From: Myxococcaceae bacterium
Lineage (GTDB): Bacteria > Myxococcota > UBA727 > JABDBI01
NCBI GenBank assembly: GCA_016000045.1
Contig: JAECQY010000001.1
Coordinates: forward strand, 169,194-233,193
Direction of reading: 5' to 3'
DNA: 64,000 nucleotides
Shown: in pieces, positions 1 to 64,000 of the stretch
How the letters are laid out: every line of letters starts with the position of its first letter
How positions within the stretch are numbered: the stretch's first letter is position 1
Made by a program: the position numbers and the translations under genes
The notes under the pieces: generated by a model
The model's input: the letters and a program-made list of their open reading frames with translations, nothing else
Told to the model about the DNA's origin: nothing
Databases searched by the model: none

Positions 1-504
1 CCCAACACATTCATCTCTCCTATCCCAACAAAGAAGTTTCCGAGACCCTGTTGGAATTTGGCTCCTCTCCTGACAGGCAAAGACTCTATAGCTCCTTGGC
101 AAATACTGGCTGAAGATCTGAAAGGCGCTTTGAGCGCCAACAACTTGGATGATTTTTGTTCTCGCCTCAAACCTTTCTTTGCCGATATCCCCTACGATTT
201 GCCTATTCCCTTAGAACGCTATTACCAAACTGTGTTCTACATGCTGCTCAAATTTATGGGAGCCGAGATTATGACCGAAGAAAGAACCAATATGGGTCGA
301 ATCGACGCGGTTCTCCAGACGCCTACGCACACCTACGTGGTGGAGCTCAAAATGGGCCGATCTGCTCAGGAAGCCTTGCAGCAAATCCGGCAAAAACAAT
401 ACGCTCAAAAATACCAACTCTCAGGCAAATTGGTTACGGCATTAGGGCTAGCATTCGATCCACAAACTAAAAACATTGTAGATCAAGCCTGGCAAGTGCT
501 GTAG
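1..504 (+). CDS. C-terminal fragment (5' end outside the window) of an AAA-ATPase-like family protein; PD-(D/E)XK nuclease domain (PDDEXK_9-like)
   Basis: The reading frame is open from base 1. Motif GRIDAVLQTPTHTYVVELK fits the D...ExK core of PD-(D/E)XK nucleases. Two other members of the same family lie at 23.5-26.7 kb. Confidence 0.6.
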   Translation, partial: PNTFISPIPTKKFPRPCWNLAPLLTGKDSIAPWQILAEDLKGALSANNLDDFCSRLKPFFADIPYDLPIPLERYYQTVFYMLLKFMGAEIMTEERTNMGRIDAVLQTPTHTYVVELKMGRSAQEALQQIRQKQYAQKYQLSGKLVTALGLAFDPQTKNIVDQAWQVL

Positions 505-595
505 CGATTGGCGAAATCGGATGTTTCTGGATGGATCTCCCCTCTCCTGTTGGGAGAGGGTTCCTCGTATGAGAACAGCCCTCCTCGACGTTATC

Positions 596-1094
596 CAGCG
601 GCGCGTCTATTGCAACAGAAGCAGGCATCTGATTTCTTGAAACATACGACTTGGCGATTGCTGTATTTCAGACGACCCCGTGAGGGGTTCAGGTGCCACA
701 GCCCAGCCAGAGGAGGTTGCTGAAAGCAACAGACGCTGGGCTGGGTTGTTGGGGTTATTGGGATTATTTGGATTATGGGTTATCTAGGCCATTTAGGTTA
801 TCCCGACATTTGTTGGCTCGACCACATAGAGAATATGCTCACAAAGGGAGTTGTGATAAAAGCCACGATTGTTTGGACCGATTGGGTGAATCCATCCGAT
901 TGTCTGAATGAATTCGGTTGGTGAGTCCATCCGGTTGTTTCAACCCAGCCCAGCGTCTGTTGCTTTCAGCAACCTCCTCTGGCTGGGCTGTGGCACCTGA
1001 ACCCCTCACGGGGTTGTCTGAAATACAGCGATCGCCAAGTCGTATGTTTCAAGAAATCAGATGCCTGCTCCTGTTGGGAGAGACGCGCTGGGTG
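596..1094. repeat. Large imperfect inverted repeat. Core arms 621-745 and 944-1068 differ at about 2 of 125 positions; a ~197-bp spacer lies between them, with nested hairpins and short direct repeats.
   Basis: The reverse complement of 944-1068 is near-identical to 621-745. The spacer carries direct repeats ggtgaatccatccgattgt and ggtgagtccatccggttgt. There is no transposase ORF; the small ORFs 508-1133 are judged spurious. Confidence 0.7.
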
Positions 1095-1195
1095 ATTTCG
1101 CGATTGCCCTGCGCAAGATACCGGCCCTCTTGAATCCTTGTGAATACGTCGGTACATACCACAAGTCTCAAAATTTATACTGTTTGGAATCGAAA

Positions 1196-2656
1196 ATGAA
1201 ATTATTTCTTTGGGCAATAGTCGGAGTGAGTTGTTTGGGTAGGGCTGAGCCGAAGCCTAATTTTCCCTGTGATTTGCCAATGCTTCGATTCTCCCTTTCA
1301 TCTGTTTCGGAGCAAGCACTCCCAGAACCTGCGATTCCAGCGGTGGTGACCACGGTGACGCAAAATGGGGGTGCTGTATCTTCCGTTGTGAGCGCGATCA
1401 CGGCGGTTGGCCCGACTCAAGTTGCTCAGACGGCTCGCTCTGGATTAAGCCTGGATTTACTCGCTTGCGACGACGGCCTGCCCATGCAGGAAGGTCCGCT
1501 GGATTGGGCAGATAGCCCCACCCAGCTATCTTTGGGTGAGGGTTCGCTTCAGTACCATACTGGAGCTGTTCTGGGGAACTGGGTTTTGATGGTGGGAGCG
1601 GTGGGCGTATGGAGTGGGGTTGCTTACAAGCTAGGTCCTGAGGCGGCGCAGTTTCCCGGGAGTTTGATACTGCCGGCCCTGCTTTTGATAGTTCCCACCG
1701 TGACTTCTTCGTTCACGCTGGCGCGAGATGGGGACAAGTCTTTACAAACAGCCGGCTCGGTCTCGATCCTGGTATCGCTGGCCAGCATCGCTGCGGTTGG
1801 CGTCAAGGTATGCCCTCGGTTTTTTAAGGCGCGCTGGGAAGACTATGAGCATGAATGGGTCGATTTATCCAACGCGCAAAGAGGTTGGGTGGCACGGTAC
1901 GGCGAGTTGTTTGATACCTACGCCGCGGGCCGACAAGGCTATATCGTGGTTGAATTGTTGACTTCGGTAGGCGTGGGGACTCTTAAATCGTATCAGATTT
2001 TAGAACAAAACTGCCAGGAGTTGTTATGGGCAGGCATGGTTGTTTACGATGCTTATGCCATTTCGCAATTGGCTTTGCGTCCCAATCGCAATCGTCATGC
2101 TCAAATTTTTTACAGCGCCATCGCGACACTTCAAGCGACAGCCCTGACCTTGCAAGCCATTGTTTCCGTCTCCGCTTCCGAAGAAACACAAAGCAAAGTG
2201 AAAACCGTGACTCAATCGGTCGTGGTGGTGACAGAGTATATGATGATGATTAAGACCTTGTTTGACATGGGTTTGCGCGTCAAGAGTTGGTACGATCGAT
2301 ACTACCGGCTCCATTCGGTTTCACTTCCGAAGCAGTCTGCTGGGTTGTCCACCCCGCAGCAAAATACGCCGTTGGAGGAGATGCTATCGGTTGCTTTCGT
2401 ACCGCCTTCGCAAGATACGTTGGTGGGTGAAATGCTACCCCTTGCTTGTGTACCGCTTTCGCTGGACTCCTTGGAGCCTATTGTTCCAGAGGCTTTGTCT
2501 CCGAGCGCATCGGTGTCGGGCGAAGAAAATTTGAAAGCGACTTTAGTCAGCGACTTTGGTTTCTTGGTCGAACAGAGCTCTTCAGTGGCTCCTGTGCCCA
2601 AAAGTTTAAATGAGGTCATTGCCGAACTGATGCAACAGGAGAGTGATCTTGAATAA
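1196..2656 (+). CDS. Hypothetical membrane/secreted protein with N-terminal signal peptide and TM segments; Pro/Ser-rich C-terminus containing a ~45-bp internal tandem duplication
   Basis: Long ORF with signal-like start MKLFLWAIVGVSCLG. Hydrophobic segments are present. No family recognised. Its end overlaps the start of the downstream DUF1566 gene. Confidence 0.4.
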   Translation: MKLFLWAIVGVSCLGRAEPKPNFPCDLPMLRFSLSSVSEQALPEPAIPAVVTTVTQNGGAVSSVVSAITAVGPTQVAQTARSGLSLDLLACDDGLPMQEGPLDWADSPTQLSLGEGSLQYHTGAVLGNWVLMVGAVGVWSGVAYKLGPEAAQFPGSLILPALLLIVPTVTSSFTLARDGDKSLQTAGSVSILVSLASIAAVGVKVCPRFFKARWEDYEHEWVDLSNAQRGWVARYGELFDTYAAGRQGYIVVELLTSVGVGTLKSYQILEQNCQELLWAGMVVYDAYAISQLALRPNRNRHAQIFYSAIATLQATALTLQAIVSVSASEETQSKVKTVTQSVVVVTEYMMMIKTLFDMGLRVKSWYDRYYRLHSVSLPKQSAGLSTPQQNTPLEEMLSVAFVPPSQDTLVGEMLPLACVPLSLDSLEPIVPEALSPSASVSGEENLKATLVSDFGFLVEQSSSVAPVPKSLNEVIAELMQQESDLE

Positions 2657-4046
2657 ACAATGGCTGTTTTGTTTGTTGTGGTTGTCCCGTTTTGGGTTGG
2701 CTGGATATTTCAATGTGAGCGAAGTGCAGGACTCCATGGCGAATGAAGCGCTTTTTCAGCTGATTTCGAATCAGACCTGGACTGTGAACCAACAACAAGC
2801 ATTGATGTCGACGGGTCTTCGCGCTCTATTTCAATCGGTTTCGCCGCAAATCAAGTCGATGCCCGATTACACCGGGCAGTTTGTCGCAAATTGTTCGATT
2901 TTTCTGAATCTGCGCATCGAAGGAGTCGCTTGTGACGTGACGTCGGTCTCGACAGCGATGAAGCCGAGCGGTTATGATTTGAACTCGGCCCTTCGCTTGC
3001 CTCTGGAATACGCGACGCAGATCACACAAAGCGACATCATCTTGGTCAATCTTTACGCGGATTGGAGAGGTAAGACGACGGCTTACTCGGAGCAATATAC
3101 GCTTGGTCCATTTGCTCGAATGCGAACTTGTACGTCAACGCTCAGCGTGACGGATTCACCCGAAACCCCAAGCGGTTTGCTGAGTTCGAGTGAGAGCCTC
3201 GAAGAGTCTCAAACAGCCGCCCCGAGTGTGTCCAAACCCTTCAGTCTTAGTCCCAATGTTCTGGTTTCGGATTCTCACAGCATGAGTTCTACGAGTTCTG
3301 GCAGTAGTGCGTCGGTATCACTTTTGGTTTCTTCAAGCGCGAGTTCATCCGGCTGGTTCAGCGAGTCCAAAAGCCTGACCGAAGCCTTATCACTCAGCCA
3401 GAGTTCAAGTATTCAGGTTTCGGACTCTCGCAGCATGAGTTCTACGAGTTCTGGCAGCAGTGTATCAGCATCGCTTTGGGTTTCTTCAAGCGCGAGTTCG
3501 TCGGGTTGGTTCAGCGAGTCTCAAAGCTTGAGCGAAGCCTTATCACCGAGCCAAAGCTTCAGCAAAATCCTTTCGGGGACTTGTAGTCCGAGTGTGTGGG
3601 GCAGTTGCTTGGGCAATTCTACGGGTTTGGCTTATATTTGGTCTGGTAGTGCCATTTATTCAAACCCAACCAATCAAGCATCGCGTTATACGACCCCTGC
3701 GTCCGGGGTTGTAGGAGATAGTTTAACCGGTTTGCAGTGGGAGCAAGCCGCAAGTAGTAGCACGATGACTTGGAGTGCAGCAGGGACCTATTGTGCGGGC
3801 CGTACGACGGGTGGATTGAGCGGCTGGCGTTTGCCAAACGTGGATGAGCTTCAAACTTTAGTGGACTACACCACCTCCAGCCCAAGTATTAACTCGGCCG
3901 CATTTCCCAGTACACCGAGTAACTATTTTTGGACCTCGACCCTCTACCAACCGAACCCAACTTCCGCGTGGCTCGTCTATTTCTTTCGTGGCGACGTCGG
4001 CTTCAGTGATATGAGCAATAATGGCTTTGTCCGTTGCGCGCGTTGA
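2643..4046 (+). CDS. Secreted DUF1566 (Lcl C-terminal domain, C-type-lectin-like fold) protein with Ser-rich linker; candidate DGR variable protein 1
   Basis: C-terminal domain carries the WRLP..EL motif and the ...FWTST...VRCAR terminus typical of DUF1566. An N-terminal module is shared with the ORFs at 52139 and 54905. The gene lies 27 bp upstream of a DGR-type RT. Confidence 0.7.
   Translation: MILNKQWLFCLLWLSRFGLAGYFNVSEVQDSMANEALFQLISNQTWTVNQQQALMSTGLRALFQSVSPQIKSMPDYTGQFVANCSIFLNLRIEGVACDVTSVSTAMKPSGYDLNSALRLPLEYATQITQSDIILVNLYADWRGKTTAYSEQYTLGPFARMRTCTSTLSVTDSPETPSGLLSSSESLEESQTAAPSVSKPFSLSPNVLVSDSHSMSSTSSGSSASVSLLVSSSASSSGWFSESKSLTEALSLSQSSSIQVSDSRSMSSTSSGSSVSASLWVSSSASSSGWFSESQSLSEALSPSQSFSKILSGTCSPSVWGSCLGNSTGLAYIWSGSAIYSNPTNQASRYTTPASGVVGDSLTGLQWEQAASSSTMTWSAAGTYCAGRTTGGLSGWRLPNVDELQTLVDYTTSSPSINSAAFPSTPSNYFWTSTLYQPNPTSAWLVYFFRGDVGFSDMSNNGFVRCAR
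3264..3570 (+). repeat. Tandem duplication, 2 x 153 bp (51 aa), encoding a Ser-rich linker inside the DUF1566 gene
   Basis: Two near-identical units start with gtttcggaytctcrcagcatgagttctacgagttctggcag. In protein they read SMSSTSSGSS...SSSGWFSES. Confidence 0.75.
3921..4046 (+). other. Candidate DGR variable region VR-A (3' end of the DUF1566 gene)
   Basis: Compared with the paralogous segment 5951-6076, differences fall in codon positions 1-2 with the third base kept in 15 of 18 differing codons. Upstream of the block, differences between the two genes are ordinary synonymous drift. Confidence 0.55.
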
Positions 4047-4073
4047 GGATGGGAGAATGAACAGGATGGGACT

Positions 4074-5621
4074 GTGAAAAAAGGTTGGCCAACTTGGGAA
4101 AGCGTCGATCGAGCTGCGGCTGCTTGCGCCAAGCGCAAGCGAAGCAGACCCGATGCGATTGTTTTTCGGGCCCGCTACACAGAAGAGGTGCTGGACTTGT
4201 GCCAGCGCATTCGATCGGGAGAATACCGGCCCTCCTCGGGGACGGTTTTCGTGACCGATCGCCCAAAGACTCGTGAAATACACGCCTCTCATTATCGAGA
4301 TCGAGTGGTTCACCACCTGCTCCATGACCTGATTGAACCGCACTTTGAACAATCGTTTATTAAAGATTCGTACGCTTGTCGTAAAGGCAAAGGTTCTCAT
4401 GCTGCGGTAGAAGCCTTGCAAAAACACATGCAGCGAGCGACCTGTTATGGCAAAATACGTGCTTATGCCCTGCATCTCGATATTAGAAGTTTTTTCTTCT
4501 CCATTCATAAACCCACCTTGCTGGCTATTTTGGAGTCGAAGCAATGGTTTCGTGAGCAGGCGGAATTGCGGCATTTGACCACTTTGGTGATCAATCACCC
4601 CACTGCGCTGCATGCGAAGCCCTTGGGGCCACCAAGCTCGTTTGAACGAATTCCTCCGTTGAAGCGGCTTGGAGCTTTGGGGGAGGATCGAGGACTCCCC
4701 ATCGGCAATCTGACCAGCCAGTTGTTTGCGAATATCTACTTGGATGTCTTGGACCAGATGATCAAGCGTACTTTAGGGGCTCAATATTACGTCCGGTATT
4801 CAGATGATCTGGTCTTGTTGCACCGCGATGCGGATCAGCTCGCGAGCTGGAAGCAACAAATCATCGAGTTTTTGCAGCAAAGGCTAAAACTGGAGACGCA
4901 TGAGAAAGCGCCAATTCATCCGGTGAGCGAAGGTGTCGATTTTGTCGGGTATGTCATTCGTCCTGCTTACAAATTGTGCCGTGCACGCGTGATTCGGCAC
5001 GCTCACCAACGTATTACCGAGCTCGAAAAACCGCTACACCCTGAAGAACGAGAAGGTTATCAGTTCTGGCGAGTACGTCACAAGGACATCGAGGCTTTGC
5101 GTGCTTGTTGGGCAAGTTATGCGGGTCATTTGAAACATGCCAGTGCTTATCGAGTGGCTCAAAAGTTGCTCAAGCGGCACCCTATCTCTCAATTCTATTT
5201 GCGCTTTGAGATTGCGAAGCATGGAATTTCTGTGGCTCGGCGATTTGCTTTGCCTAAGATTGAGTCTTGTTGGAATCACCAAATCCATTCGTTGCATCAG
5301 AGCGTCTCGAAACCAGCGCTCCGATCGGCAGAGGGTTCTGCGGTGTTGTTGGTTCAAGTGGGTCGTTATGCCGAGTGTCCTTTGCAGAAGGATGCAGAGC
5401 GTTTGGAACTTCGTCGGGGCTTACCGTGGCGTCGCTTGCCTGAGATCATCGACCGAGCGGTTCAAAAGGGTCTGAAAGTGGCAGTGGCTGTTGAGTTTAA
5501 AAAATGCACAGGGCGTATTAGAGCTCGTTATTTGGCGTACTGGGTAGAACCCGTGGCGCGGCCGGTACTGCTTTCTGAAGGTTCTCCCAAGGCTGTGCAG
5601 TTGGAATTCGGGTTTTCATGA
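4074..5621 (+). CDS. Reverse transcriptase, diversity-generating retroelement (DGR) type
   Basis: RT motifs are present in order: RPKTREI, RDRVVHHLL, YACRKGKGSHAAV, LHLDIRSFF, LPIGNLTSQLFANIYLD (the IGxxxSQ substitution typical of DGR RTs), YVRYSDDLVLL and GVDFVGYVI. There is a ~200-aa C-terminal extension. The stop overlaps the next start (ATGA). Confidence 0.85.
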   Translation: MKKGWPTWESVDRAAAACAKRKRSRPDAIVFRARYTEEVLDLCQRIRSGEYRPSSGTVFVTDRPKTREIHASHYRDRVVHHLLHDLIEPHFEQSFIKDSYACRKGKGSHAAVEALQKHMQRATCYGKIRAYALHLDIRSFFFSIHKPTLLAILESKQWFREQAELRHLTTLVINHPTALHAKPLGPPSSFERIPPLKRLGALGEDRGLPIGNLTSQLFANIYLDVLDQMIKRTLGAQYYVRYSDDLVLLHRDADQLASWKQQIIEFLQQRLKLETHEKAPIHPVSEGVDFVGYVIRPAYKLCRARVIRHAHQRITELEKPLHPEEREGYQFWRVRHKDIEALRACWASYAGHLKHASAYRVAQKLLKRHPISQFYLRFEIAKHGISVARRFALPKIESCWNHQIHSLHQSVSKPALRSAEGSAVLLVQVGRYAECPLQKDAERLELRRGLPWRRLPEIIDRAVQKGLKVAVAVEFKKCTGRIRARYLAYWVEPVARPVLLSEGSPKAVQLEFGFS

Positions 5622-6076
5622 AATTTGCACTAGGTTGCCGAATCGCTTTACTCTTGAATATTGGCTTGCTCGCTTGGCCCTTGCTGGCCATTTGTCGTTA
5701 TACCAATGAAAATGGAGCAGCTCTGACCCCGAGTGATCAGACCGTTCGAGACAGCGTGACAGGGCTAGTCTGGCAAAGAACTCAAGCTGCTTCGACCATG
5801 TCTCAAACGTCTGCAGCCAGTTACTGCGCGTCTTTGAATCTCAATGGCTTTTCATTCCGTTTACCGACGGTTCGTGAATTGTCCAGCCTCGTGGACTTCA
5901 ATACCTCCAGTCCCAGCATTGACTCAACGGCTTTTCCGGGAACCTCTTCTAACTATTTTTGGACCTCGACTACTTACCAACCGATCCCAACTTACGCGTG
6001 GGTCGTCGATTTCTATGGTGGCTTCGTCGACTTCAATGCTATGGGCGGTGATAACTCTGTCCGTTGCGCGCGCTGA
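5618..6076 (+). CDS. Small secreted/lipoprotein-like protein consisting of a single DUF1566 domain; candidate DGR variable protein 2
   Basis: Signal peptide MKFALGCRIALLLNIGLLAWPLLAIC, then a DUF1566 domain (FRLPTVRELSSL...FWTST...VRCAR). The start is translationally coupled to the RT stop. Confidence 0.65.
   Translation: MKFALGCRIALLLNIGLLAWPLLAICRYTNENGAALTPSDQTVRDSVTGLVWQRTQAASTMSQTSAASYCASLNLNGFSFRLPTVRELSSLVDFNTSSPSIDSTAFPGTSSNYFWTSTTYQPIPTYAWVVDFYGGFVDFNAMGGDNSVRCAR
5951..6076 (+). other. Candidate DGR variable region VR-B
   Basis: See VR-A. It shares the invariant flanks aactatttttggacctcgac and gtccgttgcgcgcgYtgaggatggga. Confidence 0.5.
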
Positions 6077-6185
6077 GGATGGGATGTTGACCCTTTGCCT
6101 CTTCGACCTTTTAAAAAGGAAACGGAAGACAAGGGGGGCGAGACAAGCTCATGATGGACGATACTCTCTGCCAATCGCTTGTCGT

Positions 6186-7142
6186 TTAAGGCAATTGAGC
6201 CGGGTCAATTAATCCAGCTTCGAGCTGCTCAATTTGCTCTCGCGGTAACTCGGTGGCGGTTGCGATAACAGACTTATCGAGCCCCAACTTTAAGAGTTTC
6301 ACCGCTGTTTCTACCTTGGCCTCTGCTTTGCCTTTCTCCAATCCGATAGCTTTGCCTCTTTCGAGTCCGACGGCCTCTCCTTCTGCTTGCCCCTGCGCCC
6401 GTCCTTTTGCTTCAGCGCAGAGATAGTAGTCTTGTTCTGAGACGCTTTGTTTGAGGTAGCGCCAATACTCGTTGCGTTCGGCATCGGTCATCTTGAGGAC
6501 TTGAAGGCGTTCAGCCACTTTGTCCATGCCTTTGGACTGAAAGTCTGCTCGGATTTGTTCGTTTTTGGCCATGTAAAGCCACTCATCGATTTCGCTTTGC
6601 ACTTCATCGTTAAATTTTGGAATGCAAATGAAAAAATATTCTGGAAACACATTGTAGATATCCAAGTTTTTCGAAGCGCGAGTGGACAGATGCAGCGATA
6701 CCGGGTTTTGGGTGTCTATTTCATGAATAATCGTTTGCCCAAAGGCCAAGGCGTGGTTCATCTGAGGGACTTCAAAATACAACAAGCTGATGTGAAAGAC
6801 TTTCTTAATCTGGGTAAAATCTTGACCTAACTCGAGACTGTCGATGATTCTGCGGGAAGTGTTAAAACAGGCTTTATGAGCAAAGTGGGTGGTATAAGAA
6901 CGTTCAATCTCAACCATGTATTTGACACCATTGGCGTCTTCTACCACCAAGTCTGCGATGCTTCGTTTTTGATTTTTGGCTTCTTTCTGGCTTTCTGGAT
7001 CGATTAAGGCCTTAATCTTAACGGGTGGGTAACCCTCGGTGGCTAAAAGAGCGGATAAGAAACTTTCAATAATGTCATAATCGGCCTGGTTTTTGAGCAG
7101 GTACTTAATGGCATAATCGAAACTGACTAAGGGCTTCTCCAT
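6186..7142 (-). CDS. Rpn/PDDEXK_2-family PD-(D/E)XK nuclease (recombination-promoting nuclease / putative transposase family)
   Basis: Motif DLVVEDANGVKYMVEIE fits the nuclease core. The C-terminal charged repeat region (AEAKGRAQGQAEGEA...) is typical of this family. Confidence 0.55.
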   Translation of the reverse strand: MEKPLVSFDYAIKYLLKNQADYDIIESFLSALLATEGYPPVKIKALIDPESQKEAKNQKRSIADLVVEDANGVKYMVEIERSYTTHFAHKACFNTSRRIIDSLELGQDFTQIKKVFHISLLYFEVPQMNHALAFGQTIIHEIDTQNPVSLHLSTRASKNLDIYNVFPEYFFICIPKFNDEVQSEIDEWLYMAKNEQIRADFQSKGMDKVAERLQVLKMTDAERNEYWRYLKQSVSEQDYYLCAEAKGRAQGQAEGEAVGLERGKAIGLEKGKAEAKVETAVKLLKLGLDKSVIATATELPREQIEQLEAGLIDPAQLP

Positions 7143-7204
7143 AGGTACTGTATAGCATATTCCGGGATTGAACTCAAGATGAGGAGCTTTTGTGAAACCC
7201 AGGC

Positions 7205-9982
7205 CTAGCCGTTTTTTAAGCGATTGAGGCTGTCGGAGATCTGGCCTTCGCGTTCTGCTAAGAGCGACTGCTGTTTGCGATATTGCTCTAGAATCTCGAC
7301 TGGCGCTTTCGCAATAAAGCCTGGGCTTTGAAGCCGCTGTTCGAGACCTTTTCGCTCTTGAGTGATTTTCTCAAGCTCTTTTTGAAGCCGACGGGTTTCG
7401 GTCGCTAAATCGAGCAAGCCTTCCAGGGGAAGCACGATATCGTAGAGGCCATTCGTGTGAGTGGCCGCAAAGCGAGGAGTCGTGTAGTCTTGCCTTGTTC
7501 GGAAATCGACCGAATCCAAAAGAGCCAAGCGAAGCAGAGCTTCTTTTTGCTCGGCCAAGAAGTCCAAGTCGGCTGATTGCTCTGCTAGAATCACGGCTGA
7601 AAGACGCTTTTGAGCGGGCAAGTTCGATTCTTGTCTGGCGTTTCGAATCATGCCAATGACTTCTTGCAATTGAGCAAAGCTTTTTTCAGCCGCTGGGTCG
7701 AGATAAGCTCGATTGGCAACCGGAAATGAGGCAAAAGAACAAGTCCCTTCGGTGCCAGGCAAATGAGACCAAATTTCTTCGGAGACAAAGGGACAAAAAG
7801 GGTGCAAGAGCCGGACGCTGGTGGAGACCAGCTCAACCAAGATCGAACGAACGGCGGGAGAATCCATGCGAATCTTCGCAAGCTCGATGTACCAGTCGCA
7901 GACCTCGGTCCAGAAGAATTGATAAAGCGCATCGGAAGCGACGCTGAATTCGTAATGAGACAGGCTTTTGTCCACTTGCTCGATGACCTGTTGAAGGCGC
8001 GATAAAATAAAACGGTCTTCCAGCATGAAGAGCTCTTGGACTTGCGTGAGGGGCAGAATCGGCTCTGGGCCGATGCGCATGAGCACAAAGCGGGTGGCGT
8101 TCCAGACTTTATTCAAAAAGGCTCGATACCCAGAAACTCGAGGAATGGCGAGTTTGACATCTTGGCCTTGGCCCGACAGCATCGCCAGGCTAAGACGTAG
8201 ACCGTCTGCACCGGAGGCAGGAATTCCGTCTGGGTAATCTTTTTTAAGGCCTTCTAAAACGTGATTGAGCATTTTAGGAGGAACCGGGTAATTTTTGGTT
8301 TTGACCAACAAGTCTTCCAGAGAAATCCCTTCGATGACATCGATGGGGTCGATGGCATTGCCCAGAGATTTCGACATTTTTCGGCCGTGAGCGTCTCGTA
8401 CCATGGCATGCAAATAGATATCCCGAAACGGAACTTGCCCCATAAAATGCAAGCCAAACATCATCATGCGGGCCACCCAAAAGAAAAGAATGTCAAACCC
8501 CGTTTCCAGCACGCTGGTGGGGTAGAAGGTTTTCAGGTCGCTGGTTTCATGAGGCCAACCGAGTGTTGAGAACGGCCACAAAGCGGAAGAAAACCACGTA
8601 TCCAAGACGTCTTCTTCTTGGCGATAGCGCTCTGGGCCAAATTTTTTGACGAGATCCTCACGGCTCGCGACGGAAATTTCACGCATTTCAGCATCGCTTA
8701 AGGAGTTCAAATCTCGATCCCCAAGCTTTTGCAGGTCGTAATAGACCGGAATGGGGTGTCCCCACCAAAGTTGACGCGAAATGCACCAATCTTGGATGTT
8801 CAAGAGAAAATGGTCGTAGGTTTTTTTCCAGCTTGCAGGCAAAATCCGAGTTTCGCCATTCTCAACCGCTTGATAGGCTTTTTGAGCCATCGAGTCCATG
8901 CGAATAAAGTATTGTTTGCTGAGCATGGGCTCAATATCTTCCCCAGAACGTGAGGATACCGAGACTTTGTGTTCGATGCTTTGAGCCCCTCGAACAAGAC
9001 CCAACGCTTCTAAATCTTTTTTAATTTGGCTGCGCGCTTCTTGCCGAGTGAGGCCTTGGTAGGAACCTCCTTGATGGTTCACCTTGCCGTCTCGTGTGAA
9101 AATCGATATTTCCGCTAAACCATGGCGTTTCCCTGCGGCGTAGTCGTTTGGATCGTGCGCAGGCGTCATTTTGACCGCTCCGGTTCCAAAATCCACGTCA
9201 ACCAGAGTGTCCGCGATGATCGGAATCACGCGGGATTCGAAAAACGGATGCCTGACCTGACGGCCTTGCAAATGTTTGTATCGAGGGTCGTCTGGATGAA
9301 CCGCAATGGCGGTGTCGCCCAGCATGGTTTCGGGTCGGGTGGTTGCGACAACGATTTCTTCTTCGAGGCCGATGATTGGATAGGCAAAATGGAACAGCTC
9401 TCCTGTGCGGGCCACGTGCTCGACTTCTTCGTCGCTGAGCGCTGTCTGAGAACCCGGATCCCAGTTCACCAGGCGCTCTCCTCGGTAGATGAGGCCCTCG
9501 TCCCAAAGTCGCACAAAGGCTTCGTTAACGGCTTCGCAGAGTTCGGGATCCAGCGTGAATTTATGCCGGTTCCAATCCGCGGAAGCCCCCAACTGCTTCA
9601 TTTGGTGAACAATGGTTTTGCCGTTTTGGTCAACCCATTGCCAAATTTTTTTCACAAATTCAGGACGACCGATTTCGTGGCGGGTTTTGCCTTCTTGTTT
9701 GAAGACTTCGCGCTCAACGACCGTTTGCGTCGCGATGCCCGCATGATCGGTTCCTGGGAGCCAAAGGGTCTTTCGCCCTTTCATGCGATGATAACGTACC
9801 AAAATATCTTGCAGTGTCACGAAAAGCGCATGCCCATTGTGAAGAACGCCTGTCACGTTGGGAGGCGGCATCATGACGGTGTAAGGCACACCGGTTTTTT
9901 CATCGGGTGAAAAGAAACCGGGCTTGTCAAAGAGTGCGCGCCATTTTAGCTCAAGGGTCTTTGCGTCGTATTTCGGATCCAT
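7205..9982 (-). CDS. valS: Valyl-tRNA synthetase
   Basis: HIGH-like PPPNVTGVLHNGHAL and KMSKS motifs are present. Length is 925 aa with a C-terminal coiled coil. Confidence 0.95.
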   Translation of the reverse strand: MDPKYDAKTLELKWRALFDKPGFFSPDEKTGVPYTVMMPPPNVTGVLHNGHALFVTLQDILVRYHRMKGRKTLWLPGTDHAGIATQTVVEREVFKQEGKTRHEIGRPEFVKKIWQWVDQNGKTIVHQMKQLGASADWNRHKFTLDPELCEAVNEAFVRLWDEGLIYRGERLVNWDPGSQTALSDEEVEHVARTGELFHFAYPIIGLEEEIVVATTRPETMLGDTAIAVHPDDPRYKHLQGRQVRHPFFESRVIPIIADTLVDVDFGTGAVKMTPAHDPNDYAAGKRHGLAEISIFTRDGKVNHQGGSYQGLTRQEARSQIKKDLEALGLVRGAQSIEHKVSVSSRSGEDIEPMLSKQYFIRMDSMAQKAYQAVENGETRILPASWKKTYDHFLLNIQDWCISRQLWWGHPIPVYYDLQKLGDRDLNSLSDAEMREISVASREDLVKKFGPERYRQEEDVLDTWFSSALWPFSTLGWPHETSDLKTFYPTSVLETGFDILFFWVARMMMFGLHFMGQVPFRDIYLHAMVRDAHGRKMSKSLGNAIDPIDVIEGISLEDLLVKTKNYPVPPKMLNHVLEGLKKDYPDGIPASGADGLRLSLAMLSGQGQDVKLAIPRVSGYRAFLNKVWNATRFVLMRIGPEPILPLTQVQELFMLEDRFILSRLQQVIEQVDKSLSHYEFSVASDALYQFFWTEVCDWYIELAKIRMDSPAVRSILVELVSTSVRLLHPFCPFVSEEIWSHLPGTEGTCSFASFPVANRAYLDPAAEKSFAQLQEVIGMIRNARQESNLPAQKRLSAVILAEQSADLDFLAEQKEALLRLALLDSVDFRTRQDYTTPRFAATHTNGLYDIVLPLEGLLDLATETRRLQKELEKITQERKGLEQRLQSPGFIAKAPVEILEQYRKQQSLLAEREGQISDSLNRLKNG

Positions 9983-10022
9983 GGGGTCTTTAAGATAGCA
10001 CGCTCAGCTTAGGAGGAAAGAC

Positions 10023-10556
10023 ATGTTTCGAGTTCCGGGTAGACTTCTGGCTTTCATGTTCATCGCGCTATCCAGCATGGCGGAAAAATTCGAACTTTCA
10101 GAAGGCAGCATGAGCGCTGGCGGGCAGGCCATGCTGAACTATTCAAGTCCGGATATCAGCGACTGGAATGCCGATTATTTGAATTTAGGAGTGGCCGTAA
10201 ACGGGGGCTTTTTCTTTTTGAAGAATTTGGCTGGGGTGGTCGATGCACAACTGACGGGCCAAATTTCCGATAGAATGGAATCCAAGCGGCGCTATCAATT
10301 TGCAACCGGAATCTGGTATGCTGTGGATACGAAGAGCAACTATTACCCCTATGTTCAGCTGCTGGGGTACGTTTCGAACGTCGCCAGTGGCTGGTCTGCT
10401 GGACTGATGCCTTCACTTGGATTATTGGTAGGGCTCTCTGCGCAGCTGGCGCTCGATTTTGGGTTTATCTCTCGGATCGATTTTGCGATTTCGCGGGAAG
10501 GGTCGACGGCCCTTGAGTTGGGAACTGGTTTTGTCGGGATTCGAGCGTTTTTCTAG
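10023..10556 (+). CDS. Putative small outer-membrane beta-barrel protein
   Basis: Signal peptide, alternating hydrophobic residues, and a C-terminal ...GIRAFF ending in an aromatic residue. Confidence 0.4.
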   Translation: MFRVPGRLLAFMFIALSSMAEKFELSEGSMSAGGQAMLNYSSPDISDWNADYLNLGVAVNGGFFFLKNLAGVVDAQLTGQISDRMESKRRYQFATGIWYAVDTKSNYYPYVQLLGYVSNVASGWSAGLMPSLGLLVGLSAQLALDFGFISRIDFAISREGSTALELGTGFVGIRAFF

Positions 10557-10569
10557 AGGAGTTGCATAC

Positions 10570-11211
10570 ATGGTACTCAGAGGCTTTATTTGGCTGCTGC
10601 CCGCAGCGTTGGCGGTTGCGCAAGACAAGCGTGTGCAGCCTTTCACGGAGCCGCCCAAAATAGATTGGACGACCGAGCAAAAATCAAAACTTGAAAAAGG
10701 CGAACTCGTCTTCATCGAACGGCAAGAAGACCGGCCTGGTTCACGGTATTATCGAGAGGGAAGTGCGGGCTTTCGGCTGGATGCGAGCTTTGAGCGGGTT
10801 TGGAAAGTGCTCGGCGATTTTGAAAAATACCCGGATTGGGCGTATAAAATCGCATCGGCTGAAGACTATGAACCCGCGCAGAAGAAAGACGGCCACCGGT
10901 ATTTGGAGTTTAAGGCAGCGGTGGTTGGAAAGAAGTATTACGTCGATCACGACCTTTCGAACCAAGAAAAGGGTTGGATTGTTTGGCAAACCGATCACGC
11001 GAAAGCCAATGATTGTGTGTTGGATACAGCGGGAGTGTGGCGCTTAGAACCGGTCAAAAATACGCTTGAAAAAACGGATGTGTTCTATTCGGGAAAAGTG
11101 GTCTTAAACAAGCTTTGTGCCAAGGGGTTTCTGGGGATGGGTGGCTTCAATGGCCAAGATATGGCGAAGCAGATGCATCAAGAGCTGAAGAAGCGCGTAT
11201 CGTCCAAATGA
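10570..11211 (+). CDS. SRPBCC (START/polyketide-cyclase-like) family protein
   Basis: Motif RVWKVLGDFEKYPDW. A paralog follows immediately with a 4-nt overlap. Confidence 0.45.
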   Translation: MVLRGFIWLLPAALAVAQDKRVQPFTEPPKIDWTTEQKSKLEKGELVFIERQEDRPGSRYYREGSAGFRLDASFERVWKVLGDFEKYPDWAYKIASAEDYEPAQKKDGHRYLEFKAAVVGKKYYVDHDLSNQEKGWIVWQTDHAKANDCVLDTAGVWRLEPVKNTLEKTDVFYSGKVVLNKLCAKGFLGMGGFNGQDMAKQMHQELKKRVSSK

Positions 11212-11885
11212 TGGCTCAAAAAAGCCTACGGAATCTGATCTGGGTTGGCTTTGGGTGGATCGCGTCCTTTGGGCTTTGGGCGGAATTGAAACCGTACGAA
11301 GCAGAACCGCCGGATATCGTCCTCACCGCCCCACAGCAAGCAAATATGGCAGCGGGGAAGCTGGTCTATGTGATGGATCATACGCTGGGCCAGCTCAAAG
11401 AAGTGGCGATCGCTTTTCGAGTGAAAGCGTCTCCTGAGAAAGTTTGGCGTGTTTTGAGTGACTTTGGTCAGTATCCCCAATGGTCGTACCGTGTTGGAAG
11501 TGCGGTGGGACAATTTTTGGGGAATGATCACTGGTTGGTCGACTTTACAACCCATCTCAAGCAACACTATTATCTCGTTCACCATGTTCCCATGAAAGAT
11601 TGGCTGAGCTGGCATACCGATCATTCTCAATTGAACGATTGCGTGTTGGATACGGTTGGATTTTGGCGCGTGAAAGCGGTCGAGGGTTTCGATCATCTTT
11701 CCGATGTATTTTGGTACGGGAGGATGCGTTTCAGCAGACTGTGTGCGAACGGAATTTTTGAAATCGGAGGATTTGATGCGCGCAGCATGGGGCAGATCAT
11801 TTACAAAAACCTTCGTTTGCAGGCAGAGTCTCTGTTGATTTCTGGCCCTGATCCTAAGCACACCGTTTTGCCGATCGAGCCATAA
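11208..11885 (+). CDS. SRPBCC family protein (tandem paralog)
   Basis: KVWRVLSDFGQYPQWSY. About 35% identical to the upstream ORF with the same domain layout. Confidence 0.45.
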   Translation: MMAQKSLRNLIWVGFGWIASFGLWAELKPYEAEPPDIVLTAPQQANMAAGKLVYVMDHTLGQLKEVAIAFRVKASPEKVWRVLSDFGQYPQWSYRVGSAVGQFLGNDHWLVDFTTHLKQHYYLVHHVPMKDWLSWHTDHSQLNDCVLDTVGFWRVKAVEGFDHLSDVFWYGRMRFSRLCANGIFEIGGFDARSMGQIIYKNLRLQAESLLISGPDPKHTVLPIEP

Positions 11886-12088
11886 CTTGCTACGTTGGCT
11901 GCGCGCCTCTTCGAAATCGTAGATGTCAGGTAACTGCATAAAGAATAGAAGTGTAGCACACGAGGCTGTAGCTCAAATTATCCAAACGTAGGAGATAGCA
12001 AGCTTGAATGAGTGCCGAAGGCGATAGCTGCTTTCGGCCTGAACTAGAAAGCGATTTCATTCTTTGGGTGGATCATGTTTTGATTTTC

Positions 12089-12180
12089 TTAGCAATAAGC
12101 TCCAAAGTTTACGAAAGTAATTTAGAAGCTCATTTATTACAGTGCGTCTAAACGCCATAATTTATTTTGGCGGGCATCGC
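12089..12180. repeat. Intergenic repeat family A, copy 1 (~92 nt)
   Basis: About 85% identical to 57477-57570: gcaataagctccaaagtttacgRaagtaatt...gcgtctaaacgccataatttattttgRcggg. Confidence 0.6.
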
Positions 12181-12376
12181 TGTTGAACCCGGACAATTTC
12201 TTGACTGGTTATCTAAAGAAGAGTAGAGATTTTATCAGATTGTTGACGTTGCTAAAAAAACCAGTTTTTCTAATTCTCGATCTGGATAAAATCTAGTCCT
12301 ATAGTGGGGTAGATTACGATTTTTCCAACAGAATCAAAAGCTGTTTTATATTTCCTAGGGGAAGGTGAGGTGTCAT

Positions 12377-13969
12377 ATGGTTATTCTATTTATTCTTCTG
12401 TTCTGTCTTTCTCCTCTGGCTGAAGCTCAGCTTTGGACCCTTCAAAATGCAAATCAGCCCTATGTATGGTGTGATTCTTACAAGAATCATCGTTGGGATG
12501 ATTGGTCTTGGTCTACCTCTGATCCCGAGGAAGACAAATGCCGCTCTCGTCTCTGGAAATTGAAGGTGGAAAATTTCGGGGCCTCTAACAACCCTTGTTT
12601 TAAGGAAATATGGGGATTGCTGGAGCCTCAGTCTGGGACCGTGTCTTTTGTCAATGTGTCCATGGCCTATATTCAAGACATGTCTATTGCTAAAAGGCTT
12701 GTTGCCTTGGCTGGAAATGGCGCAAAGATTTTTGTGCAGCAAAATGCGAAACCAGAGCAAAACAGTGACGGACAAGATAACTTCTGCGCTATTAAGGTTC
12801 GAGAATTTTTTAAATCGAATGAAGGAATCCCCAACTTCAGTTGGGCTCTTAAAAATCTTGGTGAGTACAACCTATATCACCCCAAAATTCTTCAGGTGAC
12901 CCATGTTGATGAAGGAGGCGTTCAGCAGCATTTTCTGCTCCAGGGGTCGTATAATTTTAACCCTGCGGCTTGGAAAAGCAATGTGGAGGTGATTACGATT
13001 CTTAAAAATTCTGGAAACCCACCCCTGAACCCTCTTCTTGAGCAACCATCTGAGACTTTAGGAGAGTGGACGGTGCTTCATCCTTTGTTGGATTGTCTTC
13101 CTCAGAATGTCCGGCCCTTGGCATGGAATGATCTTCATAGTGCAGCCTCTTACCCGCCAGGTAACGCTGTATCGCCTGGTTACAAAAATAATCGCTGTTT
13201 TAGAATGATATATAACTTGTTAAATCCAGAAGATAAAACACATATTTCTGTAGAAGTGAAAACAGGATATTTCGAAGACAAAAAGCTCGCTCAAATGCTA
13301 AAAACACTTATTGACCAGGGGGTTTCCGTTTCTGTAGAGGCGGATCAATCGAAAATATCAGGCATTGATTCGGAAGCGATTCGAACAGAAATCAATGAGC
13401 TAAACGCGAAAAAAAAGAACCCGGATGATCCGAAGTTAAAACGCTTGATTTCTGAACTCAAAAAAATTGATGCAATTCAATACATCAAGACTTTGTTGGG
13501 TGAAAATGCTACATTCTACGATAAATTTCCTTCGGGTGGCATTTACCACCCTAAATATATGAAGGTTATGTTTGAGAAAAAGGAAGCCGATGAAAAGACA
13601 TACGTTTATACCTACATCATCGTAGGGTCTTATAACTTTACAGTGGCTGCGTGGCGATTGAACCAAGAGTCTATGACGGTTCTCCTGAAGAAGGAAGAAA
13701 AGAAGAAGCAAGAAAAACCTGCTGTATTGTCAGAAGCCCTGGCTGCCACCGATGCAAAGAAACTAGAGGCAGAATTCGAAAAACTAGAGATTCCATCGTT
13801 TTCTCAAGGCGTCGTTTCTGGACGACAGAGTACTCGGTCCTTGGATAAGAGTTCTCAGTTGGAGGATGTTGATTCCTTTCTGCCAATGCCGATGGGCACA
13901 GGAATTATCGGAGAGCAGCAAAAACTTGGGGGTCTTCTAGAATTTCTTGCCTCGAATAGAATGCTATGA
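12377..13969 (+). CDS. Secreted phospholipase-D-superfamily (HKD motif) protein
   Basis: Signal peptide MVILFILLFCLSPLAEA. Two HKD-like motifs: HPKILQVTHVDEGG...GSYNFN and HPKYMKVM...VGSYNFT. The gene sits in an AT-rich, low-GC islet. Confidence 0.5.
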   Translation: MVILFILLFCLSPLAEAQLWTLQNANQPYVWCDSYKNHRWDDWSWSTSDPEEDKCRSRLWKLKVENFGASNNPCFKEIWGLLEPQSGTVSFVNVSMAYIQDMSIAKRLVALAGNGAKIFVQQNAKPEQNSDGQDNFCAIKVREFFKSNEGIPNFSWALKNLGEYNLYHPKILQVTHVDEGGVQQHFLLQGSYNFNPAAWKSNVEVITILKNSGNPPLNPLLEQPSETLGEWTVLHPLLDCLPQNVRPLAWNDLHSAASYPPGNAVSPGYKNNRCFRMIYNLLNPEDKTHISVEVKTGYFEDKKLAQMLKTLIDQGVSVSVEADQSKISGIDSEAIRTEINELNAKKKNPDDPKLKRLISELKKIDAIQYIKTLLGENATFYDKFPSGGIYHPKYMKVMFEKKEADEKTYVYTYIIVGSYNFTVAAWRLNQESMTVLLKKEEKKKQEKPAVLSEALAATDAKKLEAEFEKLEIPSFSQGVVSGRQSTRSLDKSSQLEDVDSFLPMPMGTGIIGEQQKLGGLLEFLASNRML

Positions 13970-14646
13970 GTCCCGGCATGCTTTCTGGTGGGCTTGTAGG
14001 CAGGGCTGTAATGAGTGGGACTCCAAATTACCTTCGTGAACTTTCACGGGGGTAGTTCGCTCTCATGTGTCGGGTGTCACCCAACGTTATTGCTTCCTAA
14101 ATCAAGTGCGCCTCTAAATTACTTTCTTTTACTCCAAGTGAAATATTCACGACGAAGCTCTAAAATACGCATTCTGTTTCCGAATAGCTAGGATTTTAAT
14201 CTCCTTGAATTAGTAGCTCTAACGGGTGATCGAGCATCCAAACGCCTAAAATTCTGATAAGCCGTGTGAAAAGTTCGCGTCAATCAATTCAAGAACCCCT
14301 CAGGTCTTCTAAAAAAAGCTCCATCTGATGTTCGTCTTTGAGGCTTTCAAAACGGGCTGCAGGGGGGTAAGATACTACGTGTCCTTCGTGCGTGTTGAGC
14401 CAGGCAATCGGATCGCTGACTCGAACAAGCGATTACCGAGCAGGATGTTCTCATGGTCTAAGATCACTTCTTTTTTGTCGATCGGGGAATGGATTGCTTC
14501 GTTGGCTACGCCGACGATGTTCTAGTTAGACAGAAGTCTCATGAGCCCACTACCGGACCCGGCTTTTCACGAAATCCTGCAATGTAAAATTGCAGGATTT
14601 TGCAGGATTAATGAAGCGTGATATTTTTCAGATGATCAGCGCGCTT

Positions 14647-16206
14647 CTATTTCTTGAGTTTTTTCAAGAAGATTGCTTGAATCAAGGAGGCTTCTTCCAT
14701 TCTAGAGAAAAGGGTTGCAGCCGCATAAAACCCAATGCTTGAAGTCAGAGCGAGGCCCAATATAGCGCTATTTTTGAGCGTGGGGCCTTCTTGCCAGCTT
14801 CCCCAAGAACAAATGCCGTAGGCGATGGCTCCCATGAAGGCAGACAAAATCATTTGTTGAAGCATGGATCGAATGAGTACTCGCCCGCCTAAGAGTCCGA
14901 TTTTGCGTTTGAGAAAGAACGCAAGTAAGAAAGCTTGAATAAAACTCGACAACGTGAGCGAGCCGGCGAGCCCCACCACTTCATAAGGCATTAATAAAAC
15001 TCCAAGGGCGAAGTTGACCAGCAGAACGACCGTTGCCACCAAGACGGGAGTACGCATGTCTTGAAGCGCGTAAAACGCTTGAACGGTTGTGCGGCAGAAA
15101 GCAACGGTAATAAGTCCGGGCGCAAAAGCGATGGTTGCCCAAGCGGTCAGCTCAGTGGCCTGCCAATCGTAAGCTCCGTGAAAGAAAAGCACGGAAACAA
15201 TCGGAAGGCCGATCGTGGTTAAACCGATCGAGGCTGGAATCGTAATAAAATTCGTGAGCCGAGTGGAGAAATTCCAGGTCTGAAGGAGCTTGGCATGATC
15301 CTGGGATTGTTCGCTCATGGCAGGCAGTGTGGCGGTTGCAATCGAGATGGCAAAGATTCCCAAAGCCAGCTGCATGATTCGATCCGCCGTGCTGTAGCAA
15401 GTGATCTGACCTTCGGGCAGATAGCTTCCCAGCTGCCGTAAGACCATGAGGTTGATTTGGTAGATGGCGACCCCAAAAACCGAAGGGAGAAGCATGCGGA
15501 GTAATTTTTCCAAAGGCTTGGAGTGAAACTGAAACGAAGGTTTCAACAGCAAACCGTAACGCGCTAAGGTCGGCAATTGAGCTGCTAACTGCAAAATGCC
15601 GCCTAGAATCACTCCTAAAGCCAGCGAGTAGATCGGCTGCTGGAAGGCTGTATAAAAGTAGATTGAACATCCCACCATGGAAACATTTAAAAGAACGGGT
15701 GAGAAAGCAGGGGTGCTGAAGTGCTTGTGGGAATTCAGAGCGCCCATGGCAAGAGCGACGAAGCTAATAAAGAACACGTAGACAAACATCCAGCGCGTGA
15801 GTGAAGTCGCTAATTCGAGCTGGCCTGCATGCTTCGCGAAGCCACTGGCAAAGGCGTAAACCCAATAAGAGGCCCCTAAAATACCCACCAGGACTAAAAG
15901 GGTTAACGTGATCAGCAAGAGCCCCAACACCGAACGATAGAACTTCTTGGCTTCTTCCAAGCCATCGGTACGCAAGACTTCGGTGTAAACGGGTATAAAC
16001 GCGACCGTCAGGGCTCCCTCGGCTACAAACCGACGAAGTGTGTTGGGAATTGTGAAGGCAATATTGAAGGCGTCCATGACCGCATTGGCGCCGAAGAGGT
16101 GAGCGGTGACCATGTCGCGTATCAGGCCTGCGAAACGCGAAAGCGTGGTGAAGAATGCCACCACGCCCGCGTTTTTGGTCAATTCAGAGTGAGAGATTGG
16201 ACTCAA
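14647..16206 (-). CDS. murJ: Lipid II flippase MurJ
   Basis: MviN/MurJ N-terminal signature: RFAGLIRDMVTAHLFGANAVMDAFNIAF...ALTVAFIP. Polytopic, 519 aa. Confidence 0.9.
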   Translation of the reverse strand: MSPISHSELTKNAGVVAFFTTLSRFAGLIRDMVTAHLFGANAVMDAFNIAFTIPNTLRRFVAEGALTVAFIPVYTEVLRTDGLEEAKKFYRSVLGLLLITLTLLVLVGILGASYWVYAFASGFAKHAGQLELATSLTRWMFVYVFFISFVALAMGALNSHKHFSTPAFSPVLLNVSMVGCSIYFYTAFQQPIYSLALGVILGGILQLAAQLPTLARYGLLLKPSFQFHSKPLEKLLRMLLPSVFGVAIYQINLMVLRQLGSYLPEGQITCYSTADRIMQLALGIFAISIATATLPAMSEQSQDHAKLLQTWNFSTRLTNFITIPASIGLTTIGLPIVSVLFFHGAYDWQATELTAWATIAFAPGLITVAFCRTTVQAFYALQDMRTPVLVATVVLLVNFALGVLLMPYEVVGLAGSLTLSSFIQAFLLAFFLKRKIGLLGGRVLIRSMLQQMILSAFMGAIAYGICSWGSWQEGPTLKNSAILGLALTSSIGFYAAATLFSRMEEASLIQAIFLKKLKK

Positions 16207-16210
16207 GAGA

Positions 16211-17920
16211 TTATTCGCCCGAAACGTTAAATCCCTTTAAAGCATCTCCCAAAGTTCCCATTCCACCCTTGCTGATTTTCGCCACAGAGCTGTTTTGCTG
16301 GGACAAGTAGCTTCGATAATCGAATCCTTTTTCGGCTTTTCGGATGGCTTTCATCGATAAGCCAATTTTGCGATCTTCGGAATCAATATCGATGATCATG
16401 ACCTCGACCTCATCGCCCGGTTTCACGAATTCATGCGGATTTTGGATGTGTTCATCCGAGAATTCCGACACGTGGCAAAGCCCATCGATGCCGGGTTCAA
16501 TCTCGATAAACGCACCGAAATCGGTCACCTTAGAGACCAGGCCCTTCACACGGGCACCGCGAGGATACACGTGCGGAATGCGACCCCAAGGATCTTCGTG
16601 AAGCTGCTTAATTCCCAAAGAGAAGCGTTCATTGTCTACGTCAATATTGAGCACCACCGCTTCGACCTCGTCCCCTTTTTGGAAAACTTCGGATGGATGC
16701 TTCACGCGATGTGTCCAGGAAAGATCGCTGATGTGTACCAAGCCATCGATTCCATCTTCAATGCCGATAAAGATACCGAAGTCGGTGAGATTTCGGATTT
16801 GTCCTCGGATAACAGTTCCAACCGGGTATTTGTTTTCCAACAAGGTCCAAGGGTTGGGTTCGATTTGTTTGATTCCCAGCGAAATGCGCTTGTTGGTTTG
16901 ATCGATATCCAGCACCATCGCGTTCACTTCATCCCCAATGTTCAAGACCTTGGAGGGATGTTTGACGCGTTTGGTCCAGGACATTTCCGAAACGTGGATC
17001 AAGCCCTCAATGCCTGGCTTTAGCTCAACAAATGCCCCGTAATCGGTGAGCGATACGACCTTGCCTTTCACCTGAGTCCCAACCAAGAACTCCTGAGGAG
17101 CTCCCAGCCAAGGATCTTCTTGAATTTGTTTCATCCCCAAAGAGACACGTTCGTGCTCTGGGTCGTACTTGAGTACTTTGACGCGGACTGGGCTTCCTAC
17201 TTGAAAAAGCTCGGATGGATTCTGGATGCGTCCCCAGCTCATATCGGTGACGTGTAGCAAGCCATCAACACCGCCTAAGTCCACAAAGGCGCCGTAATCG
17301 GTCATGTTCTTGATGGTTCCGTCTAAAATGGCGCCTTCTGCCAAGAATTGCAGCGTGCTTCCACGTTTTTCTTCTCGTTCTCGTTCCAACAAAGATCGTC
17401 GGCTAAGAACAATATTGCCGCGCTTCTTGTTGAATTTAATGACTTTGAACTGGAAGCGCTCGCCGATCATCTTGTCCAGATTTCGAATGGGCCGTAAATC
17501 AACTTGGCTTCCGGGCAAGAAGGCTCGCACGCCAATGTCTACCTGAAGGCCGCCTTTGACTCGTCCGGTGACAGTGCCTTCCACGATTTCGTCTCGTTCA
17601 CAGGCGAGTGAAATTTCATCCCAAACCTTCACGCGATCGGCTTTGTCTTTGCTTAAAATGAGGTGACCGGATTCGTCTTCGCGCGACTCCACCATGACGT
17701 CAACTTTGTCTCCAACTTGAATTTGGATTTCGCCGTTAACGGAAGGGAACTCGGAGGCAGCGATCAAGCCTTCGGACTTATAGCCAATGTCTACAGACAC
17801 AAAATCACGGCCCACGGACAGAACGGTGGCCGATACAATTTCGCCTTCTAAGACTTCATCACGGGCATAACTTTCATTCAACAAATCTTCAAACGATAGG
17901 GTTTCTTCTTGGGTTCTCAC
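16211..17920 (-). CDS. rpsA: 30S ribosomal protein S1
   Basis: Six S1 domains; 569 aa. Confidence 0.95.
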   Translation of the reverse strand: MRTQEETLSFEDLLNESYARDEVLEGEIVSATVLSVGRDFVSVDIGYKSEGLIAASEFPSVNGEIQIQVGDKVDVMVESREDESGHLILSKDKADRVKVWDEISLACERDEIVEGTVTGRVKGGLQVDIGVRAFLPGSQVDLRPIRNLDKMIGERFQFKVIKFNKKRGNIVLSRRSLLEREREEKRGSTLQFLAEGAILDGTIKNMTDYGAFVDLGGVDGLLHVTDMSWGRIQNPSELFQVGSPVRVKVLKYDPEHERVSLGMKQIQEDPWLGAPQEFLVGTQVKGKVVSLTDYGAFVELKPGIEGLIHVSEMSWTKRVKHPSKVLNIGDEVNAMVLDIDQTNKRISLGIKQIEPNPWTLLENKYPVGTVIRGQIRNLTDFGIFIGIEDGIDGLVHISDLSWTHRVKHPSEVFQKGDEVEAVVLNIDVDNERFSLGIKQLHEDPWGRIPHVYPRGARVKGLVSKVTDFGAFIEIEPGIDGLCHVSEFSDEHIQNPHEFVKPGDEVEVMIIDIDSEDRKIGLSMKAIRKAEKGFDYRSYLSQQNSSVAKISKGGMGTLGDALKGFNVSGE

Positions 17921-18012
17921 TCAATTTCCTTTAAGATGACCTAACTGAAACGCCTCTTAAAGGAGCGCTCAATTCGTCATGAACGGGTTTCGTACCACGT
18001 TCTTATGCTATT

Positions 18013-18945
18013 ATGAAAACGAAAACAAGACGATTGTTACAGCCGCTTTGGAACGCTTTTGAGCGTTCTTTGGGAGCTGCCCCCGTTCTCTTGTGCGTGA
18101 GTGGAGGGGCAGATTCCAGAGCGCTTTTGGAGTCGATCGCTCTGTGGCCCAAGCGGCACGCTGGGATTGGCGTGATATCGATTGATCATCGCGTTCGTTC
18201 CGAAAGTTTGGCGGAGTCCGAATACATCAAGGCTCGAGCGCGTGCTTTGGGATTTGATGCGGATTGTTTCTCGATTCCACGGACTGAGCGTTTCAACGAA
18301 GCCGTGCTTCGCCAAGAACGCTACAGAGTCATTTGGAAAGAAGCCGAGCGCTTAGGAATCCAATCGATTGCGCTGGCGCATACCCAGGATGATTTGGCCG
18401 AAGGAATGCTGATGGACTTGATGGGCGTTGGAGGGGGCGCAGAGGGCTCAGCGATGCCTGAAATAGCACAACAGGATCGCGGCCGAGTTTTACGCCCTCT
18501 GCTGCGTTTTTCGCGATCTTACCTGATCGCGGTTTTGACGGAGCTGGATCAATTAGACTACTTCGAGGATCCGACCAATGATGAACCTGTTGCAAACCGC
18601 GTAAAAGTTCGGGAATTTTTAAAAATTCATCCTTACCCGTCTAAGCGTTTGGCGAAATTATCTGAGCGTCGACGATTGGAAAACGAAGCTTTGGATCATT
18701 GGGCTTTGGATTTGATCCAGGAGCGCTCGGCCAAGACCGTGACGATTCGCAATGAACCAAGGATTCCGATGGCCGTTCGAATTCGAAGCGTGAAGCGGGC
18801 ACTTCAGCTCCTGATGGAAGGACAAGACTTTCGAAGCAGCCTGCCCGTGATCGAGCAAGCGATTAGCAAAGAAAAAGGACACTTTGATCTACCGGGTGTT
18901 TGCCTTCAACTGAGCCCAGGAACCGTTTTTATCGAGCGCAAATAA
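18013..18945 (+). CDS. tilS: tRNA(Ile)-lysidine synthetase
   Basis: PP-loop motif SGGADS in CVSGGADSRALL. Short-form TilS. Confidence 0.7.
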   Translation: MKTKTRRLLQPLWNAFERSLGAAPVLLCVSGGADSRALLESIALWPKRHAGIGVISIDHRVRSESLAESEYIKARARALGFDADCFSIPRTERFNEAVLRQERYRVIWKEAERLGIQSIALAHTQDDLAEGMLMDLMGVGGGAEGSAMPEIAQQDRGRVLRPLLRFSRSYLIAVLTELDQLDYFEDPTNDEPVANRVKVREFLKIHPYPSKRLAKLSERRRLENEALDHWALDLIQERSAKTVTIRNEPRIPMAVRIRSVKRALQLLMEGQDFRSSLPVIEQAISKEKGHFDLPGVCLQLSPGTVFIERK

Positions 18946-18986
18946 AGTGCTGAAAGAACAGGAAATTGTGTTATAGAAGGGGTCTT

Positions 18987-20342
18987 ATGATGAATCGTTT
19001 GGTAAGCTTGTTTAAGATTCCAGAGCTTCGAGTTCGGATGCTTTACACTTTGGGGATGCTTGCGGTCTATCGGATTGGGATTTTTGTCACCACCCCCGGT
19101 GTTGACCGAACCGCGACCAAAGCCTATCTGCGCGCTCAAGAGTCGAGTGGCGGCGGATTTTTAAGTTTGTTTAACTTTTTTTCGGGCGGTGCGCTTGAAA
19201 ATGCCAGTATTTTTGCCCTAGGAATCATGCCCTACATCACGTCCTCGATTATTATGACCATGATGGCGGTCGTATTGCCTGCGGTTGAGCGCATGCAGAA
19301 AGAGGGGGAGCAGGGTCGTCGAAAAATCAATCAGTACACCCGTTATGGCACGATTTTGATCTCTGTTGTGCAAGGCGTCATGATTGCCCAGTCTTTTAAA
19401 AGCAACGGCGTGGTAAACCCCGATTGGGCCTATGCTTTTGGTGGATTTGGATTTATTTTGATCACCGTCATCACTTTAACGGCTGGAACGGCCTTCATTA
19501 TGTGGGTGGGTGAGCGAATTACGGAGCGAGGGATTGGAAACGGAATCTCACTGATTATTTTCGCTGGGATCGTCGCGCGTTTGCCGCAGGCAATCTATGC
19601 AACCTTTCTAGGGGTTAAGAACCAGACTTACCAGCCTTCTGAAATGTTGTTGCTGGGCTTGGTGATGTTGGCTTCATTGGCTGCGATTGTGTTCATGGAA
19701 AAGGGTCAACGTCGCATACCGATACAGTATGCCAAGCGCGTGGTTGGCAATCGTCAGTATGGAGGGCAAGCCACTCACCTTCCTCTTAAAATTAATGTGG
19801 CAGGTGTGATTCCTCCCATTTTTGCGAATACAGTTTTGATGTTTCCCATGACGGTGGCTTCCTTCTTGCAAACAGGCTGGCTGCAGTCGGTTCAGCAGTG
19901 GCTGATGCCCGGCGGTTGGCACCATGAAACCTTGTTTGTTCTCATGATTATCTTTTTCGCTTACTTTTATACAGCCGTTCAGTTTAATCCGGTGGATGTT
20001 GCCGATAACATGAGAAAATCCGGGGGCTTCATTCCGGGTATTCGCCCCGGCAAGCCAACGTCGGACTTTATTGATTTTGTGCTCAGCCGATTGACCTTCT
20101 CTGGGGCCTTGTATTTATCCGCTGTTTGCATCATGCCGATCGCGACTCAACAACTGACCTCGAATCAAACCCCTTTCTATTTTGGAGGGACTGGTTTGTT
20201 AATTGTCGTGAGCGTTGCTTTGGAAACAGTTCAACAAATCGATGGCCATTTTATCGGCAAGCAATACGAAGGCATGACCGGTGCAGATGTCTCGCAAGGT
20301 CCGGTACGTATCCGGGCGCGTGTCGAAGAGAGCCTTGCGTGA
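18987..20342 (+). CDS. secY: Preprotein translocase subunit SecY
   Basis: The N-terminus FKIPELRVRMLYTLGMLAVYRIG and ten TM segments match SecY. Confidence 0.95.
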   Translation: MMNRLVSLFKIPELRVRMLYTLGMLAVYRIGIFVTTPGVDRTATKAYLRAQESSGGGFLSLFNFFSGGALENASIFALGIMPYITSSIIMTMMAVVLPAVERMQKEGEQGRRKINQYTRYGTILISVVQGVMIAQSFKSNGVVNPDWAYAFGGFGFILITVITLTAGTAFIMWVGERITERGIGNGISLIIFAGIVARLPQAIYATFLGVKNQTYQPSEMLLLGLVMLASLAAIVFMEKGQRRIPIQYAKRVVGNRQYGGQATHLPLKINVAGVIPPIFANTVLMFPMTVASFLQTGWLQSVQQWLMPGGWHHETLFVLMIIFFAYFYTAVQFNPVDVADNMRKSGGFIPGIRPGKPTSDFIDFVLSRLTFSGALYLSAVCIMPIATQQLTSNQTPFYFGGTGLLIVVSVALETVQQIDGHFIGKQYEGMTGADVSQGPVRIRARVEESLA

Positions 20343-20887
20343 GACTGGTTCTATTGGGAGCTCCGGGGTCTGGGAAGGGCACTCAGGCTGCGAAGCTTGT
20401 TCAGCGTTTCGGGCTCCGCCACGTGAGCACAGGCGATATCTTTCGAAAGGCAATTTCGGATCGAAGTTCCCTGGGCTGTGAAGCAAAGCGTTATCTCGAC
20501 GAGGGTTTGCTGGTTCCGGATTCGATTGTTTTGGGAATGATTGGAAGTATTTTGGATGAGCTTTTCAGTACGAGAGGTTTTATTTTAGATGGCTTTCCTC
20601 GAACGGTGGCCCAAGCTGAGCAGCTGGATCACGTCTTAGCGAATCAAAAACAGCCTTTGGACGCGGTCGTGGATTTAAAAGTAGCCGATGAGGTTCTTTT
20701 TAAACGATTGCTGGCTCGAAAGCGCGGGGATGATACGGAAGAAACGATCCGAGTTCGTCTCAAAACCTTTCGTGAACAAACCGAACCCCTTCGACATTAT
20801 TACGCGTTGAGGAATCGTTTAAAAGCAGTCGAGGGTGCTCGATCGGTGGAAGAAGTCTTTGAGTCGATCGTAGAACATCTCTCTTGA
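20339..20887 (+). CDS. adk: Adenylate kinase (short form)
   Basis: P-loop GAPGSGKGTQ. GTG start overlaps the secY stop. Standard secY-adk linkage. Confidence 0.9.
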   Translation: MRLVLLGAPGSGKGTQAAKLVQRFGLRHVSTGDIFRKAISDRSSLGCEAKRYLDEGLLVPDSIVLGMIGSILDELFSTRGFILDGFPRTVAQAEQLDHVLANQKQPLDAVVDLKVADEVLFKRLLARKRGDDTEETIRVRLKTFREQTEPLRHYYALRNRLKAVEGARSVEEVFESIVEHLS

Positions 20888-20924
20888 AACTTGTGCTCAA
20901 CCTGATACCGTGAAGCCTTGCGTT

Positions 20925-21009
20925 GCGAGCGTGGCGGAACTGGTAGACGCGCTGGATTTAGGTTCCAGTGGAGCAATCCGTGGGGGTTCGATTCCCTCCG
21001 CTCGCACCA
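20925..21009 (+). tRNA. tRNA-Leu (anticodon UAG), long variable arm, CCA encoded
   Basis: Acceptor stem GCGAGCG/CGCTCGC. Anticodon loop TTTAGGT. Variable arm and T-arm GGTTCGATTCC. Confidence 0.85.
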
Positions 21010-21010
21010 T

Positions 21011-22159
21011 ATGCATTGTAAATTGGAAGAAGTGTCAACGGTTGTCCGTAAGTTGTCTTTTGTTGTGCCTCAGGAGCGGGTCAATACCTATTTTGATCGA
21101 GCCTCTCAACGTGTGAATCAAAAGGTTCGGGTAAAAGGCTATCGGCCGGGCAAAGCCCCCAAAGCTTTGGTGGAACGATTTTATGGATCAGAAGTTCAGC
21201 AAAGCGCTGTTGAGAAGTTGGTGGCTGATTTTGTTTCTGAAGCGCTTCGTCAAAATTCGATTCGGCCGATTAGCAAGCCAAAAGTGAATGCAGAAAAGCC
21301 CTTGGTGGTGAATGAAGATTTCGCTTTTACGGCTGAAGTTGAGATTATGCCGGAAGTCGTTTTAAATAAATGGGAAGATCTGGAAATTGTGTTGCCGGTT
21401 CGATCTGAAATCGACGATCTGGCGATTGCGGAAGAACTAGAGCGGCTTCGGACACGAGCTGCTACCTTTGAAGCCATTGAAGAGCGTCAGGTCGTGGAAG
21501 CGGGGGATTACGTCGATTTCGTATTCGAAGAAAAGTGCGAAGATCACGATCACTCGGATCATGACCATAAGCCTCAAAAACGTTTTATCCAACTTGGTAC
21601 AAAGCTGTTTTACCCAGAAAAACCCGAATACGAACAGGCTTTGATCGGAGCGACGGTCGGCCAACCGGTCGAAGTTGGGGCGATGAAGATGACGGTTGAA
21701 ATCATCAAACGTTGCCTAAAACCCGAGCTGGATGATGAGTTTGCCAAGGACCTCTCGGAAGAATTTGAGACCTTAGACGATCTCAAGGCCGATGTTCGCG
21801 AAAAGCTGATCGAAAACCGAGCCACTCAATTAGCAAACGACCGTCAAGAATCGGCGATTCATGCCTTAATCGAGCAAAATCCAGTTGAAGTTCCAGAAAG
21901 TCTTGTCTTGGAGCAGGCTCAGCATATGGCCGCGAATAATTTGGCTCGTTTTCCGAAAGAGATGGCTTTGCAGATGTGGAAAATGTATGGAGCTAGCTTG
22001 ATTGAATCTGCCAAGCCTCATGCCGCTCGCTTGCTCAAGGCGAATTTGATCATCGATGAAATCGCAAAAACTCAAGGTTTAGAGCGCGATGAAAAAAATG
22101 CGAACGAATATTTTGAAAAGATAGTCAATTTGGTTTTAGAACGTGCGCGTTTATCTTGA
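21011..22159 (+). CDS. tig: Trigger factor
   Basis: N-terminus EVSTVVRKLSFVVPQERVNTYFD matches trigger factor. The exact start is uncertain. Confidence 0.8.
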   Translation: MHCKLEEVSTVVRKLSFVVPQERVNTYFDRASQRVNQKVRVKGYRPGKAPKALVERFYGSEVQQSAVEKLVADFVSEALRQNSIRPISKPKVNAEKPLVVNEDFAFTAEVEIMPEVVLNKWEDLEIVLPVRSEIDDLAIAEELERLRTRAATFEAIEERQVVEAGDYVDFVFEEKCEDHDHSDHDHKPQKRFIQLGTKLFYPEKPEYEQALIGATVGQPVEVGAMKMTVEIIKRCLKPELDDEFAKDLSEEFETLDDLKADVREKLIENRATQLANDRQESAIHALIEQNPVEVPESLVLEQAQHMAANNLARFPKEMALQMWKMYGASLIESAKPHAARLLKANLIIDEIAKTQGLERDEKNANEYFEKIVNLVLERARLS

Positions 22160-23480
22160 AACCTTTGGCTGTCAAATGAACATCTTGGATAGCGAGCTGA
22201 TCCGCAATCAGCTCTTATCCAGAGGTCATGAGTTTGTTTCCGATTCGGGCCAGGCGAACGTGGTTCTTTACAATACCTGCTCGGTCCGGGATTTGAGCGA
22301 GCAAAAAGTATTGTCTCGACTCGGGGTCTTAAAAGAACGTAAGGACGCCGGCGAAGATCTAACCGTTGGGCTTCTTGGTTGTATGGCGGAGCGGGCTCAT
22401 ACCGATGTTCTGGAACGCAATCCTCATATCGATTTAATGGTCGGCCCCAGTCGATTGGGTGAACTGGCCGGTCTTTTGGAGAAAGTTCGAGCAGAAAAGA
22501 TCGGTCGCGAAATTGCGCTGTCGAATTTTCGATCCCGAAAAGGCAAAAGCATCGAATTTGAAGCGATGGACAGTCTGGAAGCTTTGGATGCTGCTCGGTT
22601 GAGTGGGCTGAAAGCAGAAAAGAGTCAGGCTTATATTCGCATTACGCGGGGTTGCAATAAATTTTGTTCGTTCTGTGTGGTTCCTCGTACCCGAGGTCCT
22701 GAAGTGCATCGAAGCCTCGAGTCCATTTTGGTGGAAGCGAAGCATCTGGTGGATGCTGGTGTGATTGAAATCACGCTGTTGGGTCAAACGATCAATCATT
22801 ATCCGGAATTCGCAAAGCTGCTTCGAGAAATTCACGATCAAAACCCAAACCTAAAGCGGCTTCGTTTCTTAACCAGCCACCCCAGAGATTTTACCGACGA
22901 GGCATTGGATGTCATGGCTTCGTCGGAGCGTATTTGCCAATACCTTCATATTCCTGCGCAATCCGGCAGTGACTCCGTTTTGAAGCGTATGAATCGAGGC
23001 TATACGCGGGCTCAATACATGAATCTCATTGAGCGTGCACGGATTCGAATGCCTCATATCAGCATTGTTGGAGATATGATCGTTGGATTTCCCGGTGAGA
23101 CAGAAGAAGATTTTGAAGCGTCTTTGAGCTTGATTCGCCAAGTCCGTTATCAAAATATTTTCGTCTTTAAATATTCGCCAAGACCTGGGACGGTGGCTGA
23201 TCGCCAAGAAAAGGACGATGTGCCGGTTTTGATTAAAAAAGAACGAAATAATCGAATGCTAGCCGTGCAAAAGGAAGTCGCACTCGAAGATCACCGACGC
23301 GTCATTGGAAAGCGTGTTCGGGTCTTGGTAGAAGGGCCTGCGAAAATCGGTTCTAAGCTTCTGGCTCGAACCGAAGGCGATCAGATTGTTTTGTTTGATG
23401 GACCAGATTCTTTAATTGGTCATTTGGTGGATGTGGAAATCCAAGAGGCTTCGGCTCTCACTCTCATGGGAGCCTTGTAA
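22143..23480 (+). CDS. miaB: Radical-SAM methylthiotransferase, MiaB/RimO family
   Basis: ETFGCQMN N-terminal signature, radical-SAM motif CNKFCSFC, and a C-terminal TRAM-like region. Confidence 0.75.
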   Translation: MRVYLETFGCQMNILDSELIRNQLLSRGHEFVSDSGQANVVLYNTCSVRDLSEQKVLSRLGVLKERKDAGEDLTVGLLGCMAERAHTDVLERNPHIDLMVGPSRLGELAGLLEKVRAEKIGREIALSNFRSRKGKSIEFEAMDSLEALDAARLSGLKAEKSQAYIRITRGCNKFCSFCVVPRTRGPEVHRSLESILVEAKHLVDAGVIEITLLGQTINHYPEFAKLLREIHDQNPNLKRLRFLTSHPRDFTDEALDVMASSERICQYLHIPAQSGSDSVLKRMNRGYTRAQYMNLIERARIRMPHISIVGDMIVGFPGETEEDFEASLSLIRQVRYQNIFVFKYSPRPGTVADRQEKDDVPVLIKKERNNRMLAVQKEVALEDHRRVIGKRVRVLVEGPAKIGSKLLARTEGDQIVLFDGPDSLIGHLVDVEIQEASALTLMGAL

Positions 23481-23481
23481 G

Positions 23482-24522
23482 CTAGTCACGAGAAGTATGG
23501 CTGAGAATGTCGATGGTCTCTTTCAAGCGATAGACAACGGGTTCCGTGCTTAGTTTGGGGATCTTTTTCAATTCCTCTTCCTCAGCGCCCATATCTTTGG
23601 CCTGTTGTTCCGTCAGACCGCAATAAGCCTTGTGCGGAGAATCAACGGAAATTCGAGAGACGATTCCCAAGGGTTTAAGCATTTTGTAGCGATCCTCTCC
23701 CCCTGCAAAGACAACACGGTAGACAGAACGGTTGTCTTTCAAAGCGACTTCAAAAAATCGGGTGAGAAAAGCAGCGACATCGGTTCCAACGAAATCATCC
23801 GATGCGTCGGAAGCAGGATTGTCGTAATCATCCAACAAAACGATTACTTCACGTGAATTCGCTACTTGTCCGTAGTGCCTTTCGAGCAGCCCCGTTAAAA
23901 ACACGAAGTCCATGCCGGCTTGTTCGGCAGAGCGGTTGACCAAATTTTGAGCAATCTCTTGATATTTTTTGCGATCTTCTGTCGGAATTTTAGTGCTGCT
24001 GTCCAGCGCCATCTTGAAGTTCCTGAACAAATCGTGGATCTTGCCAGAAAAACTAAGCTGAAAACCTGCAAAAGAAGCGCGATCGATATTCCTGAACGAT
24101 AGATCAATGACGGGATGCTTGCCAAACTCTCGTCCCGGGTCATGCTGCTCCGCCCCTACATTCAAAGAAGCAAACAGAACCTTTTTATCTCGAGAGTTTT
24201 CAGGATCGTAATAGGCTTTGAGCATGCTCAACATCGCGGTTTTGCCCGATTGAGAAGGGCAGGAGATGAGCATAAACGCGCTTCGGCTTTTATCGATGGT
24301 TGAAACGAGTCCCGAACGATCGGAAAAAGCGCCTTCCCGAATCAGGGATTCAAAACGGCTCTTTCCCCACACAGGTTTAACAAAACCCGTGCTTGCAATC
24401 GCAGACGGTGCGAGTGCAAACCAAAACGCTATCGTCGAAAAGCTAGGTGCATACATTTGTAAAAACCATTCCAAAAAATAGATCTCATTCCAAGATTTCG
24501 AACCCGAATGTATCATGCGCAA
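23482..24522 (-). CDS. AAA-ATPase-like family (PF09820-like) protein, N-terminal domain only; signal-peptide-like N-terminus
   Basis: Motifs IDKSRSAFMLISCPSQSGKTAMLSMLKAYY and VIVLLDDYDNP. Probable start is MYAPSFSTIAFWFALAPSAIAS, near 24456. Confidence 0.5.
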   Translation of the reverse strand: MRMIHSGSKSWNEIYFLEWFLQMYAPSFSTIAFWFALAPSAIASTGFVKPVWGKSRFESLIREGAFSDRSGLVSTIDKSRSAFMLISCPSQSGKTAMLSMLKAYYDPENSRDKKVLFASLNVGAEQHDPGREFGKHPVIDLSFRNIDRASFAGFQLSFSGKIHDLFRNFKMALDSSTKIPTEDRKKYQEIAQNLVNRSAEQAGMDFVFLTGLLERHYGQVANSREVIVLLDDYDNPASDASDDFVGTDVAAFLTRFFEVALKDNRSVYRVVFAGGEDRYKMLKPLGIVSRISVDSPHKAYCGLTEQQAKDMGAEEEELKKIPKLSTEPVVYRLKETIDILSHTSRD

Positions 24523-24558
24523 GAATCAGGTGCAACAAAAAAGGATCGCCGCAGAGGG

Positions 24559-26661
24559 TCACAGATCGGCATTTTTCCTGCTTTCAGAGCCGCACAATGA
24601 AAAAGAAATTGCCCTCATAGAAATGTATGGCATATCCAATGGCTTAAAATGAATTTGAGAGATTAATGGATGATTCTGGCAGGCATTGAGTGTGACATAA
24701 GATTCGGGATTGTAACGCAAATACTTTTCAAACTGAATCAGATTCGAAAACTTTTCTGGCTTCGAAATATCAACACTATCGGTCTGGGTGACACAGTGAA
24801 TGATGATCCCGCCTGTCAGCCCAGCCACCGTAGCGATTAACTTCGAGTAGGCCAGCATAAATGGGCTTAACTTTTCCTTATTCCATTGAAGGATTCCTTC
24901 GAATACAGCCACTGCAGCGGCTGCGATGACCGTCTTGCCCGCTACATTCACGGTGTCCATCGACGGAATCGAGAAACAAGAGGGCTGCATCGAATCAATT
25001 CGCAATCTTTTGCTGTTCCCGGAACGACCCTGGCCGCCTAAGAATTCAAAGTCATCTCTTCCAAGGTTTTCCCGTGCAAGGAGAGCTTCTTGCTCAGGGA
25101 AACGTTTGGCTACCAGATCGTAGACGGCTTTGTTTTTGGCAAGGCTAGCAATATGGAGCCAGTTAAAGTTCCAACGGCCGTCAAATTTGGGAGCGTCTAT
25201 TTTCAATAGAAGCGATTGTAATTCATCCACTTTCTCTTCAGCGATCAAGGAAAAAACGAGCTCAATTTCTCGGATGATGCGTTCGCTGCCGAGATTTTTG
25301 GATTCCAGCCAGCGTCTGAAAAAGTTTGTGAAGGCCGTATGCACTTCCCGGTTTGGAATTTTCAGTGCCGGTAATTGGGTTTCGGAAGGATCTGGAATCT
25401 CGGATGAGGTTTCGAAGGTCAGATACCCTGTGTAAAATAGCAATGACCAGAGTGCTTCGTCCGATTGTTCGATATCCGCTAAGAGTAAATTTGTTCGAAT
25501 TGGCTTAAAGACCGCGTTGCCGGCTCGAAGTGTTTCCAGTTCATTTTGAATGGATTCGCTCAAAATAGCTCGATCAATCATATCGGTACTTCCGGTGTCT
25601 ACCCAGTAAGGCTCTAGCCTGCCCTCGGCCAAAAAGTTGGCAATCGACCAAGGGTTGTAAAGTTTTACACGATTGATTTGATAGCCATTGTACCACTCTC
25701 TGACTTCGTCCAAACGATTCTCTAAACCAGCTTGTTTGAGCAGCTTCTGCGTTTCCGGTTCTGTAAATCCGTAATGAGTGGCATAGCGTCCATTAATAAG
25801 ATTGGCTTCGACGAAGTTGTTGATACCCGAGAAAAGATTTGCTTTGGCAAAACGGAGAATGCCTGTGAAAACCCCTTGCTCCAGGTGAGGGTTATCTTTT
25901 AGCGCTGGGCCTAGAATATCTCTCATGAACTCCAGGGCTTCTTCCGCGTAGTGCTTGTGGAACGCATGGTTGATCGGCGTATCGTACTCATCCACCAAAA
26001 TGATGACCTTCTTTCCCGTGTGAGCATGAAGAAACTGGCTCAGAACCAGCAGAGAGTCCGATGCGTCGATGGAGCGAATGATATTTTGGTCGTAAACCCC
26101 GGTCGCGCACTGGCTGAATGTTTTGAGCAAAGCGGCATACTGTTCTGCTCGCAGCCCGTGATTGTTAAGAGCCGGACTTTCCATTAAGTAAGAGTGCCTA
26201 GCGTATTCGTGATACAAGGTTCGAATCAGCTTGTACTTCATTTGAAAGAAATCTTCTCCGCGGATATCTTTGAGTGTCATGAAGATAACCGGGTATTTTC
26301 CTTGATACTTATCGACAAATGTCAGCTTCGTGCCTGGGACCATCCGTGAGCCAATGGTGAGTTCACTAAACAGTTGCCTGTAAAGATTGGTGGATAAGGC
26401 ATTTCCATTTCGATCCACACCGATTTCAAAGAAATACTTCAGCATGCTCAGGTTGGTTGTTTTTCCCCATCTTCGAGGACGTGTGATCAGAGTCACCAGT
26501 TGGTTTGACTTGATCAAATCTTCGATGAATAGGGTTTTATCGATTGGAGCGACACTTCCGGAGTGCAGGGCGATAAAGTCGCCGCTGCCAGTAACCGGCG
26601 CTTCGGCCAATGTGGTGAGTCCAAAAAACGCGAAAATGAGTGAACACAGTAGCTTTGTCAT
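24559..26661 (-). CDS. AAA-ATPase-like family protein with C-terminal extension; predicted signal peptide
   Basis: Motifs [11 protein letters not shown]...[21 protein letters not shown] and [13 protein letters not shown]. Signal peptide [21 protein letters not shown]. There is a ~200-aa C-terminal region of unknown function. Confidence 0.55.
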
Positions 26662-26769
26662 ACAGTTATCCAGCGATTCGATAGTGATTGCGCTCGATAT
26701 AGCCTGCAAGCACGGATAGCACAAGAAGATCATATTGCCAGATCCCTTAAATATTCTATAAACGGTCCA

Positions 26770-27267
26770 ATGACATCCAAGAATAAGAAAGCGCGTATCA
26801 AGACCAATTTGGGAGAACTCGTTCTAGAGTTGTTTGCAGATAAAGCTCCGAAGACGGTTGAGAACTTTGTGAAGCTAGCGGAAGAAGGTTTTTACAACGG
26901 GACAATCTTCCATCGAGTGATTCCCGATTTTATGATTCAGGGCGGTTGCCCAGAAGGCTCTGGCCGAGGAGGTCCAGGTTATCGTTTCGCCGATGAGTTT
27001 CACCCCGAACTTCGACACGATAGCGCTGGAATACTGTCCATGGCGAATGCAGGTCCCAATACCAACGGTTCGCAATTCTTCATCACAGAAGCCGCCACGC
27101 CCTATTTGGATAACCGTCATGCTGTGTTTGGGCGAGTCATTGAAAATCTCGAGTTGGTTTCTCAAATCGCTCGAGTGAAACGCGATCGCCATGACAAGCC
27201 TTTAGAAGACATTGTTGTGCAAGAAATCGCGATCGATTTGACATTGATCGAAAAGCTCGATAAGTGA
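26770..27267 (+). CDS. Peptidyl-prolyl cis-trans isomerase, cyclophilin type
   Basis: Motif [16 protein letters not shown]. Confidence 0.9.
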
Positions 27268-27294
27268 GTCCAGTCTTTTTAAGGAGTTTTTTCC

Positions 27295-27483
27295 ATGGCA
27301 GTCCCTTATGGTCGTAAATCCAGAACCCGCAGCCGCATCCAACGCGCGGCAAACATGCGCTATACAGCCAAAGGCCATAGCGTCTGCTCTCATTGCGGTG
27401 AGCCCAAACTAGCGCATCACATTTGCAACAAATGCGGTCAGTACGCAGGCCGACAAGTTTTTGAAATTCAAACCGAAAACTAA
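27295..27483 (+). CDS. rpmF: 50S ribosomal protein L32
   Basis: MAVPYGRKSRTRSRIQRA...CSHCGEPKLAHHICNKCGQY: zinc ribbon. Confidence 0.8.
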   Translation: MAVPYGRKSRTRSRIQRAANMRYTAKGHSVCSHCGEPKLAHHICNKCGQYAGRQVFEIQTEN

Positions 27484-27502
27484 GATCTAAGCCAAAAACA
27501 AA

Positions 27503-27548
27503 ACCAACAATAACCTTGCTAAGCAGAAGGTTTTGTTGGTTTTTTTTA
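27503..27548. terminator. Bidirectional Rho-independent terminator between convergent rpmF and rplI
   Basis: Hairpin aaaaccaacaataacctt-gctaagcag-aaggttttgttggtttt, with an A-run on one side and a T-run on the other. Confidence 0.7.
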
Positions 27549-27608
27549 TTAAAAAAGCCTCCAAAGTCGGATAAAAGACTCTGGAGGCTGTGGGAGAGAT
27601 CGAAAAAA

Positions 27609-28079
27609 CTAGGCTGTGGCTTCTGCTTCGGGTACAACCACAAGGTTGATCAGGGCTTTCACATCTCCTTCGAGACGAAGTTCGATGGAATGAAGTCCAA
27701 CAGACTTGATCGGTTGTTCAAGCTTGATATCTCGATGCGAGATGTTGTGATTTTGAGAGGCAAGCGCTTTCTCAATATCTCGAGTTCCAATGGAACCGAA
27801 CAACTTGCCCTGTTCGCCAACCTTGACAGAAATCGTCAACTGAGTTTGATTGAGTTTTTGAGCGAGGTCTTGTGAATGTGCTTTACGTTTTTGACGTTGA
27901 TGCTCAATCAAGCGCTTCTGGTGGTCGAACTGCCTGACGCGCTTTTCTGAAACCGGAAGAGCCAGAGATTGGGGGAATAAAAAATTTCGTGCGTAGCCTG
28001 GACGAACCTTAACAACGTCTCCTAAACGTCCCAGGTTCAAAACATCTCGAGCTAAAATAACATTTACGTTGGCAGCCAT
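27609..28079 (-). CDS. rplI: 50S ribosomal protein L9
   Basis: NVILARDVLNLGRLGDVVKVRPGYARNFLFP. Confidence 0.9.
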   Translation of the reverse strand: MAANVNVILARDVLNLGRLGDVVKVRPGYARNFLFPQSLALPVSEKRVRQFDHQKRLIEHQRQKRKAHSQDLAQKLNQTQLTISVKVGEQGKLFGSIGTRDIEKALASQNHNISHRDIKLEQPIKSVGLHSIELRLEGDVKALINLVVVPEAEATA

Positions 28080-28081
28080 GA

Positions 28082-28519
28082 TTAATACTCCTGCATCTCG
28101 TCGAAATTGCCGTCCATCACGCCTTCATCAAAACGATCAAAATCGGAGGCAAACTTTTGAGGTTCTTTGCGTTCTCGAACAACGACGACTTCAAATTGAT
28201 CGGCTTGTTCTTCTCGGCTGGCTGGGTCGACATCTTTGGCCAGCAAGACGCTTTGTCGCAAAATAATCGATTCATCGATAGCAAGGCTACGTTCGTATTC
28301 CGCCACAAGGCCTGGATTGCCCAGATAGCGATGGTGCACATAAACCCCACGCTGATGGTTACCGCGTTCCCAGGCAAGTTTGCGGCGTCCCCAGCAATCT
28401 GCTTTAATATTTTTGCCGCCTTCTCGTGTGACCAAGTCTTTCATCTTGATCATGAATTCTTTGACCCCAAGGTCTGTGACTTCAGGGTTCAATACGTAGA
28501 TGCTTTCATATTCGCGCAT
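28082..28519 (-). CDS. rpsF: 30S ribosomal protein S6
   Basis: MREYESIYVLNPEV...WGRRKLAW. Directly abuts rplI with no rpsR or ssb between. Confidence 0.85.
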   Translation of the reverse strand: MREYESIYVLNPEVTDLGVKEFMIKMKDLVTREGGKNIKADCWGRRKLAWERGNHQRGVYVHHRYLGNPGLVAEYERSLAIDESIILRQSVLLAKDVDPASREEQADQFEVVVVRERKEPQKFASDFDRFDEGVMDGNFDEMQEY

Positions 28520-28646
28520 AAACGCGACTTAGAGCACGGTTATAGGTAACTAGCAAGTGGGATCCTCCCGTGAACAAGGAGTCTATGGTCCCAAATATTG
28601 TTGTTCGAGACTTGAGTCCCATAGGTACCAGTGCTATGCAGTTTGG

Positions 28647-30320
28647 ATGGCACGATCGGTCTTTGGATTATTGGACGAGGCTGCAACTCATTTTCCCAAT
28701 CGAACAGCCTTGAAGTACAAAGAGAAGGACGTTTGGAAGGAGCTTAATTGGCGTGAAGTGCGCGATCGGGCCTGCGCGGTTGCTTCTCAATTAATTGAAC
28801 GAGGGATCCAAAGTGGTGATCGAGTCGTGATCTTATCTCAGACCCGCTTTGAGTGGGCGATTGCTGACTTGGGGATTTTGGCTGCTGGGGGATGTACGGT
28901 TCCCATCTATCATTCCAACATCGCATCCGATGTGGCTTATATTGCTCAGGATTGCGATGCTCGATTGGCCATTGTGGAAAACAGTCTTCAAGCTGCCAAG
29001 CTTCCCCATCTCCAACAAATTCGAATCGATGACTTGAATCCAACCATCACTCAAGAAAAAGAAATCCGAAAGCGAGTTGCGGCAACGAAAGAAAGCGATT
29101 GGGCAACCATTATCTACACTTCAGGTACCACTGGCAATCCCAAAGGCGCTTGTTTGACACACAGCAACCTTCTGTATGAGGCAGAAGCGATCGAAGAGAT
29201 TGAACTCCTTTCTTCTTCGGATGTTCAGTTGATTTTCCTTCCTTTGGCGCATGTCTTTGCGAGAGTGATGGAAATCGCTTGGCTCAAGACCGCGCATGTT
29301 TTGTGTTTTGCCGAAAGCGTGGAAGCCGTTGTCAGCAACATGAAAGAGATTCAGCCCACCTTCATGGCGGCTGTTCCACGAGTCTATGAGAAAGTCTACG
29401 CTCGAGTCCTGGTGAAAGCACGTTCGGGGCGTTATTTAAAGCGTCAAATTGCGAATTGGGCCTTCGAGAAACAGAAAAAACCACAGGGTTTAGCCTGGTT
29501 GCTTGCCCGTTACCTTGTCTTTTCCAAGATTGAACAGGGCTTTCAGGAGATGTTTGGGAAGCGGCTGCGATTTTTTATTTCGGGCGGAGCGCCATTGAAC
29601 CCAGAGATAGGAGCTTTTTTTAAGGACGCAGGCGTTCAAATTTTAGAGGGTTGGGGCTTGACCGAAACAGCGGCTGCAACGTGTGTCAATCGGCCGCAGC
29701 AAAATCGCATGGGAACAGTCGGTCAACCTTTGCCTAGAACAGAGCTTCGCATTGCAGAAGACGGAGAGGTCGAGGTTCGTGGACCTGGAGTGTTCCAGCA
29801 ATATTGGAATTTACCCCAGCAGACTGCGGAGGCTTTCAAAGATGGCTGGTTTAAAACCGGTGATATGGGTGTGATTGACCCAGAAGGGTTTTTGCGGATC
29901 ACGGGTCGCAAGAAAGACATCATTATCACAGCGGGTGGTAAAAAGATTGCGCCTCAAAAGCTTGAAAATGCACTGAAAGCAGCCACAAGCTTGATCTCTC
30001 AAGTTTTGGTGTTTGGGGATCAAAAACCTTATTTGATCGGTTTATTGACCTTGGATGCTCAAGTCGTTGAAGGGTTTGCGAAGCGCAAGGGATTCTCTGG
30101 GAACTTCGAAGAGCTGATCGGACATCCGGAAGTGCTGAGGCGAATCGAGCAAGCGATCAAGCGGGTCAACCAAGGTTTATCTTCCTTCGAGCAAATCAAA
30201 AAGTTTCAAATATTGCCGCAAGACTTTTTAGTTGGAGAAGAACTAACACCGACACTTAAAGTCAAGCGGGGGTACTGCGTTCAAAAATTTCGAACGCATA
30301 TTGAAAGGCTTTACCGTTAG
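28647..30320 (+). CDS. AMP-dependent synthetase/ligase (long-chain fatty-acid-CoA ligase-like)
   Basis: AMP-binding motif IYTSGTTGNPKG and the GWFKTGD region. Confidence 0.8.
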   Translation: MARSVFGLLDEAATHFPNRTALKYKEKDVWKELNWREVRDRACAVASQLIERGIQSGDRVVILSQTRFEWAIADLGILAAGGCTVPIYHSNIASDVAYIAQDCDARLAIVENSLQAAKLPHLQQIRIDDLNPTITQEKEIRKRVAATKESDWATIIYTSGTTGNPKGACLTHSNLLYEAEAIEEIELLSSSDVQLIFLPLAHVFARVMEIAWLKTAHVLCFAESVEAVVSNMKEIQPTFMAAVPRVYEKVYARVLVKARSGRYLKRQIANWAFEKQKKPQGLAWLLARYLVFSKIEQGFQEMFGKRLRFFISGGAPLNPEIGAFFKDAGVQILEGWGLTETAAATCVNRPQQNRMGTVGQPLPRTELRIAEDGEVEVRGPGVFQQYWNLPQQTAEAFKDGWFKTGDMGVIDPEGFLRITGRKKDIIITAGGKKIAPQKLENALKAATSLISQVLVFGDQKPYLIGLLTLDAQVVEGFAKRKGFSGNFEELIGHPEVLRRIEQAIKRVNQGLSSFEQIKKFQILPQDFLVGEELTPTLKVKRGYCVQKFRTHIERLYR

Positions 30321-31563
30321 CGCAGGGTTAGGATTTTGGCGCGATACAAGATTCCGCCGATGGCAAGCCCTGTAAACATCGGAGCAATCGCTAAAAAACG
30401 TTCCCCATGGCTTGTGCCTAAATCGAGCCAACAGCAAGCAAACAGAATCGCACAGGATCCAAATCCCAAAGTCATCAAAGCGACTTGAAAATGATGTTTG
30501 AGTTTCCAATTTTCGCGCCAAACCGCCACTACGGTGAGTGTGTAGGCCGAACCGACTCCCAGAACCGTAAAAGCAAAAATGGTGCGTAATTCAGAGGTAA
30601 AACAAAGCAGACACCAAACAATGAAACCGTGTAACAGCATCGCCATGGGTTGGCTCATTCCGGAGATTCGTGCGATATTGGTGATATTGCCTAGGGAGAC
30701 TCCGAACAAACTGTTGGAGAAACTCAGGAGTATGGCTGAGCTGATGCCAACTCCTAAGGCGAAAGTAAGCTCCTGAGACCCGCCGAGGTAGCTTGGAAAA
30801 GCCATGGCGCCCTCCGCGGCGAGCGAATCAACTCCCATGATCTGGAGCAGGCCAAAGTTAAACACGGTGTACAGGAGTGCAGTGATGAAAAAAGCGGTCA
30901 GAACAACTTTACCAACCGATTCAGGCCCATCTTTCAGTAAATGAGTCAATGAGCAGCAAGCCTCGAACCCCAAATAGCCGAAGATGACGGTTGGAATCGT
31001 TGCCGGAAGAGAAGCCGTTAAGCTCAAGGGATAGCTTAAGTCCGACTTGTAGAAAAAAGCAGTGAGAGCCACTACAATCAGCAAAGGAATCAATTTGAGC
31101 AAAGTGGCACCCGCTTGAATGCGGCTAACCAGCCCTAAGGGCATGAGGTTGAGCAATGAAAACAGAGTCAGAATCATGGCGTGGGTCATCGAAGGATGTT
31201 CGGAGGCAAAAGAGAAGCCCAATTGTTGAGCAAGCCCCGTTTGCAGGAGCACGGTCATGGCAGAAGCCGTTCCCATCATGTAGCCCAGCAAAAACATCCA
31301 TTGTGCCACAAATCCGAAAACAGGACTGATTCCCTGAGCGCAATAGTGATAAAAGCCGCCCTCGCCTGGAAAGAGGACTGGCGCACGAGCAACTGCCCAG
31401 ACAATGGGGAACATCAAAACAGCTGCGAGTAGCCAAGAAGCAAAACTGAGGCTTCCCGCAAGCGCTGCCATGCTTTGTGGACCGGCGAAGATCCCACCTC
31501 CTACGATGATATTGATGCTCATCAAGACGGCAGTCCAAAAAGGGATTTTCTGTTGTAAGCTCA
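30317..31563 (-). CDS. Amino-acid permease (APC superfamily)
   Basis: Twelve TM segments. N-terminus INIIVGGGIFAGP. Confidence 0.65.
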
Positions 31564-31748
31564 TGGGGGCCTCAATAGGGCTTGGGATTCGATGCGTCAA
31601 CACCGAGTGTTGGTTGGATTGGCTCTGATTGGGCCCATACCCTTATTGACAATGTGCCTTCGCACTGAAAGAGTGCTCCACGCAAAAGACCCAGGCAAAG
31701 CGGCAATGAGGCTGCGTTTCGGGTGTCCTCACAAAAGGTGAAAATAAT

Positions 31749-32012
31749 ATGGCTCTTCGTCCAAAACAAGAAATCGTTTCGCAATTTGCTCAGCATCCCA
31801 GTGATACAGGCTCACCAGAAGTCCAGGCTGCTCTGCTGACCGATCGGATTAATCATTTAACCGAACACTTTAAAATACATTCTCACGATCACCACTCCAG
31901 ACGCGGATTGCTTAAAATGGTTTCTCAGCGTCGCAGCTTGGTGAAATACTTGAACAAACTCGATCATGGTCGCTACAAGAAGCTCATTGCCGCTCTTGGA
32001 CTGCGTAAGTAA
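31749..32012 (+). CDS. rpsO: 30S ribosomal protein S15
   Basis: [23 protein letters not shown]; 87 aa. Confidence 0.95.
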
Positions 32013-32024
32013 AAATAAGTATTT

Positions 32025-34151
32025 ATGGATCACAACAGCAAAAAACATTTTCAGGTTAGTGTTCAAATTGGCGACGTTCCCATGGTTTTTGAAATGGGCA
32101 AAGTGGCTAAACAAGCCTCAGGAGCCGTATGGGTCCGTTGGGGCGAATCCGTGGTTTTGGTGACGGCTTGTGCGAGCGATCAGCCTCGCGAAGGAATCGA
32201 TTTCTTTCCGCTGACTTGCGAGTACATTGAGAAAGCCTACGCGGCAGGTCGAATACCGGGAGGTTTTTTTAAGCGCGAAACCAAACCGCGCGATGCTGAG
32301 ATTTTGAATGCACGCATCATCGACCGTTCCCTTCGGCCTTTGTTCCCCGAAGGGTTTCGCAACGATGTGCAAATCATCGCTACGGTGATGTCCCACGATG
32401 GGCAACACAGTACCGATGTCATGGCTCTGTGTGGAGCTTCGATGGCTTTGCATGTGAGCAACTTGCCCTTTGCCCTTTCTTCGGGTCCGATTGCTGGAGT
32501 GCGGGTTGGCCGAATTGCTGGGAAACTGGTTGCGAATCCAACGGTTGCGCAAATGGCTCAAAGCGATATCGACATGATGGTTGCTTCTTCGCAAGATGCC
32601 ATTGTGATGGTCGAAGGAGGCGCTCACCAGGTTTCAGAGTTGGATTTAATTGATGCTTTGTTTTTTGCTCAATCCGAAGGCATGAAAGTGATCAGCGCTT
32701 GTCAAGAGATGCGCTCTGAAATGGGTGTGCCGAAACTTAATCTTGAGGCTCCGCAAAGGAAAGAGGAGCTCTTTGCGCGTGTCGAAGCGCTGGCTTCGCA
32801 CGAAGGGCTTGCTCAGGCGCTTCAGATTCATGAAAAGCAAAATCGTTACGGCAGGATGGATGAAATCAAAGCAACTGTTTTGGCGGCTTTCTCAGAAGAA
32901 GAATCCAGCACAGTAGCCCGTTATTTCTCAGAACTCAAAGCGCGTTTGATGCGCTTTAGCGTCCTAGACACCCAGACGCGAATCGATGGCCGTCGATTTG
33001 ATCAAATTAGGCCTATCTGCGCGGAAGTCGGTATTTTGCCTCGTGCACACGGGTCTGCCTTGTTCACGCGAGGGGAAACGCAAGCGGTTGTCACGGCGAC
33101 TCTTGGCACACAGGATGACGAGCAAAAAACAGATACCCTTTTAGGGGAAGCTTCTAAGAAGTTTATGCTTCACTATAATTTCCCGCCCTTTTCGGTGGGG
33201 GAAGCAAGGCCCTTGCGAGGAACCTCTCGTCGCGAGATTGGGCATGGTGCTTTGGCTGAGCGAGCCGTTGAGAAAATGGTTGAGCAGGGCGATGATTTTC
33301 CTTACACGATTCGAATCGTTTCAGAGATTACAGAGTCGAATGGGTCTTCATCGATGGCCTCGGTTTGCGGAGCCACTCTTTCGATGTGGGATGCTGGAAT
33401 TAAGCTGAAAGCTCCTGTGGCTGGTATTGCGATGGGCTTGATTCAAGAAGGTGATCGAGTCGCTGTTTTAAGTGATATCTTAGGCGATGAAGATCATCTG
33501 GGAGATATGGATTTTAAAATCTGCGGGACCGAGCATGGGGTGACGGCCATTCAGATGGACATTAAGATTGATGGTCTTTCCAAAGAGGTCTTAACTCAAG
33601 CCTTGGAGCAAGCGCGTCAAGGTCGATTGCATATCCTTGCCGAGATGAAGAAGGGCCTTTCCCAATCGCGAGCAGAACTCTCTGTGTACGCACCGCGTAT
33701 TACGACGCTTCGTGTACACCCTGATAAGATTCGAGATGTGATTGGACCCGGTGGTCGAGTGATTCGTGACATTGTTGCTCGTTCGGGTGCTAAAATTGAG
33801 ATTACCGACGACGGTATTGTAAAAATTGCAGCGGTGGGCTCCGAAAGTCTTCGAAAAGCGATTCGTATCATTGAGGATTTAACGAAAGAAGCTGAGATAG
33901 GCGTTGTATACCGAGGTCTTGTTAAACGCATTGTCGATTTTGGAGCCTTTGTTGAGCTCTTTCCCGGAACGGAAGGACTCTGCCATGTGTCTGAATTGGC
34001 TGAAAACCGAGTGAACCAAATTAGCGATGTTTTACAAGAAGGAGACGAAGTCAACATCGTCGTCTTGAGCATCGACCGAGAAGGCAAAATCCGCCTCAGT
34101 CGAAAACGCGCGTTAGGTAAGGAACCCGGTGAAAAAGTCAGTCTTTCTTAG
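32025..34151 (+). CDS. pnp: Polynucleotide phosphorylase
   Basis: Two RNase-PH domains, a KH domain and a C-terminal S1 domain. Standard rpsO-pnp linkage. Confidence 0.95.
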   Translation: MDHNSKKHFQVSVQIGDVPMVFEMGKVAKQASGAVWVRWGESVVLVTACASDQPREGIDFFPLTCEYIEKAYAAGRIPGGFFKRETKPRDAEILNARIIDRSLRPLFPEGFRNDVQIIATVMSHDGQHSTDVMALCGASMALHVSNLPFALSSGPIAGVRVGRIAGKLVANPTVAQMAQSDIDMMVASSQDAIVMVEGGAHQVSELDLIDALFFAQSEGMKVISACQEMRSEMGVPKLNLEAPQRKEELFARVEALASHEGLAQALQIHEKQNRYGRMDEIKATVLAAFSEEESSTVARYFSELKARLMRFSVLDTQTRIDGRRFDQIRPICAEVGILPRAHGSALFTRGETQAVVTATLGTQDDEQKTDTLLGEASKKFMLHYNFPPFSVGEARPLRGTSRREIGHGALAERAVEKMVEQGDDFPYTIRIVSEITESNGSSSMASVCGATLSMWDAGIKLKAPVAGIAMGLIQEGDRVAVLSDILGDEDHLGDMDFKICGTEHGVTAIQMDIKIDGLSKEVLTQALEQARQGRLHILAEMKKGLSQSRAELSVYAPRITTLRVHPDKIRDVIGPGGRVIRDIVARSGAKIEITDDGIVKIAAVGSESLRKAIRIIEDLTKEAEIGVVYRGLVKRIVDFGAFVELFPGTEGLCHVSELAENRVNQISDVLQEGDEVNIVVLSIDREGKIRLSRKRALGKEPGEKVSLS

Positions 34152-36870
34152 TGTTGTATTTTTAAGTTGCCAAATATTAGCGTTGCAACCTCTTTCTGCA
34201 ACGGAGCGTCCAGATTTCAAATTGATCGTGACGGGAGGTCTTTTAGGCCTTCAGAGTGGTCGAGAAGGTTTCTGGAGTTCGCCTTTGTTTCGGCTTGGAC
34301 CAGAAGCTGCGTTAACGATTCAAGATGCAACGGTTCAAGCTTATTCCTTTGGCGATACGGTTTTTTTTTCTGAGCATTCGATTGATTTGGAGAAGCTTTT
34401 GGTTGCCGCTAGACCCTCTGCAACCCGATCGATTCAAGGTTTGATCGCTGCGCAACTTTATGGTGTGGCGTTAACGGATGGAGGTTTAAGCTCTGCCGAT
34501 TCGGATGCTTTCAGCCGTGAGCTTGGAGCCACTCAGACACGCTTTCAGGTACAACCTGTTCCGATCTTGGGCCAAGTGGTATTCGCTGTCGATTTATCGT
34601 TGAATCAATCGGGTGTTCAATGGCCATCTAGAGTGAAAGAGTTCTCGCGCGTGGATGGAGTGCTGGCGGTTCAAAAGAAAGCAGGCAGAAGCTATTATTT
34701 CTTTCCCAGAAGTTTTCAATCTACCCAGCGAACCTTTGAATTTGTGGATCGATTTTTGAAGAATGGGAACGGCATTCCGACTCGTTATGTGGATTTGGGA
34801 AATGCTCTGACGAATAGCGAGCATGAAACACTGGATTCCGCCATCGAAATGAGCCGTTTGATCATGGCGCGAGATCCGGCTGCGTTGGCTTTGGGGCGTT
34901 ATGATCTAAACGTGCTGATGGGCTTGCCTGAGAAGTCTGCCTACATTGGCGCTTTTACGGGGACAGGAGCTCCTTCGGGCGATCGAAAAGTTCGAATTGG
35001 GGATCAAGATATTCGATTCTTGGCCTTGGGTCATTTGTCGGACGTGGCTGCTGGATTTTTAAAAAAGGATTGGCGTTCCATTTCCATTGCGGAATCGATT
35101 GCGCGTGTCAAATTGACCGATCCAGATTTAGTCGTTGGCCTGAGTGAGAATAGCCTCTCTGCGGCCCAAGCGATTGAATACCCTGCGCTTGATTTGGTGC
35201 TGTCTCTGGCAAACGTTCGAGGAGGAGTCCTTCCAACCGAAGATGATATCCATCTCCGCGGCAATGAACAGCTTGGAATGCGCAGTGTAGCACCTTTGGT
35301 TCGCGTGGCTTCTTCGGATGTGACGGAAGTCTCCGTTTGGCTGAGCAAGCCGGGTCAAATCCGTCGCGTGTTGGTGAAGCGTCATCCAATCGTGGATGGA
35401 GTTGCGAGCCGAAAGAGCTTTGATCAGCCAGTTTTGGCTAAGAAAAACTGGAAACAAAAAGATTTTGAGAATCTGCTCGGAAATGTGCTGCTGAATGCTT
35501 ATCCAGATTCGGAATTGGTGATCGTCGAGAAACGAGCTGCACCCACAGCCATCGATGCAGCCTTGCCAATGCCGCTGGCTGAGAAGCTGATTGCTCCCCA
35601 TGGTCGAAGCATCAAGATTAAATTGGGCGGATACTTCCTGAAGAAAATTCTGACGGCGATCAAGAAAGATCAGTTTGAGTTGAATGTGCTTGTGGTGAAC
35701 ACCCTGAAAAGGCCGGTGTCTTCCACCGAAGTCTATCAACTGGTGGTCAGCGAGCGCGTCCTTGCTGCGATCAGCCATTTTGTCGCTCGCGAGAATCTCT
35801 TTGCAAGTACCAGCAATCCATCTCAATCTTTGCAAGTGGCGATGCAAGAAAGCAATCGCGAAGCGCATAAAATTTTCTTTCAGATCCGAAAGAGAGAAAG
35901 TCGCGAAACTCAGTCGATCGATGAACGGACTCGCCTGCTAGAAGCGGCACCCAGCATGCGAGAGCTGGTACGGGTTGGTATTCTAGATTTTGCTTGGACC
36001 GAAAAACGCCCGGAACGCTCGGTCTTGTTGTTTGAAATCAGCGATTTGGATCTGGGTTTGAAACTTAATAGCGTGAACACGACTCTGCTTCATTGGCAAG
36101 AAGAGGGGAAGGCCAATAGTCAAATAGCCTTTGATGAAAACAGGTTTTGGGATTCAAATTATTTGAATTATCTGTTCAACGTCAAGAGCGGGCTTTCTTA
36201 CTTAAGTCCCAAAGTGGAAGCGAGTCTCACGGGAAGCGTCAAGTTTTACCAATCCAACGCAGACAAACCGAATGCGAAAACAATGAAAGAAGTACAAGGG
36301 GCCAGACCGGGGAAAGATTCGGTCAAACTCGAAGCCGAAGTTCGAGTCCCGGTGCCTGTTTACGTATCGCCTCTGTTCAAGCTTGCCTACGAAACCCAGT
36401 TGTGGCCGAATGCGCTCTTGACGAAAATCGATCCCCAATATTGGCCTCGCCGAGTTCACGATATGCGACTTTTTTTGGGGCTTTCTCGAAGGCCTGCAAT
36501 GAGCTTCGAACTGTTCCGAGCTGGAGCGCTTCTGGCTTATGATTTTAGCCGGGATAGGCCTGCTCAGTCCTTTGGATTGGGTTTTGAGCTTGGGGGAGGG
36601 TACCGTTATAATTGGCGCTATTTTGGCTTCAAAGTTGACTCCAGTTTTCGAAAGTTGTTTTCGATGGTGAGTGACCCGGCTCCGGGAAGGATGAGTATGA
36701 TTTGGTTGACCGATGCCAGCATCAGTGTGCCGATTGTGCACGGCTTCAGTGTTTCGGCGATGAGCAATCTAAATATTGGTGAGCGCATGGATATGCCCTG
36801 GAAGTTTGGTGTCGGCCTTGTTTTTGGGTTTGCGCTGTCTTATGGCGCCCAGTTCAAATGGTTGCTGTAG
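34129..36870 (+). CDS. Large hypothetical secreted protein (913 aa), possible outer-membrane C-terminal domain
   Basis: Signal peptide. C-terminal ...GAQFKWLL. No family recognised. Confidence 0.35.
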   Translation: MKKSVFLSVVFLSCQILALQPLSATERPDFKLIVTGGLLGLQSGREGFWSSPLFRLGPEAALTIQDATVQAYSFGDTVFFSEHSIDLEKLLVAARPSATRSIQGLIAAQLYGVALTDGGLSSADSDAFSRELGATQTRFQVQPVPILGQVVFAVDLSLNQSGVQWPSRVKEFSRVDGVLAVQKKAGRSYYFFPRSFQSTQRTFEFVDRFLKNGNGIPTRYVDLGNALTNSEHETLDSAIEMSRLIMARDPAALALGRYDLNVLMGLPEKSAYIGAFTGTGAPSGDRKVRIGDQDIRFLALGHLSDVAAGFLKKDWRSISIAESIARVKLTDPDLVVGLSENSLSAAQAIEYPALDLVLSLANVRGGVLPTEDDIHLRGNEQLGMRSVAPLVRVASSDVTEVSVWLSKPGQIRRVLVKRHPIVDGVASRKSFDQPVLAKKNWKQKDFENLLGNVLLNAYPDSELVIVEKRAAPTAIDAALPMPLAEKLIAPHGRSIKIKLGGYFLKKILTAIKKDQFELNVLVVNTLKRPVSSTEVYQLVVSERVLAAISHFVARENLFASTSNPSQSLQVAMQESNREAHKIFFQIRKRESRETQSIDERTRLLEAAPSMRELVRVGILDFAWTEKRPERSVLLFEISDLDLGLKLNSVNTTLLHWQEEGKANSQIAFDENRFWDSNYLNYLFNVKSGLSYLSPKVEASLTGSVKFYQSNADKPNAKTMKEVQGARPGKDSVKLEAEVRVPVPVYVSPLFKLAYETQLWPNALLTKIDPQYWPRRVHDMRLFLGLSRRPAMSFELFRAGALLAYDFSRDRPAQSFGLGFELGGGYRYNWRYFGFKVDSSFRKLFSMVSDPAPGRMSMIWLTDASISVPIVHGFSVSAMSNLNIGERMDMPWKFGVGLVFGFALSYGAQFKWLL

Positions 36871-37226
36871 AAGAGCGAGAACTGTTTTTGGAATGGGTTC
36901 GGAATCTTGAGCGAGTGTCGCCAAAGCCAGAACCCGAGCTGGCCCCTGTGCGGAAAGCCTTGCGTCGCAAGAAACCGCTTCCCTACGAAGCCCGCATTGA
37001 TCTGCATGGCATGACGGTGGAGCAAGCGTCGTACCGGATTCGAGCTTTTATCGGAGCTTGTCAGGCCAAAAAACTCCGACGTATTTTGGTTATACACGGT
37101 AAAGGCAGCGGTATTTTACGCGATGAGATTCGCATGCTCTTAGGTGGCCTGTCTTCCGTGAAAGAAGTTCAAGAAGCGCCACCTCGATTGGGAGGCGAAG
37201 GCGCTGTCTTAATTGCGGTCGAATAG
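36858..37226 (+). CDS. Smr-domain protein
   Basis: IDLHGMTVEQA...VIHGKGSGILR. Confidence 0.75.
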   Translation: MVAVEERELFLEWVRNLERVSPKPEPELAPVRKALRRKKPLPYEARIDLHGMTVEQASYRIRAFIGACQAKKLRRILVIHGKGSGILRDEIRMLLGGLSSVKEVQEAPPRLGGEGAVLIAVE

Positions 37227-37234
37227 GCGGGACT

Positions 37235-38128
37235 TTATCGGCAAGTCAGAGTATTCAGATCGCACGAACTCCCTAAGCAGCTATTATGGTTACTGACGGT
37301 GCAGGGTGTGTTGGCTTTGCCCTCCATCACCATGGCTCCAAGCACGCAATCGAATAACAGCCCATTGTCTGCTGCTCGCTCGCCCGTTTCAGGATTTACA
37401 CAAGGATCAACGAACTGACACCAGGAATCGGGAGCTTGGTTGTAAATGTCGGGTTTATTGCAGGTGCTTTGGTTGACGCAGATGGATCCAAAATTGATTA
37501 AACCCGAACTGCCGCAGTGGGTGTATCGATTCGCTCCTAAATCAAAGCGTTCAACGATTGGCGTGAGAGCAATGTAAGGGTCAGAGCCTTGTAAAGAACC
37601 GGTAGCCCAACGAAAAGCAGCGCCAGTGCTGCCTGCGTCACAGTCCTCGGCCGGAAGCGTGTTGGCATCGTAAACCCCATCGTCTAGTTCGGTGGCCTGG
37701 TCTAAATTCTGATATCCACAAATGCCATTGCCGGTGGAGCTAACCAGCAAACCGGTTGTTTGGTGTCTATGCTCTTGGTTGTTAAAAACGATGGGGCTAA
37801 CTCCCAGCTGAAATTGATAATTCCACACCGGCTGATTGCCGAAACGAGTATAACCATATTCCTGGTTGCCGTCCAAATTGAGAACCGTGGCGTAGACTTG
37901 CTCATAGTCGTTTGTGCTGTGTAGCCGGACGCATCGCTGTGTATTCCCGGCATCTGCTAAACACAGATCAACCGGATCTTCTGCACTGCTGGGTACCTTG
38001 ACGCATTTAAGGCCAGGAGTTGGCGCGAGCGCATCGTATAGGCAATAAGGGTGCAAACCGTAGTTGTATGCGGCGATCAGAACGCTTGGGTTGAGAGCAA
38101 GGGTTGTAATCCAGAGCAGAATTTTCAT
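37235..38128 (-). CDS. Cys-rich secreted hypothetical protein
   Basis: Signal peptide, many Cys residues, no recognisable family. Confidence 0.35.
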   Translation of the reverse strand: MKILLWITTLALNPSVLIAAYNYGLHPYCLYDALAPTPGLKCVKVPSSAEDPVDLCLADAGNTQRCVRLHSTNDYEQVYATVLNLDGNQEYGYTRFGNQPVWNYQFQLGVSPIVFNNQEHRHQTTGLLVSSTGNGICGYQNLDQATELDDGVYDANTLPAEDCDAGSTGAAFRWATGSLQGSDPYIALTPIVERFDLGANRYTHCGSSGLINFGSICVNQSTCNKPDIYNQAPDSWCQFVDPCVNPETGERAADNGLLFDCVLGAMVMEGKANTPCTVSNHNSCLGSSCDLNTLTCR

Positions 38129-38406
38129 TTTTTATCTCCAAATAGTTTCTCAATGATATCATTTTTAATTATTTGTCTTGGAAAAATTTTAAATGAATAT
38201 AGAAATAAATACGATGAACTCTGTGAGATGCAGCCGCAGCGATTCCTGGCAAAATAAGTTATGGCGTTTAGACAACCGTTTAGCTTCGGAGACTTGGGAG
38301 CCAAAAGAATACGACTGCGATCGTCCTGTCCAAAGCTGCGAGGGCTTACACCTTGTTTGAATCGACTAACAATTTCTACCCAAGTCTAAAAAACTCGCGA
38401 GTCATT

Positions 38407-38435
38407 TTGACAGTGGTCAAAAAAATTTGTAATAT
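38407..38435 (+). promoter_or_regulatory. Near-consensus sigma70-type promoter (TTGACA - 17 bp - TAATAT), oriented antisense to the ppk1 3' end
   Basis: Exact -35 hexamer, 17-nt spacer, -10 TAATAT. No convincing downstream gene; ORF 38442-38669 is rejected. Confidence 0.3.
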
Positions 38436-38480
38436 GAGAGCATGCAGGGACGCTACCACTATTTGCGTCTGCATCCGCTT

Positions 38481-40520
38481 TCATTGGCAGAATTGCGGTC
38501 GGATTCCCAAAGCACCTTGATGGAGCTGCTCCGGTTCGGAGACCGGCGCAACAAGCGCTCTGTACGCATCCAGCAGCCGATTTTGCGCGCCTGTCGAGCC
38601 CTTGATCAGATCGCTAGCGATGTAAGTTCCGTCTTCTTGAAGTTCAAAGCGAAATCGGCTTTCTTCTAAATAAATTTCGAAAGTCTCTTTTAAAATTCGA
38701 GCTTTCAATTCCGGAGACTCGATCGGCCAGGCTATTTCCACACGTTGTACCAAGTTTCGAGACATCCAATCGGCGCTCGATAGAAATAACTCGGACTGGC
38801 CGTTATTTTCGAAGTAGAAAACGCGACTGTGTTCTAAGAATCGTCCCAAGACGGAATAAATTTTTAAATTGGGTCCGGGTTTTAAACAGCAAATTCCTCG
38901 AACAGTCAACTCAATCGACACGCCAGCCTCCGCTGCATGATGAAGAGCGTGCATCATATCGTGGTCTGCCAGCGCATTGAGTTTGGCTTTGATGCCGGCT
39001 TTCAGGCCATTTTTCGCGTTGATCCTTTCGCGTTCAATTTTCTCCAGCAAACCCGATTTCAGAGAAAACGGCGCCTCCAGACACTTTTGCAAAGGACCTC
39101 GTTTCGAGAGACCTGTTAACTGCAAAAAGATTTGATGAACATCCTCGCAAATTTGTGCGTGGGTGGTGAAGAAGCTGTAATCAACGTACAGCTTCCCGGT
39201 CTTGGGGTGGTAATTGCCTGTGCCCAGGTGGACGTAGCGCCGCAAACGACCCTTTTCCCTTCGAACCACCAACAGCATCTTGGCATGTGTCTTATAACCG
39301 ACAATGCCATAGACGACGTGGGCTCCCGCTTCTTGAAGTCGGCTGGCGAGTTGAATGTTGGCTTCTTCGTCGAAACGGGCTCGCAGCTCAATCACGACGG
39401 TTACTTCTTTGCCGGCATTCGCTGCTTCAACCAAATGATCCACAATCACAGAATCTGAACCGGTCCGATAAAGGGTTTGCTTGATCACCAACACATGCGG
39501 ATCGCGTGCCGCTTGTTTTAAAAAATCGCAAACCGAAGCAAACGATTCGAAAGGGTGCAAGAGTGCCCTATCTGCCTTTTTTAAGCTTTGAAAGGTGATT
39601 GAAACGGGTTGAGCGATCAAGGCTGGAAACTTGAGATCGGGCCGGTCAACCCAATCGTAAAGAGCCGTCAGCCGAACGAGATTGACGGGTCCTTTGATGC
39701 GGTAGATATCTTCTTCTTGGAGCTCAAAGTGGTTGGATAGAAACTGAACCAAACGATCCGGGCAGCTTTCTTCAATTTCCAATCGAACCGCGTTCCCGTA
39801 TCGCCTCGAGGTCAGCTCACCTTCTAAGCTCTGTAAGAGGTCATCCGCTTCTTCTTCATCCACCGACAGATTGCTGTTGCGAGTCACTCGAAACTGGTAC
39901 GAATTCACGACCTTTAGATGGGGAAAGAGAGCGGACATGTGAGCGCGAATCATCTGCTCCAGGGACACGATCTCCTTCCCTTCGCCGCCGATCTGCACCA
40001 AGCGCGGCAAGGATTTGGGAGCCGGAACCACCGCCATCTCCAGTCTGCGCCCAAATGCATCTTGGCCTTTGAGCGAAACAATAAAATTGAGGCTTTTGTT
40101 GGCAAGCAAGGGAAACGGGTGTGCTGGATCAAGACCAATGGGGCTTAAGACGGGCAGCAGCTGGGTTTGAAAGAAAGACTTGAGCCAGGCACGCTGCTTG
40201 GGGTTCCAATCCGATTTGTTTTTCAGCTGAATCTGCTCGGACTTGAGTGCTGGGAGCAATTCTTGGTTCAAAATCTCGTACTGCTCTAAGACTAATTGAC
40301 GCGTTTGGGCTACGAGCTCTTCCAACAAAGGATTCGGAAGCAACTTGTTTCGAATTTTTTCTTTTAAGCTCGCCATGCGAATCTCAAAAAATTCATCCAG
40401 ATTGTTGCTGCAAATGCAAAGGTATCGAAGCCTCTCTAAAAGAGGCAGGCTTCGATCCTTTGCTAAGGACAAAACTCGAAACTGAAAAAGTAAGGCGCTC
40501 AGATCACGATCGCAGTGCAT
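38481..40520 (-). CDS. ppk: Polyphosphate kinase 1
   Basis: PPK1 domains including the PLD-like C-terminal motifs (THAKMLLVVRRE...). Confidence 0.9.
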   Translation of the reverse strand: MHCDRDLSALLFQFRVLSLAKDRSLPLLERLRYLCICSNNLDEFFEIRMASLKEKIRNKLLPNPLLEELVAQTRQLVLEQYEILNQELLPALKSEQIQLKNKSDWNPKQRAWLKSFFQTQLLPVLSPIGLDPAHPFPLLANKSLNFIVSLKGQDAFGRRLEMAVVPAPKSLPRLVQIGGEGKEIVSLEQMIRAHMSALFPHLKVVNSYQFRVTRNSNLSVDEEEADDLLQSLEGELTSRRYGNAVRLEIEESCPDRLVQFLSNHFELQEEDIYRIKGPVNLVRLTALYDWVDRPDLKFPALIAQPVSITFQSLKKADRALLHPFESFASVCDFLKQAARDPHVLVIKQTLYRTGSDSVIVDHLVEAANAGKEVTVVIELRARFDEEANIQLASRLQEAGAHVVYGIVGYKTHAKMLLVVRREKGRLRRYVHLGTGNYHPKTGKLYVDYSFFTTHAQICEDVHQIFLQLTGLSKRGPLQKCLEAPFSLKSGLLEKIERERINAKNGLKAGIKAKLNALADHDMMHALHHAAEAGVSIELTVRGICCLKPGPNLKIYSVLGRFLEHSRVFYFENNGQSELFLSSADWMSRNLVQRVEIAWPIESPELKARILKETFEIYLEESRFRFELQEDGTYIASDLIKGSTGAQNRLLDAYRALVAPVSEPEQLHQGALGIRPQFCQ

Positions 40521-40531
40521 GCCTCATGATA

Positions 40532-41947
40532 TTAGTGCGAACGATTAGATTTGGCTCGATTTCCGAAACGCGGATTGCTTTTGTTGAAGAAACGTTTGCC
40601 TCGTGAGCGTTCCGGTTTTTCGGATTCGGATTTTGAAAGACGCTCTGGATTTAAGCCAATCTTTTCTGGACCCGCGATGGGCATTTGGCTTAAGTAAAGC
40701 GATAAAAGCTTCAGCAGCGTTTCTTCCAGGTTGGACTTATCTTCCAGTTTCTCTAAAAACAGACGTGCTTCTTTGGAAGTGGGTTGGGCTTCCAGCTTCG
40801 TCACCAGTTCTGACAACCGACCTTGTTTGACTTCTTGCAAGCTCGGTACGAATTTCATGGCAATGCGACTGCCCGTGCATTGTTCAATTTGGCGCACACG
40901 GCCTGCTTCCTTCGGAACCACCAAACTCAAGGAAACACCGCTTTTGCCTGCACGAGCGGTTCGTCCGATTCGATGAACGTAGGTCTCGCTGGAGCCTGGA
41001 AGATGGTAGTTAAAAACATGAGAGACGTCGGTAATATTCAGTCCTCTAGCGGCCACATCGGTTGCAATCAAAACTTGAATGCGTCCTTCTCGAAACGCCG
41101 CAGTCACGCGTTCGCGCTGCCGTTGCTCGATATCACCGTGCAAAGCCGCCGAAGCGTGTCCGTCTGAGACCAAACTTTGTTGCAGGGCGTCCACATCGGC
41201 TTTTGTTCGGCAAAACACGATCGATTTAAAGGGTCGATAGGCATCGATCAATCGAACCAGAGCGTCTTCTCTTTCGGATTCTTCAATCAAAAATGCGAGC
41301 TGCTCAATGTTTTGATTGGTGATTTCTTTGCCAGAGTTGGTGGTGACCACTTCGGGGTTATTTAAAATCTTTTTCGCCAGCTTTTGAATCAAAGAGGGCA
41401 TGGTTGCCGAAAAAAGCAAGGTCTGGCGCTCTTTGGGAATGTGTTCGAAGATGGCTTGGATATCTTCTAAGAAACCCATGTCGAGCATTTCATCTGCTTC
41501 ATCCAAGACGACCATCGTGGGTTTTAGTTTGGGAATGCGTCGGCTATTCATCAAATCCAACAAGCGACCCGGTGTGGCTACAATCACATGCGCTCCTTGT
41601 TTGACGGAGTCAATTTGACGTGCGTAAGAACTTCCACCGTAAATGGGTACACATCGGATTCCTTGAGTCCGACCGAATCGCTGAATTTCTTCGCACACTT
41701 GCGTGCAGAGCTCTCGAGTTGGCGTCAAAACCAGCAATTGAGTGGAGGAAGAATGGGGATCGATTTTTTCAAGCGCTGGTAAACCAAAGGCAGCGGTCTT
41801 GCCGGTTCCTGTTTTGGCTTGGCCGATGAGATCGCGACCGGCCATGACCAAAGGGATGGCTTGTTCCTGGATCGGGCTGGGTTTTTCAAAGCCTGCTCGT
41901 GCGATCGCTTTTAAAAGGGTTTCTGAGAATCCGAAAGTATTAAACAT
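40532..41947 (-). CDS. DEAD-box ATP-dependent RNA helicase
   Basis: Q-motif FEKPSPIQ, Walker A AKTGTGKT, DEAD and SAT motifs, and an RG-rich C-terminus. Confidence 0.9.
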   Translation of the reverse strand: MFNTFGFSETLLKAIARAGFEKPSPIQEQAIPLVMAGRDLIGQAKTGTGKTAAFGLPALEKIDPHSSSTQLLVLTPTRELCTQVCEEIQRFGRTQGIRCVPIYGGSSYARQIDSVKQGAHVIVATPGRLLDLMNSRRIPKLKPTMVVLDEADEMLDMGFLEDIQAIFEHIPKERQTLLFSATMPSLIQKLAKKILNNPEVVTTNSGKEITNQNIEQLAFLIEESEREDALVRLIDAYRPFKSIVFCRTKADVDALQQSLVSDGHASAALHGDIEQRQRERVTAAFREGRIQVLIATDVAARGLNITDVSHVFNYHLPGSSETYVHRIGRTARAGKSGVSLSLVVPKEAGRVRQIEQCTGSRIAMKFVPSLQEVKQGRLSELVTKLEAQPTSKEARLFLEKLEDKSNLEETLLKLLSLYLSQMPIAGPEKIGLNPERLSKSESEKPERSRGKRFFNKSNPRFGNRAKSNRSH

Positions 41948-43121
41948 TTTTTTGCTCCGTTAAAATGACATCCAAAATACGATTGGCAACCGCATTCTTA
42001 TCTTGCTTTTCCAGAGCGCACACAAGCCCAGCTCGATTGTAAATCGATACTTCATTCAAATTCGAGCCGATACCAAAATCTTCCTGACCGATGCGATTGG
42101 CACAAATCAGATCACAATTCTTGCCACGCAACTTTTCTTGCGCGTAGCCTTCCAAACTCGAACTTTCGGCTGCAAAACCAACCAAAAAAGGTCGATTCGT
42201 TTGATGCCCCAGAGTTTTCAAGATATCTGAATTTGGAATCAATGCTAGGGAGTATTTTTCAGATAGATTCTTTTTAATCTTTTGGGCCGAATAAACTGCG
42301 GGTCCATAATCCGCCACCGCCGCGCATAGGATGGCGATTTGGCACTGATTGCTGAGGGCCAAAACCCTTTCTTGCATGCTGCTGGCATTTTCAACGGGGT
42401 AGGCTTCTAGAGATTTAGGGACTGGGATGGACAAGGGGCCGTGCACCAACTTGACCAGGGCTCCTCGCATGGCAAGCGCGCGTGCTAAAGCAATACCCAT
42501 TTTTCCCGAGGAGCGATTGCTGAGAAAACGAACCGGATCGATCGGCTCAAGGGTGGGGCCTGCCGTTACCAGCACGGTCAAACCCAAGTAGTCTTGAGGG
42601 GAAAATGCGGATGCAATCGCTTCATGAATTCGATCGAACTCCGCCAAACGCCCAAGCCCTTCGGCTCCAGAAGCGAGAAAACCTCGCTCTGGTTCAACTA
42701 TGTAAACGCCTCGTTCTTGCAGGATTCGGAGGTTTGATTGAGTGGCTGGGTGCCTCCACATGTTGGATTCCATGGCGGGTGCAACGATCACCGGTCCCGT
42801 GAAAGACAGATAGGTTTGTAGCAAAGGCTCATCGGCTAAGCCCTGTGCCATTTTGGCAATGGTATTGGCGCTTGCGGGAGCCACGAGAAGCAAATCGGCT
42901 TCAGCTGCAAGTTTCACGTGATTGAGCGGGTGGGTTGAGCATTCACATCCCCAATTCCCAAGAATCTGCAAGGTGCGTTCGCTGACGAATTCGCGAGCCG
43001 CTTTCGTCGCCATCGCTGTCGCGAAAGCCCCTTTTTTCTGAAGGCTTCGCATCAATTCAGGCGCTTTGTAAGCAGCGATGCTTCCTGTAACGCCAAGCAA
43101 AATTTTTTTGTTTTGAAACAT
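41940..43121 (-). CDS. coaBC: Bifunctional phosphopantothenoylcysteine decarboxylase / phosphopantothenate-cysteine ligase
   Basis: Flavoprotein N-terminus [15 protein letters not shown] plus the DFP C-terminal domain. Start trimmed to M36 of the listed ORF. Confidence 0.8.
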
Positions 43122-43194
43122 AAGAATCGGATCCGAGCATACTAAAGTCCAATCGAAGCGAACAGTCCCTGTGAACTGTGTTATGTCAAACACC

Positions 43195-43779
43195 ATGTTC
43201 AGCACAAACCCGATAGAGCAATTCAAAAGCTGGTTTCATGAAGCAGAGCAAGCGGGGGTTTTGGTTCCCGAAGGCATGACTTTGGCGACGGTAGACGAAG
43301 ATGGAATTCCGGACGCTCGTGTTGTCTTGCTCAAAGAGGTCCGAGAAGAAAGCTTTGTTTTTTTTACGAATTATTTGAGCTCGAAAGGGCGGCAGATTCA
43401 TGTTCATTCACAGGCTGCCCTGGTTTTTTGGTGGGCCTCGATGGAGAAGCAAATCCGAGTTCGGGGCTCGCTCTTCAAAATAGAGCCTGCACAATCCGAC
43501 GCTTATTTTAAAACTCGGCCAAGGGGTTCTCAGCTCAGTGTTTGGGCTTCGCATCAAAGTGAGATTTTACTGGAACGCTCAATTTTGGAAAAGAGCGTTC
43601 AAAGCTATGCTCGTCGCTTTGAAGGTAAAGAGGTTCCGAGACCTCCGCATTGGGGAGGCTATGCCTTGAAACCCAACTCATTGGAGTTCTGGCAAGGGCA
43701 AGAAAGCCGGTTGCATGACCGGTTTCGTTACTGTCGAAACTCTGCGGGATCTTGGGCCGTGAATCGTTTGTTTCCTTAA
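43195..43779 (+). CDS. pdxH: Pyridoxamine 5'-phosphate oxidase
   Basis: ARVVLLKEV...FVFFTNYLSSKG...ALVFWW...IRVRG. Confidence 0.85.
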   Translation: MFSTNPIEQFKSWFHEAEQAGVLVPEGMTLATVDEDGIPDARVVLLKEVREESFVFFTNYLSSKGRQIHVHSQAALVFWWASMEKQIRVRGSLFKIEPAQSDAYFKTRPRGSQLSVWASHQSEILLERSILEKSVQSYARRFEGKEVPRPPHWGGYALKPNSLEFWQGQESRLHDRFRYCRNSAGSWAVNRLFP

Positions 43780-43806
43780 AAGAATTCTCCAAAGGCTATT
43801 TAATTC

Positions 43807-44202
43807 TTGAACGCATCGGTTGATAAAGGCTGGATGGAATGGTTTTGGATGTTTCTGATTGGGATTGTTGCTGGAGTTTGCTCGGGCATTTTCGGCGTCG
43901 GCGGAGGAGTGATCCTGGTCCCAAGTCTGGTTTTTGTATTGCGCTATTCCCAGATGATGGCTACGGGCACTTCCTTGGTCGCTCTTTTGCTGCCGGTTGG
44001 CTTTTTGGGAGTGCTTGAGTATTACAAAGCGGGCAAAATCACGGGCGAAAACATTCGACTTGGGCTTTTGATCTCGGCTGGTATGTTTATCGGGGCCTAT
44101 CTCGGGGTTCGTTGGGCGATTCACTTGCCCATCAAGATTTTGACCAAAGCATTTGCGATTCTCTTATTTGCGATTGGAACCAAGTTGCTTTTGAGCAATT
44201 AG
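43807..44202 (+). CDS. TSUP (TauE/SafE-like) half-size membrane protein
   Basis: GVGGGVILVP motif; four TM segments. Confidence 0.45.
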   Translation: MNASVDKGWMEWFWMFLIGIVAGVCSGIFGVGGGVILVPSLVFVLRYSQMMATGTSLVALLLPVGFLGVLEYYKAGKITGENIRLGLLISAGMFIGAYLGVRWAIHLPIKILTKAFAILLFAIGTKLLLSN

Positions 44203-44251
44203 TTTCTGGGAACAGTTGTGCTTCGCTTTGGCTTGAAGTATAGGTAGCCTT

Positions 44252-44500
44252 ATGCTCGCTTTCATGATTACCCTCCAAGTTATTGTCGCGATCTTTATGA
44301 TTGGAGTTGTGCTGCTCCAGCCCGGAAACAAAGGCGGAGCGAGCGCAGCGTTAGGTGGGGCAGGTTCGGATACTGCTTTCGGTGGACGCGGTGCGAACAC
44401 CCTGCTGGCAAAAATCACGTTTGCAGCGGCGGCGGTATTCATGATCACCAACATTCTTTTGTCTCTCATGTCGACTCCTGCTGCTTCTGTGCTTGATTAA
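44252..44500 (+). CDS. secG: Preprotein translocase subunit SecG
   Basis: Two TM segments. LQPGNKGGASAALGGAGSDTAFG. Confidence 0.8.
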   Translation: MLAFMITLQVIVAIFMIGVVLLQPGNKGGASAALGGAGSDTAFGGRGANTLLAKITFAAAAVFMITNILLSLMSTPAASVLD

Positions 44501-45284
44501 TAGCATGCCGATTCGCTTGCCGAGTGTTTCAAAGAGCCAGGTCGAAGTTTCGAATTGGCAGGTAGGCAACGCTGATTTTTTGAACGAGCTGGGTTCTTGG
44601 CCCAACAAGGCCGCTGAGGTTTTGTCTGAGCTATTGAAAGCAAGATTCTCAATCGATTTTAAACAAGGCTCAGCCGTTCAGGCCTTCGAACCAGTCGGTC
44701 AGGTGATTCCGATTTCATGGCCTGTGCGGAACATCACCTTCTTTTTGGAGCTTGAGACCGAATTCGCGCAATGCTGTGCTTATCGTGCGATTGATCGATT
44801 CGAAACACCTGTCGGCTTAGACCCGGAACTGTCTGCTTTAGAACAAGGAATTCTAGATTATTTGCTCTCGAAAGTGAGCCAAGCCTTGGGCGAATCGATG
44901 GTTGTGGCGCATTCGGCCAGGCCGATCGATGCAGCGATGGTGGCTGTTGTGTGTGAAATGAAGTGTGAAGATCGAAAGTCTTTCGCTCGAATTTGGATTC
45001 CTCAGGCGTTTTTTGCTGTAATTCCTGAAACAGAGGCCTTGGAAAGAGGCAAAGCCATTTGTCATTTAGCCAAAACTCAACTGGTGATTGAGCTGGGTTC
45101 GATTTCGATTTCTGGCAAAGAATACATCGATTTAGAAATCGGTGATATTTTAGTGTTGGAAGAGCTTTCGCTGGAAAATGTGCAAGGTCGATGTGCTGAT
45201 TTGCCCATTCAGCTCACCGCCAGTGTGCAAAAAAACGCGGACGTACAAAACTACTCACTGACGCTTAGGAGGGTTCATGGCTGA
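44493..45284 (+). CDS. SpoA-domain protein (FliM/FliY/SctQ-like C-ring component)
   Basis: C-terminal LVIELGSISISGKEYIDLEIGDILVLEEL matches the SpoA/FliN fold. N-terminus is unassigned. Confidence 0.4.
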   Translation: MINSMPIRLPSVSKSQVEVSNWQVGNADFLNELGSWPNKAAEVLSELLKARFSIDFKQGSAVQAFEPVGQVIPISWPVRNITFFLELETEFAQCCAYRAIDRFETPVGLDPELSALEQGILDYLLSKVSQALGESMVVAHSARPIDAAMVAVVCEMKCEDRKSFARIWIPQAFFAVIPETEALERGKAICHLAKTQLVIELGSISISGKEYIDLEIGDILVLEELSLENVQGRCADLPIQLTASVQKNADVQNYSLTLRRVHG

Positions 45285-45516
45285 AAATAAGGTTGAAAAT
45301 TTATCTGTTCAAGTGACGATTGAGCTGGCTCGAAAGTGGATGACTTTTCAACAAATCGGTGAACTCAAAGCAGGTCAAACGCTTGAGCTGGCTCAGAAAA
45401 TAAGCGATCCGGTTCAGTTGATGGTCGCAGGACAGCTGATGGGTCAAGGAGAATTGGTCGAAATTGAAGGCCAGCTCGGCGTGAAGATCTTGTCGCTCCT
45501 GGAACCCAGGAGTTAA
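45277..45516 (+). CDS. fliN: FliN-like (SpoA domain) flagellar motor switch / T3SS C-ring protein
   Basis: VQVTIELARKWMTFQQIGELKAGQTLEL...GQLMGQGELVEIEGQLGVKI. Confidence 0.65.
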   Translation: MAENKVENLSVQVTIELARKWMTFQQIGELKAGQTLELAQKISDPVQLMVAGQLMGQGELVEIEGQLGVKILSLLEPRS

Positions 45517-45517
45517 C

Positions 45518-45775
45518 GTGGAGCTCTTGTGGGGATTTTTGCAAGTCGCAGCAATGCTGGCGGCGGTGCTGGCTCTGGCTTACTTGTTGCTCAACAAAGG
45601 CCTGGGGAAGATGCTTTTGAAGAATCAAGGCTCTCAGGAGTTGCTTTTGCGAGAGCGCCTGTATTTAGAGCCAAAGAAATCTCTTTACTTGGTTGAAGTG
45701 CGGGGCCGTGAATTTGTTCTCGCATCGGGAGAAGGAACCCTGTCGATCGTCTGTGAGCTATCCAAAGTCGATTAG
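45518..45775 (+). CDS. FliO-like small membrane protein
   Basis: Single TM segment; position between fliN and fliP. Confidence 0.35.
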   Translation: MELLWGFLQVAAMLAAVLALAYLLLNKGLGKMLLKNQGSQELLLRERLYLEPKKSLYLVEVRGREFVLASGEGTLSIVCELSKVD

Positions 45776-45813
45776 CGGATTAAAGCATCGAGTCTTTTGT
45801 GTTTTAGTGGAAC

Positions 45814-46593
45814 ATGCGTTCCTGTATTTGGAAGTCTCTGACTCTCACGATTGGGTTTTCACAGAATCTGTGGGCTCAATCCATCCATCTGAATGAGGTC
45901 AGCAGCCTTGCGTCTGGAGCGGGAATTGCTTCGAAGCCTTTGTTGCTGATGATGGGCTTGGTGGCTCTGTCGCTGTTGCCTTTTGTGGGGATGATGGTGA
46001 CCAGCTTTGTGAAAATGGCAGTCGTGTTGTCCATTACGCGACAGGCCATTGGGATGCAGCAAGCGCCTCCCAACACGGTGATCACAGGGCTTTCTATTCT
46101 ATTGACGGTCTATGTGATGCACCCGGTGGGGCTTGATGTTTATCGAAAATCCGAGCGCTACATGAACTATCGAAGCAGCGAATTTTTCGACAAAGCCAAC
46201 GTGGATATGCTTTTGAAAGCGGTTCAAGTGTCCGAAGAACCCATAAAGCACTTTCTTAAAACGCAAGCATCCGAAAAAAATCTTCAAATGTTCTATCGAA
46301 TCGCTCAGAAGATTCGCAAAGCGGAAGACAGACCCTCTTTGTCCATGAACGATTACATCATCTTAGTGCCCGCTTTTGTGATTACAGAGCTGACCAAGGC
46401 CTTTCAAATAGGGTTCATGATCTTTCTGCCGTTTATGGTGATCGATATGGCTGTGTCGAATATTCTGATGGCGTTAGGCATGCAGATGCTGGCGCCTACG
46501 ATGATCAGTCTTCCTTTTAAACTGCTGCTGTTTGTGATGGTGGATGGTTGGCACCTGATTAGCAAAGGCCTTGTGTTAGGTTATCCGCTATGA
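45814..46593 (+). CDS. fliP: Flagellar/T3SS export apparatus protein FliP (SctR family)
   Basis: FVGMMVTSFVKMAVVLSITRQAIGMQQAPPNTVI. Confidence 0.85.
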   Translation: MRSCIWKSLTLTIGFSQNLWAQSIHLNEVSSLASGAGIASKPLLLMMGLVALSLLPFVGMMVTSFVKMAVVLSITRQAIGMQQAPPNTVITGLSILLTVYVMHPVGLDVYRKSERYMNYRSSEFFDKANVDMLLKAVQVSEEPIKHFLKTQASEKNLQMFYRIAQKIRKAEDRPSLSMNDYIILVPAFVITELTKAFQIGFMIFLPFMVIDMAVSNILMALGMQMLAPTMISLPFKLLLFVMVDGWHLISKGLVLGYPL

Positions 46594-46865
46594 ACGTCGC
46601 GGCCTACGTGGCTCAAATGACGAATGAAGCGATTTTGCTGACCATTTTAATTTCAGCTCCATCGATTGTTGCCAGCCTGGTCATTGGCTTGGCAGTGGCT
46701 CTCTTTTCCGCGGTCACTCAAATTCAGGAACAAACCCTAAGCTTTGCCCCTAAAATGGTCTTTGTGTACGTCGCCATGGCGGTCTCAGGGAGTTGGATCG
46801 GCGGCTTGATGATTCGCTTTGCGACAAAATGCCTGAGTGAATTTGCGAATATGCCCTTGGGTTAA
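46590..46865 (+). CDS. fliQ: Flagellar/T3SS export apparatus protein FliQ (SctS family)
   Basis: 91 aa with two TM segments; FliQ family pattern. Confidence 0.8.
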   Translation: MNVAAYVAQMTNEAILLTILISAPSIVASLVIGLAVALFSAVTQIQEQTLSFAPKMVFVYVAMAVSGSWIGGLMIRFATKCLSEFANMPLG

Positions 46866-46868
46866 TCG

Positions 46869-47642
46869 ATGCCAGAACTCCTGCTGCTTGCACTCATTGC
46901 CACACGGATGATGATCTTGGTGACTTGGGTCCCGTTTTTAGGCTCAAAGAATGCTCCAGGGTCGGTTCAAATCGGAATGGCGATTCTGTTGGCTATTTTA
47001 TTTTGGCCGCTCGCTGTTTCTCAGATGCAGGGCGAATTGCCCAGCACTTGGCTGCCTTTTACGATGTTATTGCTGAAAGAAGCGTTTGTTGGCTTTGTCA
47101 TCGGATTTGTAGTGACCCAGATTTTCGATGCTGCTGAGATGGCAGGGCAGATCATGGATACAGTTCGAGGGACCAACCAAATCCAGTTAATGGTTCCAGA
47201 GTTAGCAGAACGCAGTTCTCCTTTAGGGGATCTGAATTATCAGCTGGCTCTTATCCTTTTCTTGGCCTGTGGATTGCAGGAGGTTTTTTTTGATGGGTTG
47301 GTCGAGAGTTTTTATTTGCTGCCTGTGAATCGGTTTCCCCCATTCTCCAGTGGCATTGGGCCTTTCTTCGAAGAGTTTACGCTGCTTTTGGGAGGCGTAT
47401 TTCAGATAGCCGTATCGCTTTCATTGCCGGTCGTGGCAGTTTGTTTGATCACCAACCTGGCCTTCGGTCTGATCAACCGCATGGCTCCTCAAATTAATGC
47501 GTATTTCTTGGCGATGCCAGCCACTGCGGTAGGGGGGCTTTCGATGATGTTCTTGGCTCTTTTCATGACTCTGAGGAAGTTGGAAGCCGACTCCGTGCAG
47601 CTTCTGGAGCAATTTCTGAAGACGATTGCTTTGCTGGGTTAG
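46869..47642 (+). CDS. fliR: Flagellar/T3SS export apparatus protein FliR (SctT family)
   Basis: Polytopic protein following fliQ; FliR-like. Confidence 0.75.
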   Translation: MPELLLLALIATRMMILVTWVPFLGSKNAPGSVQIGMAILLAILFWPLAVSQMQGELPSTWLPFTMLLLKEAFVGFVIGFVVTQIFDAAEMAGQIMDTVRGTNQIQLMVPELAERSSPLGDLNYQLALILFLACGLQEVFFDGLVESFYLLPVNRFPPFSSGIGPFFEEFTLLLGGVFQIAVSLSLPVVAVCLITNLAFGLINRMAPQINAYFLAMPATAVGGLSMMFLALFMTLRKLEADSVQLLEQFLKTIALLG

Positions 47643-48777
47643 TGGGCAGAATCGATTTTCGGGCGAACTTTCCATCGAGCCGTCCCGTGAGGATACCGCC
47701 TCCTAGAAGGACATCGCCATCGTATGCAACGGCTGCTTGTCCAAGTGCTATCGCATGAGCCGGCTCGAAAAATTCGAAGACCAACTCACCATTGGGATCG
47801 ATCGACCAATGGGCGCGCTGCGGCTCGTGCCTCGAACGAATTTGCACCCACACTTCCTTGGGCCAATCAGCGGTTGGCACGATGGCTTTGATGGGGCTTG
47901 CACTCACCTTGGAACAAGCTAACGCAGACTTCGGTCCCAGCGTCACGATTTGTTCGGTTGGATCCAGGTCTACGACATAGCTTCGCTCGCCAAGCCCGAT
48001 CCCGATTCCACGACGTTGGCCAATGGTAAAGTGATGAATGCCGGAGTGATTTTGAATGTGTTGACCATCCGATCGACGCATTTCTCCTGTGGGCATGGGT
48101 CCGGAGGCATTTTCAACCACCTTGGCATGGTCTCCGTCGGGAACAAAGCAGATTTCGTGGCTATCGGGTTTGTCGTGAACTTTGAGGCCCATTTTCTGGG
48201 CCAGTGCCCGAACTTGGGGTTTAGGAAGATCGGCTAAAGGCAGGTGAAGGTGCTGAATGACTTCCGGATCGGTGCCGTAGAGATAATAGGTTTGGTCTCG
48301 GGAACGATCCAGCGGACGGGATAAAGTTTTATGGCCCTGATAGGTCACGATTTTAGCGTAGTGACCGGTGGCTAGCGAGGCTCCTAAGGCTTTGGCTGTT
48401 TGGTAGAGATCGCCGAACTTGACTTCGTGATTGCAAGCGAGGCAAGGAATGGGGGTCTGCCCGGATCGATAAGCTTTTACAAAGGGTTCAAAAACGATTT
48501 CTTTGAAGCGCTCGCGGGAGTCGATGGCGTAGAATGGGATCTGAAGTCGATCGCAAATCTGCCGTGCATCCGTCATGTCGTCGATTGAGCAACATCGACC
48601 TTCACGCTTCTCAAGAGAGCCATGATCGTCAGGAGCTAAACGAAGCGATACACCAATAACCTCATGACCTTGCTCTTTTAAAAGCAACGCAGCAACCGAG
48701 GAATCAACTCCTCCCGAAAGTGCAACAACGATTTTCACAGTGTCTTGCAGGATAAGCTGTTCTTTCAGACTAGGCAA
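47563..48777 (-). CDS. mnmA: tRNA-specific 2-thiouridylase MnmA
   Basis: PP-loop VVALSGGVDSSVAA. Its 3' end overlaps the fliR 3' end (convergent). Confidence 0.85.
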   Translation of the reverse strand: MPSLKEQLILQDTVKIVVALSGGVDSSVAALLLKEQGHEVIGVSLRLAPDDHGSLEKREGRCCSIDDMTDARQICDRLQIPFYAIDSRERFKEIVFEPFVKAYRSGQTPIPCLACNHEVKFGDLYQTAKALGASLATGHYAKIVTYQGHKTLSRPLDRSRDQTYYLYGTDPEVIQHLHLPLADLPKPQVRALAQKMGLKVHDKPDSHEICFVPDGDHAKVVENASGPMPTGEMRRSDGQHIQNHSGIHHFTIGQRRGIGIGLGERSYVVDLDPTEQIVTLGPKSALACSKVSASPIKAIVPTADWPKEVWVQIRSRHEPQRAHWSIDPNGELVFEFFEPAHAIALGQAAVAYDGDVLLGGGILTGRLDGKFARKSILPTNPAKQSSSEIAPEAARSRLPTSSES

Positions 48778-48817
48778 TCGGAGACCTGAATGTTAGTGGA
48801 TTTAAAAGGAGTCTGAA

Positions 48818-49345
48818 ATGCGTATTTTTGTCTTAGGAACCCTGTTGTTGTCTTGGGTCTTGCAGGCGGAGCAAAAAATTGGAGTCGTAGACCTCGAGAG
48901 AGCAATCAATGAAGTGGAAGAGGGGAAAGAGGCGAAAACCAAGCTCCAAGGCGAATTCAAAAAAAAGCAGGATCTTTTAGATAAAAGACAGAACAAGTTA
49001 AAGAAGCTGCAAGACCAAATTCAAACTCAAGCGATCACACTGACAGAAGAAGCACGGCAACAAAAAGCCATGGAGTTTCAACAAGAAGTCGCGGAGGCAC
49101 AGCAGCTCTACGCAACCATGCAACAAGATATGGTCAAGCGTCAGCAGGAAGTCATGGGCACCATTCTGAAAAAAATGAACCCAATTGTCGAAGATATCGC
49201 CAAAAAAGAGGGCTATACCCTCATTTTAAACAAAAGCGAGGCAACCGTCCTTTATATCCAACCTGGATTGGATCTGACCCATACGGTGACCGAGCGTTAT
49301 AACGGGCTTCATCCTTTATCCGTTTCCAAGCCTAAAAAGAAATGA
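48818..49345 (+). CDS. skp: Periplasmic chaperone Skp/OmpH family
   Basis: Signal peptide plus a coiled coil rich in Lys, Gln and Glu. Confidence 0.7.
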   Translation: MRIFVLGTLLLSWVLQAEQKIGVVDLERAINEVEEGKEAKTKLQGEFKKKQDLLDKRQNKLKKLQDQIQTQAITLTEEARQQKAMEFQQEVAEAQQLYATMQQDMVKRQQEVMGTILKKMNPIVEDIAKKEGYTLILNKSEATVLYIQPGLDLTHTVTERYNGLHPLSVSKPKKK

Positions 49346-50539
49346 AGGCTCTCTCAACAACATCAGCGTGAACGCTTTCGTGAGGAGTAACGCGACTGAA
49401 CAAAAGACAATCAACGCGGTCTGTCTCGGTTGATGATGCTTGATGAGTTCATGACGGGTTGGTTTGCAGAACATGAAAGCGGCCAAGCGAGCGATCGGGG
49501 TCATCGCTAGCACGATCGCTGCGATGGATAAGGCGATGAACCAAATCTTCGATTCTGCGAGAGCTTTCTGGGTGAAAGCCTCGTAGAATGAAAATCCTAC
49601 TGTAAAGGGAAGACCGCCAATGGAACTGAGAATGGACAACCAGGCAAAGGAGATCCACGGGTGCTTTTGTCCTGCTCCTGCCAAATCTTCCCAATTTTTA
49701 TCCGATTGTCGCCGATGTTTCCAGAAATGCAGGCCCATAATGGCTCCTGGGACTGAGAACGCAATTTGCAAGTAGAAGATGGGCAGCATGTGAGGGGCAT
49801 GGAGCGCGGTTAAAATCAATATTCCGCTTTGCGTGGTGAGCAAGAAAGAAACAAGCCGATCGATACGCGTTTGATCCAGAGCCGCAAAAGCAGGTAAGAT
49901 GAGCGATGCAAACCCAAATGCGGTTAATGGAATCGTCAAGCGCGGGTCTGTTTTGTTGGCACAAAGGACTTGCAGCAAAGGCCCTCCCGAGATTAAAGAA
50001 CCCGCAAAAAAGTGGATGCTGGCGAATGAGGGAGCGCCGTCGAGCGTGTCTACGAAGCGCAAGACAAATGGAGAAGCTCCAATCCAAAATAGCGCAGCCA
50101 TCAAGAGGGAAATCTCTAAAAATCCATCGCTTTGCTTCGTGAGTTCTGAAAATTGCAAGGAATAGCCGTGCTGAGTAGCCCAAGCCAGAATGAAAGAGAG
50201 AAAGCAAAACTGAGAAAGCGATAGGAAGCTTAGTTTGATGGCGATTTCAGCAACTCGTTTGCCGTGATTGCGAAAATAAGTGAGCCCGATCCAGGCAATA
50301 TTCAGAACCGAACCCATGCAGGTAAAAGACAAAAGATCGCTGGCTTGGCAAAGCTTAAAGAGTAAGAGCTGCGCCAAACCCAGTAGAAAGTAGGGTTCAA
50401 AGCTCTGAAATTGCGCGTTTCGCAGACTGACGGCTGTCGTTATCAGCGTGAGGATTCCCAAAATGCTCAAAGCGCAGAGCAAGATCGAATGGTTCCATTG
50501 TGAGCTTAAGGTAAAAAATTCGATTAAAAACGATGAGAT
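49316..50539 (-). CDS. Complex-I subunit N/M-like or MnhD-like proton-antiporter membrane subunit
   Basis: Polytopic protein. GLPFTVGFSFYEAF resembles the antiporter family. Start taken at MISSFL, which overlaps the stop of the upstream gene by 1 nt. Confidence 0.45.
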   Translation of the reverse strand: MSSFLIEFFTLSSQWNHSILLCALSILGILTLITTAVSLRNAQFQSFEPYFLLGLAQLLLFKLCQASDLLSFTCMGSVLNIAWIGLTYFRNHGKRVAEIAIKLSFLSLSQFCFLSFILAWATQHGYSLQFSELTKQSDGFLEISLLMAALFWIGASPFVLRFVDTLDGAPSFASIHFFAGSLISGGPLLQVLCANKTDPRLTIPLTAFGFASLILPAFAALDQTRIDRLVSFLLTTQSGILILTALHAPHMLPIFYLQIAFSVPGAIMGLHFWKHRRQSDKNWEDLAGAGQKHPWISFAWLSILSSIGGLPFTVGFSFYEAFTQKALAESKIWFIALSIAAIVLAMTPIARLAAFMFCKPTRHELIKHHQPRQTALIVFCSVALLLTKAFTLMLLREPSFLFRLGNG

Positions 50540-51192
50540 CATAGGAGAAAAGCCAGCGTAAAAAGCAAGATAGCAAGGACGGAGTTGTGAACCAGCGAGA
50601 TCCATTTTCGGGTTGCGAACACGAGCCCCAGGCAAAGATTTAAAAGCGATAGCAGCGTTAAGCAAAGACCTAGAAGCGTTTTACTGGGCTGATGGGTTGT
50701 TAGAATCAGAAAAGCGTAAGCGGGGCTTTGCATCATAAAAAGGTAAACAAATCGCTCTTGCCTACTTTGGGTGGAGAGAGAATGAATGAAGGCCAAGATG
50801 CAAGAAAAGCCAACGAGCCATTGGAGCAATTCGGGGTGAGGGCATGGGGACGGGACTTGCATAAGCCAGGCGAGTCCAACGGGAGTCATGGTTGCGAAAG
50901 TCAAAACTTGAATCGAAGTAGGGCATTCAAAGAGTAAGCTTCGAACGTGCGGAGCTGCCAAAATAAACCACATGCGTGCCAGAGCAGGCAAGAGAATGAT
51001 CCAGTACGCCCATGAAGTACGAGCGAAATAGGCAAAATAGGCACAGAGATCAATCACGAGAAAATAGATGAACGCTTCGTAAGAGATGCTGACTTTGTAG
51101 AGCCCGCCGCGCATGGCAATGACGAAAAGCAAAATACTGATATGCACGAAGGCAAATCCGCAGAGCAAAGAGAAAGGTTCAAGCTCGGACAT
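50539..51192 (-). CDS. Polytopic membrane protein of unknown function (part of the same membrane module)
   Basis: 217 aa; multiple TM segments. Confidence 0.3.
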   Translation of the reverse strand: MSELEPFSLLCGFAFVHISILLFVIAMRGGLYKVSISYEAFIYFLVIDLCAYFAYFARTSWAYWIILLPALARMWFILAAPHVRSLLFECPTSIQVLTFATMTPVGLAWLMQVPSPCPHPELLQWLVGFSCILAFIHSLSTQSRQERFVYLFMMQSPAYAFLILTTHQPSKTLLGLCLTLLSLLNLCLGLVFATRKWISLVHNSVLAILLFTLAFLL

Positions 51193-51337
51193 AGTATAGA
51201 GTCCATAGAACGAAGCTTAGCAGGGCCCAGAAAAGAGATTTTTGAGCATTGGCATCGAAAAAGGGGCGTAGTGCCGCTCGCGCGATCGAAAAGAGCATAT
51301 TCGGGATCGTGATCCAAATCAGGTAAAGAGCGTTCAC

Positions 51338-51598
51338 TCAGTTTCCATATTCCTTGATTTCGTCCATGTGAAGAGTCCCATGATGGCGCCAAAGAAATGT
51401 GATTAAAACTCCAAACAGCGTGATCTGTAAACCGAAGACAATCGACAAGAGCCAGGCGATATCCAGAGCCTTGTTCTCCGTTAAAATGCAAGCGATTCCA
51501 GCAAAAGTAAGCATGAAAGCCAATGCAATTGCGAATAGATTTCTTCGAACCAAGAGCCCAAGCAGGCCTAACAGGATAAGACTGATTTCAACGAACAT
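51338..51598 (-). CDS. NuoK/MnhC-like small membrane subunit
   Basis: LLGLLGLLVRRNLFAIALAFMLTFAGIA is similar to the NuoK/MnhC signature. Confidence 0.45.
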   Translation of the reverse strand: MFVEISLILLGLLGLLVRRNLFAIALAFMLTFAGIACILTENKALDIAWLLSIVFGLQITLFGVLITFLWRHHGTLHMDEIKEYGN

Positions 51599-52007
51599 GG
51601 TGACGTGAGAACAGAAAGGCGACGGTGAAAGTTGCCAAAATAGCTACGGGTAGGATCCAAGTCAGATTGGAGAAAGACGGAACGGAGTAGGTGGGCAGCG
51701 AAGTGCTTGCGAAATCCAGATGCCTCATTTCCCAGGCGGCAAAAAGCAGAGTCAGAGCGCGCAGAAATTTCCCCAGCCGGAACCGTCTTTTTCTGAATCT
51801 CTGAGGGTCATCCGGAATGAGCCAAGACACTCCCAATAGAAAAGCGGCAGGAAAGATCAAAAGTGGTTGTCCAACCAATGGCATGATCAGGAGGATAAAA
51901 GCTACGCTGTAGAGCGAGCTCTTGACGAGGGTTACGAGAAAACTCAGCAAGAGAATCAACCCATGAAGGTCGGGGAATGGTAAATCGGTCATGGCAGGCG
52001 CAATCAT
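51588..52007 (-). CDS. MnhB-like membrane protein
   Basis: 139 aa; TM segments; position upstream of the MnhC-like gene. Confidence 0.3.
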   Translation of the reverse strand: MIAPAMTDLPFPDLHGLILLLSFLVTLVKSSLYSVAFILLIMPLVGQPLLIFPAAFLLGVSWLIPDDPQRFRKRRFRLGKFLRALTLLFAAWEMRHLDFASTSLPTYSVPSFSNLTWILPVAILATFTVAFLFSRHHVR

Positions 52008-52138
52008 AGCTTTAAATTTTCATGTTTCGCAAATCCTATTGGAGACCAGTGGCCAGCAAGGATAGCCCTAACGCATATTCTCGATGAGTCTTGCCTCCAC
52101 CGTAAAGTCTTTTCTCGGTTCCTATCCTGCGGTAGTCA

Positions 52139-54502
52139 TTGCGAATGGCGATTAAGAAAAATCTAAAAACCCAAGCACGGTGCTTTAGGCAAGCAAAGCT
52201 GCTGGTATTCTTAATTTGGGGACAAACCGCTGTTGCTGCCTGGCTTAATCAAAGCCAGGTAACGAATGCCGTGGCGAATCAGGCACTAACCCAGCTTGTT
52301 TCGAACCAGACATTGCCTGCCGCCCAGCAAAAACAATGGTTCTCGACCGGATTGAAGGCCTTGTTTGCCGAGCTAACTCCGGCGATTCAAGCGATGCCAG
52401 ATTATACGGGCCAGTTTGTAGCCAATTGTTCCATTTTCATGAACACTCACATCGAGCAGGTTTTGTGCGAGATCAACTCCACGACTGCTTTGGTGAGACC
52501 CGAGAGTTGCGGACAGAGTTCCTTACTTCCTTTGGAATATGAGCATCAAATTACCGAAAGCGCGATTTTGCTGGTGAGTTTTTACGCTGATTGGACGCGT
52601 AAGACGTCGTTATCCTCCGAATCTTATGCCGTTCGTTTGTTCGATCGGATGCCAACGTGCACCGCGTCTGCGAGCGTTTCAGAGACAGGGCCAATACTCA
52701 GCCAAACCTTGAGCCCTACTGAGTCTACCTCTTTGAATTTTACGATAAGCCCAAGTGCTCCTGTGGTTTGGAACCCCGAGTGGGCAAATTGGCAGATAAC
52801 GACCGGTGTCTATCAAGACAACGCCAATCAAACGGGCCGCTACCTTGAATCGGTTCCAGGAGTTATCACGGATCAAATGACGGGTTTGCAGTGGCAAAAA
52901 GTAGGGAGTGCGCCTGCGGGTAATTGGACGGCTGCGCAGGCCTATTGCGCTAATTTGTTTGAGTCTGGGTTTGGGGATTGGCGTTTGCCCGCGCACGTGG
53001 AACTTCAGACTTTGGTGGATTATACGATGGATTGCGCTGGTCCCAGCGTGGATCTGAATTTTTTCCCAGGCGCTCAAACCAGCAGTTACTATTGGTCCTC
53101 GGACGCTTTACAGGGTTACCCTGGCAGTGCTTGGTGGGTGAGCTACGGTAGTAGTGGTGCCTATTACGCAGGCCTCGTTTGCAGCCAGGGTTATGGTGCT
53201 TGTTCTTCAGTGCCTGCGAGCGGCTTTGCCCGTTGTGTGCGACCCTCGTTGGCAGATCGAGAGATAGATCGTTACACCTTTAATAGCACGCAGGTTCTGG
53301 ACACCGTAACGGGCTTGATTTGGCAGCGAACGGTTTCTGGAACTTATAACTGGGGTGCAGCGCAGGCTTATTGTGCGGGTTTGAATCTGGACGGTTTGAT
53401 CTGGCGTCTTCCGAATGTTAAAGAGTTATCGACGCTTCTGGATGTTCGCATAGCATCTCCGGGTCCGACGATCAATACGACGGCTTTTCCGAGTACACCT
53501 CAGGCTGGGTTTTGGACATCAACGCCTTGTTCGTGTGCGTCTTCATCCGTCGCGTGGCTGGTCGATTTCATCTATGGTTCTGTGTCCTACACTGGCATGG
53601 GCACTTTTGACTATGTTCGTTGTGTGCGCTCTCCTCAGGTTTACAATCCCGAGTGGGCGAATTGGCAAGTGACAACGGGCGTCTATCGAGACAACGCTAA
53701 TCAAACGGGCCGCTACCTTGAATCGGTTCCAGGAGTTATCACGGATCAAATGACGGGTTTGCAGTGGCAGAAAGTAGTGAGTGCGCCTGCTGGCAATTGG
53801 ACGGCTGCGCAAGCCTATTGTGCTAATTTGTTTGAGTCTGGGTTTGGAGACTGGCGCTTGCCCACGCACGTAGAACTTCAGACTTTGGTGGATTATACGA
53901 TCAGTTGCACTGGTCCCAGCGTGGATCAGGATTTTTTCCCAGGTACTCAAACCAGCAGTTACTATTGGTCCTCCGACGCTTTGCAGGGTTACCCTGGAAG
54001 TGCTTGGTGGGTGAGTTACGGCACCGGTGCCTATTACGCGGGCCTTGTTTGCAGCCAGGGCTATGGCGTCGCTTGTCCTTCGGTGCCCGCGAGCGGTTTT
54101 GCCCGTTGTGTGCGACCTTCGTCGGCAGAACGAGAGGAGGATCGTTATGCCTTCAACAGCACCCAGGTGCTGGACACCGTGACGGGCTTAATTTGGCAAC
54201 GGATGGTTTCCGGAACTTACAGCTGGAGTGCAGCGCAGGCTTATTGTACGGGTTTAAATCTGGACGGTTTGAGCTGGCGCCTTCCGAATGTCAAAGAGCT
54301 ATCGACGCTTCTGGATGTTCGCATGGCATCTCCGGGTCCGACGATCAATACGACGGCTTTTCCGAGTACACCGCAGGGCGGCTTTTGGACATCAACGCTT
54401 TATACGTGTTCCTCATCCAACGCCTGGGCGGTCTTTTTCGATAATGGCTACGTCGCCTTCAATGATATGAGCTCTTCTTACTGTGTCCGTTGCGCGCGTT
54501 GA
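52139..54502 (+). CDS. Large secreted protein with shared N-terminal module and four DUF1566 domains in two ~874-bp tandem units; candidate multi-VR DGR target
   Basis: Four WRLP..EL motifs. Units 52763-53636 and 53637-54502 are near-identical except at the tips of domains 2 and 4 (FWTST...VRCVR/VRCAR). Confidence 0.65.
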   Translation: MRMAIKKNLKTQARCFRQAKLLVFLIWGQTAVAAWLNQSQVTNAVANQALTQLVSNQTLPAAQQKQWFSTGLKALFAELTPAIQAMPDYTGQFVANCSIFMNTHIEQVLCEINSTTALVRPESCGQSSLLPLEYEHQITESAILLVSFYADWTRKTSLSSESYAVRLFDRMPTCTASASVSETGPILSQTLSPTESTSLNFTISPSAPVVWNPEWANWQITTGVYQDNANQTGRYLESVPGVITDQMTGLQWQKVGSAPAGNWTAAQAYCANLFESGFGDWRLPAHVELQTLVDYTMDCAGPSVDLNFFPGAQTSSYYWSSDALQGYPGSAWWVSYGSSGAYYAGLVCSQGYGACSSVPASGFARCVRPSLADREIDRYTFNSTQVLDTVTGLIWQRTVSGTYNWGAAQAYCAGLNLDGLIWRLPNVKELSTLLDVRIASPGPTINTTAFPSTPQAGFWTSTPCSCASSSVAWLVDFIYGSVSYTGMGTFDYVRCVRSPQVYNPEWANWQVTTGVYRDNANQTGRYLESVPGVITDQMTGLQWQKVVSAPAGNWTAAQAYCANLFESGFGDWRLPTHVELQTLVDYTISCTGPSVDQDFFPGTQTSSYYWSSDALQGYPGSAWWVSYGTGAYYAGLVCSQGYGVACPSVPASGFARCVRPSSAEREEDRYAFNSTQVLDTVTGLIWQRMVSGTYSWSAAQAYCTGLNLDGLSWRLPNVKELSTLLDVRMASPGPTINTTAFPSTPQGGFWTSTLYTCSSSNAWAVFFDNGYVAFNDMSSSYCVRCAR

Positions 54503-54540
54503 GGATGGGATGTTGATCCTTTGACTTTTGACCTTTTAAT

Positions 54541-54607
54541 AAAGAAAATGGAAGGCAGTAGGGCCCGAAATAGGCACTGGCTCGTTAGCTTCTGGGAAAG
54601 ATACGTT
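54541..54607. repeat. Intergenic repeat family B, copy 1 (~67 nt), downstream of a DUF1566 gene
   Basis: aaagaaaaYggaaggcagYagggYYcgaaataggcWctg...agcttSTgggaaagatacgtt. Second copy at 57570-57636; partial match at 6106-6125. Confidence 0.55.
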
Positions 54608-54807
54608 GCATGAAGTTCTTGAGGAAGACATCGCTGCTGTAGATGTCAAGTCGTTTCTTGGTAAGCGCTGGTCCTTGATGGGAGCGCAATTTCGTGCGAG
54701 TCATAGGATGAAATAGTGGTTGTCGCGTTTAGGGAGAGCACTTAGAGTGTATCGAGAGAATTGCTTCCGATTTGAGCGTTCGTTTGTATCCTTGCCTGCG
54801 TCGGGGT

Positions 54808-54817
54808 GGGGGGGGGG
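54808..54817. repeat. Homopolymeric G10 tract (preceded by GGGGT) ~87 bp upstream of DUF1566 gene 54905
   Basis: Direct read: tcggggtgggggggggg. Candidate slipped-strand phase-variation site in a promoter/5' UTR. Confidence 0.5.
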
Positions 54818-54904
54818 TAAATATAGTCATTTTAACTGTTTCATATTTGAATTTAATAATATATACTTGATTCAACTTCGCCCCCATGAGAAGGGGTGTG
54901 AACG

Positions 54905-57445
54905 ATGAATCGGTATTTGTGCTCCTGGCTGTTATTGCTGTCTTTACCGGTTCAAGCGGGTTTTGTGCTTCGAGAAGGCTTCTCCGAAGTTCTGAGTCAA
55001 CAGTTTTCAAATCTGACGCAGCTTAAGAATCAAACGAGCTCTTTATCCAAAGAGCTTGTGACACAAAATGCCATGAGGGGATTATGGTCTCTCATTGGGC
55101 CTCATCTTCAAGCCTTACCGGGTTGTTGTAAGAAGCCTTTTAGCTCAAATTGCTCTGTGTTTTTCGATGCCGAAATTGATGAGGTTGTGTGTGATGCGCA
55201 ATTTGAAGAGGTTCAAGCAATTTCGACATCTTGCGAAGCCGAGCAACGGTTTCCAGTGGGTTATTTGGCGCAGTTACACAAGAGCAATATTCTCCAGACG
55301 CGCATTGTCGTGGGTCTGGCGCCTGTGCAACATCCGCAGGTGATGTATTGGTTGTATGATAAATTGCCACCGACGCTTTCACAATCTGTGACACAATCAA
55401 ATTCCATGAGTGGCCGCAACACTCAAACCGGCACAGATTCCGCAAGCCCGATGAATAGCACCACGGATTCTGTTGGCCCAACGAGTAGTTTTACAGAGAG
55501 TTTATTGTCGAGCAGGAGCGTGTCGTTTAGCTCAACTGCCACTGAATCATTGACTCCAAGCCATTCGGTTGCAACAGAATCGGCTAATCTGTCGCATTCT
55601 TTGAGTGGGAGCACTGTTCCGTGCACGAGCGAGAGCTTGTCTCATTCTCAAACTTTGAGTTCTACCCAGTACCCATCGTTCAGTTCAAGCCTGAGTCCCA
55701 GTGCTCCCGTGGTTTGGAACCCTGAGTGGGCGGATTGGCAAGTGACAACGGGTGTTTATCGAGATAATGCCAATCAAACGGGCCGCTATTTTGAATCCGT
55801 TCCGGGGGTTATCACGGATCAGATGACGGGTTTGCAGTGGCAAAAGGTAGGGAGTGCATCTGCGGGCAATTGGATTGCTGCCCAGGCCTATTGCACAGAT
55901 TTGTTTGAGTCTGGGTTTGGAGACTGGCGTTTGCCCACGCACGTGGAACTTCAGACCTTGGTGGATTATACGATCAGTTGCGCTGGGCCCAGTGTGGATC
56001 TGGGTTTTTTCCCAGGCACGCAAACCAGCAGTTACTATTGGTCCTCCGACGCTTTGCAGGGTTACCCTGGGAGTGCTTGGTGGGTAAGTTACGGCAGCGG
56101 TGCTTATTACGCGGGTCTCGTTTGCAGTCAGGGCTATAGCGGTTGTTCTTCAGCGCCTGCGAGCGGCTTTGCCCGTTGTGTGCGATCCTCATCGGCGGTT
56201 CGAGAGGTGAATCGTTATGCCTTTAATAGCACCCAGGTACTGGACACGGTGACGGGCTTGATTTGGCAACGAACGGTTTCCGGAACTTACAACTGGGGTG
56301 CGGCGCAAGCTTATTGTGCGGGTTTGAATCTGGATGGTTTGAGCTGGCGCCTTCCGAATGTCAAAGAATTATCGACGCTTCTGGATGTTCGTGTGGCATA
56401 CCCGGGTCCAACGATCAATACGACGGTTTTTCCGAGTACACCGCAGAGCGGCTTTTGGACCTCAACGCCTTATTCGTGTGTGTCTTCATCTAACGCGTGG
56501 TTGGTTGGTTTTGACTGTGGTTACGTCATCTTCAATGGTTTGAGCCCTGCTGGCTATGTTCGTTGTGTGCGCTCTCCTCAGGTTTACAATCCCGAGTGGG
56601 CAAATTGGCAAGTGACAACCGGTGTCTATCAAGACAGCGCCAATCAAACGGGCCGCTACCTTGAATCGGTTCCAGGAGTTATCACGGATCAAATGACGGG
56701 TTTGCAGTGGCAAAAAGTAGAAAGTGCGCCTGCAGGCAATTGGACGGCTGCGCAGGCTTATTGTGCTAATTTGTTTGAGTCTGGGTTTGGAGACTGGCGT
56801 TTGCCCACGCACGTGGAACTTCAGACCTTGGCGGATTATACGATCAGTTGCGCTGGGCCGAGTGTGGATCCGGACTTTTTCCCAGGCACTCAAACCAGCA
56901 GTTACTATTGGTCCTCAGACGCTTTGCAGGGTTACCCTGGCAGTGCCTGGTGGGTGAGTTATGGGAGCGGTGCCTATTACGCAGGCCTCGTTTGCAGCCA
57001 GGGTTATGGTGGTTGTACTTCAGTGCCTGCGAGCGGCTTTACGCGTTGTGTGCGACCCTCGTCGGCGGTTCGAGAGGTAGATCGTTATACCTTTAATAGC
57101 ACACAAGTTCTGGACACCGTAACGGGCTTGATCTGGCAACGAACGGTTTCAGGGAATTACAACTGGGGTGCAGCGCAAGCTTATTGTGCGGGTTTAAACC
57201 TCGACGGTTTGAGCTGGCGTCTTCCCAATGTCAAAGAATTGTCAACGCTTCTGGATGTTCACGTGGCATACCCGGGTCCGACTATCAACACGACGGTTTT
57301 TCCAGGCACGCCTCAGGCCTGGTTTTGGACATCAACGCCTTATTCGTGCGCGTCCCCGTCCGGTGCGTGGGGCGTGGATTTCGGTAATGGCGGCGTCTTC
57401 ACGGTTAGCATCAGCAATACTTACTATGTTCGGTGCGTGCGTTGA
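54905..57445 (+). CDS. Large secreted protein with Ser/Thr-rich linker and four DUF1566 domains in two ~867-bp tandem units; candidate multi-VR DGR target
   Basis: Signal peptide MNRYLCSWLLLLSLPVQAG. Units about 55718-56584 and 56585-57445. Hypervariable tips on domains 2 and 4. Confidence 0.65.
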   Translation: MNRYLCSWLLLLSLPVQAGFVLREGFSEVLSQQFSNLTQLKNQTSSLSKELVTQNAMRGLWSLIGPHLQALPGCCKKPFSSNCSVFFDAEIDEVVCDAQFEEVQAISTSCEAEQRFPVGYLAQLHKSNILQTRIVVGLAPVQHPQVMYWLYDKLPPTLSQSVTQSNSMSGRNTQTGTDSASPMNSTTDSVGPTSSFTESLLSSRSVSFSSTATESLTPSHSVATESANLSHSLSGSTVPCTSESLSHSQTLSSTQYPSFSSSLSPSAPVVWNPEWADWQVTTGVYRDNANQTGRYFESVPGVITDQMTGLQWQKVGSASAGNWIAAQAYCTDLFESGFGDWRLPTHVELQTLVDYTISCAGPSVDLGFFPGTQTSSYYWSSDALQGYPGSAWWVSYGSGAYYAGLVCSQGYSGCSSAPASGFARCVRSSSAVREVNRYAFNSTQVLDTVTGLIWQRTVSGTYNWGAAQAYCAGLNLDGLSWRLPNVKELSTLLDVRVAYPGPTINTTVFPSTPQSGFWTSTPYSCVSSSNAWLVGFDCGYVIFNGLSPAGYVRCVRSPQVYNPEWANWQVTTGVYQDSANQTGRYLESVPGVITDQMTGLQWQKVESAPAGNWTAAQAYCANLFESGFGDWRLPTHVELQTLADYTISCAGPSVDPDFFPGTQTSSYYWSSDALQGYPGSAWWVSYGSGAYYAGLVCSQGYGGCTSVPASGFTRCVRPSSAVREVDRYTFNSTQVLDTVTGLIWQRTVSGNYNWGAAQAYCAGLNLDGLSWRLPNVKELSTLLDVHVAYPGPTINTTVFPGTPQAWFWTSTPYSCASPSGAWGVDFGNGGVFTVSISNTYYVRCVR

Positions 57446-57476
57446 AGACGGGATTTTTACTTTTTATTTTTATAAA

Positions 57477-57570
57477 ATTGGCAATAAGCTCCAAAGTTTA
57501 CGGAAGTAATTGAGAACCCAATTCATGACAGCGCGTCTAAACGCCATAATTTATTTTGACGGGAACCGAA
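57477..57570. repeat. Intergenic repeat family A, copy 2
   Basis: See 12089-12180. Confidence 0.6.
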
Positions 57571-57636
57571 AAGAAAACGGAAGGCAGCAGGGTTCGAAAT
57601 AGGCTCTGAGGCGGCAGCTTGTGGGAAAGATACGTT
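57570..57636. repeat. Intergenic repeat family B, copy 2
   Basis: See 54541-54607. Confidence 0.55.
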
Positions 57637-57843
57637 TAAGTCAGCTTGCCATAGGTCGATAGAGGTGCTGAACCAAACTCACAGCTAGCGGTTCAGGCGA
57701 TGCTATTTTTTAGGGATCTAAGGTCCGTCTCTTCTCAAGTACCCTCAATTGGTCAAAATGAGGTATCAAAAAATCTGTTGTTCTTCTTGGATAACTTGCG
57801 AGTGGATTGGCAATTTTTGCTGTTCAAGGTATAAGAAGGAAAT

Positions 57844-58908
57844 ATGGGACTATTTGCGGGCATTCTTCTCTTGTGCGCCTTGGTAATCATTCATGAGCTG
57901 GGGCATTTTTTGGTAGCGAAGTGGTTTGGTGTGAAGGTCGAGACCTTTTCCGTTGGATTTGGTCCCAAATTAATCAAGCGACGTTGGAGAGATACGGAAT
58001 ACTGTCTTAGCCTGATTCCTTTGGGCGGATACGTCAAAATGTTGGGTGAAACCCAGGATGAAGAGCTGTCTCCTGAGGACCAGGCGAGAAGTTTCCTAGG
58101 TCAAGTTCTATGGAAGAAGTCGCTGATTGCTTTCGCTGGGCCCTTTTTCAATCTTGTGTTGCCGATCATTCTATTTTTTGCGATCGGCATTGGAACTCAA
58201 CAAATTCCTCGGCCAATTATCGGGATAATCTCGCCCGAACACGCAGCAGAGCGATCCGGACTTTTGCCAGGCGATGAAGTCAAATCGATCAATCAACAAC
58301 CGATTCAAAGCTTTTTGGAGATGGTTCAGATCGTTTCGGCGCATCCAGAACAGAGCTTGTTGTTCGAAGTAGAACGTGCTGGAGGGCGGATTCAGTTAGA
58401 GGTTGTTCCAGAACGTGAACCGAATCCGAACCGACTGAAGAAAAACGAATCAATTGGAAGGATAGGAGCTCAATTGGCGGAACCGATTGCCTATCGTTCG
58501 GTTTTTGTCGGTCCTTGGAAGGCCGCGCAGAATGCGGTTCAATCCACCTATGTTTTAGTAGAAATGACGGTGCAGTCGTTGTGGATGTTGATGAAACTGG
58601 AAGTCCCGGCCAAGGAATTGGGAGGGCCTTTGATGATTATGAATGCGGCAAGCCAGGCAGCAGACCAAGGCTGGAAGTATTATTTGCAACTCATGGCATT
58701 GATTAGCGTGAATCTGGGTTTGCTCAATCTGCTTCCGATCCCGGTTTTAGACGGAGGGTATTTGGTTTTGTTTGGGCTCGAAGCGATTTTGCGTAAACCG
58801 ATCTCTCCGACTCTCAGGCAAAGAGCCATGCAATTGGGCCTTGCTCTGTTGCTGAGCCTGATGGCTCTCGCTTTGTTTAACGACATTTCCCGAATCTTTT
58901 ATGGGTGA
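57844..58908 (+). CDS. rseP: Site-2 zinc metalloprotease RseP
   Basis: HELGHFLVAKWFGV motif (HExxH), a PDZ domain and TM segments. Confidence 0.9.
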   Translation: MGLFAGILLLCALVIIHELGHFLVAKWFGVKVETFSVGFGPKLIKRRWRDTEYCLSLIPLGGYVKMLGETQDEELSPEDQARSFLGQVLWKKSLIAFAGPFFNLVLPIILFFAIGIGTQQIPRPIIGIISPEHAAERSGLLPGDEVKSINQQPIQSFLEMVQIVSAHPEQSLLFEVERAGGRIQLEVVPEREPNPNRLKKNESIGRIGAQLAEPIAYRSVFVGPWKAAQNAVQSTYVLVEMTVQSLWMLMKLEVPAKELGGPLMIMNAASQAADQGWKYYLQLMALISVNLGLLNLLPIPVLDGGYLVLFGLEAILRKPISPTLRQRAMQLGLALLLSLMALALFNDISRIFYG

Positions 58909-59203
58909 TCTTTTTGGGTATACCATACCCTGGAGATCAAAACTCAGTAGGCTATAACGGTTCTCATGCAAGGGAGGCTTGCGATGGAATCGTTGAATCC
59001 GAAAAGTTTTTGCATCTACTTTTTGATCGTTGCTTTGTTGACTCTGATGGAAGAAAAATCAGATTCGCTTCGAAATCGAGTAACGATGAACTGTCTTTCT
59101 TTCTGTGTACCTTACGGTCGATCCATTTGCAGTGCGGCCTGTTTAGGCGCTTACTCGCTTGATCGCAGCATTGCGATGGCCTCTCGGTATGTGAAAGAAG
59201 CCG

Positions 59204-60022
59204 CTAAAGATAACCGGCTAGCTCTAATTGCTCGCATCGCTCAATGAGTTCGACTTTCGAGTCGCAGCTCAATTTGCTCTTAAGAGACTCGATGCGATGT
59301 TCAATCGAACGCTTCGAACGAAATACTCTGGAACCAATCTGAGCCGGTGTGTAACCTTTTTTGGTCAAGCGCAATACTTCTTGCTCTCCTGAACTCAAGT
59401 TATCGGCAAATTCAAACCCAAGGTCTTTGAGAATGAGAGCCCGGATTTGGCTATCTGGGTCAAGCCCTAAGATACGATTTTCGTAGAAGGTATCGCCTAA
59501 AATACTGGGCAGGTGCAAGGCGCTTTCTCGCAAGAAGTCAAACATCCGAGAATGCGACTTGAGAAACCAGTTGAGAAAGAGCTTGAGTTCGCCGACGTGA
59601 TTTAAAATAAAGCGGGCCTGGGTGTCGGTGGCATTGTCTGAGTGAAATCCGAATTCATCCACCGCAGTTTCCGATTTTTGGGAGATTTGGAAAAATAAGT
59701 TGAACTCAGATTGTTCGAAAAAACGGCGGGTCTCTTCCATTTGAACTAAGAATGGATTCTCTCTCGTAATTTCTATTTTTAGCTCGCTTTTTCGGTATCT
59801 TGGATGGCAATAGTAGACGTGCTTTAAATGAAAATCTTGATCGCCCAGGAATCGTATCACGTCGGTATTGTCGTCGTAGAGGAAAAAATTTCCATCGTTC
59901 GTGATTCGGTAGTAGTAGAAGTTATTGAAATTGAAGCGCTCCAAGATGATTTTAGCGCATCTTCGTACGGACTCCCAATGAGTTTCAGTGGCTAGTACCG
60001 TTGGCTCAAAAAATAAGTTCAT
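59204..60022 (-). CDS. LuxR-family transcriptional regulator
   Basis: C-terminal GerE/LuxR helix-turn-helix: LSSGEQEVLRLTKKGYTPAQIGSRVFRSKRSIEHRIESLKSKL. Confidence 0.6.
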   Translation of the reverse strand: MNLFFEPTVLATETHWESVRRCAKIILERFNFNNFYYYRITNDGNFFLYDDNTDVIRFLGDQDFHLKHVYYCHPRYRKSELKIEITRENPFLVQMEETRRFFEQSEFNLFFQISQKSETAVDEFGFHSDNATDTQARFILNHVGELKLFLNWFLKSHSRMFDFLRESALHLPSILGDTFYENRILGLDPDSQIRALILKDLGFEFADNLSSGEQEVLRLTKKGYTPAQIGSRVFRSKRSIEHRIESLKSKLSCDSKVELIERCEQLELAGYL

Positions 60023-60208
60023 TGTGAAACCGCAATGAAGGGTCTTTATTCCTGATTCAAACGAGTGGCAAGCCACTGATTGGCAAAAAAAGGAATCTCT
60101 TTCTATGGTTCAAGGAGAGGCGCAAGGTTTCGTGAGGAGAGCTCTATCGCTTTACTCGAATTTCAATTAGTGTCATAATGGTTTTTTTCGAAAGAGAGGA
60201 TTTTTGCG

Positions 60209-60505
60209 ATGTCCGAACTGTTTGGTCAAAGTGGTGCCGATGGCGGTGGGATTGTTTCCATGTTGTTCATGTTTGGCGGCATGTTTGCGATTATGTATTT
60301 TATCTTGATCCGTCCTCAGCAAAAACAGCAAAAGAAACATCAGGAGCTGATTGCCTCGCTCAAAAAAGGCGACGAAGTGGTCCTGAACAGTGGTATCTGC
60401 GGGCGCATTTTTTCAGTAGAAGACAAATACCTTGTTTTAGAGCTCATGGACAAAAACAAGGTGAAAGTCCTCAAGCACGCTGTACAAGGCTTAATGGCCG
60501 CCTAA
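60209..60505 (+). CDS. yajC: Preprotein translocase subunit YajC
   Basis: MLFMFGGMFAIMYFILIRPQQKQQKKHQELIASLKKGDEVV. Confidence 0.9.
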   Translation: MSELFGQSGADGGGIVSMLFMFGGMFAIMYFILIRPQQKQQKKHQELIASLKKGDEVVLNSGICGRIFSVEDKYLVLELMDKNKVKVLKHAVQGLMAA

Positions 60506-60525
60506 CCTGAGGTATTGGATTCTAT

Positions 60526-62277
60526 ATGTTTGAAAGTTGGAAAACACGGCTTCTTTTTTCGGGGATTTTGTTGGGAAGTGCGATTTATTTGCTCATACCC
60601 ACTTTGGTCTATTTTCGTTTAGATGAATCGCAGCTGAGAGAAGTTCGACGCGATAAACACGCTTTTGCCAAAATGTTGCCGGCTTGGAGTATCGATACGC
60701 ACATCGTGCCCGGACTCGATTTGCAAGGTGGTGTTCACATGGTCTTGGGGGTGGATGTCGAGAAAGCTCTGAAAGACCGGGCCGCTCGAACTGCGGAGAG
60801 GCTAAAAGATTATGCGAAAGAACAAAAGATGGCTTTCTCAGATATCAGTGCAGAACTATTGGGAACCTTTGCGAGTACTTCGGAGCGTGACACCTTCACT
60901 GAATTCGTTTCGAAAAAGTTTCAAGAGCTCCGACTGGTTTCTCAGACGGACGCCCAAGCCCAGTTCGAATTGGATCCGACTTTAGTCTCGTCCGTTCGAC
61001 GGGATGCGGTGGATCAGACCATCAACACCATTCGAACGCGTATCGACAAGATGGGGGTCACAGAACCCAGTATTTCCAAACGTGGAAGCGATAAAATCCA
61101 AATTCAGCTCCCGGGATTTGATAATCCAGAAGAAGCCAAAAGTTTGATCGGTCGTACCGCTCAGCTCGAATTTCAGATGGTCGATGATAAGACAGAATTC
61201 TTGAAAGAGCTCAAAGACCTGCCTGAAGGTGTGCAGATGATCACAAGCTCTTATGGGCGCCCGAATGGAAGCCAAGGCAAAGATATCTTTTTGCAGTTTC
61301 CTGAGGAGAAGCTAGAAAGCGTCAAAAGCTATTTAAAAGGCAAAATCCCAGCAGAAAACGTGATCAAGTTTGGTTCTTTAGGACCCAGTTACCTGAGGAC
61401 TTACACGCTTGACCGCAAAGTTGCCTTGACCGGTGAGGAATTGATCGATGCGCAAGTTTCTCAAGCTGGAGAGATGGATTCGAGACCGGCTGTCTCGATG
61501 ACCTTTAGTGCAGGGGGAGCGCGCGTATTTGATGAACTTTCAGGATCCAACATTGGTAACCGAATGGCCATTGTTCTGGAAGAACGAGTCGATAGTGCGC
61601 CGGTGTTTAATACACGAATCCCGAGTGGGAGAGCCAGCATTACCCTGGGAGGAGGGCGAACGCATGAGGAAACATTGAAAGATGCGAATCAGCTGACTCT
61701 GGTCCTCAAATCCGGCGCTTTACCAGCCCCCGTCACTTTCCGAGAAGAACGAAGCGTGGGTCCTTCGTTGGGGGCAGATTCGATTCAAAAAGGCCAGATG
61801 GCGTTTTTAGTTGGCAGCGTACTCGTGATTTTACTCATGATTTTCTATTATCGAATCTCTGGATTTTTCTCGGTCGTAGCGGTTATCTACAACTTAATCC
61901 TAATGCTGGCGGCTTTGGCTTGGCTGGGAGCTACCGTCACACTTCCAGGGATCGCGGGTCTTCTGCTCACCTTTGGCATTGCGGTAGACGCCAACGTGAT
62001 CATTAACGAGCGCATTCGAGAAGAACTCAGGCGTGGAAAAATGCCACGAGAGGCGGTTGCGACCGGCTATCGCTCTGCATTTACAGCGGTATTTGACTCC
62101 CATGTGACCTCTTTTATTGCAGGTCTGGTTCTGTGGGAATTTGGAACGGGTCCCGTTCAGAATTTTGCCACCATGTTGATCATTGGGACTGTCCTATCGA
62201 TTTTCACAGCCGTTTTTATTACTCGAATTTTCTTTGACATGGTCACCGCGAACAATCCGAAGGAGCTGTCCATATGA
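60526..62277 (+). CDS. secD: Protein translocase subunit SecD
   Basis: Domain architecture and the yajC-secD-secF order. Confidence 0.95.
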   Translation: MFESWKTRLLFSGILLGSAIYLLIPTLVYFRLDESQLREVRRDKHAFAKMLPAWSIDTHIVPGLDLQGGVHMVLGVDVEKALKDRAARTAERLKDYAKEQKMAFSDISAELLGTFASTSERDTFTEFVSKKFQELRLVSQTDAQAQFELDPTLVSSVRRDAVDQTINTIRTRIDKMGVTEPSISKRGSDKIQIQLPGFDNPEEAKSLIGRTAQLEFQMVDDKTEFLKELKDLPEGVQMITSSYGRPNGSQGKDIFLQFPEEKLESVKSYLKGKIPAENVIKFGSLGPSYLRTYTLDRKVALTGEELIDAQVSQAGEMDSRPAVSMTFSAGGARVFDELSGSNIGNRMAIVLEERVDSAPVFNTRIPSGRASITLGGGRTHEETLKDANQLTLVLKSGALPAPVTFREERSVGPSLGADSIQKGQMAFLVGSVLVILLMIFYYRISGFFSVVAVIYNLILMLAALAWLGATVTLPGIAGLLLTFGIAVDANVIINERIREELRRGKMPREAVATGYRSAFTAVFDSHVTSFIAGLVLWEFGTGPVQNFATMLIIGTVLSIFTAVFITRIFFDMVTANNPKELSI

Positions 62278-63500
62278 ACCACCGAATGTTTCGTTTTTTT
62301 GATCCGAAAACGGAAGTTAATTTCATTCGCTTTTTTCGGGCTTCTTTGCTGATTGCCGCTCTAGTTCCGATTATTGCTATCGCTGGGGTTTGGACCACAG
62401 GTCTTAACTGGGGTATCGACTTCAGTGGTGGCATGGAGATGCAGGTCCAATTTTCCAAGCCGGTTCATGCAGACGAAATACGAAAAGTTTTGGAAGAACT
62501 TGGTTACGGTAAAAATCAGGTCCAAGCTTATGGGGCCAAAGACAGCTATGAAATGCTGATTCGCGTGGAGCGTATGGATACGTTCTCAGAAGACGATGTT
62601 AAGCGCATAGAAAATTTGTTGGTGGGGCAACTGAATTCGGCAAGTGTCCAGGCTCATCCCAATAGCCAGGATCGGCTTTTAATCCGGTTGCCATCGGCGA
62701 ATGATCAAAAGGCGCAAGAAGAGAAGTTGACAGCCATTCTTGCCGCTCACAGTGGATTTCGCACCCGCTCGATCCTGCATGAGGATTCTCAAAACAATTG
62801 GGTTGAATACAACGTGCTGTTCATGGGCGTATCCGACAAAGTGGCTGAAGCTTTGACGGCTGCCTTTGGTAAAGTAGAAGTGCGCCGGGTAGAGTTTGTG
62901 GATAGCCAGGTGTCAAAGCAGCTTCGAACCGATGGGGCCTTGGCGGTTTTTTACGCGATTTTGGCGATTTTGATTTACATTGCCATTCGCTTTGATTTGT
63001 TTTTTGCTCCGGGTGCGGTGGTATGCCTGATTCAGGATACCTTCGGCGCATTTCTCGTTTTTGTTTTAGGACGCTACGAGTTTGACTTGCCATCGGTTGC
63101 TGCCCTCTTAACCGTGGTTGGGGTGTCCATTAACAATACGATTGTGGTGTACGATCGGATTCGAGAGACGCTTCCCCCAGGAGATCGTTCTAAACTAGCT
63201 GAAAATACCATTCGCGATTGTGTGAACAAGGCTATTAATGACACGATGAGCCGAACGATTAACACATCGCTGACGGTGCTGTTTTCTTCGATCTCGCTTT
63301 GGATTTTTGCAGGCGGAGTGATTAAGAGCTTCGCAGCCGTTTTGACCATTGGCTTGGGCTTAGGAGCGTTCTCATCTACCTTGGCGGCACCTGCAACCTA
63401 TTTGTGGATGGTTCATTATCTTGGCAGACGAGAAGGGCTTAACCGAGACGAAGGTCCCAAAGGCTATACACGCGAAGAAAAAGCTCGCGGAGTGGTGTAA
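62274..63500 (+). CDS. secF: Protein translocase subunit SecF
   Basis: Overlaps the secD stop. SecF-type TM core, with a longer than usual periplasmic domain. Confidence 0.9.
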   Translation: MNHRMFRFFDPKTEVNFIRFFRASLLIAALVPIIAIAGVWTTGLNWGIDFSGGMEMQVQFSKPVHADEIRKVLEELGYGKNQVQAYGAKDSYEMLIRVERMDTFSEDDVKRIENLLVGQLNSASVQAHPNSQDRLLIRLPSANDQKAQEEKLTAILAAHSGFRTRSILHEDSQNNWVEYNVLFMGVSDKVAEALTAAFGKVEVRRVEFVDSQVSKQLRTDGALAVFYAILAILIYIAIRFDLFFAPGAVVCLIQDTFGAFLVFVLGRYEFDLPSVAALLTVVGVSINNTIVVYDRIRETLPPGDRSKLAENTIRDCVNKAINDTMSRTINTSLTVLFSSISLWIFAGGVIKSFAAVLTIGLGLGAFSSTLAAPATYLWMVHYLGRREGLNRDEGPKGYTREEKARGVV

Positions 63501-63539
63501 TATTAGACCTAATGCCTATGATGGCTGAAGGCGGATGCG

Positions 63540-64000
63540 TTGGCCGGGAATTCATTTGGACAAAATTTTCGGGTGACCACGTTTGGGGAATCTCATGGGC
63601 CTGGGATTGGGGTTGTGATCGATGGCTGCCCCGCGGGGACCGAGATTGTCATCTCAGAAATACAGGCCCAGCTCAATCGCCGTAGGCCGGGACAGTCCTC
63701 AATCACCACAACTCGTCAGGAAGCGGATGAAGTTGAAATCCTATCGGGTGTCTACCTGGGTCGGGCGACAGGAGCACCCATTGCAGCGTGGATTCGAAAT
63801 ACGAACCAAAGACCTGAAGATTATCAGGCGCTTGAAAATACGTATCGACCCTCCCACGCTGATTACACATATCAAGCCAAATACGGCCACCGGGATCCGC
63901 GTGGAGGAGGGCGTTCTTCCGCTCGGGAAACGGCTGCTCGTGTTGTAGCGGGAGCCATTGCGCAAAAAATCTTGAGCTCGATCGGGATTGAGGTGTTGGC
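63540..64000 (+). CDS. aroC: Chorismate synthase (N-terminal part; 3' end outside the window)
   Basis: (M)[32 protein letters not shown]. Probable TTG start at 63540. Confidence 0.85.

Follow-up and report, generated by a model that had tools for sequence, protein, structure and literature searches.

A long inverted repeat beside a DGR-type cassette in a Myxococcaceae bacterium: a possible recent local inverted duplication

Bacterial MITEs, such as the Correia elements, Nezha, RUP and the ERIC-type palindromic units, are small, non-coding and intergenic, are bounded by inverted repeats and form long hairpins, and the element described here resembles them in all of these respects. However, the terminal repeats of typical MITEs (roughly 10-40 nt) are far shorter than its arms of 148 nt, and it differs further in having no target-site duplication, in having ends that are less conserved than its interior, and in that no copy or parent IS was found where these were searched for. 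Invertons, of which fimS, the Bacteroides capsule promoters and the cwpV and flgB switches of C. difficile are examples, likewise place a segment of ~200 bp flanked by inverted repeats upstream of a surface-type operon. Known invertons have repeats of roughly 9-30 nt, whereas those of the element are ~5-15 times longer, no invertase is visible and there is no convincing promoter in the segment.

A different kind of likeness is offered by the inverted duplications that arise through template switching at quasi-palindromes (the tandem-inversion-duplication type). These share with the element a near-identical, adjacent inverted copy at a single locus, the lack of a target duplication and a setting rich in short palindromes and slippage repeats, but a 15-nt direct repeat does not fit the simplest version of such an event, and neither clean microhomology junctions nor a parent sequence were found. 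Finally, the cis elements of DGRs (template repeat, IMH and hairpin/cruciform) are called to mind because the element adjoins a DGR-type reverse transcriptase (RT) with DUF1566 targets and has GC-rich hairpins with GNRA-like loops. In contrast to those cis elements it has no similarity to variable repeats or to the template repeat of a relative; in size it exceeds the DGR hairpin ~20-fold, and its position is upstream of the operon, not after a variable repeat. Our search of the literature on DGRs combined with an invertible promoter, and on MITEs in myxobacteria, found nothing relevant.

The inverted repeat and its spacer

The element, of 488 nt (~490 bp), lies inside the 690-nt intergenic region 505-1195 of the window, by which we mean the whole 64-kb stretch of DNA that was analysed (GC content 48.8%). 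It and the sequence next to it have the following features.

544-558, + strand: left copy of the 15-nt direct repeat CTCCTGTTGGGAGAG, outside the left arm and inside a hairpin at 540-561
601-748, no strand: left arm, 148 nt, with the outer 20 nt degenerate and the inner 74 nt identical to its partner
675-688, no strand: nested palindrome ACCCC-GTGA-GGGGT inside the arm, with a mirror copy in the right arm
699-743, no strand: nested palindrome CAGCCCAGC...GCTGGGCTG, enclosing GTTGC-TGAAA-GCAAC at 716-730, with a mirror copy at 946-990
749-940, no strand: spacer, unique and asymmetric, 192 nt
749-776, + strand: tandem array of period 9 (TTGGGATTA), 3.1 copies, abutting the left arm
878-937, + strand: loose tandem array of period 18 (CCGATTGGGTGAATCCAT), 3.4 copies, 67% matches, abutting the right arm
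941-1088, no strand: right arm, the reverse complement of the left arm with six mismatches
1068-1082, + strand: right copy of the 15-nt direct repeat, at the outer end of the right arm

The two arms (601-748 and 941-1088) are 148 nt each, 96% complementary and 192 nt apart. When the element was compared with the 64-kb window by blastn, the arm pair was recovered with E = 9e-66, and a 38-mer from the arm had two matches in the window compared to none in 100 shuffles; this was the only long, closely spaced inverted repeat in the window. Gapped alignment found no extension of the repeat past 601/1088. An earlier reading of this DNA from the sequence alone had described a smaller core, 621-745 and 944-1068, with about two mismatches; that core has exactly two, although the repeat itself is larger.

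Base-by-base comparison placed the six mismatches at 609, 611, 612, 619, 659 and 674 of the left arm, the partners of which in the right arm are 1080, 1078, 1077, 1070, 1030 and 1015, respectively. They form a gradient, with four in the outer 20 nt, two in the next 54 nt and none in the inner 74 nt (675-748), such that the inner 128 nt of the arms are 98.4% identical. The presence of four of the six in the outer 20 nt gave a binomial P of 0.004, and a Fisher P of 0.003 when set against the inner 128 nt.

The two halves of the spacer are unrelated in either orientation, and the spacer is thus asymmetric as well as unique; the same result led us to reject the idea that it is a decayed continuation of the palindrome. 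Five occurrences of GG(A/T)TTAT fall between 753 and 801, and this motif and G(A/G)TTG are both locally enriched. Two 19-nt direct repeats had been reported in the spacer, and these are indeed present, at 885-903 and 919-937, but they are identical at only 17 of 19 positions and belong to the period-18 array at 878-937. We also tested whether the base composition of the element is foreign and rejected this.

The 15-nt direct repeat CTCCTGTTGGGAGAG is exact, and 2e-4 such pairs would be expected in 700 nt. Its counterpart in the left arm, at 606-620, is a degenerate inverted copy matching at 11 of 15 positions. The hairpin that contains the left copy (540-561, CCCTCTCC-TGTT-GGGAGAGG) begins 36 nt past the stop of the upstream gene and is not followed by a T-run.

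The palindromes that had been noticed within each arm were confirmed in the sequence: CAGCCCAGC at 699-707 pairs with GCTGGGCTG at 735-743, and smaller palindromes occupy 716-730 and 675-688. Single arms folded better than shuffled sequences, with z from -2.4 to -3.4, and the whole element gave folds of -367 kcal/mol on the + strand (z = -28) and -340 kcal/mol on the - strand (z = -34). As palindromes in DNA give the same apparent structure on both strands, these z-scores are no proof of an RNA.

The source is a MAG assembled from short reads, and inverted repeats confuse de Bruijn graphs, so that a hairpin or chimeric join made by the assembler had to be considered. We regard this as highly improbable. 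The arms differ at six sites, which means that there are two physical copies and not one graph node traversed twice, and unique sequence runs on for kilobases on both sides inside a 249-kb contig. In addition, a Logan contig from an independent assembly (L001, run SRR9332771) has no mismatch to the window and carries the variants specific to the right arm. Its first base is 1040, and the first base specific to the right arm (1070) follows exactly k-1 = 30 nt later; a break at just this point is what a k=31 graph is bound to show when the 39 nt of 620-658 genuinely occur in two copies. The inverted repeat is therefore real and no assembly artefact. Run SRR9332771 appears in a paper on diesel and crude-oil enrichment cultures (PMC7012980).

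The neighbouring DGR-type cassette

The proteins encoded in the window are those of the MAG 'Myxococcaceae bacterium' (locus tags I8H75_). The genes closest to the element are listed below.

58-504, + strand: upstream gene, a 148-aa fragment that consists of a PDDEXK_9 domain only (E = 6.8e-21)
1196-2656, + strand: I8H75_00865, 486 aa, no Pfam domain, the first gene of the DGR-type cassette, with its start 107 nt past the right arm
2643-4046: Lcl_C/DUF1566 protein of the downstream cassette
4074-5621: RT of the downstream cassette, 3 kb from the element
5618-6076: second, small DUF1566 protein of the downstream cassette
6186-7142, - strand: Rpn-family PD-(D/E)XK (PDDEXK_2) gene, 'recombination-promoting nuclease/putative transposase'

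The upstream gene had already been recognised as having a PD-(D/E)XK domain, which the PDDEXK_9 match bears out, but the repeat does not sit directly after its stop as had been thought: the stop is at 504 and the repeat starts 97 nt further on. Genes for PD-(D/E)XK proteins thus flank the cassette on both sides (1-504, and 6186-7142 on the - strand), with no inverted repeats linking them. Over the following 12 kb there are housekeeping genes (ValS, MurJ, ribosomal protein S1 and TilS) and no recombinase or typed IS transposase.

The best solved relative of the RT is a 328-aa RT (8ub7_A, E = 7e-35), whereas retron RTs were matched only at E = 3e-4. A syntenic locus, L007, was found in MAG ELA443, the sole related genome in the GTDB set; it has the same gene set in the form of a canonical DGR, ordered as target, 132-aa ORF, template repeat and RT (L007 4259-8310). 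The template repeat, at L007 6652-6775, was compared with two variable repeats, and 21 of the 23 differences from one and 23 of the 26 from the other lie at its adenines; this adenine specificity identifies the system as a DGR.

The window lacks both the template repeat of L007 and the 132-aa ORF that precedes it, and no adenine-rich template repeat or avd-like ORF was found anywhere in its 64 kb. Upstream of the 486-aa gene, L007 has a target gene where the window has the inverted repeat. Judged by this comparison, the element sits in a rearranged locus that has lost parts. The target gene of the window ends 27 nt before the start of the RT, at the place where the template repeat of L007 ends, and the missing DGR parts appear to have been deleted when the 3' ends of variable and template repeats recombined (window 2643-6084). 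The ends of three DUF1566 genes (3930-4054, 5960-6084 and 54386-54510) have in common the 3' sequence GTCCGTTGCGCGCG(T/C)TGAGGATGGGA, extending beyond the stop codon, and differ at many positions upstream of it; they look like variable repeats with a common IMH-like end. In the two at 5960 and 54386 the likeness continues for ~60 nt beyond the stop. A template for the DGR may be present in another part of the genome, the paralogous locus I8H75_06240 being one possibility.

Two roles for the element in connection with the RT were tried and rejected. For the template repeat of the DGR, a scan was made with a consensus of the three variable-repeat-like ends, with A as a wildcard, which found nothing in 505-1195 and matched only the three ends themselves and the other DUF1566 domains. 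A retron msr-msd RNA was rejected because the RT is 3 kb away and is of the DGR kind, not the retron kind.

Other repeats were seen in the window. A 153-nt tandem duplication (84% identity) lies at 3241-3546, in the Ser-rich middle of the 467-aa DUF1566 target gene, and the two large DUF1566 genes within 52139-57445 (787 and 846 aa) consist of ~870-nt units, present four times with 78-90% identity and with an Lcl_C domain in each unit. A dispersed intergenic repeat with the core GTCTAAACGCCATAAYTTATTTTG occurs at 12078-12182, 38237-38273 (- strand) and 57467-57568, over up to 102 nt and at 83% identity. The genome therefore has at least one short repeat family, which is unrelated to the element.

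Copies, coding capacity and signals

Searches for copies covered the 64-kb window, related loci and public collections; the source genome is in no searchable collection, and of related genomes only ELA443 came up. In the window, blastn (word size 7) and nhmmer found no second copy or solo arm, nor was there any IS or second arm-like sequence. No copy was found by blastn, tblastx or nhmmer in five distinct related loci, L002-L007, the syntenic one included (L008 duplicates L002). An exact 21-mer from the arm (TTCTTGAAACATACGACTTGG) had no match in GTDB species genomes, JGI metagenomes or IMG/VR, and a second arm 20-mer had none in IMG/VR, scans of this kind being such that they miss any copy with even one mismatch to the probe. 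There was no BLAST match to the element in plasmids or phages. The parent, unduplicated sequence was likewise not found in the loci and collections searched.

The homologues of the downstream 486-aa protein have only 56-64% identity to it, and none of their loci (L002-L008) has a comparable repeat. A protein-based metagenome scan for an orthologous empty site returned nothing. The absence of the element from such distant relatives (56-64%) shows that it cannot be a long-conserved component of the operon, a comparison that does not address its recent history.

The ORFs of the element had no significant Pfam match (best E = 0.18, well below the family cutoff), and the translated element matched none of 5.8 billion protein clusters at E <= 1 (nine reading frames searched; three frames of the whole element were translated on the + strand and, on the - strand, three frames of the spacer plus 30 nt from either arm, with the pieces joined). 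No ORF has thus ever been called on a copy in the assemblies behind that collection. The sequence-only reading had described the element as lacking any transposase, and this held for both the ORFs and the searched frames, none of which matched a Pfam family or a protein. A decayed coding fragment was rejected as well, there being no Pfam, protein-cluster or related-locus match.

That reading had also proposed looking for target-site duplications around the ends. None of 3 nt or more was found at the four plausible boundaries, 596/1094, 601/1088, 620/1069 and 621/1068, even with a shift of 2 nt allowed. Downstream, 18 kb hold no typed IS transposase or recombinase.

Rfam 15 had no match at E <= 1 within 1-3000, and ARAGORN found no tRNA or tmRNA; a remnant of either was rejected. 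The element contains no intrinsic terminator and no known operator or origin motif was recognised in it. A promoter-like site matching at 9 of 12 positions lies on the - strand at 1144-1115 and points into the element. In the spacer, promoter-like matches reached 8 of 12 at best, as with TTGGCT-15-TATGCT at 813-839 on the + strand, and were no more numerous than in shuffled sequences.

Origin and possible roles of the element

The reading that we favour, tentatively, is that the element is a foldback repeat, formed when a piece of non-coding DNA bordering a decaying DGR cassette was recently duplicated locally in inverted orientation. In its support are the two distinct but near-identical inverted copies and the rearranged neighbourhood, together with a spacer that is unique and the absence of coding capacity, of an insertion footprint and of relatives among the sequences searched. 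Judging from its sequence, the element appears to stand outside mobile or RNA families, and nothing points to machinery of its own. One arm would have been copied in reverse beside the other, through a template switch during replication or through break repair, and the small palindromes and slippage arrays are signs of a stretch prone to template switching. The badly matching outer 20 nt may be an older quasi-palindrome that lies outside the recent copy. The sequence-only reading had left the choice between recent formation and strong constraint; the former is what a single copy and no conserved structure in relatives suggest, and so it was found within the window, the related loci and the public collections searched. 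The duplication event would still be a step deduced from the arms, the parent sequence not having been found.

Several features are awkward for a duplication. The arm palindromes (z about -3) and the flanking arrays are more organised than random intergenic DNA, which might mean that they serve a mobile or regulatory element as binding sites. The 15-nt direct repeat at 544-558 and 1068-1082 is not accounted for by a simple inverted duplication, and the mismatch gradient and the two arm-side arrays are left unexplained. The gradient would also suit an older repeat whose arms have been homogenised by conversion or selection.

Once formed, 148 nt of near-identical inverted homology would be a good substrate for RecA-dependent intramolecular recombination, and such recombination would flip the spacer and keep the arms homogenised. 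A transcript across the element would form a stem of ~148 bp, which would be a target for RNase III or a roadblock separating the downstream operon from the upstream fragment.

A second reading is a non-autonomous foldback transposable element, MITE-like or what is left of such an element, which would have entered the DNA in front of the DGR operon and been mobilised in trans by a transposase encoded elsewhere in the genome. Size (~490 bp), non-coding sequence, intergenic position and long terminal inverted repeats would all suit such an element, as would the nested palindromes and the arm-proximal arrays, which resemble subterminal binding-site repeats; the outer 20 nt form an imperfect palindrome that could have been a REP-like hairpin target for a core of 448 bp (621-1068), and the genome has other small dispersed repeats. 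We nevertheless consider this unlikely. The termini are the least conserved part of the arm (P = 0.004), the opposite of what is expected of ends bound by a transposase, and no target-site duplication of 3 nt or more was seen at any of the four boundaries. No second copy or solo arm turned up in the 64 kb, the related loci or the public collections searched, nor any ORF-called copy among the 5.8 billion protein clusters, and the first 18 kb are without a typed IS transposase or an IS with matching ends, the sole candidate being the Rpn-family gene at 6186-7142, which has no matching ends. The MITE that had been put forward as one candidate for the element was thus not borne out, and the second candidate, a large structured non-coding RNA, fared no better. 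Transcription as one long hairpin, or as two multi-hairpin copies of ~130 nt, serving as regulator or leader of the downstream operon, would be in keeping with the folds of single arms (z from -2.4 to -3.4, with nested stems and a GNRA-type loop, GUGA), with the arm difference at 674 (G or A), which retains pairing with U689 as G-U or A-U, and with the inward-pointing 9/12 site on the - strand at 1144-1115. The palindromes in the DNA alone yield the same fold signal, however, the arms differ at only two core positions, no homologues were found and the syntenic relative is without the element; with no Rfam match at E <= 1, no intrinsic terminator and no convincing promoter, we think an RNA very unlikely.

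An invertible switch, in which the 192-nt spacer flips by way of RecA or a recombinase encoded upstream of the window and so toggles the downstream operon for the membrane protein, the DUF1566 proteins and the RT, would give repeated recombination as an explanation for the near-identical arms. The ~200-bp segment flanked by inverted repeats lies 107 nt ahead of an operon whose products are variable proteins of surface type, and it has weak promoter-like matches, and, as the spacer is asymmetric, its orientation would matter. Yet no match in the spacer reached 9/12 and their number was that of shuffled sequences, there is no recombinase in the 18 kb downstream, and the syntenic relative lacks the element, such that a switch of this kind is quite unlikely. 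Inversion leaves k-mer content unchanged, and contigs are therefore blind to the orientation of the spacer. In its fuller form, a long-armed (148-nt) flip-flop switch, operated by homologous or enzyme-driven inversion of the spacer, would gate the operon of DGR-diversified DUF1566 surface proteins, and this we rate as improbable. About as doubtful, or slightly more so, is a protein-bound DNA site, be it regulatory or a cruciform or hot spot of recombination, at which the palindromes and the two arrays would be the parts bound, conceivably by the PD-(D/E)XK or Rpn-type nucleases encoded nearby; a cruciform recombination site had been the third candidate of the sequence-only reading. Genes of this type lie on both sides (PDDEXK_9 at 58-504 and PDDEXK_2 at 6186-7142 on the - strand), and the local enrichment of GG(A/T)TTAT and G(A/G)TTG and the 15-nt direct repeat at 544 and 1068 might serve such a purpose, but the link is purely positional, the upstream gene is a fragment, none of this is conserved in relatives and no known operator or origin motif was recognised.

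As it stands, the finding of what we tentatively read as a local inverted duplication is of low significance, being one further case of a long inverted repeat between genes of an uncultured bacterium, in a region that has been rearranged. It does illustrate that a MITE or an RNA cannot be diagnosed from near-perfect arms alone, and that footprint, conservation of the ends and copy number all need checking. Were the genome to contain many copies, they would define a new mobile element of the foldback type, one that does not duplicate its target. If both orientations of the spacer occur, it would be a phase switch on a DGR operon, which has not been described before, and were the flip-flop to be true, on/off phase variation would be layered over sequence hypervariation.

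Follow-up and report, generated by a model that had tools for sequence, protein, structure and literature searches.

In DGRs, Avd and a reverse transcriptase (RT) copy TR RNA into cDNA with misincorporation opposite template adenines, and the cDNA replaces the variable repeat (VR) at the 3' ends of target genes, resulting in recoding of the ligand-binding face of a C-type-lectin-fold surface protein. The DGR of Bordetella phage BPP-1 (mtd-avd-TR-brt) possesses a 328-aa RT (bRT) without a MutS-like domain and a GC-rich inverted repeat after the IMH. It requires both Avd and TR, given that inactivating bRT, Avd or TR in the reconstituted system each left an activity of about 1e-9 (PMC12875486). 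The Legionella pneumophila DGR (LdtA) represents category 'd' (DUF1566/CLec2 VRs) and architecture D (MSL-containing) of Wu et al. 2018, with a C-terminal VR in a DUF1566-type surface protein (C-type-lectin fold) and with a MutS-like (MSL) accessory module beside a DGR-clade RT. In MSL-containing DGRs this module is a separate gene of 112-283 aa and avd is present as well, while a MutS domain I fused to the RT has been noted in three RTs (Wu et al. 2018).

Judged by its sequence, the locus described here is probably the remnant of a DGR of known kind, DUF1566/CLec2-targeting and of MutS-like (MSL) type, and represents ordinary biology. It lies within the window (the whole 64-kb stretch of DNA that was analysed), where the cassette is chromosomal and adjoins valS. 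Similar to the Legionella and MSL-type DGRs, it combines a DGR-clade RT with a MutS-like module and VRs at the C-termini of DUF1566-type proteins, but the MutS domain I is fused to the RT C-terminus. It shares with BPP-1 a homologous RT, the pattern of adenine mutagenesis at codon positions 1 and 2, a C-type-lectin-fold C-terminus and a GC-rich 3' end of the repeat, but no significant hairpin was found after the VRs of the window, and both Avd and TR are missing from it. The features of the window are as follows.

1061..2656, + strand: conserved membrane-protein gene (531 aa), upstream of target 1
2643..4046, + strand: target gene 1, with signal peptide, N-terminal domain, Ser-rich linker and C-terminal Lcl_C/DUF1566 domain (C-type-lectin fold)
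3920..4054, + strand: VR1, in the TR slot; end of target 1 joined to a TR-type 3' flank; direct repeat with 5950-6084
4047..4073, + strand: 27-bp spacer from the TR slot to the RT start, with the TR-specific flank GGATGGGAGAATGA
4074..5621, + strand: DGR reverse transcriptase RT1, 515 aa; RT domain at about aa 1-330 (RVT_1, E 8e-15)
5262..5552, + strand: C-terminal domain of RT1 related to MutS domain I (MSL domain)
5618..6076, + strand: target gene 2, 152-aa single-domain Lcl_C protein with signal peptide (Lcl_C, E 9e-30)
5950..6084, + strand: VR2, with VR-type 3' flank
6077..6110, + strand: T-rich array of repeats of about 8-9 nt after VR2 (GTTGACC CTTTGCCT CTTCGACC TTTT)
52139..54502, + strand: remote target gene, 787 aa, four Lcl_C domains (four Lcl_C stretches in Pfam), with VR3 at its end
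54422-54510, + strand: VR3, of the same template family as VR1 and VR2
54905..57445, + strand: target gene, 846 aa, four Lcl_C domains, carrying VR4
57351-57453, + strand: VR4, end of the 846-aa target, assigned to a second DGR as template

The earlier note had described a DGR-type RT packed between two DUF1566 genes, and its account of the layout holds. Target 1 stops at 4044-4046 and RT1 begins 27 bp later with GTG at 4074, at the same GTG AAA AAA codons where its orthologues start, while the RT1 stop codon (TGA, 5619-5621) overlaps the ATG of target 2 at 5618 (ATGA). Both targets match Pfam Lcl_C (= DUF1566, PF07603), target 1 with an E-value of 1.4e-31. Target 1 (MBH2005893.1) has a GTG start at 2643, compared with a start at 2649 in NCBI and Logan that gives 465 aa. 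The signal peptide of target 2 terminates in a conserved Cys, and target 2 is possibly a lipoprotein; LdtA is a surface lipoprotein. Upstream, the membrane-protein gene runs 14 nt into target 1 and its true start may be the Met at 1196; its product has no match in Pfam or NCBIfam.

RT1 (MBH2005894.1) carries IGNLTSQ at aa 210-216 (4701-4721), the substitution that the earlier note had taken to mark DGR RTs, and YSDD at aa 242-245 (4797-4808). Its best PDB match is 8ub7 (Bordetella bRT) with an E-value of 7e-35, compared with 5.8e-11 for a group II RT and weaker matches for retron-type RTs, and on this evidence RT1 is assigned to the DGR clade as proposed. The C-terminal domain of about 190 aa has GRYAE at the place of MutS GxFYE. 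Although the RT1 C-terminus alone has no Pfam match to MutS_I (PF01624), 9 of 15 homologous C-termini match it individually, and a profile of all 15 (RT1 included) matches residues 15-116 of Taq MutS (1ewq) with an E-value of 2.6e-13, indicating by profile that an RT-associated MutS domain I module, as in MSL-type DGRs, is present at RT1. All residues invariant across eight clade members are kept in RT1 and the ORF is full length. The ORF thus shows no decay, consistent either with a deletion that is very recent or with a gene still in use.

The C-termini of targets 1 and 2 form a 194-nt direct repeat (3861-4054 and 5891-6084, 78% identical), in which differences 5' of 3920 are mainly at third codon positions. 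From its TGG on, VR3 departs from VR1 and VR2 at shared variable columns only; it has the VR2-type flank, and GTCCGTTGCGCGCG ends VR1, VR2 and VR3 exactly. Across VR1-3, 24 of 81 columns are variable, with 9, 12 and 3 of them at codon positions 1, 2 and 3. When compared with the paralogous TR of the second DGR (TR2, described below), adenine occurs at 20 of the 24 variable columns and at 7 of the 57 invariant ones (Fisher p 1.3e-9). Thus, variation at codon positions 1 and 2, typical of DGRs, is concentrated in a repeat at the 3' end of C-type-lectin-fold target genes, which supports the DGR reading of the earlier note, and VR1-3 carry a fossil adenine-mutagenesis signature. However, whichever of VR1-3 is taken as template for another, adenines of the putative template account for only 4-7 of 19 mismatches, indicating that none of the three serves as template of another. 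At the repeat end, where an IMH in the VR would differ from an IMH* in the TR, relatives read GGAT in the TR and GGAC in the VR; VR1, VR2 and VR3 all carry GGATGGGA and diverge only beyond it. The VR2 flank GGGATGTTGACCCTTTGCC is common to VR3 and to the VR of another related locus (L009). A T-rich array similar to that after VR2 follows many of the related VRs examined; the score of the VR2 array (0.47) is below the 95th percentile of the background (0.528).

We compared the segment upstream of RT1 with related genome loci, 46 of 80 of which have an A-biased TR/VR pair, with the TR upstream of the RT in 44 of these 46, usually by 9-175 nt. In nine relatives, the closest ones (RT 65% and 62% identical) included, the roughly 115 nt before the RT start are an adenine-rich TR (among them L002, L005, L006, L007, L010, L011 and L092), and avd precedes the TR wherever the contig reaches; Avd was found in L002, L003, L005, L007, L011, L027, L092 and L096. 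In the window this slot is occupied by VR1, which aligns colinearly with TR2 of L002 as well as the TRs in L005, L006, L010, L011, L007 and L092. The slot has 17% A and 5 AAY, compared with 29-32% A and 10-15 AAY in the six TRs of relatives that were measured, all of which terminate in GATGGG. Despite the A-poor, in-frame end of target 1 there, the TR-type 3' flank GGGAGAATGA is kept, and GGATGGGAGAATGA also follows the TRs of L005, L006, L010 and L092, while VRs go on with GGGATGTTGAC... instead. As the earlier note had stated, there is neither an avd nor a separate TR between target 1 and RT1. The repeat search found no TR and no further copy of VR1-3 anywhere in the 64-kb window, and a six-frame search of all 64 kb with an Avd profile gave nothing better than E 1.6. 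Only Avd2, of the second DGR, is attributed to this MAG among the top 120 Avd-family matches from 5.8 billion proteins, and the two closest Logan Avd candidates belong to other runs. Given that these absences cover the 64-kb window, a displaced avd-TR1 may lie elsewhere in the MAG.

The relatives of RT1 that have MAG annotation are Myxococcaceae, and the examined ones carry A-biased TR/VR pairs. The closest orthologous loci, L092 (Ga0105050_10133065, RT 65% identical), L005/L006 (GCA_037134495.1 and GCA_037134615.1, 62%) and L010 (61%), have the same RT-MSL protein, the same GTG AAA AAA start and the same GATGGGAGAATGA spacer before the RT as the window. The orthologous Myxococcaceae DGRs also share the upstream pair of a membrane-protein gene and an Lcl_C-target gene. 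In L005 these two syntenic genes are followed by Avd (6102-6500), TR (6652-6775) and RT; the window 531-aa protein shares 49% identity with the 503-aa protein upstream of the L005 target, and target 1 (N-terminal domain) is 40% identical to that target. An unannotated protein of similar size to the 531-aa protein precedes the target in L007 as well. Unlike the window, the orthologous DGRs place an Avd (about 130 aa) plus an adenine-rich TR between target and RT, with about 90% adenine-specific mismatches in their TR/VR pairs, and L092 reads VR end, Avd, TR, RT. The L005/L006 cassette sits among phage-tail-like genes, whereas that of the window is chromosomal. An RT followed by a small target is a normal arrangement in relatives (L002, L009, L027, L015, L017 and L018). 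The target-RT-target order without Avd and TR, which the earlier note had put forward as a distinct architecture, is thus not borne out, and a lineage-specific loss is the likelier reading of it than a new design. In two other relatives, L027 and L071, the copy in the TR slot shows mismatches without adenine bias, and L027 keeps avd; these copies hint at a non-crossover (gene-conversion) version of VR-TR recombination.

A second DGR (L002) is found on another contig of the same MAG. Unlike the window locus it is complete, reading Avd2, TR2, RT2 and a small Lcl_C target; as in the window, the small target starts from the RT stop, a VR end lies immediately upstream (there of avd) and the targets are paralogous. 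RT2 (MBH2006910.1) is 50% identical to RT1, and the two RT protein accessions are about 1,000 apart. All 12 mismatches between TR2 and its own VR are adenine-specific. TR2 (L002 617-714) also aligns over 98 nt with 57351-57448, with 16 mismatches at TR adenines and 1 other; because of this bias, we assign VR4 to templating in trans by the second DGR and not by the RT1 element. TR2 is not the template of VR1-3.

Given that the upstream 'variable' end occupies the TR slot, we infer a deletion rather than a design: the locus is probably a DGR that lost its TR and avd by deletion between its own repeats, and most likely a frozen remnant. The ancestral layout, taken from the closest relatives and also that of the second DGR in the genome, would have been membrane protein, large Lcl_C target (with VR), avd, TR, RT-MSL and small Lcl_C target (with VR). 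The upstream VR and the TR form a pair of direct repeats, which in relatives are separated by about 700 bp. Crossing over in the 26 bp common to their 3' ends (4029-4054) would have removed avd and nearly all of the TR, including its entire mutagenic adenine-rich part, and left target 1 fused to the TR 3' flank 27 bp before the RT. This interval depends on a predicted TR1, which reads ...TGG ATC GTC AAT TTC AAT AAT GGC AAC GTC GAC TTC AAT GAT ATG AGC AAT AAT AAC TAT GTC CGT TGC GCG CG. Under this model the locus would retain an intact RT-MSL gene together with three VRs (two adjacent, one remote) in which past adenine mutagenesis is frozen, but neither template nor Avd, and from the absence of these last two the RT1 copy should on its own no longer diversify. 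Loss of both would be disabling by analogy with BPP-1, the one tested system. The earlier note had set invariance of the C-termini across strains against its reading; no VR variants appeared in two MAG assemblies and one Logan contig, all identical, but these derive from the same or sister samples and weigh little on invariance. The target proteins fall in single-member 90% clusters under two accession series.

The deletion model competes with an unlikely alternative, that of a working but unconventional DGR in which the 3' end of target 1 is a coding TR for VR2 and VR3 with Avd2 acting in trans or no Avd being needed, or in which the TR lies elsewhere in the genome. Such a DGR would account for the intact RT-MSL ORF with all clade-invariant residues, for the TR-type flank and spacer still beside the RT, and for the adenines that VR1 retains (AAC and AAT AAT included). 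Because 26% of catalogued DGRs lack avd and 74% have it (Wu 2018), Avd-independent action exists in principle; remote targets are known to be acted on in trans (Wu 2018), and Avd2 of the same MAG could act in trans on the RT1 system. However, of the 19 mismatches that separate VR2 or VR3 from VR1, 12-14 lie at non-adenine positions, so these two VRs record no homing from VR1, and all nine relatives examined have a separate A-rich TR, with avd wherever the contig reaches, so the arrangement is not conserved. A TR1-like sequence was not found in the 64 kb, nor an Avd1-like protein from this sample. It is more doubtful still that the fused arrangement itself is functional, with 3920-4054 and its TR priming flank as a self-encoded 'coding template' that rewrites downstream and remote paralogues with borrowed or dispensable Avd; if true, this would be a DGR without a dedicated TR and without a cognate avd.

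Misassembly is similarly improbable. Near-identical direct repeats such as VR and TR are classically prone to collapse, and the assembler might have passed from the target 1 VR straight into the TR via their shared 3' end, skipping a real avd-TR segment; breaks at repeats are seen in both L001 and L002, which are Logan contigs. However, the junction of the window recurs in a Logan contig (k=31) that is recorded in two samples and identical to 1040-6963, and NCBI lists the three junction genes in two accession series. Because the predicted VR/TR identity at the junction (26-27 nt) is shorter than k=31, the reads must contain k-mers that reach from the VR-specific T (4027) to the TR-flank G (4055), and the junction looks real; no Avd1-like protein is recorded for this sample. 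Finally, a retron, Abi/DRT or group II intron (maturase) RT among lectin-like genes, as the NCBI annotation of RT1 ('group II intron reverse transcriptase domain-containing protein') and its sub-threshold NCBIfam matches could suggest, is rejected as far as sequence goes and has a negligible chance of being right, because those scores are far below cut-offs (TIGR04416 107 bits vs 300, Drt3a 53 vs 200, retron St85 50 vs 235), bRT leads the solved homologues by 24 orders of magnitude in E-value, RT1 carries the IGxxxSQ motif, its homologues adjoin Avd and A-biased TR/VR pairs, and no RNA family in Rfam, group II intron or other, matches 1-7300 at E <= 0.1.

DGR surveys routinely set aside RTs without a detectable TR/VR pair as incomplete or unexplained. 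With a deletion between its own repeats, this locus would provide a sequence-level explanation for one such orphan RT, in which a VR-TR crossover drops avd and template in one step and would freeze the variable proteins. Because the TR-slot copies of L027 and L071 hint at a gene-conversion version, VR-TR recombination may represent a general route of DGR death. The working model of DGRs is unchanged, and the value of the finding lies in the annotation and natural history of these elements: within one Myxococcaceae genome, two DGRs share one family of lectin-like surface proteins, and the second appears to act in trans on a gene roughly 50 kb from RT1.

The three open reading frames of the cassette lay where the earlier note had placed them, with the gap and the overlap it described and the IGNLTSQ motif (aa 210-216 of the reverse transcriptase) all present. 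They are given here with the variable repeats (VRs) discussed below.

2643-4046, +: target 1, 467 aa (start at 2649 in NCBI and Logan calls)
4074-5621, +: RT1, reverse transcriptase, 515 aa, GTG start, 27 bp past the target 1 stop
5618-6076, +: target 2, 152 aa, ATG overlapping the RT1 stop (ATGA)
3920-4054: VR1, in the template repeat (TR) slot before RT1
5950-6084: VR2
54422-54510: VR3
57351-57453: VR4

The source is a Myxococcaceae MAG from run SRR9332771, in which the locus lies on a 249-kb contig and RT1 is deposited as MBH2005894.1 and also as MBH1988893.1. RT1 matched the Pfam family RVT_1 and carries YSDD at aa 242-245. Lcl_C (PF07603, formerly DUF1566) matched target 1 and target 2 with E values of 1.4e-31 and 9.2e-30, in agreement with the earlier view that both flanking proteins are DUF1566 proteins. 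A promoter and terminator scan of 400-7300 gave counts no different from those of shuffles. A 153-nt tandem duplication (84% identical, 3241-3546) occupies the Ser-rich linker of target 1. Upstream of the operon, an inverted repeat with 148-nt arms (601-748 and 941-1088, 96% complementary) encloses a 192-nt loop of ATAACC-type simple repeats, and it may be a multi-copy MITE-like element because L001, the Logan contig matching the window, begins at 1040 within the second arm. The same contig terminates within an Rpn-family PD-(D/E)XK gene (recombination-promoting nuclease/putative transposase; 6186-7142, -) directly 3' of the cassette, and a PDDEXK_9 gene fragment is found at the window start (58-504, +).

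The closest solved structure to RT1 was 8ub7 (E 7e-35), with fingers, palm and thumb all aligned and IGSLTSQLFANVY paired with IGNLTSQLFANIY, while group II and retron-type RTs ranked behind it (5.8e-11 or worse). The scores of RT1 against the NCBIfam group II, Drt3a and retron models were all far under cut-offs, and an Rfam search of 1-7300 matched no family. A simple script run on 80 related genome loci detected an adenine-biased TR/VR pair in 46, with the TR upstream of the RT in 44 of these, usually by 9-175 nt. The ranking of 8ub7, together with the bAvd genes and TR/VR pairs adjoining RT1 homologues, upholds the earlier assignment of RT1 as DGR-type. RT1 exceeds bRT by about 190 aa. A profile built from 15 homologous C-termini aligned with residues 15-116 of Taq MutS (E 2.6e-13). 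Taken singly, 9 of those C-termini matched Pfam MutS_I; that of RT1, scanned directly, did not, the family profile being needed. This C-terminal module of RT1 is akin to MutS domain I and has GRYAE at the MutS GxFYE position. A MutS_I-like extension was already known from three DGR RTs, so this domain represents a known feature, and a stand-alone "MSL" (MutS-like) accessory gene has been described, for example in the Legionella DGR (Wu et al. 2018, PMC5758913).

The genes flanking RT1 are DGR targets. DUF1566 constitutes target category 'd' (CLec2 VRs; example Legionella LdtA) (Wu et al. 2018, PMC5758913), and AF2, given an 18-sequence alignment, modelled the target 2 domain with a pLDDT of 92, superseding a poor model (pLDDT 55) from a 6-sequence alignment. 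The C-termini of target 1 and target 2 form a direct repeat of 194 nt (78% identical), in which 11 of the 19 differences 5' of 3920 occupy third-codon positions and 20 of the 23 differences from 3941 onward fall at codon position 1 or 2. A third copy, VR3, lies at the end of a 787-aa four-domain Lcl_C protein; it finishes with an exact GTCCGTTGCGCGCG and shares its downstream flank with VR2. Across VR1-VR3, 24 of 81 columns are variable (9, 12 and 3 at codon positions 1, 2 and 3; within 3941-4028, 5971-6058 and 54428-54484), and adenines of TR2, a paralogous template from the same MAG, coincide with 20/24 variable versus 7/57 invariant columns (Fisher p 1.3e-9). Such a pattern is the hallmark of adenine mutagenesis off one common template, with a predicted peptide of ...W(I/N)VNFNNGNVDFNDMSNNNYVRCAR. 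None of the three VRs was accepted as template of the others because the mismatches were not adenine-biased in any direction, only 4-7 of 19 lying on putative-TR adenines in every ordered pair. In databases, each target protein stands alone in its 90% cluster, and a target 2 homologue search gave 9 hits with no VR-only variant among them. The VR3 region (54350-54510) looks chimeric: its 5' part resembles a paralogous TR2-type domain, as in VR4, and from GCCTGG on about 85 nt match the VR1/VR2 template family plus 3' flank, as if the 3' part alone of a paralogue had been overwritten by cDNA derived from TR1, the presumed cognate template. Between the second, internal Lcl_C domains of the two four-domain proteins (53470-53628 and 56415-56571), most differences in the VR-equivalent segment lie at codon position 1 or 2. 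Coding sequence, not an IMH flank, follows these domains, which probably represent former VRs that were duplicated.

A second DGR in the MAG (L002) is intact. It comes from run SRR9332771 too (Logan SRR9332771_47513), and its RT2 is deposited as MBH2006910.1, some 1,000 accession numbers away from RT1.

L002 layout: VR end - Avd2 - TR2 (617-714) - RT2 (731-2239) - small Lcl_C target

TR2 and its own VR disagree at 12 positions, every one a TR adenine. Compared with 57351-57448, at the end of an 846-aa protein, TR2 shows 16 mismatches on adenines and a single further one across 98 nt. The window therefore contains a target on which another, complete DGR acts in trans, with TR2 the template of VR4 across contigs. 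As a template for VR1-VR3, TR2 was rejected, with 67-70% identity and many non-adenine differences.

Past the end of TR/VR homology, many of the 52 related VRs analysed run straight into a tandem array of 3-6 T-rich units, each about 8 nt long (core TTTGAC, TTTGGT or TTTAAC).

T-rich regions, window: 6077-6110, 54503-54535, 57446-57470
T-rich regions, relatives: VR-downstream of L003-L091, e.g. L039 4224-4275, L005 6045-6085

The mean periodicity score was 0.535 versus a background of 0.404 (Mann-Whitney p 1.5e-21), and 24 of the 52 exceeded the background 95th percentile; the window VRs are weak examples (VR3 0.56, VR4 0.50, VR2 0.47). GC-rich inverted repeats, found in 34% of DGRs, are the sole such element reported by Wu et al. 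2018 (PMC5758913), and no hairpin or cruciform fold after the VRs beat shuffles (z -0.97 to +1.1). The T-rich array may serve as a target-side recognition element. A block beginning AAAGAAAAYGGAAGGCAG occurs after VR3 and VR4 (54541-54607 and 57570-57636), with a looser version after VR2. Between this block and the VR4 T-rich repeats lies one copy (57467-57568) of a 102-nt element whose other copy, 83% identical, is at 12078-12179; it resembles a short insert within the conserved DNA that follows VRs.

We found no TR, and no further copy of the VR1-VR3 repeat, in the 64 kb by word-7 blastn with VR1-VR3 on both strands, whole-window repeat finding, motif searches or an AAY-density scan. The lone AAY-rich stretch (about 740-870, -) was rejected as an ATAACC-type simple repeat in the inverted-repeat loop with no VR similarity. 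A pattern scan for TR1 in a genome contig collection returned none; the window's own VRs were equally absent, so the MAG is not in that collection. A first search of metagenomes, using RT1 peptides, gave no match, and a second one with an alignment as query recovered L092, which together with L005/L006 is closest to the window locus. No Avd was encoded in any frame of the window. When an Avd profile was run against 5.8 billion proteins for the cognate Avd1, only Avd2 was attributed to the MAG among the best 120 Avd relatives, and the Logan proteins P0143 and P0144 were discarded as candidates, coming from other runs.

In related loci, an adenine-rich TR fills about 115 nt just before the RT start (L002 and its orthologue L011, L005/L006, L007, L010 and L092; RT identity to RT1 65% for L092, 62% for L005/L006, 61% for L010 and 48% for L007). 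The TR slot holds 29-32% A and 10-15 AAY in six measured loci, all of whose TRs end with GATGGG, followed in most by GAGAA, and L092 shares their layout. The window is colinear with L002 over TR2 and the RT, and its TR slot is A-poor (17% A, 5 AAY), being the in-frame end of target 1. The 3' flank of this slot is of TR type, GGATGGGAGAATGA; in its place GGGATGTTGAC continues VR2, VR3 and the L009 VR. Wherever the contig reaches, Avd sits between target and TR (L005 6102-6500, L092 79-471, L007, L003, L002 and L011), and the L005 gene pair before Avd-TR-RT is 49% (531-aa membrane protein) and 40% (target 1) identical to that of the window. The earlier note had taken the missing avd and TR as an atypical architecture; since relatives carry both between target and RT, we propose loss by deletion instead. 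The part of that order in which a small target directly follows the RT is normal in the group (L002, L009, L027, L015, L017 and L018), with a target 2 orthologue directly 3' of the RT-MSL C-terminus in L009. The L005 and L006 DGRs lie amid phage-tail or contractile-injection-type genes (Dit-like, Pam3_gp18, E217_gp41 baseplate and sheath initiator; L005 91-899 and 8370-9087, L006 3331-5304), whereas the window DGR is chromosomal, beside valS. One L005 VR contains an in-frame TGA caused by a non-adenine G-to-A change.

Template and Avd have probably been lost, leaving the VRs frozen. Neither VR2 nor VR3 bears an imprint of VR1 as donor, no Avd1-like protein from the sample was among the best 120 Avd relatives, and loss of Avd or TR abolished retrohoming in the reconstituted BPP-1 system (PMC12875486). 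Some form of continued function is unlikely, although the RT-MSL frame is intact with all clade-invariant residues retained, avd is absent from some DGRs (Wu et al. 2018, PMC5758913), and the absence of TR and Avd is known for the 64-kb window, the remainder of the MAG being absent from the genome contig collection scanned.

In the proposed deletion, an ancestral cassette of membrane protein - target(VR) - avd - TR - RT-MSL - small target(VR) would have crossed over between VR and TR, which are direct repeats, losing avd together with the TR's mutagenic portion. The final VR-specific base is 4027 (TTT; TAT in relatives' TRs and predicted TR1) and the earliest TR-flank-specific base is 4055, placing the exchange within the 26-bp identity 4029-4054. 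An assembly artefact at the VR1/RT1 junction is very improbable, given that window 1040-6963 recurs unchanged in a Logan contig (k=31) present in two samples, that the three junction genes are deposited in two NCBI accession series, and that the VR/TR identity there is shorter than k, so that k-mers covering both diagnostic bases must exist in reads. The deletion appears lineage-specific because the TR is kept in nine relatives examined.

Two related loci, L027 and L071, possess a TR-slot copy (putatively so placed in L071) with non-adenine-biased mismatches. L027 (Sulfurovum MAG CACVAS010000147.1) is arranged as target - Avd - TR slot - RT - small target, and its TR-slot copy lacks adenine bias versus either VR, the three copies all being VR-like.

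L027 repeat copies: 4022-4162, 4700-4840, 6354-6492
L071 non-biased pair: 4164-4372 and 4738-4946

This pattern suggests that the same recombination can also end in VR-to-TR conversion; gene conversion from VR to TR, or self-homing, may be a second route to template loss. The window locus itself belongs to a known type, the DUF1566/CLec2-targeting DGRs with an MSL module, and was probably degraded by deletion.

Follow-up and report, generated by a model that had tools for sequence, protein, structure and literature searches.

A Myxococcaceae DGR locus that has probably lost its template repeat and avd through a deletion

A DGR requires a template repeat (TR). Two described systems come close to the locus considered here. 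The DGR of Legionella pneumophila has LdtA as its target, with 'category d' or CLec2 variable regions (VRs) that overlap DUF1566 (Wu et al., 2018; PMC5758913). As in our locus, a surface-exposed protein carries the VR in its DUF1566-type C-terminal domain, but the likeness is one of domain family only: the Legionella cassette is complete and includes its TR, and its family uses avd and a MutS-related component, which is encoded by the separate MSL gene in Legionella, whereas in our locus a MutS_I-like stretch forms a C-terminal extension of the reverse transcriptase (RT). Such a MutS_I-like extension has been noted for three RTs (Wu et al., 2018; PMC5758913). The DGR of Bordetella phage BPP-1 (mtd, avd, TR, brt) belongs to a family with the architecture avd-TR-RT and a VR at the 3' end of the target gene, and its RT motifs linked to adenine mutagenesis are also present in our locus. 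The two differ in the fold of the target (Mtd versus Lcl_C), in the GC-rich hairpin that our VRs lack, in the extra C-terminal domain of our RT, and in TR and avd, both of which are missing here. Activity of the reconstituted BPP-1 system requires both Avd and TR (PMC12875486).

The closest relative is a complete DGR on contig JBAXMC010000066.1 of Myxococcaceae MAG ELA443 (L002), which forms a clade with L003, L004, L006, L090 and L092. Its RT is 62% identical to ours, C-terminal extension included, and the clade shares with our locus the membrane-protein neighbour, the N-domain of the Lcl_C target, the VR 3' end and the types of flank, while some members also carry a small Lcl_C target after the RT. 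In these relatives, unlike in our locus, bAvd and an AAY-rich TR separate the upstream target from the RT, and the TR/VR mismatches are A-specific. While avd accompanies 74% of DGRs, bAvd is present in every close relative considered, namely L002, L003, L004, L006 and L089-L093.

The genes and blocks described below lie on the forward strand of the window, by which we mean the whole 64-kb stretch of DNA that was analysed. The upstream neighbour of the cassette is a membrane protein gene without a Pfam match (1061..2656), whose product shows 49% identity (E=4e-137) to L002 2815-4326, located in the same position upstream of the L002 target. Target gene 1 (2643..4046; 467 aa, called as 465 aa from 2649) encodes a signal-like N-terminus, a conserved N-domain with 40% identity to the upstream target of L002, a Ser-rich tandem repeat with a 153-nt unit (3241-3546) and a C-terminal Lcl_C (DUF1566) domain (residues 355-467, Pfam E=1.4e-31). 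It is followed by the gene of a 515-aa RT (4074..5621; Pfam RVT_1), whose best solved-structure match is the 328-aa RT of 8ub7 (E=7e-35), which we take to be the Bordetella phage bRT, with group II intron RTs at 6e-11 or worse. IGNLTSQLFANIY (IGNLTSQLFAN motif) and YSDD align with 8ub7 and are conserved, and the protein ends in an extension of about 170 aa, akin to the one that is MutS domain I-like in the relatives, which aligns with the MutS_I region of P0057. Judged by its sequence, the product of 4074-5621 is a DGR-type RT rather than one of the group II intron type. Target gene 2 (5618..6076; 152 aa) overlaps the RT stop and encodes a signal peptide and a single Lcl_C domain (Pfam E=9e-30), an arrangement of RT and small Lcl_C gene with a proven VR that is also found in L003, L088, L090 and L092. 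The original prediction of an RT flanked by two DUF1566 genes is correct.

That prediction further held that the 3' tips of the two genes share a 20-mer start and a common 3' end, that they differ in codons whose third base is kept, and that synonymous third-position drift sets in just upstream, all of which a formal pairwise alignment with counts per codon position bears out. The stretches 3921-4046 and 5951-6076 can be aligned gap-free along 126 nt, or 42 codons; both open with the same 20-mer AACTATTTTTGGACCTCGAC and close with GTCCGTTGCGCGCGYTGA, and neither the 20-mer nor the 26-mer 3' end (flank GGATGGGA) has a chance expectation in shuffles. Their 23 mismatches fall into 18 codons, with 9, 11 and 3 at codon positions 1, 2 and 3, a skew for which even spreading would give a probability of 0.026 (three or fewer of 23 at position 3). 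The change is confined to positions 1 and/or 2 in 15 of the 18 codons, exactly the pairs listed before, and only two of the 18 changes are synonymous. In the upstream part of the two Lcl_C domains, by contrast, 69 of 83 protein-aligned codons differ, 27 of them synonymously, and the mismatches are distributed 38/33/54 over the three positions (Fisher's test, positions 1+2 versus 3, block versus upstream, p=0.009). Within the 30 codons directly 5' of the blocks, 24 differ, 14 synonymously, with 20 third-position changes, and the third-position difference between the two target genes falls from 65% to 7%, with the break precisely at 3921.

A third copy of the 26-nt 3' end, overlooked in the original prediction, lies at 54485-54510, at the end of a remote target gene with four Lcl_C domains (52139..54502; a 787-aa ORF, called as 785 aa from 52145; Pfam Lcl_C x4, E=1e-102); for this exact protein NCBI has an entry, annotated as DUF1566, from a Myxococcaceae MAG. 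The shared 3' end is present at all three blocks, namely block 1 ('VR1', 3921..4054), block 2 (VR2, 5951..6084) and block 3 (VR3, 54377..54510). Homology of block 3 to the other two begins at about 54418, and the codons at which it departs from them are the same AAY-derived ones. All blocks form the last ~40 codons of Lcl_C (PF07603/DUF1566) domains, which have a C-type-lectin-like fold. Since the cognate TR is absent, the adenine footprint was scored against the TRs of four related DGRs: the three blocks vary at 25 sites, at 23 of which no fewer than three of these four TRs have an A (Fisher p=1.3e-11), and the third bases of the variable codons stay C or T (AAY pattern). The predicted footprint beside the RT is thereby corroborated, and on sequence grounds blocks 1 and 2 bear a genuine AAY -> NNY signature of adenine mutagenesis. 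Such a history is recognisable even without the cognate TR when sister VRs are set against the TRs of relatives. Each of the three blocks would once have been written by adenine-mutagenised cDNA from one AAY-rich TR, and this common history would explain why the differences fall almost only at positions 1-2 of about 15 codons while third positions and 3' ends are near-identical. The template inferred from the blocks reads AAC GCA TGG AAA GTC AAT TTC AAT AAT GGC AAC GTC ..., and a TR matching it would be expected to end in GTCCGTTGCGCGCG.

The footprint and the type of the RT uphold the reading of the locus as a DGR, but neither a TR nor an avd was found in the 64-kb window. On neither strand of the window did adenine-tolerant searching, by a gapless scan and by Smith-Waterman, reveal a TR; the matches were confined to the three blocks and the ends of three paralogous domains, and searches of the window for the 5' 20-mer and the 3' 26-mer, exactly and with 3 mismatches, likewise gave no TR. 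A TR/VR pair-finder that detects a pair in 44 of 53 related loci found none in the window; such an absence is not unheard of, as the other nine relatives are also without a detectable pair within the fetched DNA. For avd, no tblastn match of the L002 Avd in the window was better than E=1.1, and the avd-side half of the conserved avd:RT complementarity was not found there. The exact 25-mer of the shared 3' end had 0 matches in metagenome_contigs and viral_contigs, and the Logan-derived homologues of the L002 Avd that were checked for an avd of this cassette in the same sample (P0141 and P0143, out of a set that also includes P0135, P0151 and P0152) come from other runs. The proteins of the MAG are numbered in the series MBH2005xxx-MBH2006xxx. 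Two pairs of non-coding repeats, D6 (12078-12179 with 57467-57568) and D7 (54541-54607 with 57570-57636), were considered as TR and rejected, having no similarity to the VRs, and no block can have served as template for another, as only 24-33% of the mismatches fall on donor adenines. Rfam gave no family at gathering score for 1-12500, a scan for promoters and terminators remained at background level, and no hairpin downstream of the VRs beats shuffled controls in the window or in the relatives.

What is found in the place of the TR is block 1, a VR-like and A-depleted (18% A) sequence directly upstream of the RT. Of the 53 related loci, 42 have the TR directly upstream of the RT and 2 have it just downstream, and in L002, L003, L004 and L006 it ends roughly 15-30 nt before the RT start, with a flank GATGGGA(G/A)...; block 1 sits 27 nt from the RT start. 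The spacer between them (4047..4073), GGATGGGAGAATGAACAGGATGGGACT, is of the TR type, matching the TR flank of L002, GGATGGGAGAATGAGAAGGAGCGGGGT, and those of L003 and L006, and nucleotide homology to the L002 TR flank begins at 4047, right after the stop of target gene 1. Blocks 2 and 3, unlike block 1, have the VR-type flank GGATGGGATGTTGAY, that of block 2 (TGAGGATGGGATGTTGACC) being of the same type as the VR flank of L088, and the phased TTGAC/TTTGAC flank found family-wide after VRs is absent after block 1. The earlier claim of a variable region in each gene is hence right as to the footprint, which both genes carry, while block 1, in the TR slot and with a TR-type flank, is no ordinary VR. 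Furthermore, the gene order of the closest relatives is target, avd, TR, RT, compared to target, RT, target in the window, and the shared synteny (membrane protein, target, avd, TR, RT, small Lcl_C gene) is interrupted only by the missing avd and TR, so that the order avd-TR-RT on one strand (architecture B1; Wu et al., 2018) is found in the relatives and not in the window. The open frame abutting the RT comprises 471 codons in the window, and no relative has one of more than 210 codons.

From this we infer that block 1 is a VR/TR fusion product, and we read the cassette as a deletion derivative of architecture B1. The locus is probably an avd-TR-RT family DGR whose template and avd were deleted, leaving three orphan VRs that are probably frozen. 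A single deletion between direct repeats, the VR at the end of target gene 1 and the TR, with a crossover within their shared 26-nt 3' end (4029-4054), would remove the VR flank, avd and TR, and the upstream target gene would then end at the TR position and carry the downstream flank of the TR. An RT left without template and Avd in cis would have orphaned the three VRs, and because the RT frame is intact, the deletion would be recent or the RT would have been kept for another reason; the element looks like a recently disabled relic. The 26-nt crossover is short for homologous recombination, no report of a natural VR x TR deletion was found in the literature, and one paper describes TR-VR recombination as rare in a reconstituted system. 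Decay of the element is countered by the full length of the RT and by its having only 3 deviations over 104 family-invariant columns, where the family shows 0-7, and a frozen state by the family-typical downstream flanks that VR2 and VR3 retain. Given these flanks and a search for TR and avd that covered 64 kb of the 249-kb contig plus one other small contig, an active system with a distant TR and avd is possible.

Such a split but intact DGR, in which TR (and avd) lie elsewhere in the genome, the RT acts in trans on three VRs and block 1 is an ordinary VR, is unlikely. Besides the intact RT, the flanks of VR2 and VR3 and the nine relatives without a pair in the fetched DNA, it is favoured by evident targeting in trans. 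A second four-domain Lcl_C gene (54905..57445; 846 aa; Pfam Lcl_C x4, E=4e-107) ends in a fourth VR (VR4, 57350..57448) that matches the TR of L003, referred to here as DGR-B. Along 99 nt this VR and that TR mismatch at 17 sites, and 16 of these sites are adenines in the TR. DGR-B carries avd and lies on another contig of the same sequencing run, probably in the same MAG. The DGR-B TR is itself excluded as donor of blocks 1-3 by 16-17 non-adenine mismatches, and the domain-2 ends inside the two large genes (about 53537 and 56480) were rejected as VRs, with 42 mismatches to its TR, about half of them non-adenine. Lcl_C paralogues are numerous in the window. A distant TR is, however, hard to reconcile with the position of the TR directly upstream of the RT in 42 relatives and just downstream in 2, with the TR-type flank of block 1 at 27 nt from the RT start, with a synteny that loses exactly the avd-TR segment, with an independent Logan contig that is unbranched through the junction, and with the origin from other samples of those checked Avd homologues found with the Avd of the closest relative.

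It is also conceivable, but very improbable, that block 1 is a coding TR, being gene tip and template at once: the transcript of target gene 1 and the RT would be reverse transcribed and so act as donor for VR2 and VR3, perhaps for block 1 as well, with Avd supplied by the second DGR. Its location at the TR position, the retained TR-type spacer and the presence of a DGR with avd in the same sequencing run, probably in the same MAG, would fit, yet the adenines of block 1 account for only 7 of 23 and 13 of 42 mismatches to VR2 and VR3, respectively, its A content is low, the window lacks the avd side of the avd:RT complementarity, and the layout is seen in no relative. That the fusion is a working arrangement, the tip of target gene 1 being co-transcribed with the RT as a protein-coding TR and Avd being borrowed from the second DGR, has if anything a slimmer chance still; if true, a self-templated DGR, in which template and product are the same, would ratchet adenines out of its own template.

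Equally slim is the chance of an assembly chimera, in which the assembler jumped from the VR to the 3' flank of the TR via their shared 3' end and skipped avd and TR. VR and TR 3' ends are identical, hypervariable repeats are hard to assemble, and in the second MAG the 787-aa gene is split into partial pieces; a chimera would be expected to leave reads joining GTCCGTTGCGCGCGTTGAGGATGGGATGTTGA to the body of target gene 1, or an avd-TR contig ending in GGATGGGAGAATGAACAGG. Against this, the exact shared stretch is only 26 nt, and two NCBI MAG assemblies and the independent Logan contig L001 (5.9 kb, identical to window 1040-6963, and the sole yield of a search for sequence past the window edge) give the same junction, the latter without a branch there although the Logan contigs of DGR-B break at its repeat ends. 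At none of the blocks do the two MAGs and the Logan k-mer assembly differ, which speaks weakly against current diversification, as they may derive from the same or related samples. Finally, an origin without any retroelement, by paralogue divergence under diversifying selection and gene conversion of 3' ends, would suit the many Lcl_C paralogues and the ability of conversion to homogenise ends, but is strongly disfavoured by the coincidence of variable sites with adenines in the templates of four independent relatives (p about 1e-11), by variable codons that keep C or T as third base, and by the DGR-type RT between two blocks.

The deletion of template and avd, as the preferred reading, makes the locus a known kind of system in an unusual and probably inactive state, and leaves the DGR mechanism as known unchanged. 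It would be a natural example of DGR death, in which one deletion between the direct repeats TR and VR removes both template and Avd. The remnant, an intact-looking RT between "variable" genes, could be taken by readers for an active two-target system, and automated DGR finders would miss it, since it has no TR/VR pair. In its functional state the DGR would have diversified the Lcl_C tips of secreted or surface proteins in this Myxococcaceae MAG. A second DGR seems to operate in the same genome and to hit a paralogous multi-domain lectin-like protein in trans, which would give this uncultivated Myxococcaceae lineage a small network of diversified surface proteins.

On the plus strand, ORF calling and Pfam place a membrane protein without a Pfam family at 1061-2656, target 1 (467 aa, ending in an Lcl_C domain, PF07603 or DUF1566) at 2643-4046, a reverse transcriptase (RT) of 515 aa at 4074-5621 and target 2 (152 aa, a signal peptide plus Lcl_C) at 5618-6076. 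NCBI lists the exact proteins under a Myxococcaceae MAG, the contig being 249,261 nt long. By its sequence the RT belongs to the DGR type: the solved structure that it matches best is the 328-aa RT of 8ub7 (E=7e-35), which the search result describes just as "Reverse transcriptase" and which we take to be the Bordetella phage bRT, group II intron RTs reaching 6e-11 or worse. In that alignment its motifs IGNLTSQLFANIY and YSDD are matched by IGSLTSQLFANVY and YMDD. The C-terminal ~170 residues (~341-515; 5094-5621) align to the region assigned to Pfam MutS domain I in relatives of 36-44% identity (LLVQVGRYAEC versus LLVQVGSFYEC); in a Pfam search of the window RT the extension had no MutS domain I match of its own. 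A MutS domain I feature was noted earlier for three DGR RTs (Wu et al., 2018; PMC5758913). Within target 1, two 153-nt tandem copies (3241-3546, 84% identical) encode a Ser-rich linker between the N-domain and Lcl_C.

The tips of the two targets, 3921-4046 and 5951-6076, had been paired by eye, and a formal alignment of them is indeed gapless over 126 nt (42 codons). They are identical in the first 20 nt and, except for a single Y position, in the last 18 nt, and show 23 mismatches, located in 18 codons and distributed 9/11/3 over codon positions 1/2/3; fifteen of these codons, exactly the pairs listed in the original prediction, are changed only at position 1 and/or 2, and only two of the differing codons are synonymous. 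In the upstream part of the same two Lcl_C domains, 69 of 83 protein-aligned codons differ, 27 of them synonymously (positions 38/33/54), and the 30 codons directly upstream of the blocks include 24 that differ, with 20 third-position changes. The predicted contrast with the upstream region is thus a drop in third-position difference from 65% to 7%, with the step exactly at 3921. To judge from the alignment, this pattern marks two gene tips that were copied from a common source not long ago and have since changed at codon positions 1 and 2.

The shared 3' end GTCCGTTGCGCGCGYTGAGGATGGGA of these blocks (block 1, 3921-4054; block 2, 5951-6084) occurs a third time at 54485-54510, on the plus strand, at the 3' end of a gene whose 787-aa product has four Lcl_C domains (block 3, 54377-54510), and across the three blocks the same codons are variable with the third base kept. 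Because the cognate template repeat (TR) is missing, the columns varying among the blocks were compared with the TRs of four related loci (L002, L003, L004 and L006) over a 66-nt core. At 23 of the 25 variable columns, three or all four of the foreign TRs have adenine, compared with 4 of the 41 invariant columns (Fisher p=1.3e-11). Placing A at each variable column yields an inferred template of the pattern TGGAANGTCAAYTTCAAYAAYGGCAAYGTC...GTCCGTTGCGCGCG, which reads AAC GCA TGG AAA GTC AAT TTC AAT AAT GGC AAC GTC GAC TTC AAT GAT ATG AGC AAT AAT AAC TAT GTC CGT TGC GCG CGA TGA, has an A content of 36% (blocks, 16-18%) and is closely similar to the authentic TRs of the relatives. The core of the original prediction, diversification of AAY to NNY codons at adenines, is therefore well supported by the match to foreign TRs and the A-rich inferred template.

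A gapless adenine-tolerant scan and an adenine-tolerant Smith-Waterman search found no candidate TR on either strand of the 64 kb, the best scores outside the variable repeats (VRs) being at background. The window holds one RT, and tblastn with the Avd of L002 returned nothing in it better than E=1.1. None of the blocks qualifies as template of another, as the mismatches involve each of the four donor bases, A accounting for 24-33%. When 53 related loci and the window were surveyed with one common script, 42 of the relatives had an A-specific TR/VR pair whose TR immediately precedes the RT, two had the TR downstream and nine had no pair in the fetched DNA; none of the 53 had a frame of >210 codons with its end in the last 200 nt before the RT. 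The window gave no TR/VR pair, and its RT is abutted by a frame of 471 codons.

The closest relative, L002, a Myxococcaceae MAG whose RT is 62% identical to that of the window along its whole length, has the order membrane protein (49% identical to its window counterpart), Lcl_C target (N-domain 40% identical to target 1), bAvd, TR and RT. Its TR ends ~36 nt before the RT start, measured from the TR's in-frame stop, and pairs with two VRs (21/23 and 19/21 mismatches at adenines). At L002 5951-5953 the VR of the upstream target carries an in-frame TGA where the TR has TGG, a G>A and not an adenine-site change, so that this target copy is possibly a pseudogene, or else the MAG is in error here. 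The bAvd-TR-RT core is common to L003, L004, L006, L089, L090, L091 and L092, and a small Lcl_C gene lies directly 3' of the RT in L003, L090, L092 and L088, that of L003 bearing a proven VR. Many RT gene calls in the related loci include an N-terminal Lcl_C fragment that is the in-frame TR (e.g. P0041).

At the nucleotide level the window and L002 become homologous at 4047, the first base past the target 1 stop, and the matching start on L002 is the sequence directly past its TR. In relatives, TRs are followed by GATGGGAGAATGA... (L002), GATGGGAGAAAC... (L003) or GATGGGAAAGGAGAATGA... (L006) and then the RT start, VRs by GACGGG and phased TTGAC/TTTGAC repeats (GGATGGGATGTTGAC in L088). Block 1 has a flank of the TR type, GGATGGGAGAATGAACAGG, with the RT starting 27 nt past the stop, and blocks 2 and 3 have one of the VR type, GGATGGGATGTTGAY CCTTTG.... 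Going by the homology start and the flank types, the window corresponds to a canonical cassette minus the segment comprising VR flank, avd and TR body. A single deletion, by recombination or replication slippage between VR and TR as direct repeats, would account for this layout; as the template-adenine positions of block 1 are all mutated through the last variable codon (TTT, 4026-4028), the crossover would fall within the shared 26 nt at 4029-4054.

In BPP-1 the VR is followed by a GC-rich hairpin. The VRs of the DGRs studied here are instead followed by phased TTGAC/TTTGAC(C) repeats spaced ~8-10 nt apart (window 6077-6115 and 54503-54540; L002 6040-6080; L004 7245-7300; L006 7255-7300; L088 880-920), which may be their target-recognition element; no hairpin 3' of the VRs exceeded shuffled controls. 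Another feature concerns the avd codons for (V/I)(M/I)(E/K)QV(V/M/I), which are antisense-complementary to RT nt ~233-255 in all eight avd-TR-RT relatives (L002 6388-6413 with 7030-7056; also L003, L004, L006 and L089-L092), over 12-23 bp of Watson-Crick or G-U pairs. Apparent compensatory changes occur in L003 (avd GAG>AAG with RT CTC>CTT) and L006 (avd ATG>ATA with RT CAT>TAT). The pattern suggests a putative long-range helix in the DGR RNA that would enclose the TR, and for which we found no literature report; the window keeps the RT half only (4310-4331, RT codons VVHHLLH). PD-(D/E)XK genes lie on both sides of the cassette (58-504 and 6186-7142, minus strand), one of them PDDEXK_9 and the other an Rpn-family PDDEXK_2 "recombination-promoting nuclease/putative transposase", and may be relevant to local rearrangements. 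Upstream of the cassette, between the PDDEXK_9 gene fragment and the membrane-protein gene, a 148-nt inverted repeat (601-748/941-1088, 96% complementary, enclosing 192 nt, no Rfam match) could be a MITE-like or invertible element; the Logan contig of the cassette breaks inside it.

A fourth VR (57350-57448) forms the tip of the 846-aa four-domain Lcl_C protein neighboring that of block 3 and has a different 3' end from blocks 1-3. It differs from the TR of L003 at 17 positions in 99 nt, 16 of them TR adenines. L003, a second DGR (DGR-B) comprising bAvd, TR, RT and a small Lcl_C gene on a different contig, derives from the same sequencing run (SRR9332771) and its RT accession (MBH2006910.1) is ~1000 numbers away from that of the window RT (MBH2005894.1), so that it probably belongs to the same MAG. 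With the 846-aa protein as a remote target, DGR-B has three or more targets in all. Its TR was rejected as donor of blocks 1-3 (16-17 non-adenine mismatches). Non-coding repeats of 83-84% identity (12078-12179 with 57467-57568; 54541-54607 with 57570-57636), occur 3' of the large Lcl_C genes and in one intergenic location unconnected with these, and show no relation to the VRs.

In reconstituted BPP-1, retrohoming falls to background once bRT, Avd or TR is inactivated (PMC12875486), and by that standard the window cassette would be unable to diversify anything on its own. The intact RT counts against complete decay: it is full length and departs at 3 of 104 columns invariant in 13 relatives, within the family range of 0-7. 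This leaves a recent deletion or, an unlikely arrangement in our estimation, an RT still served by a template at another place in the genome. That block 1 itself is the present, coding template is disfavored, as the differences of VR2 and VR3 from it are not specific to its adenines. An assembly chimera is unlikely, since the independent Logan assembly of SRR9332771 spans block 1, RT and block 2 without a break (L001, 5,924 nt, identical to 1040-6963) although its assembler does break at ambiguous repeats, the DGR-B contigs beginning and ending exactly at their repeat ends, and since two NCBI MAGs are identical at target 1, RT, target 2, the 846-aa protein and the VR3-bearing end. No VR differences exist between the two MAGs and the Logan contig, which is weak evidence against current activity because these assemblies may share samples.

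Like Legionella LdtA, the exemplar of category "d" DGRs (Wu et al., 2018; PMC5758913), the cassette concerns DUF1566/Lcl_C tips and falls into the same class; the family architecture is avd-TR-RT, whereas tests for a TR/VR pair and avd found neither in the window. On these sequence features we file the window copy as a probable deletion derivative, or relic, of a Lcl_C-diversifying DGR family rather than as a complete DGR. Of the original view of two VRs flanking an RT, the observation and the mutagenesis hold, while ordinary VRs beside an active RT are an incomplete description: the template is gone from the window and one "VR" takes its place. Mechanistically the locus is nothing new; it would be a clear natural case of a DGR inactivated through deletion between VR and TR, with orphan VRs left behind, and it is useful as a caution for the annotation of DGR loci.

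Follow-up and report, generated by a model that had tools for sequence, protein, structure and literature searches.

A conserved gene-end block in a Myxococcaceae genome appears to be the 3' boundary of DGR repeats in a cassette that probably lost avd and its template repeat

Three genes in a 64,000-nt stretch of a Myxococcaceae bacterium contig (the window) end in the same block of DNA, and the block runs on past their stop codons. What is this block, and why does one of its copies stand directly before a reverse transcriptase (RT) gene? A preliminary description had placed the block at 4029, 6059 and 54485 and had read it as a candidate IMH-like homing element of a DGR. Our pattern search of the 64-kb window, allowing up to 3 mismatches, bore out these sites, with three matches to GTCCGTTGCGCGCGYTGAGGATGGGA, all exact and on the + strand, at 4029-4054, 6059-6084 and 54485-54510 (copies 1 to 3); dinucleotide shuffles (n=100) gave 0 matches, and none is expected by chance. 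The motif content is GTC CGT TGC GCG CGY TGA (V R C A R stop) plus 8 nt in every copy, so that the reported span over the last codons, the stop and beyond also held. The copies close the open reading frames (ORFs) 2643-4046, 5618-6076 and 52139-54502, each an Lcl_C/DUF1566 gene. No copy follows an unrelated gene; the presence of one there would have counted against the homing reading. The longer reported extension, TGTTGAYCCTTTG, is present in copies 2 and 3 only, where conservation reaches further than had been claimed. These two copies are 86% identical over the 50 nt past the stop and only 57% identical over the 150 coding nucleotides that precede the diversified part, in agreement with the earlier view that protein constraint alone does not explain the block. 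Copy 1 departs from the others directly after GGGA (43% identity). Beyond the window, a motif scan of representative genome contigs, among which the source MAG was not included, gave only two chance matches, in Tsukamurella, and a scan of viral contigs gave none.

The genes that carry the block have the features of DGR targets. Target gene 1 (2643-4046, + strand) encodes 467 aa with a Ser-rich tandem linker and a C-terminal Lcl_C/DUF1566 domain (Pfam PF07603, E=1.4e-31); its last ~36 codons are diversified, and the body of its variable repeat (VR) lies at ~3939-4028. Target gene 2 (5618-6076, + strand; 152 aa) encodes a signal peptide and an Lcl_C domain, and target gene 3 (52139-54502, + strand; 787 aa) encodes four Lcl_C domains, with the diversification pattern in the last one only; the PF07603 matches and the codon-position pattern place their VR bodies at ~5969-6058 and ~54419-54484. 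Target gene 3 is not adjacent to the RT gene but ~48 kb away from it. PF07603 matches all four family members in the window, these three and a fourth paralogue discussed below (E 1e-30 to 1e-107), and the target proteins are identical in both NCBI MAG versions, so that comparing the two versions says nothing on VR variants. The variable domain is thus of the C-type-lectin type, in the DUF1566/Lcl_C class known as DGR target category 'd' (PMC5758913). Over the final 27 codons, variation among the three copies falls at positions 1/2/3 in 9/12/3 codons, with invariant codons interspersed, compared to 13/8/16 codons in the 23 codons before. This hypervariability at codon positions 1 and 2 in a short C-terminal stretch is what a single AAY-rich template repeat (TR) leaves behind. 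The block follows right after the last mutable position, as expected of an IMH: its GC-rich start, GTCCGTTGCGCGCG (11/14 nt G/C), abuts the last variable codon (-7), which in copy 2 immediately precedes the motif.

Between copies 1 and 2, at 4074-5621 on the + strand, lies a DGR-type RT gene that the preliminary description had overlooked. Its 515-aa product (RVT_1, E=8e-15) contains YSDD, a C-terminal extension of ~150 aa and, in domain 4, IGNLTSQ (aa 210-216), an instance of the (I/V/L)GxxxSQ motif that characterises DGR RTs (Schillinger et al. 2012, PMC3521204). The ORF is intact and keeps every one of the 87 residues that are invariant in an alignment of 18 sequences of the clade, which fits a recent deletion and also continued function. 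The start of target gene 2 overlaps the RT stop (ATGA), and the same RT-target overlap occurs in three related loci (L003, L010 and L092).

The relatives of this RT indicate what the block is. In 53 fetched loci, homologues of 30-62% identity were found beside adenine-biased TR/VR pairs, with at least 75% of the mismatches at TR adenines. In more than 50 related DGRs, TR and VR stay homologous across the equivalent block and past the stop codon, and the homology stops a few nucleotides later; these end points were read from the alignments, given that an automatic cross-locus estimate was unreliable owing to frame choice and a conservative end rule. The block therefore lies at the IMH position, the limits of TR-VR homology being the bioinformatic way of recognising IMH and IMH* (Wu et al. 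2018, PMC5758913). Two relatives, L010 and L092, have nearly the same block, GTTCGTTG(T/C)G(T/C)(G/T)CGTTGAGGA[T/C]GGG. In seven related DGRs with ten VRs, GGA[C/T]GGG has C in the VR and T in the TR; TR and VR of the relatives share the block apart from this T/C difference and their divergent flanks. The motif is most likely the invariant 3'-terminal block of a DGR variable/template repeat, where the IMH lies, and is an element of a known kind.

The three copies are not equivalent target IMHs, and the earlier IMH-like reading stands only in part. Copies 2 and 3 are genuine VR ends of IMH type, followed by the YTTTGAC repeats typical of the clade. Copy 1, made up of the GC-rich block, the stop codon and GGATGGGA, ends 20 nt before the RT start, and only 27 nt separate target gene 1 from the RT gene. 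The TR lies upstream of the RT gene in 52/52 relatives with a detectable TR, at a median gap of 46 nt, and its end falls within -30 to +120 nt of the RT start in 45/52. At 4055-4073 (+ strand), copy 1 is followed by a TR-type junction, GAATGAACAGGATGGGACT, that includes the probable ribosome-binding site of the RT gene. Over 47 nt from 4047, the copy 1 flank matches the TR-to-RT junction of the closest relative, L002, at 37/47 positions without gaps, compared to 15-17/47 for copies 2 and 3, and the gap to the RT start is 20 nt after copy 1 and 21 nt after the L002 TR. The TRs of L090 and L091 carry the same GATGGGAGAATGA flank after them. Copy 1 differs from copies 2 and 3 only after GGGA, and all three carry T. 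Unlike copies 2 and 3, copy 1 thus occupies the TR slot with a TR-type flank and is best described as an IMH*-type end joined to a VR body.

The slot holds no TR. No cognate TR for copies 1-3 was found in the window by blastn (word size 7), by an ungapped match-or-A scan of both strands or with a reconstructed AAY-type TR that included …TGGAACGTCAATTTCAATAATGGCAACGTCAACTTCAATAATATGAACAATAATAACTATGTCCGTTGC…; these searches returned only the VR copies and paralogous domains. Copies 1 and 2 were considered as TRs for the others and rejected, their mismatches being without adenine bias (7/23 in either direction) and all three copies being equally diversified. Accordingly, no TR/VR pair differing at TR adenines exists for copies 1-3 within the window. 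The TR-leader motif is absent from the window, and tblastn with the Avd proteins of three relatives found no avd there, beside the RT gene or elsewhere (best E=1.0). A single tRNA was the only Rfam match in the window, and the TR regions of four relatives gave none.

The preliminary description had also pointed to a small hairpin, ccttttaaaaagg, after copy 2. The hairpin exists, one base away at 6107-6119, as a weak 5-bp A/T-rich stem that is confined to copy 2 and not conserved, and this region folds no better than shuffles (z 0.14). The proposed check for a conserved hairpin in the flanks of all copies was likewise negative, the DNA folding no better than shuffles (z -1.8 to +1.9). We found no GC-rich inverted repeat (hairpin or cruciform) 4-34 bp downstream of the motif, the 5-bp A/T stem of copy 2 being the only structure there, and no terminator-like site after the motif copies. 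Such downstream inverted repeats are present in only 34% of DGRs (PMC5758913). Instead of a hairpin, the conserved feature after VRs in this RT clade is a direct repeat with an 8-nt period. About three YTTTGAC units follow copies 2 and 3: at 6085-6116 (+ strand), four 8-nt units, TGTTGACC CTTTGCCT CTTCGACC TTTTAAAA, are 84% identical to the copy 3 flank (period-8 score against shuffles, p=0.045), and at 54511-54541 (+ strand) the flank reads TGTTGATC CTTTGACT TTTGACC TTTTAATA (p=0.02). Across the relatives, the best period was 8 in 43/63 VR flanks versus 13/63 TR flanks (Wilcoxon 2e-9), 44/63 VR flanks beat dinucleotide shuffles for period 8, and the VR flanks exceeded 215 control gene ends (p=3e-18). 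A search of the literature found no description of such repeats. We tentatively consider, as a possibility somewhat short of even, that the (Y/A)TTTGA(C/T) repeats, which start at the end of TR-VR homology and follow most VRs of this large clade but not its TRs, serve DGR target sites throughout the clade as a cis element that would mark the recipient as opposed to the donor and aid cDNA access. They might act as an easily melted or protein-bound region and would then supplement or replace the GC-rich cruciform of BPP-1; any such role in homing would be our extrapolation.

A second DGR also reaches into the window. The fourth paralogue (54905-57445) ends in a degenerate fourth motif copy, the IMH variant GTTCGGTGCGTGCGTTGAAGACGGGA at 57428-57453. 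Its end matches the TR of L003, a contig that carries a DGR in the order avd-TR-RT-target: 85/106 positions of 57351-57456 are identical to that TR, and of the 21 mismatches 18 fall at TR adenines. The stretch 57351-57453 (+ strand) is thus recognisable as a remote VR of a second, intact DGR, and only here is the adenine-directed TR/VR relationship seen. The L003 RT accession (MBH2006910) belongs to the same series as the window proteins (MBH2005893-5940) and comes from the same sample; the two DGRs probably share one genome. The L003 TR was rejected as a template for copies 1-3, from which it differs by 35-39 mismatches (~20 at adenines, 15-17 non-adenine) and by 4 block differences. The window would therefore present two related DGR systems with distinct boundary blocks acting on one surface-protein family in one genome.

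We consider it probable that the motif is the 3' block of a DGR repeat, that a deletion between a VR and the TR removed avd and the TR, and that the cassette is now inactive. In intact relatives, the avd-TR-RT module turns TR RNA into an adenine-mutagenised cDNA that replaces the C-terminal VR of Lcl_C/DUF1566 (C-type-lectin-like) proteins, with diversification stopping at the GC-rich block over the last codons and the stop. The ancestral order would have been target1(VR1)-avd-leader-TR-RT-target2(VR2), as is intact today in L010. Recombination or slippage between VR1 and the TR within an identical block of ~27 nt would have removed avd, the leader and the TR body (~600 nt), leaving an intact RT gene between relic VRs. 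The deletion event is deduced from this arrangement. That the cassette probably no longer diversifies follows from the lack of an adenine-rich TR and of Avd, and this too we infer. The loss of avd alone is no proof of inactivity, given that avd is present in 74% of DGRs and about a quarter of known DGRs do without it (Wu et al. 2018, PMC5758913). A crossover of this kind would have had only a short identical block (~27 nt) to work with. At GGA[C/T]GGG, copies 2 and 3 have the T that is typical of TRs, a point for which the deletion model gives no account.

A complete but split cassette would leave the system active: the cognate TR, with or without avd, would lie elsewhere and act in trans, and all three copies, including copy 1, would be active target IMHs. 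The cognate TR that is absent from the window could sit at another place on the ~249-kb contig or in another part of the genome. Trans-acting DGR components and remote targets are both on record (Wu et al. 2018, PMC5758913); here copy 3 already lies ~48 kb from an RT gene whose ORF is intact, a remote VR of the window is a target of the second DGR, which probably belongs to the same genome, and the sequence that follows copies 2 and 3 seems to be under constraint. We nevertheless regard this arrangement as unlikely, given that the TR is found immediately upstream of the RT in every relative with a detectable TR, that copy 1 fills this slot and is flanked by sequence which is orthologous to TR-RT junctions and does not resemble VR flanks, and that the only other TR found, that of L003, is not cognate.

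That the missing ~600 nt were skipped by an assembler, which would have jumped from VR1 to the TR of a true target1-avd-TR-RT locus through their common block, is quite unlikely. Metagenome assemblies often break or go wrong at VR/TR repeats and at VRs that are heterogeneous within the population, and the L003 contig ends exactly inside its VR. However, the NCBI MAG and an independently made Logan contig, both from the same sample and probably from the same reads, are 100% identical over 5.9 kb across the junction. The last variable codons of copy 1 (GGC TTT) are of VR type, which limits the shared identical sequence to ~27 nt. A stretch of this length is shorter than the k-mers usual in assembly. 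Ordinary conservation among paralogues, that is, constraint on the VRCAR peptide combined with gene ends that were recently duplicated or gene-converted, and no role in retrohoming, is extremely improbable. The first 18 nt of the motif are coding, and every Lcl_C domain in the window ends in a similar V/Y-R-C-V/A-R, but the internal Lcl_C domains encode the same end peptide by another nucleotide sequence, and the remainder of the motif is absent from them. The higher identity of the noncoding flank (86%) than of the coding part (57%), the start of the block exactly where position-1/2 hypervariability ends, the adjacent DGR RT gene and the equivalent blocks common to TR and VR in the relatives all argue against it.

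On the deletion reading, the locus looks like a natural example of DGR death, in which the element's own TR and VR served as recombining direct repeats and the removal of avd and TR would freeze the last variant of each target. The motif itself adds little alone, being a DGR boundary element of the textbook type in a target class that is already known. The 8-nt-period TTTGAC-type regularity at ~60 VR ends of the relatives is strong and apparently undescribed. Only about a third of DGRs have a canonical hairpin, so these repeats could fill the role of the missing determinant of recipient sites in a large clade, and they could help the re-targeting of DGRs for directed evolution.

Among known systems, the closest comparison is with L010 (Ga0105046_10033848; intact target-avd-TR-RT-target layout), with the Myxococcaceae MAG loci L002 and L091 and with L003. 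They share with the window the RT clade (40-62% identity), the target family, the block class (GTYCGYTG.G.GCGYTGARGAYGGG), the TR-to-RT junction, the overlap of RT stop and target start and the TTTGAC-type repeats after VRs. Unlike the window, they have kept, between target 1 and the RT gene, an AAC-rich TR together with avd and a conserved leader, and their VRs have C where their own TRs have T. In the Bordetella phage BPP-1 DGR, IMH and IMH* consist of (GC)14 and a 21-bp element at the VR 3' end (Guo et al. 2011, PMC3240598). As in the window, this GC-rich block is the 3' limit of adenine-directed variation, is common to the TR (in the window's case, that of its relatives) and extends over the end of the target ORF, with TR- and VR-type copies diverging just downstream. 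The BPP-1 sequence is unrelated, and the likeness of the window is one of sequence features only; IMH and IMH* of BPP-1 differ at 5/21 positions, whereas those of the window's relatives differ by a single T/C and the flank, and BPP-1 has a GC-rich hairpin/cruciform after the IMH where the window has T-rich direct repeats of 8-nt period. The Legionella pneumophila DGR (LdtA, category 'd'/CLec2; Wu et al. 2018, PMC5758913) resembles the window in its DUF1566/Lcl_C targets with C-terminal VRs and secretion signals and in its chromosomal cassette with more than one target. It has avd, an MSL gene, a TR and a functional hairpin, whereas the window cassette is without avd and TR, and relatives of the window RT, unlike the Legionella DGR, have a MutS_I-like segment fused to the RT C-terminus. 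In Treponema denticola-type DGRs, which differ in their accessory set (HRDC in Treponema) and from the window in having a local TR, one RT/TR serves several VRs, some of them tens of kilobases away (Wu et al. 2018, PMC5758913), a layout matched here by copy 3 at ~48 kb and by the VR at 57351-57453, which would be served from another contig.

Three copies of the 26-nt pattern GTCCGTTGCGCGCGYTGAGGATGGGA are present in the window, at 4029, 6059 and 54485 (copies 1, 2 and 3), with every match exact and on the + strand, as the preliminary description had stated, and 100 dinucleotide-preserving shuffles of the window yielded no match. Each copy consists of the final five codons (V R C A R), the TGA stop and 8 further bases of an ORF (2643-4046, 5618-6076 and 52139-54502, all +), and these three ORFs, together with a fourth paralogue (54905-57445, +), strongly match Pfam Lcl_C/DUF1566 (PF07603). 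The longer form that had also been described, with the extension TGTTGAYCCTTTG, is found in copies 2 and 3 but not in copy 1. The hairpin proposed to follow the motif did not hold up: it lies at 6107-6119, one base off, has a 5-bp A/T stem and accompanies one copy, and the region folds no better than shuffled sequence.

We aligned the gene ends of copies 1-3 by codon, counting from the stop. Within the last 27 codons, positions 1, 2 and 3 varied in 9, 12 and 3 codons, with fully invariant codons interspersed among the variable ones; in the preceding 23 codons, variation fell chiefly at position 3 (13, 8 and 16 for positions 1, 2 and 3). This switch from position 3 to positions 1 and 2 is the trace that adenine mutagenesis leaves in AAY codons. 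The inferred adenines are kept to a similar share in each copy, so all three were diversified, and on sequence grounds we take them to be variable repeat (VR) ends from one template. The motif begins right after the final variable codon, which is the position assigned by Wu et al. 2018 (PMC5758913) to the IMH, described as an imperfect repeat between template repeat (TR) and VR past the A-to-N region, usually starting GC-rich.

Between copies 1 and 2, ORF 4074-5621 encodes a 515-aa reverse transcriptase (RT; RVT_1) with the motifs IGNLTSQ and YSDD; an (I/V/L)GxxxSQ motif marks the RTs of diversity-generating retroelements (DGRs) (Schillinger et al. 2012, PMC3521204). Homologues of the RT were fetched with their flanks and repeat pairs were scored by script, with a cut-off of at least 75% of mismatches at one copy's adenines. 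Such adenine-biased pairs were found in 53 loci; judged by this bias they are true TR/VR pairs, and their presence beside its homologues places the window RT in a large DGR clade. The common layout is Lcl_C target, avd (an accessory gene), TR and RT, with nearly no spacer between TR and RT, and six fetched loci have a second target 3' of the RT. Many of the homologues P0032-P0119 have a precomputed Pfam MutS_I (PF01624) match in a ~150-aa C-terminal extension, which in the window RT covers aa ~370-515; only three RTs with a C-terminal MutS_I-like extension appear in Wu et al. 2018 (PMC5758913). Some RT ORFs of the clade run into the TR and so score for Lcl_C too. In the closest relatives, L002 (3331-5304) and L091 (91-899, 8370-9087), at 62% RT identity, the DGR lies within a phage-tail-like module (Dit_like, Pam3_gp18, E217_GP41 and Sheath_initiator), and because of this setting their Lcl_C targets may be tail-fibre-like proteins.

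End alignments of the relatives showed TR/VR homology extending across the conserved C-terminal codons and past the stop by a few bases, with a near-identical block, GTTCGTTGTGTGCGTTGAGGA[T/C]GGG, in L010 and L092. At GGA[T/C]GGG, seven DGRs (L002, L003, L004, L006, L010, L091 and L092; ten VRs) pair a T in the TR with a C in the VR, and past the GGG the two repeats part, the TR leading to the RT start (…GATGGGAGAATG…) and the VR into T-rich direct repeats. Copies 2 and 3 have VR-type downstream flanks, at 6085-6116 (TGTTGACC CTTTGCCT CTTCGACC TTTTAAAA) and 54511-54541 (TGTTGATC CTTTGACT TTTGACC TTTTAATA), which are 84-86% identical, whereas identity is down to 57% in the coding sequence 5' of the diversified stretch. 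The T in GGATGGGA lies at window 4050, 6080 and 54506; its presence at GGAYGGG in copies 2 and 3 is TR-type, contrary to the VRs of the seven related DGRs, and is unexplained. A conserved leader lies 5' of the TR, in the interval that follows avd (L002 about 1490-1560, L003 about 490-545, L006 about 9720-9775). It consists of GATCCCGTGCGSTGG, a short hairpin, a run of A and GCGC, in that order; it had no match in Rfam and may form a structured portion of the clade's DGR RNA.

Copy 1 parts from copy 2 directly past GGGA (43% identity). Its end lies 20 nt from the RT start codon, the same gap being 21 nt for the TR of L002, the closest relative. All 52 relatives compared have the TR upstream of the RT, and in 45 of them it ends within -30 to +120 nt of the RT start (median 46 nt). 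Over the 47 nt from GGATGGGA on, copy 1 is identical to the L002 TR-to-RT junction at 37 positions, ungapped, compared to only 15-17 of 47 for copies 2 and 3, and L090 and L091 (61-62% RT identity) have the GATGGGAGAATGA junction of copy 1 following AAC-rich TRs. Given that both its gap to the RT and its flank match the TR-to-RT junctions of relatives, copy 1 occupies the TR slot with a TR-type flank, but carries as its body a diversified VR, joined in frame to a complete target gene. The original proposal of an IMH-like element stands in substance for copies 2 and 3 and fails in detail for copy 1.

No TR for copies 1-3 was found in the window: only the VR copies and paralogous domains were returned by blastn at word size 7, by a 'match or A' scan covering both strands, and when a reconstructed TR served as the query. 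Likewise, tblastn with the Avd proteins of three relatives found no avd in the window, and the relatives' conserved TR leader is absent from it. Compared with a DGR, the cassette of RT and targets thus lacks TR and avd, and target 1 and the RT are just 27 nt apart. The intact L010 locus has the order target 1 with VR (GGACGGG and TTTTGAC repeats), avd, leader, TR (GGATGGG), RT and target 2, with the ends of VR1 and TR 596 nt apart; the start of target 2 overlaps the RT stop both there and in the window. The simplest history we infer is a deletion between VR1 and TR, which would have arisen by recombination or slippage inside the ~27 nt that the two repeats share without mismatch. Because the variable stretch of copy 1 still ends in VR-type codons (GGC TTT), the proposed crossover would lie 3' of both. 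An independently built Logan contig is identical across the copy 1/RT junction over 5.9 kb, which argues against mis-assembly, although the reads behind both assemblies are probably the same. The cassette is probably inactive, given that it has neither an adenine-rich template nor Avd; copies 2 and 3 do not match copy 1 at non-adenine positions, suggesting that the chimera has not been used as a template since the deletion. This apparent self-deletion of a DGR through its own repeats is a moderately interesting by-product.

A second, intact DGR acts on the window. Locus L003, from the same sample (RT accession MBH2006910, in the same series as window proteins MBH2005893-5940), has the layout avd-TR-RT-target. 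Its TR is identical at 85 of 106 positions to window 57351-57456, the end of the paralogue at 54905-57445, with 18 of the 21 mismatches at TR adenines, and the site has the VR-type C (GAAGACGGGA) and then T-rich repeats. This adenine bias marks the C-terminal Lcl_C domain of that 846-aa paralogue (57351-57453) as a remote VR of the complete L003 DGR, which lies on another contig. We also considered the L003 TR as the template of copies 1-3 and rejected it: there are 35-39 mismatches, only about 20 of them at adenines, and four differences within the block. The genome probably holds two sister DGR systems with distinct boundary blocks, as would be expected if the block gives template-target specificity. 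The ORFs 52139-54502 and 54905-57445 are paralogues arranged in tandem, and both contain four Lcl_C domains within a ~870-nt internal repeat; in each, the boundary block is in the last domain only, and the internal domains end in ...CVRS/P and read on in frame.

We examined 8-nt periodicity in the 50 nt past the end of homology at 63 VR ends from the fetched loci. The best period was 8 in 43 of 63 VR flanks versus 13 of 63 matched TR flanks (Wilcoxon p=2e-9); 44 of 63 VR flanks exceeded 95% of dinucleotide shuffles, and the periodicity was stronger than at 215 other gene ends of the same loci (Mann-Whitney p=3e-18). TTTGA was counted 42 times in VR flanks versus 6 in TR flanks, ATTTG 33 versus 3 and TTGAC 25 versus 1. 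The repeats (types TTTGAC, ATTTGA and ATTTAA) begin at the end of TR-VR homology and follow the VRs of L002, L004, L006, L010, L015, L017, L019, L027, L035, L041, L043, L054, L055, L061, L067, L069, L074, L077, L084 and others. TTTGAC-type repeats apparently occur clade-wide after VRs, and mostly not after TRs or other genes. Where two VRs are present, the flank is usually better conserved than the upstream coding sequence. A promoter role alone is not enough to account for the repeats, since they are also found after VRs that lack an avd promoter further 3', namely the second VR of L010 and copies 2 and 3 of the window. Some relatives have a GC-rich GNRA-type hairpin (e.g. CCGCGAAGCGG) 3' of the repeats, and flank folding found none past the repeats in the window. 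A recent reconstitution study (bioRxiv 10.1101/2025.08.18.670894) proposes that the BPP-1 stem-loop keeps the target single-stranded for longer on the lagging-strand template, and we speculate that an A/T-rich repeat beside a GC-rich block could play a similar role or bind protein. We found no published description of such 8-nt repeats in the literature searched, and they are a moderately interesting by-product.

Several other repeats were observed. Past the 8-nt repeats, a 67-nt repeat (54541-54607 and 57570-57636, 84% identical) lies 3' of both four-domain paralogues, with a weaker echo at about 6113-6135. An intergenic direct repeat of ~100 nt (12078-12179 and 57467-57568, 83% identical) occupies two unrelated places, one directly 3' of the 846-aa Lcl_C gene. 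An inverted repeat (601-748 and 941-1088; 148 nt, 96% complementary, 192-nt spacer) between a PD-(D/E)XK ORF (58-504) and ORF 1061-2656 looks like a MITE or large hairpin element.

Every 8-kb bin of window 1-64000 shows positive GC skew on the + strand, and the four VR genes are all on +. Their co-direction with inferred replication fits the lagging-strand proposal (bioRxiv 10.1101/2025.08.18.670894) and is weak evidence. DGRs with DUF1566-class targets, several or remote targets, IMH blocks and their TR counterparts (IMH*), and C-terminal MutS_I-like RT extensions have all been described (PMC5758913, PMC3240598), and the motif is therefore a further example of a known element.
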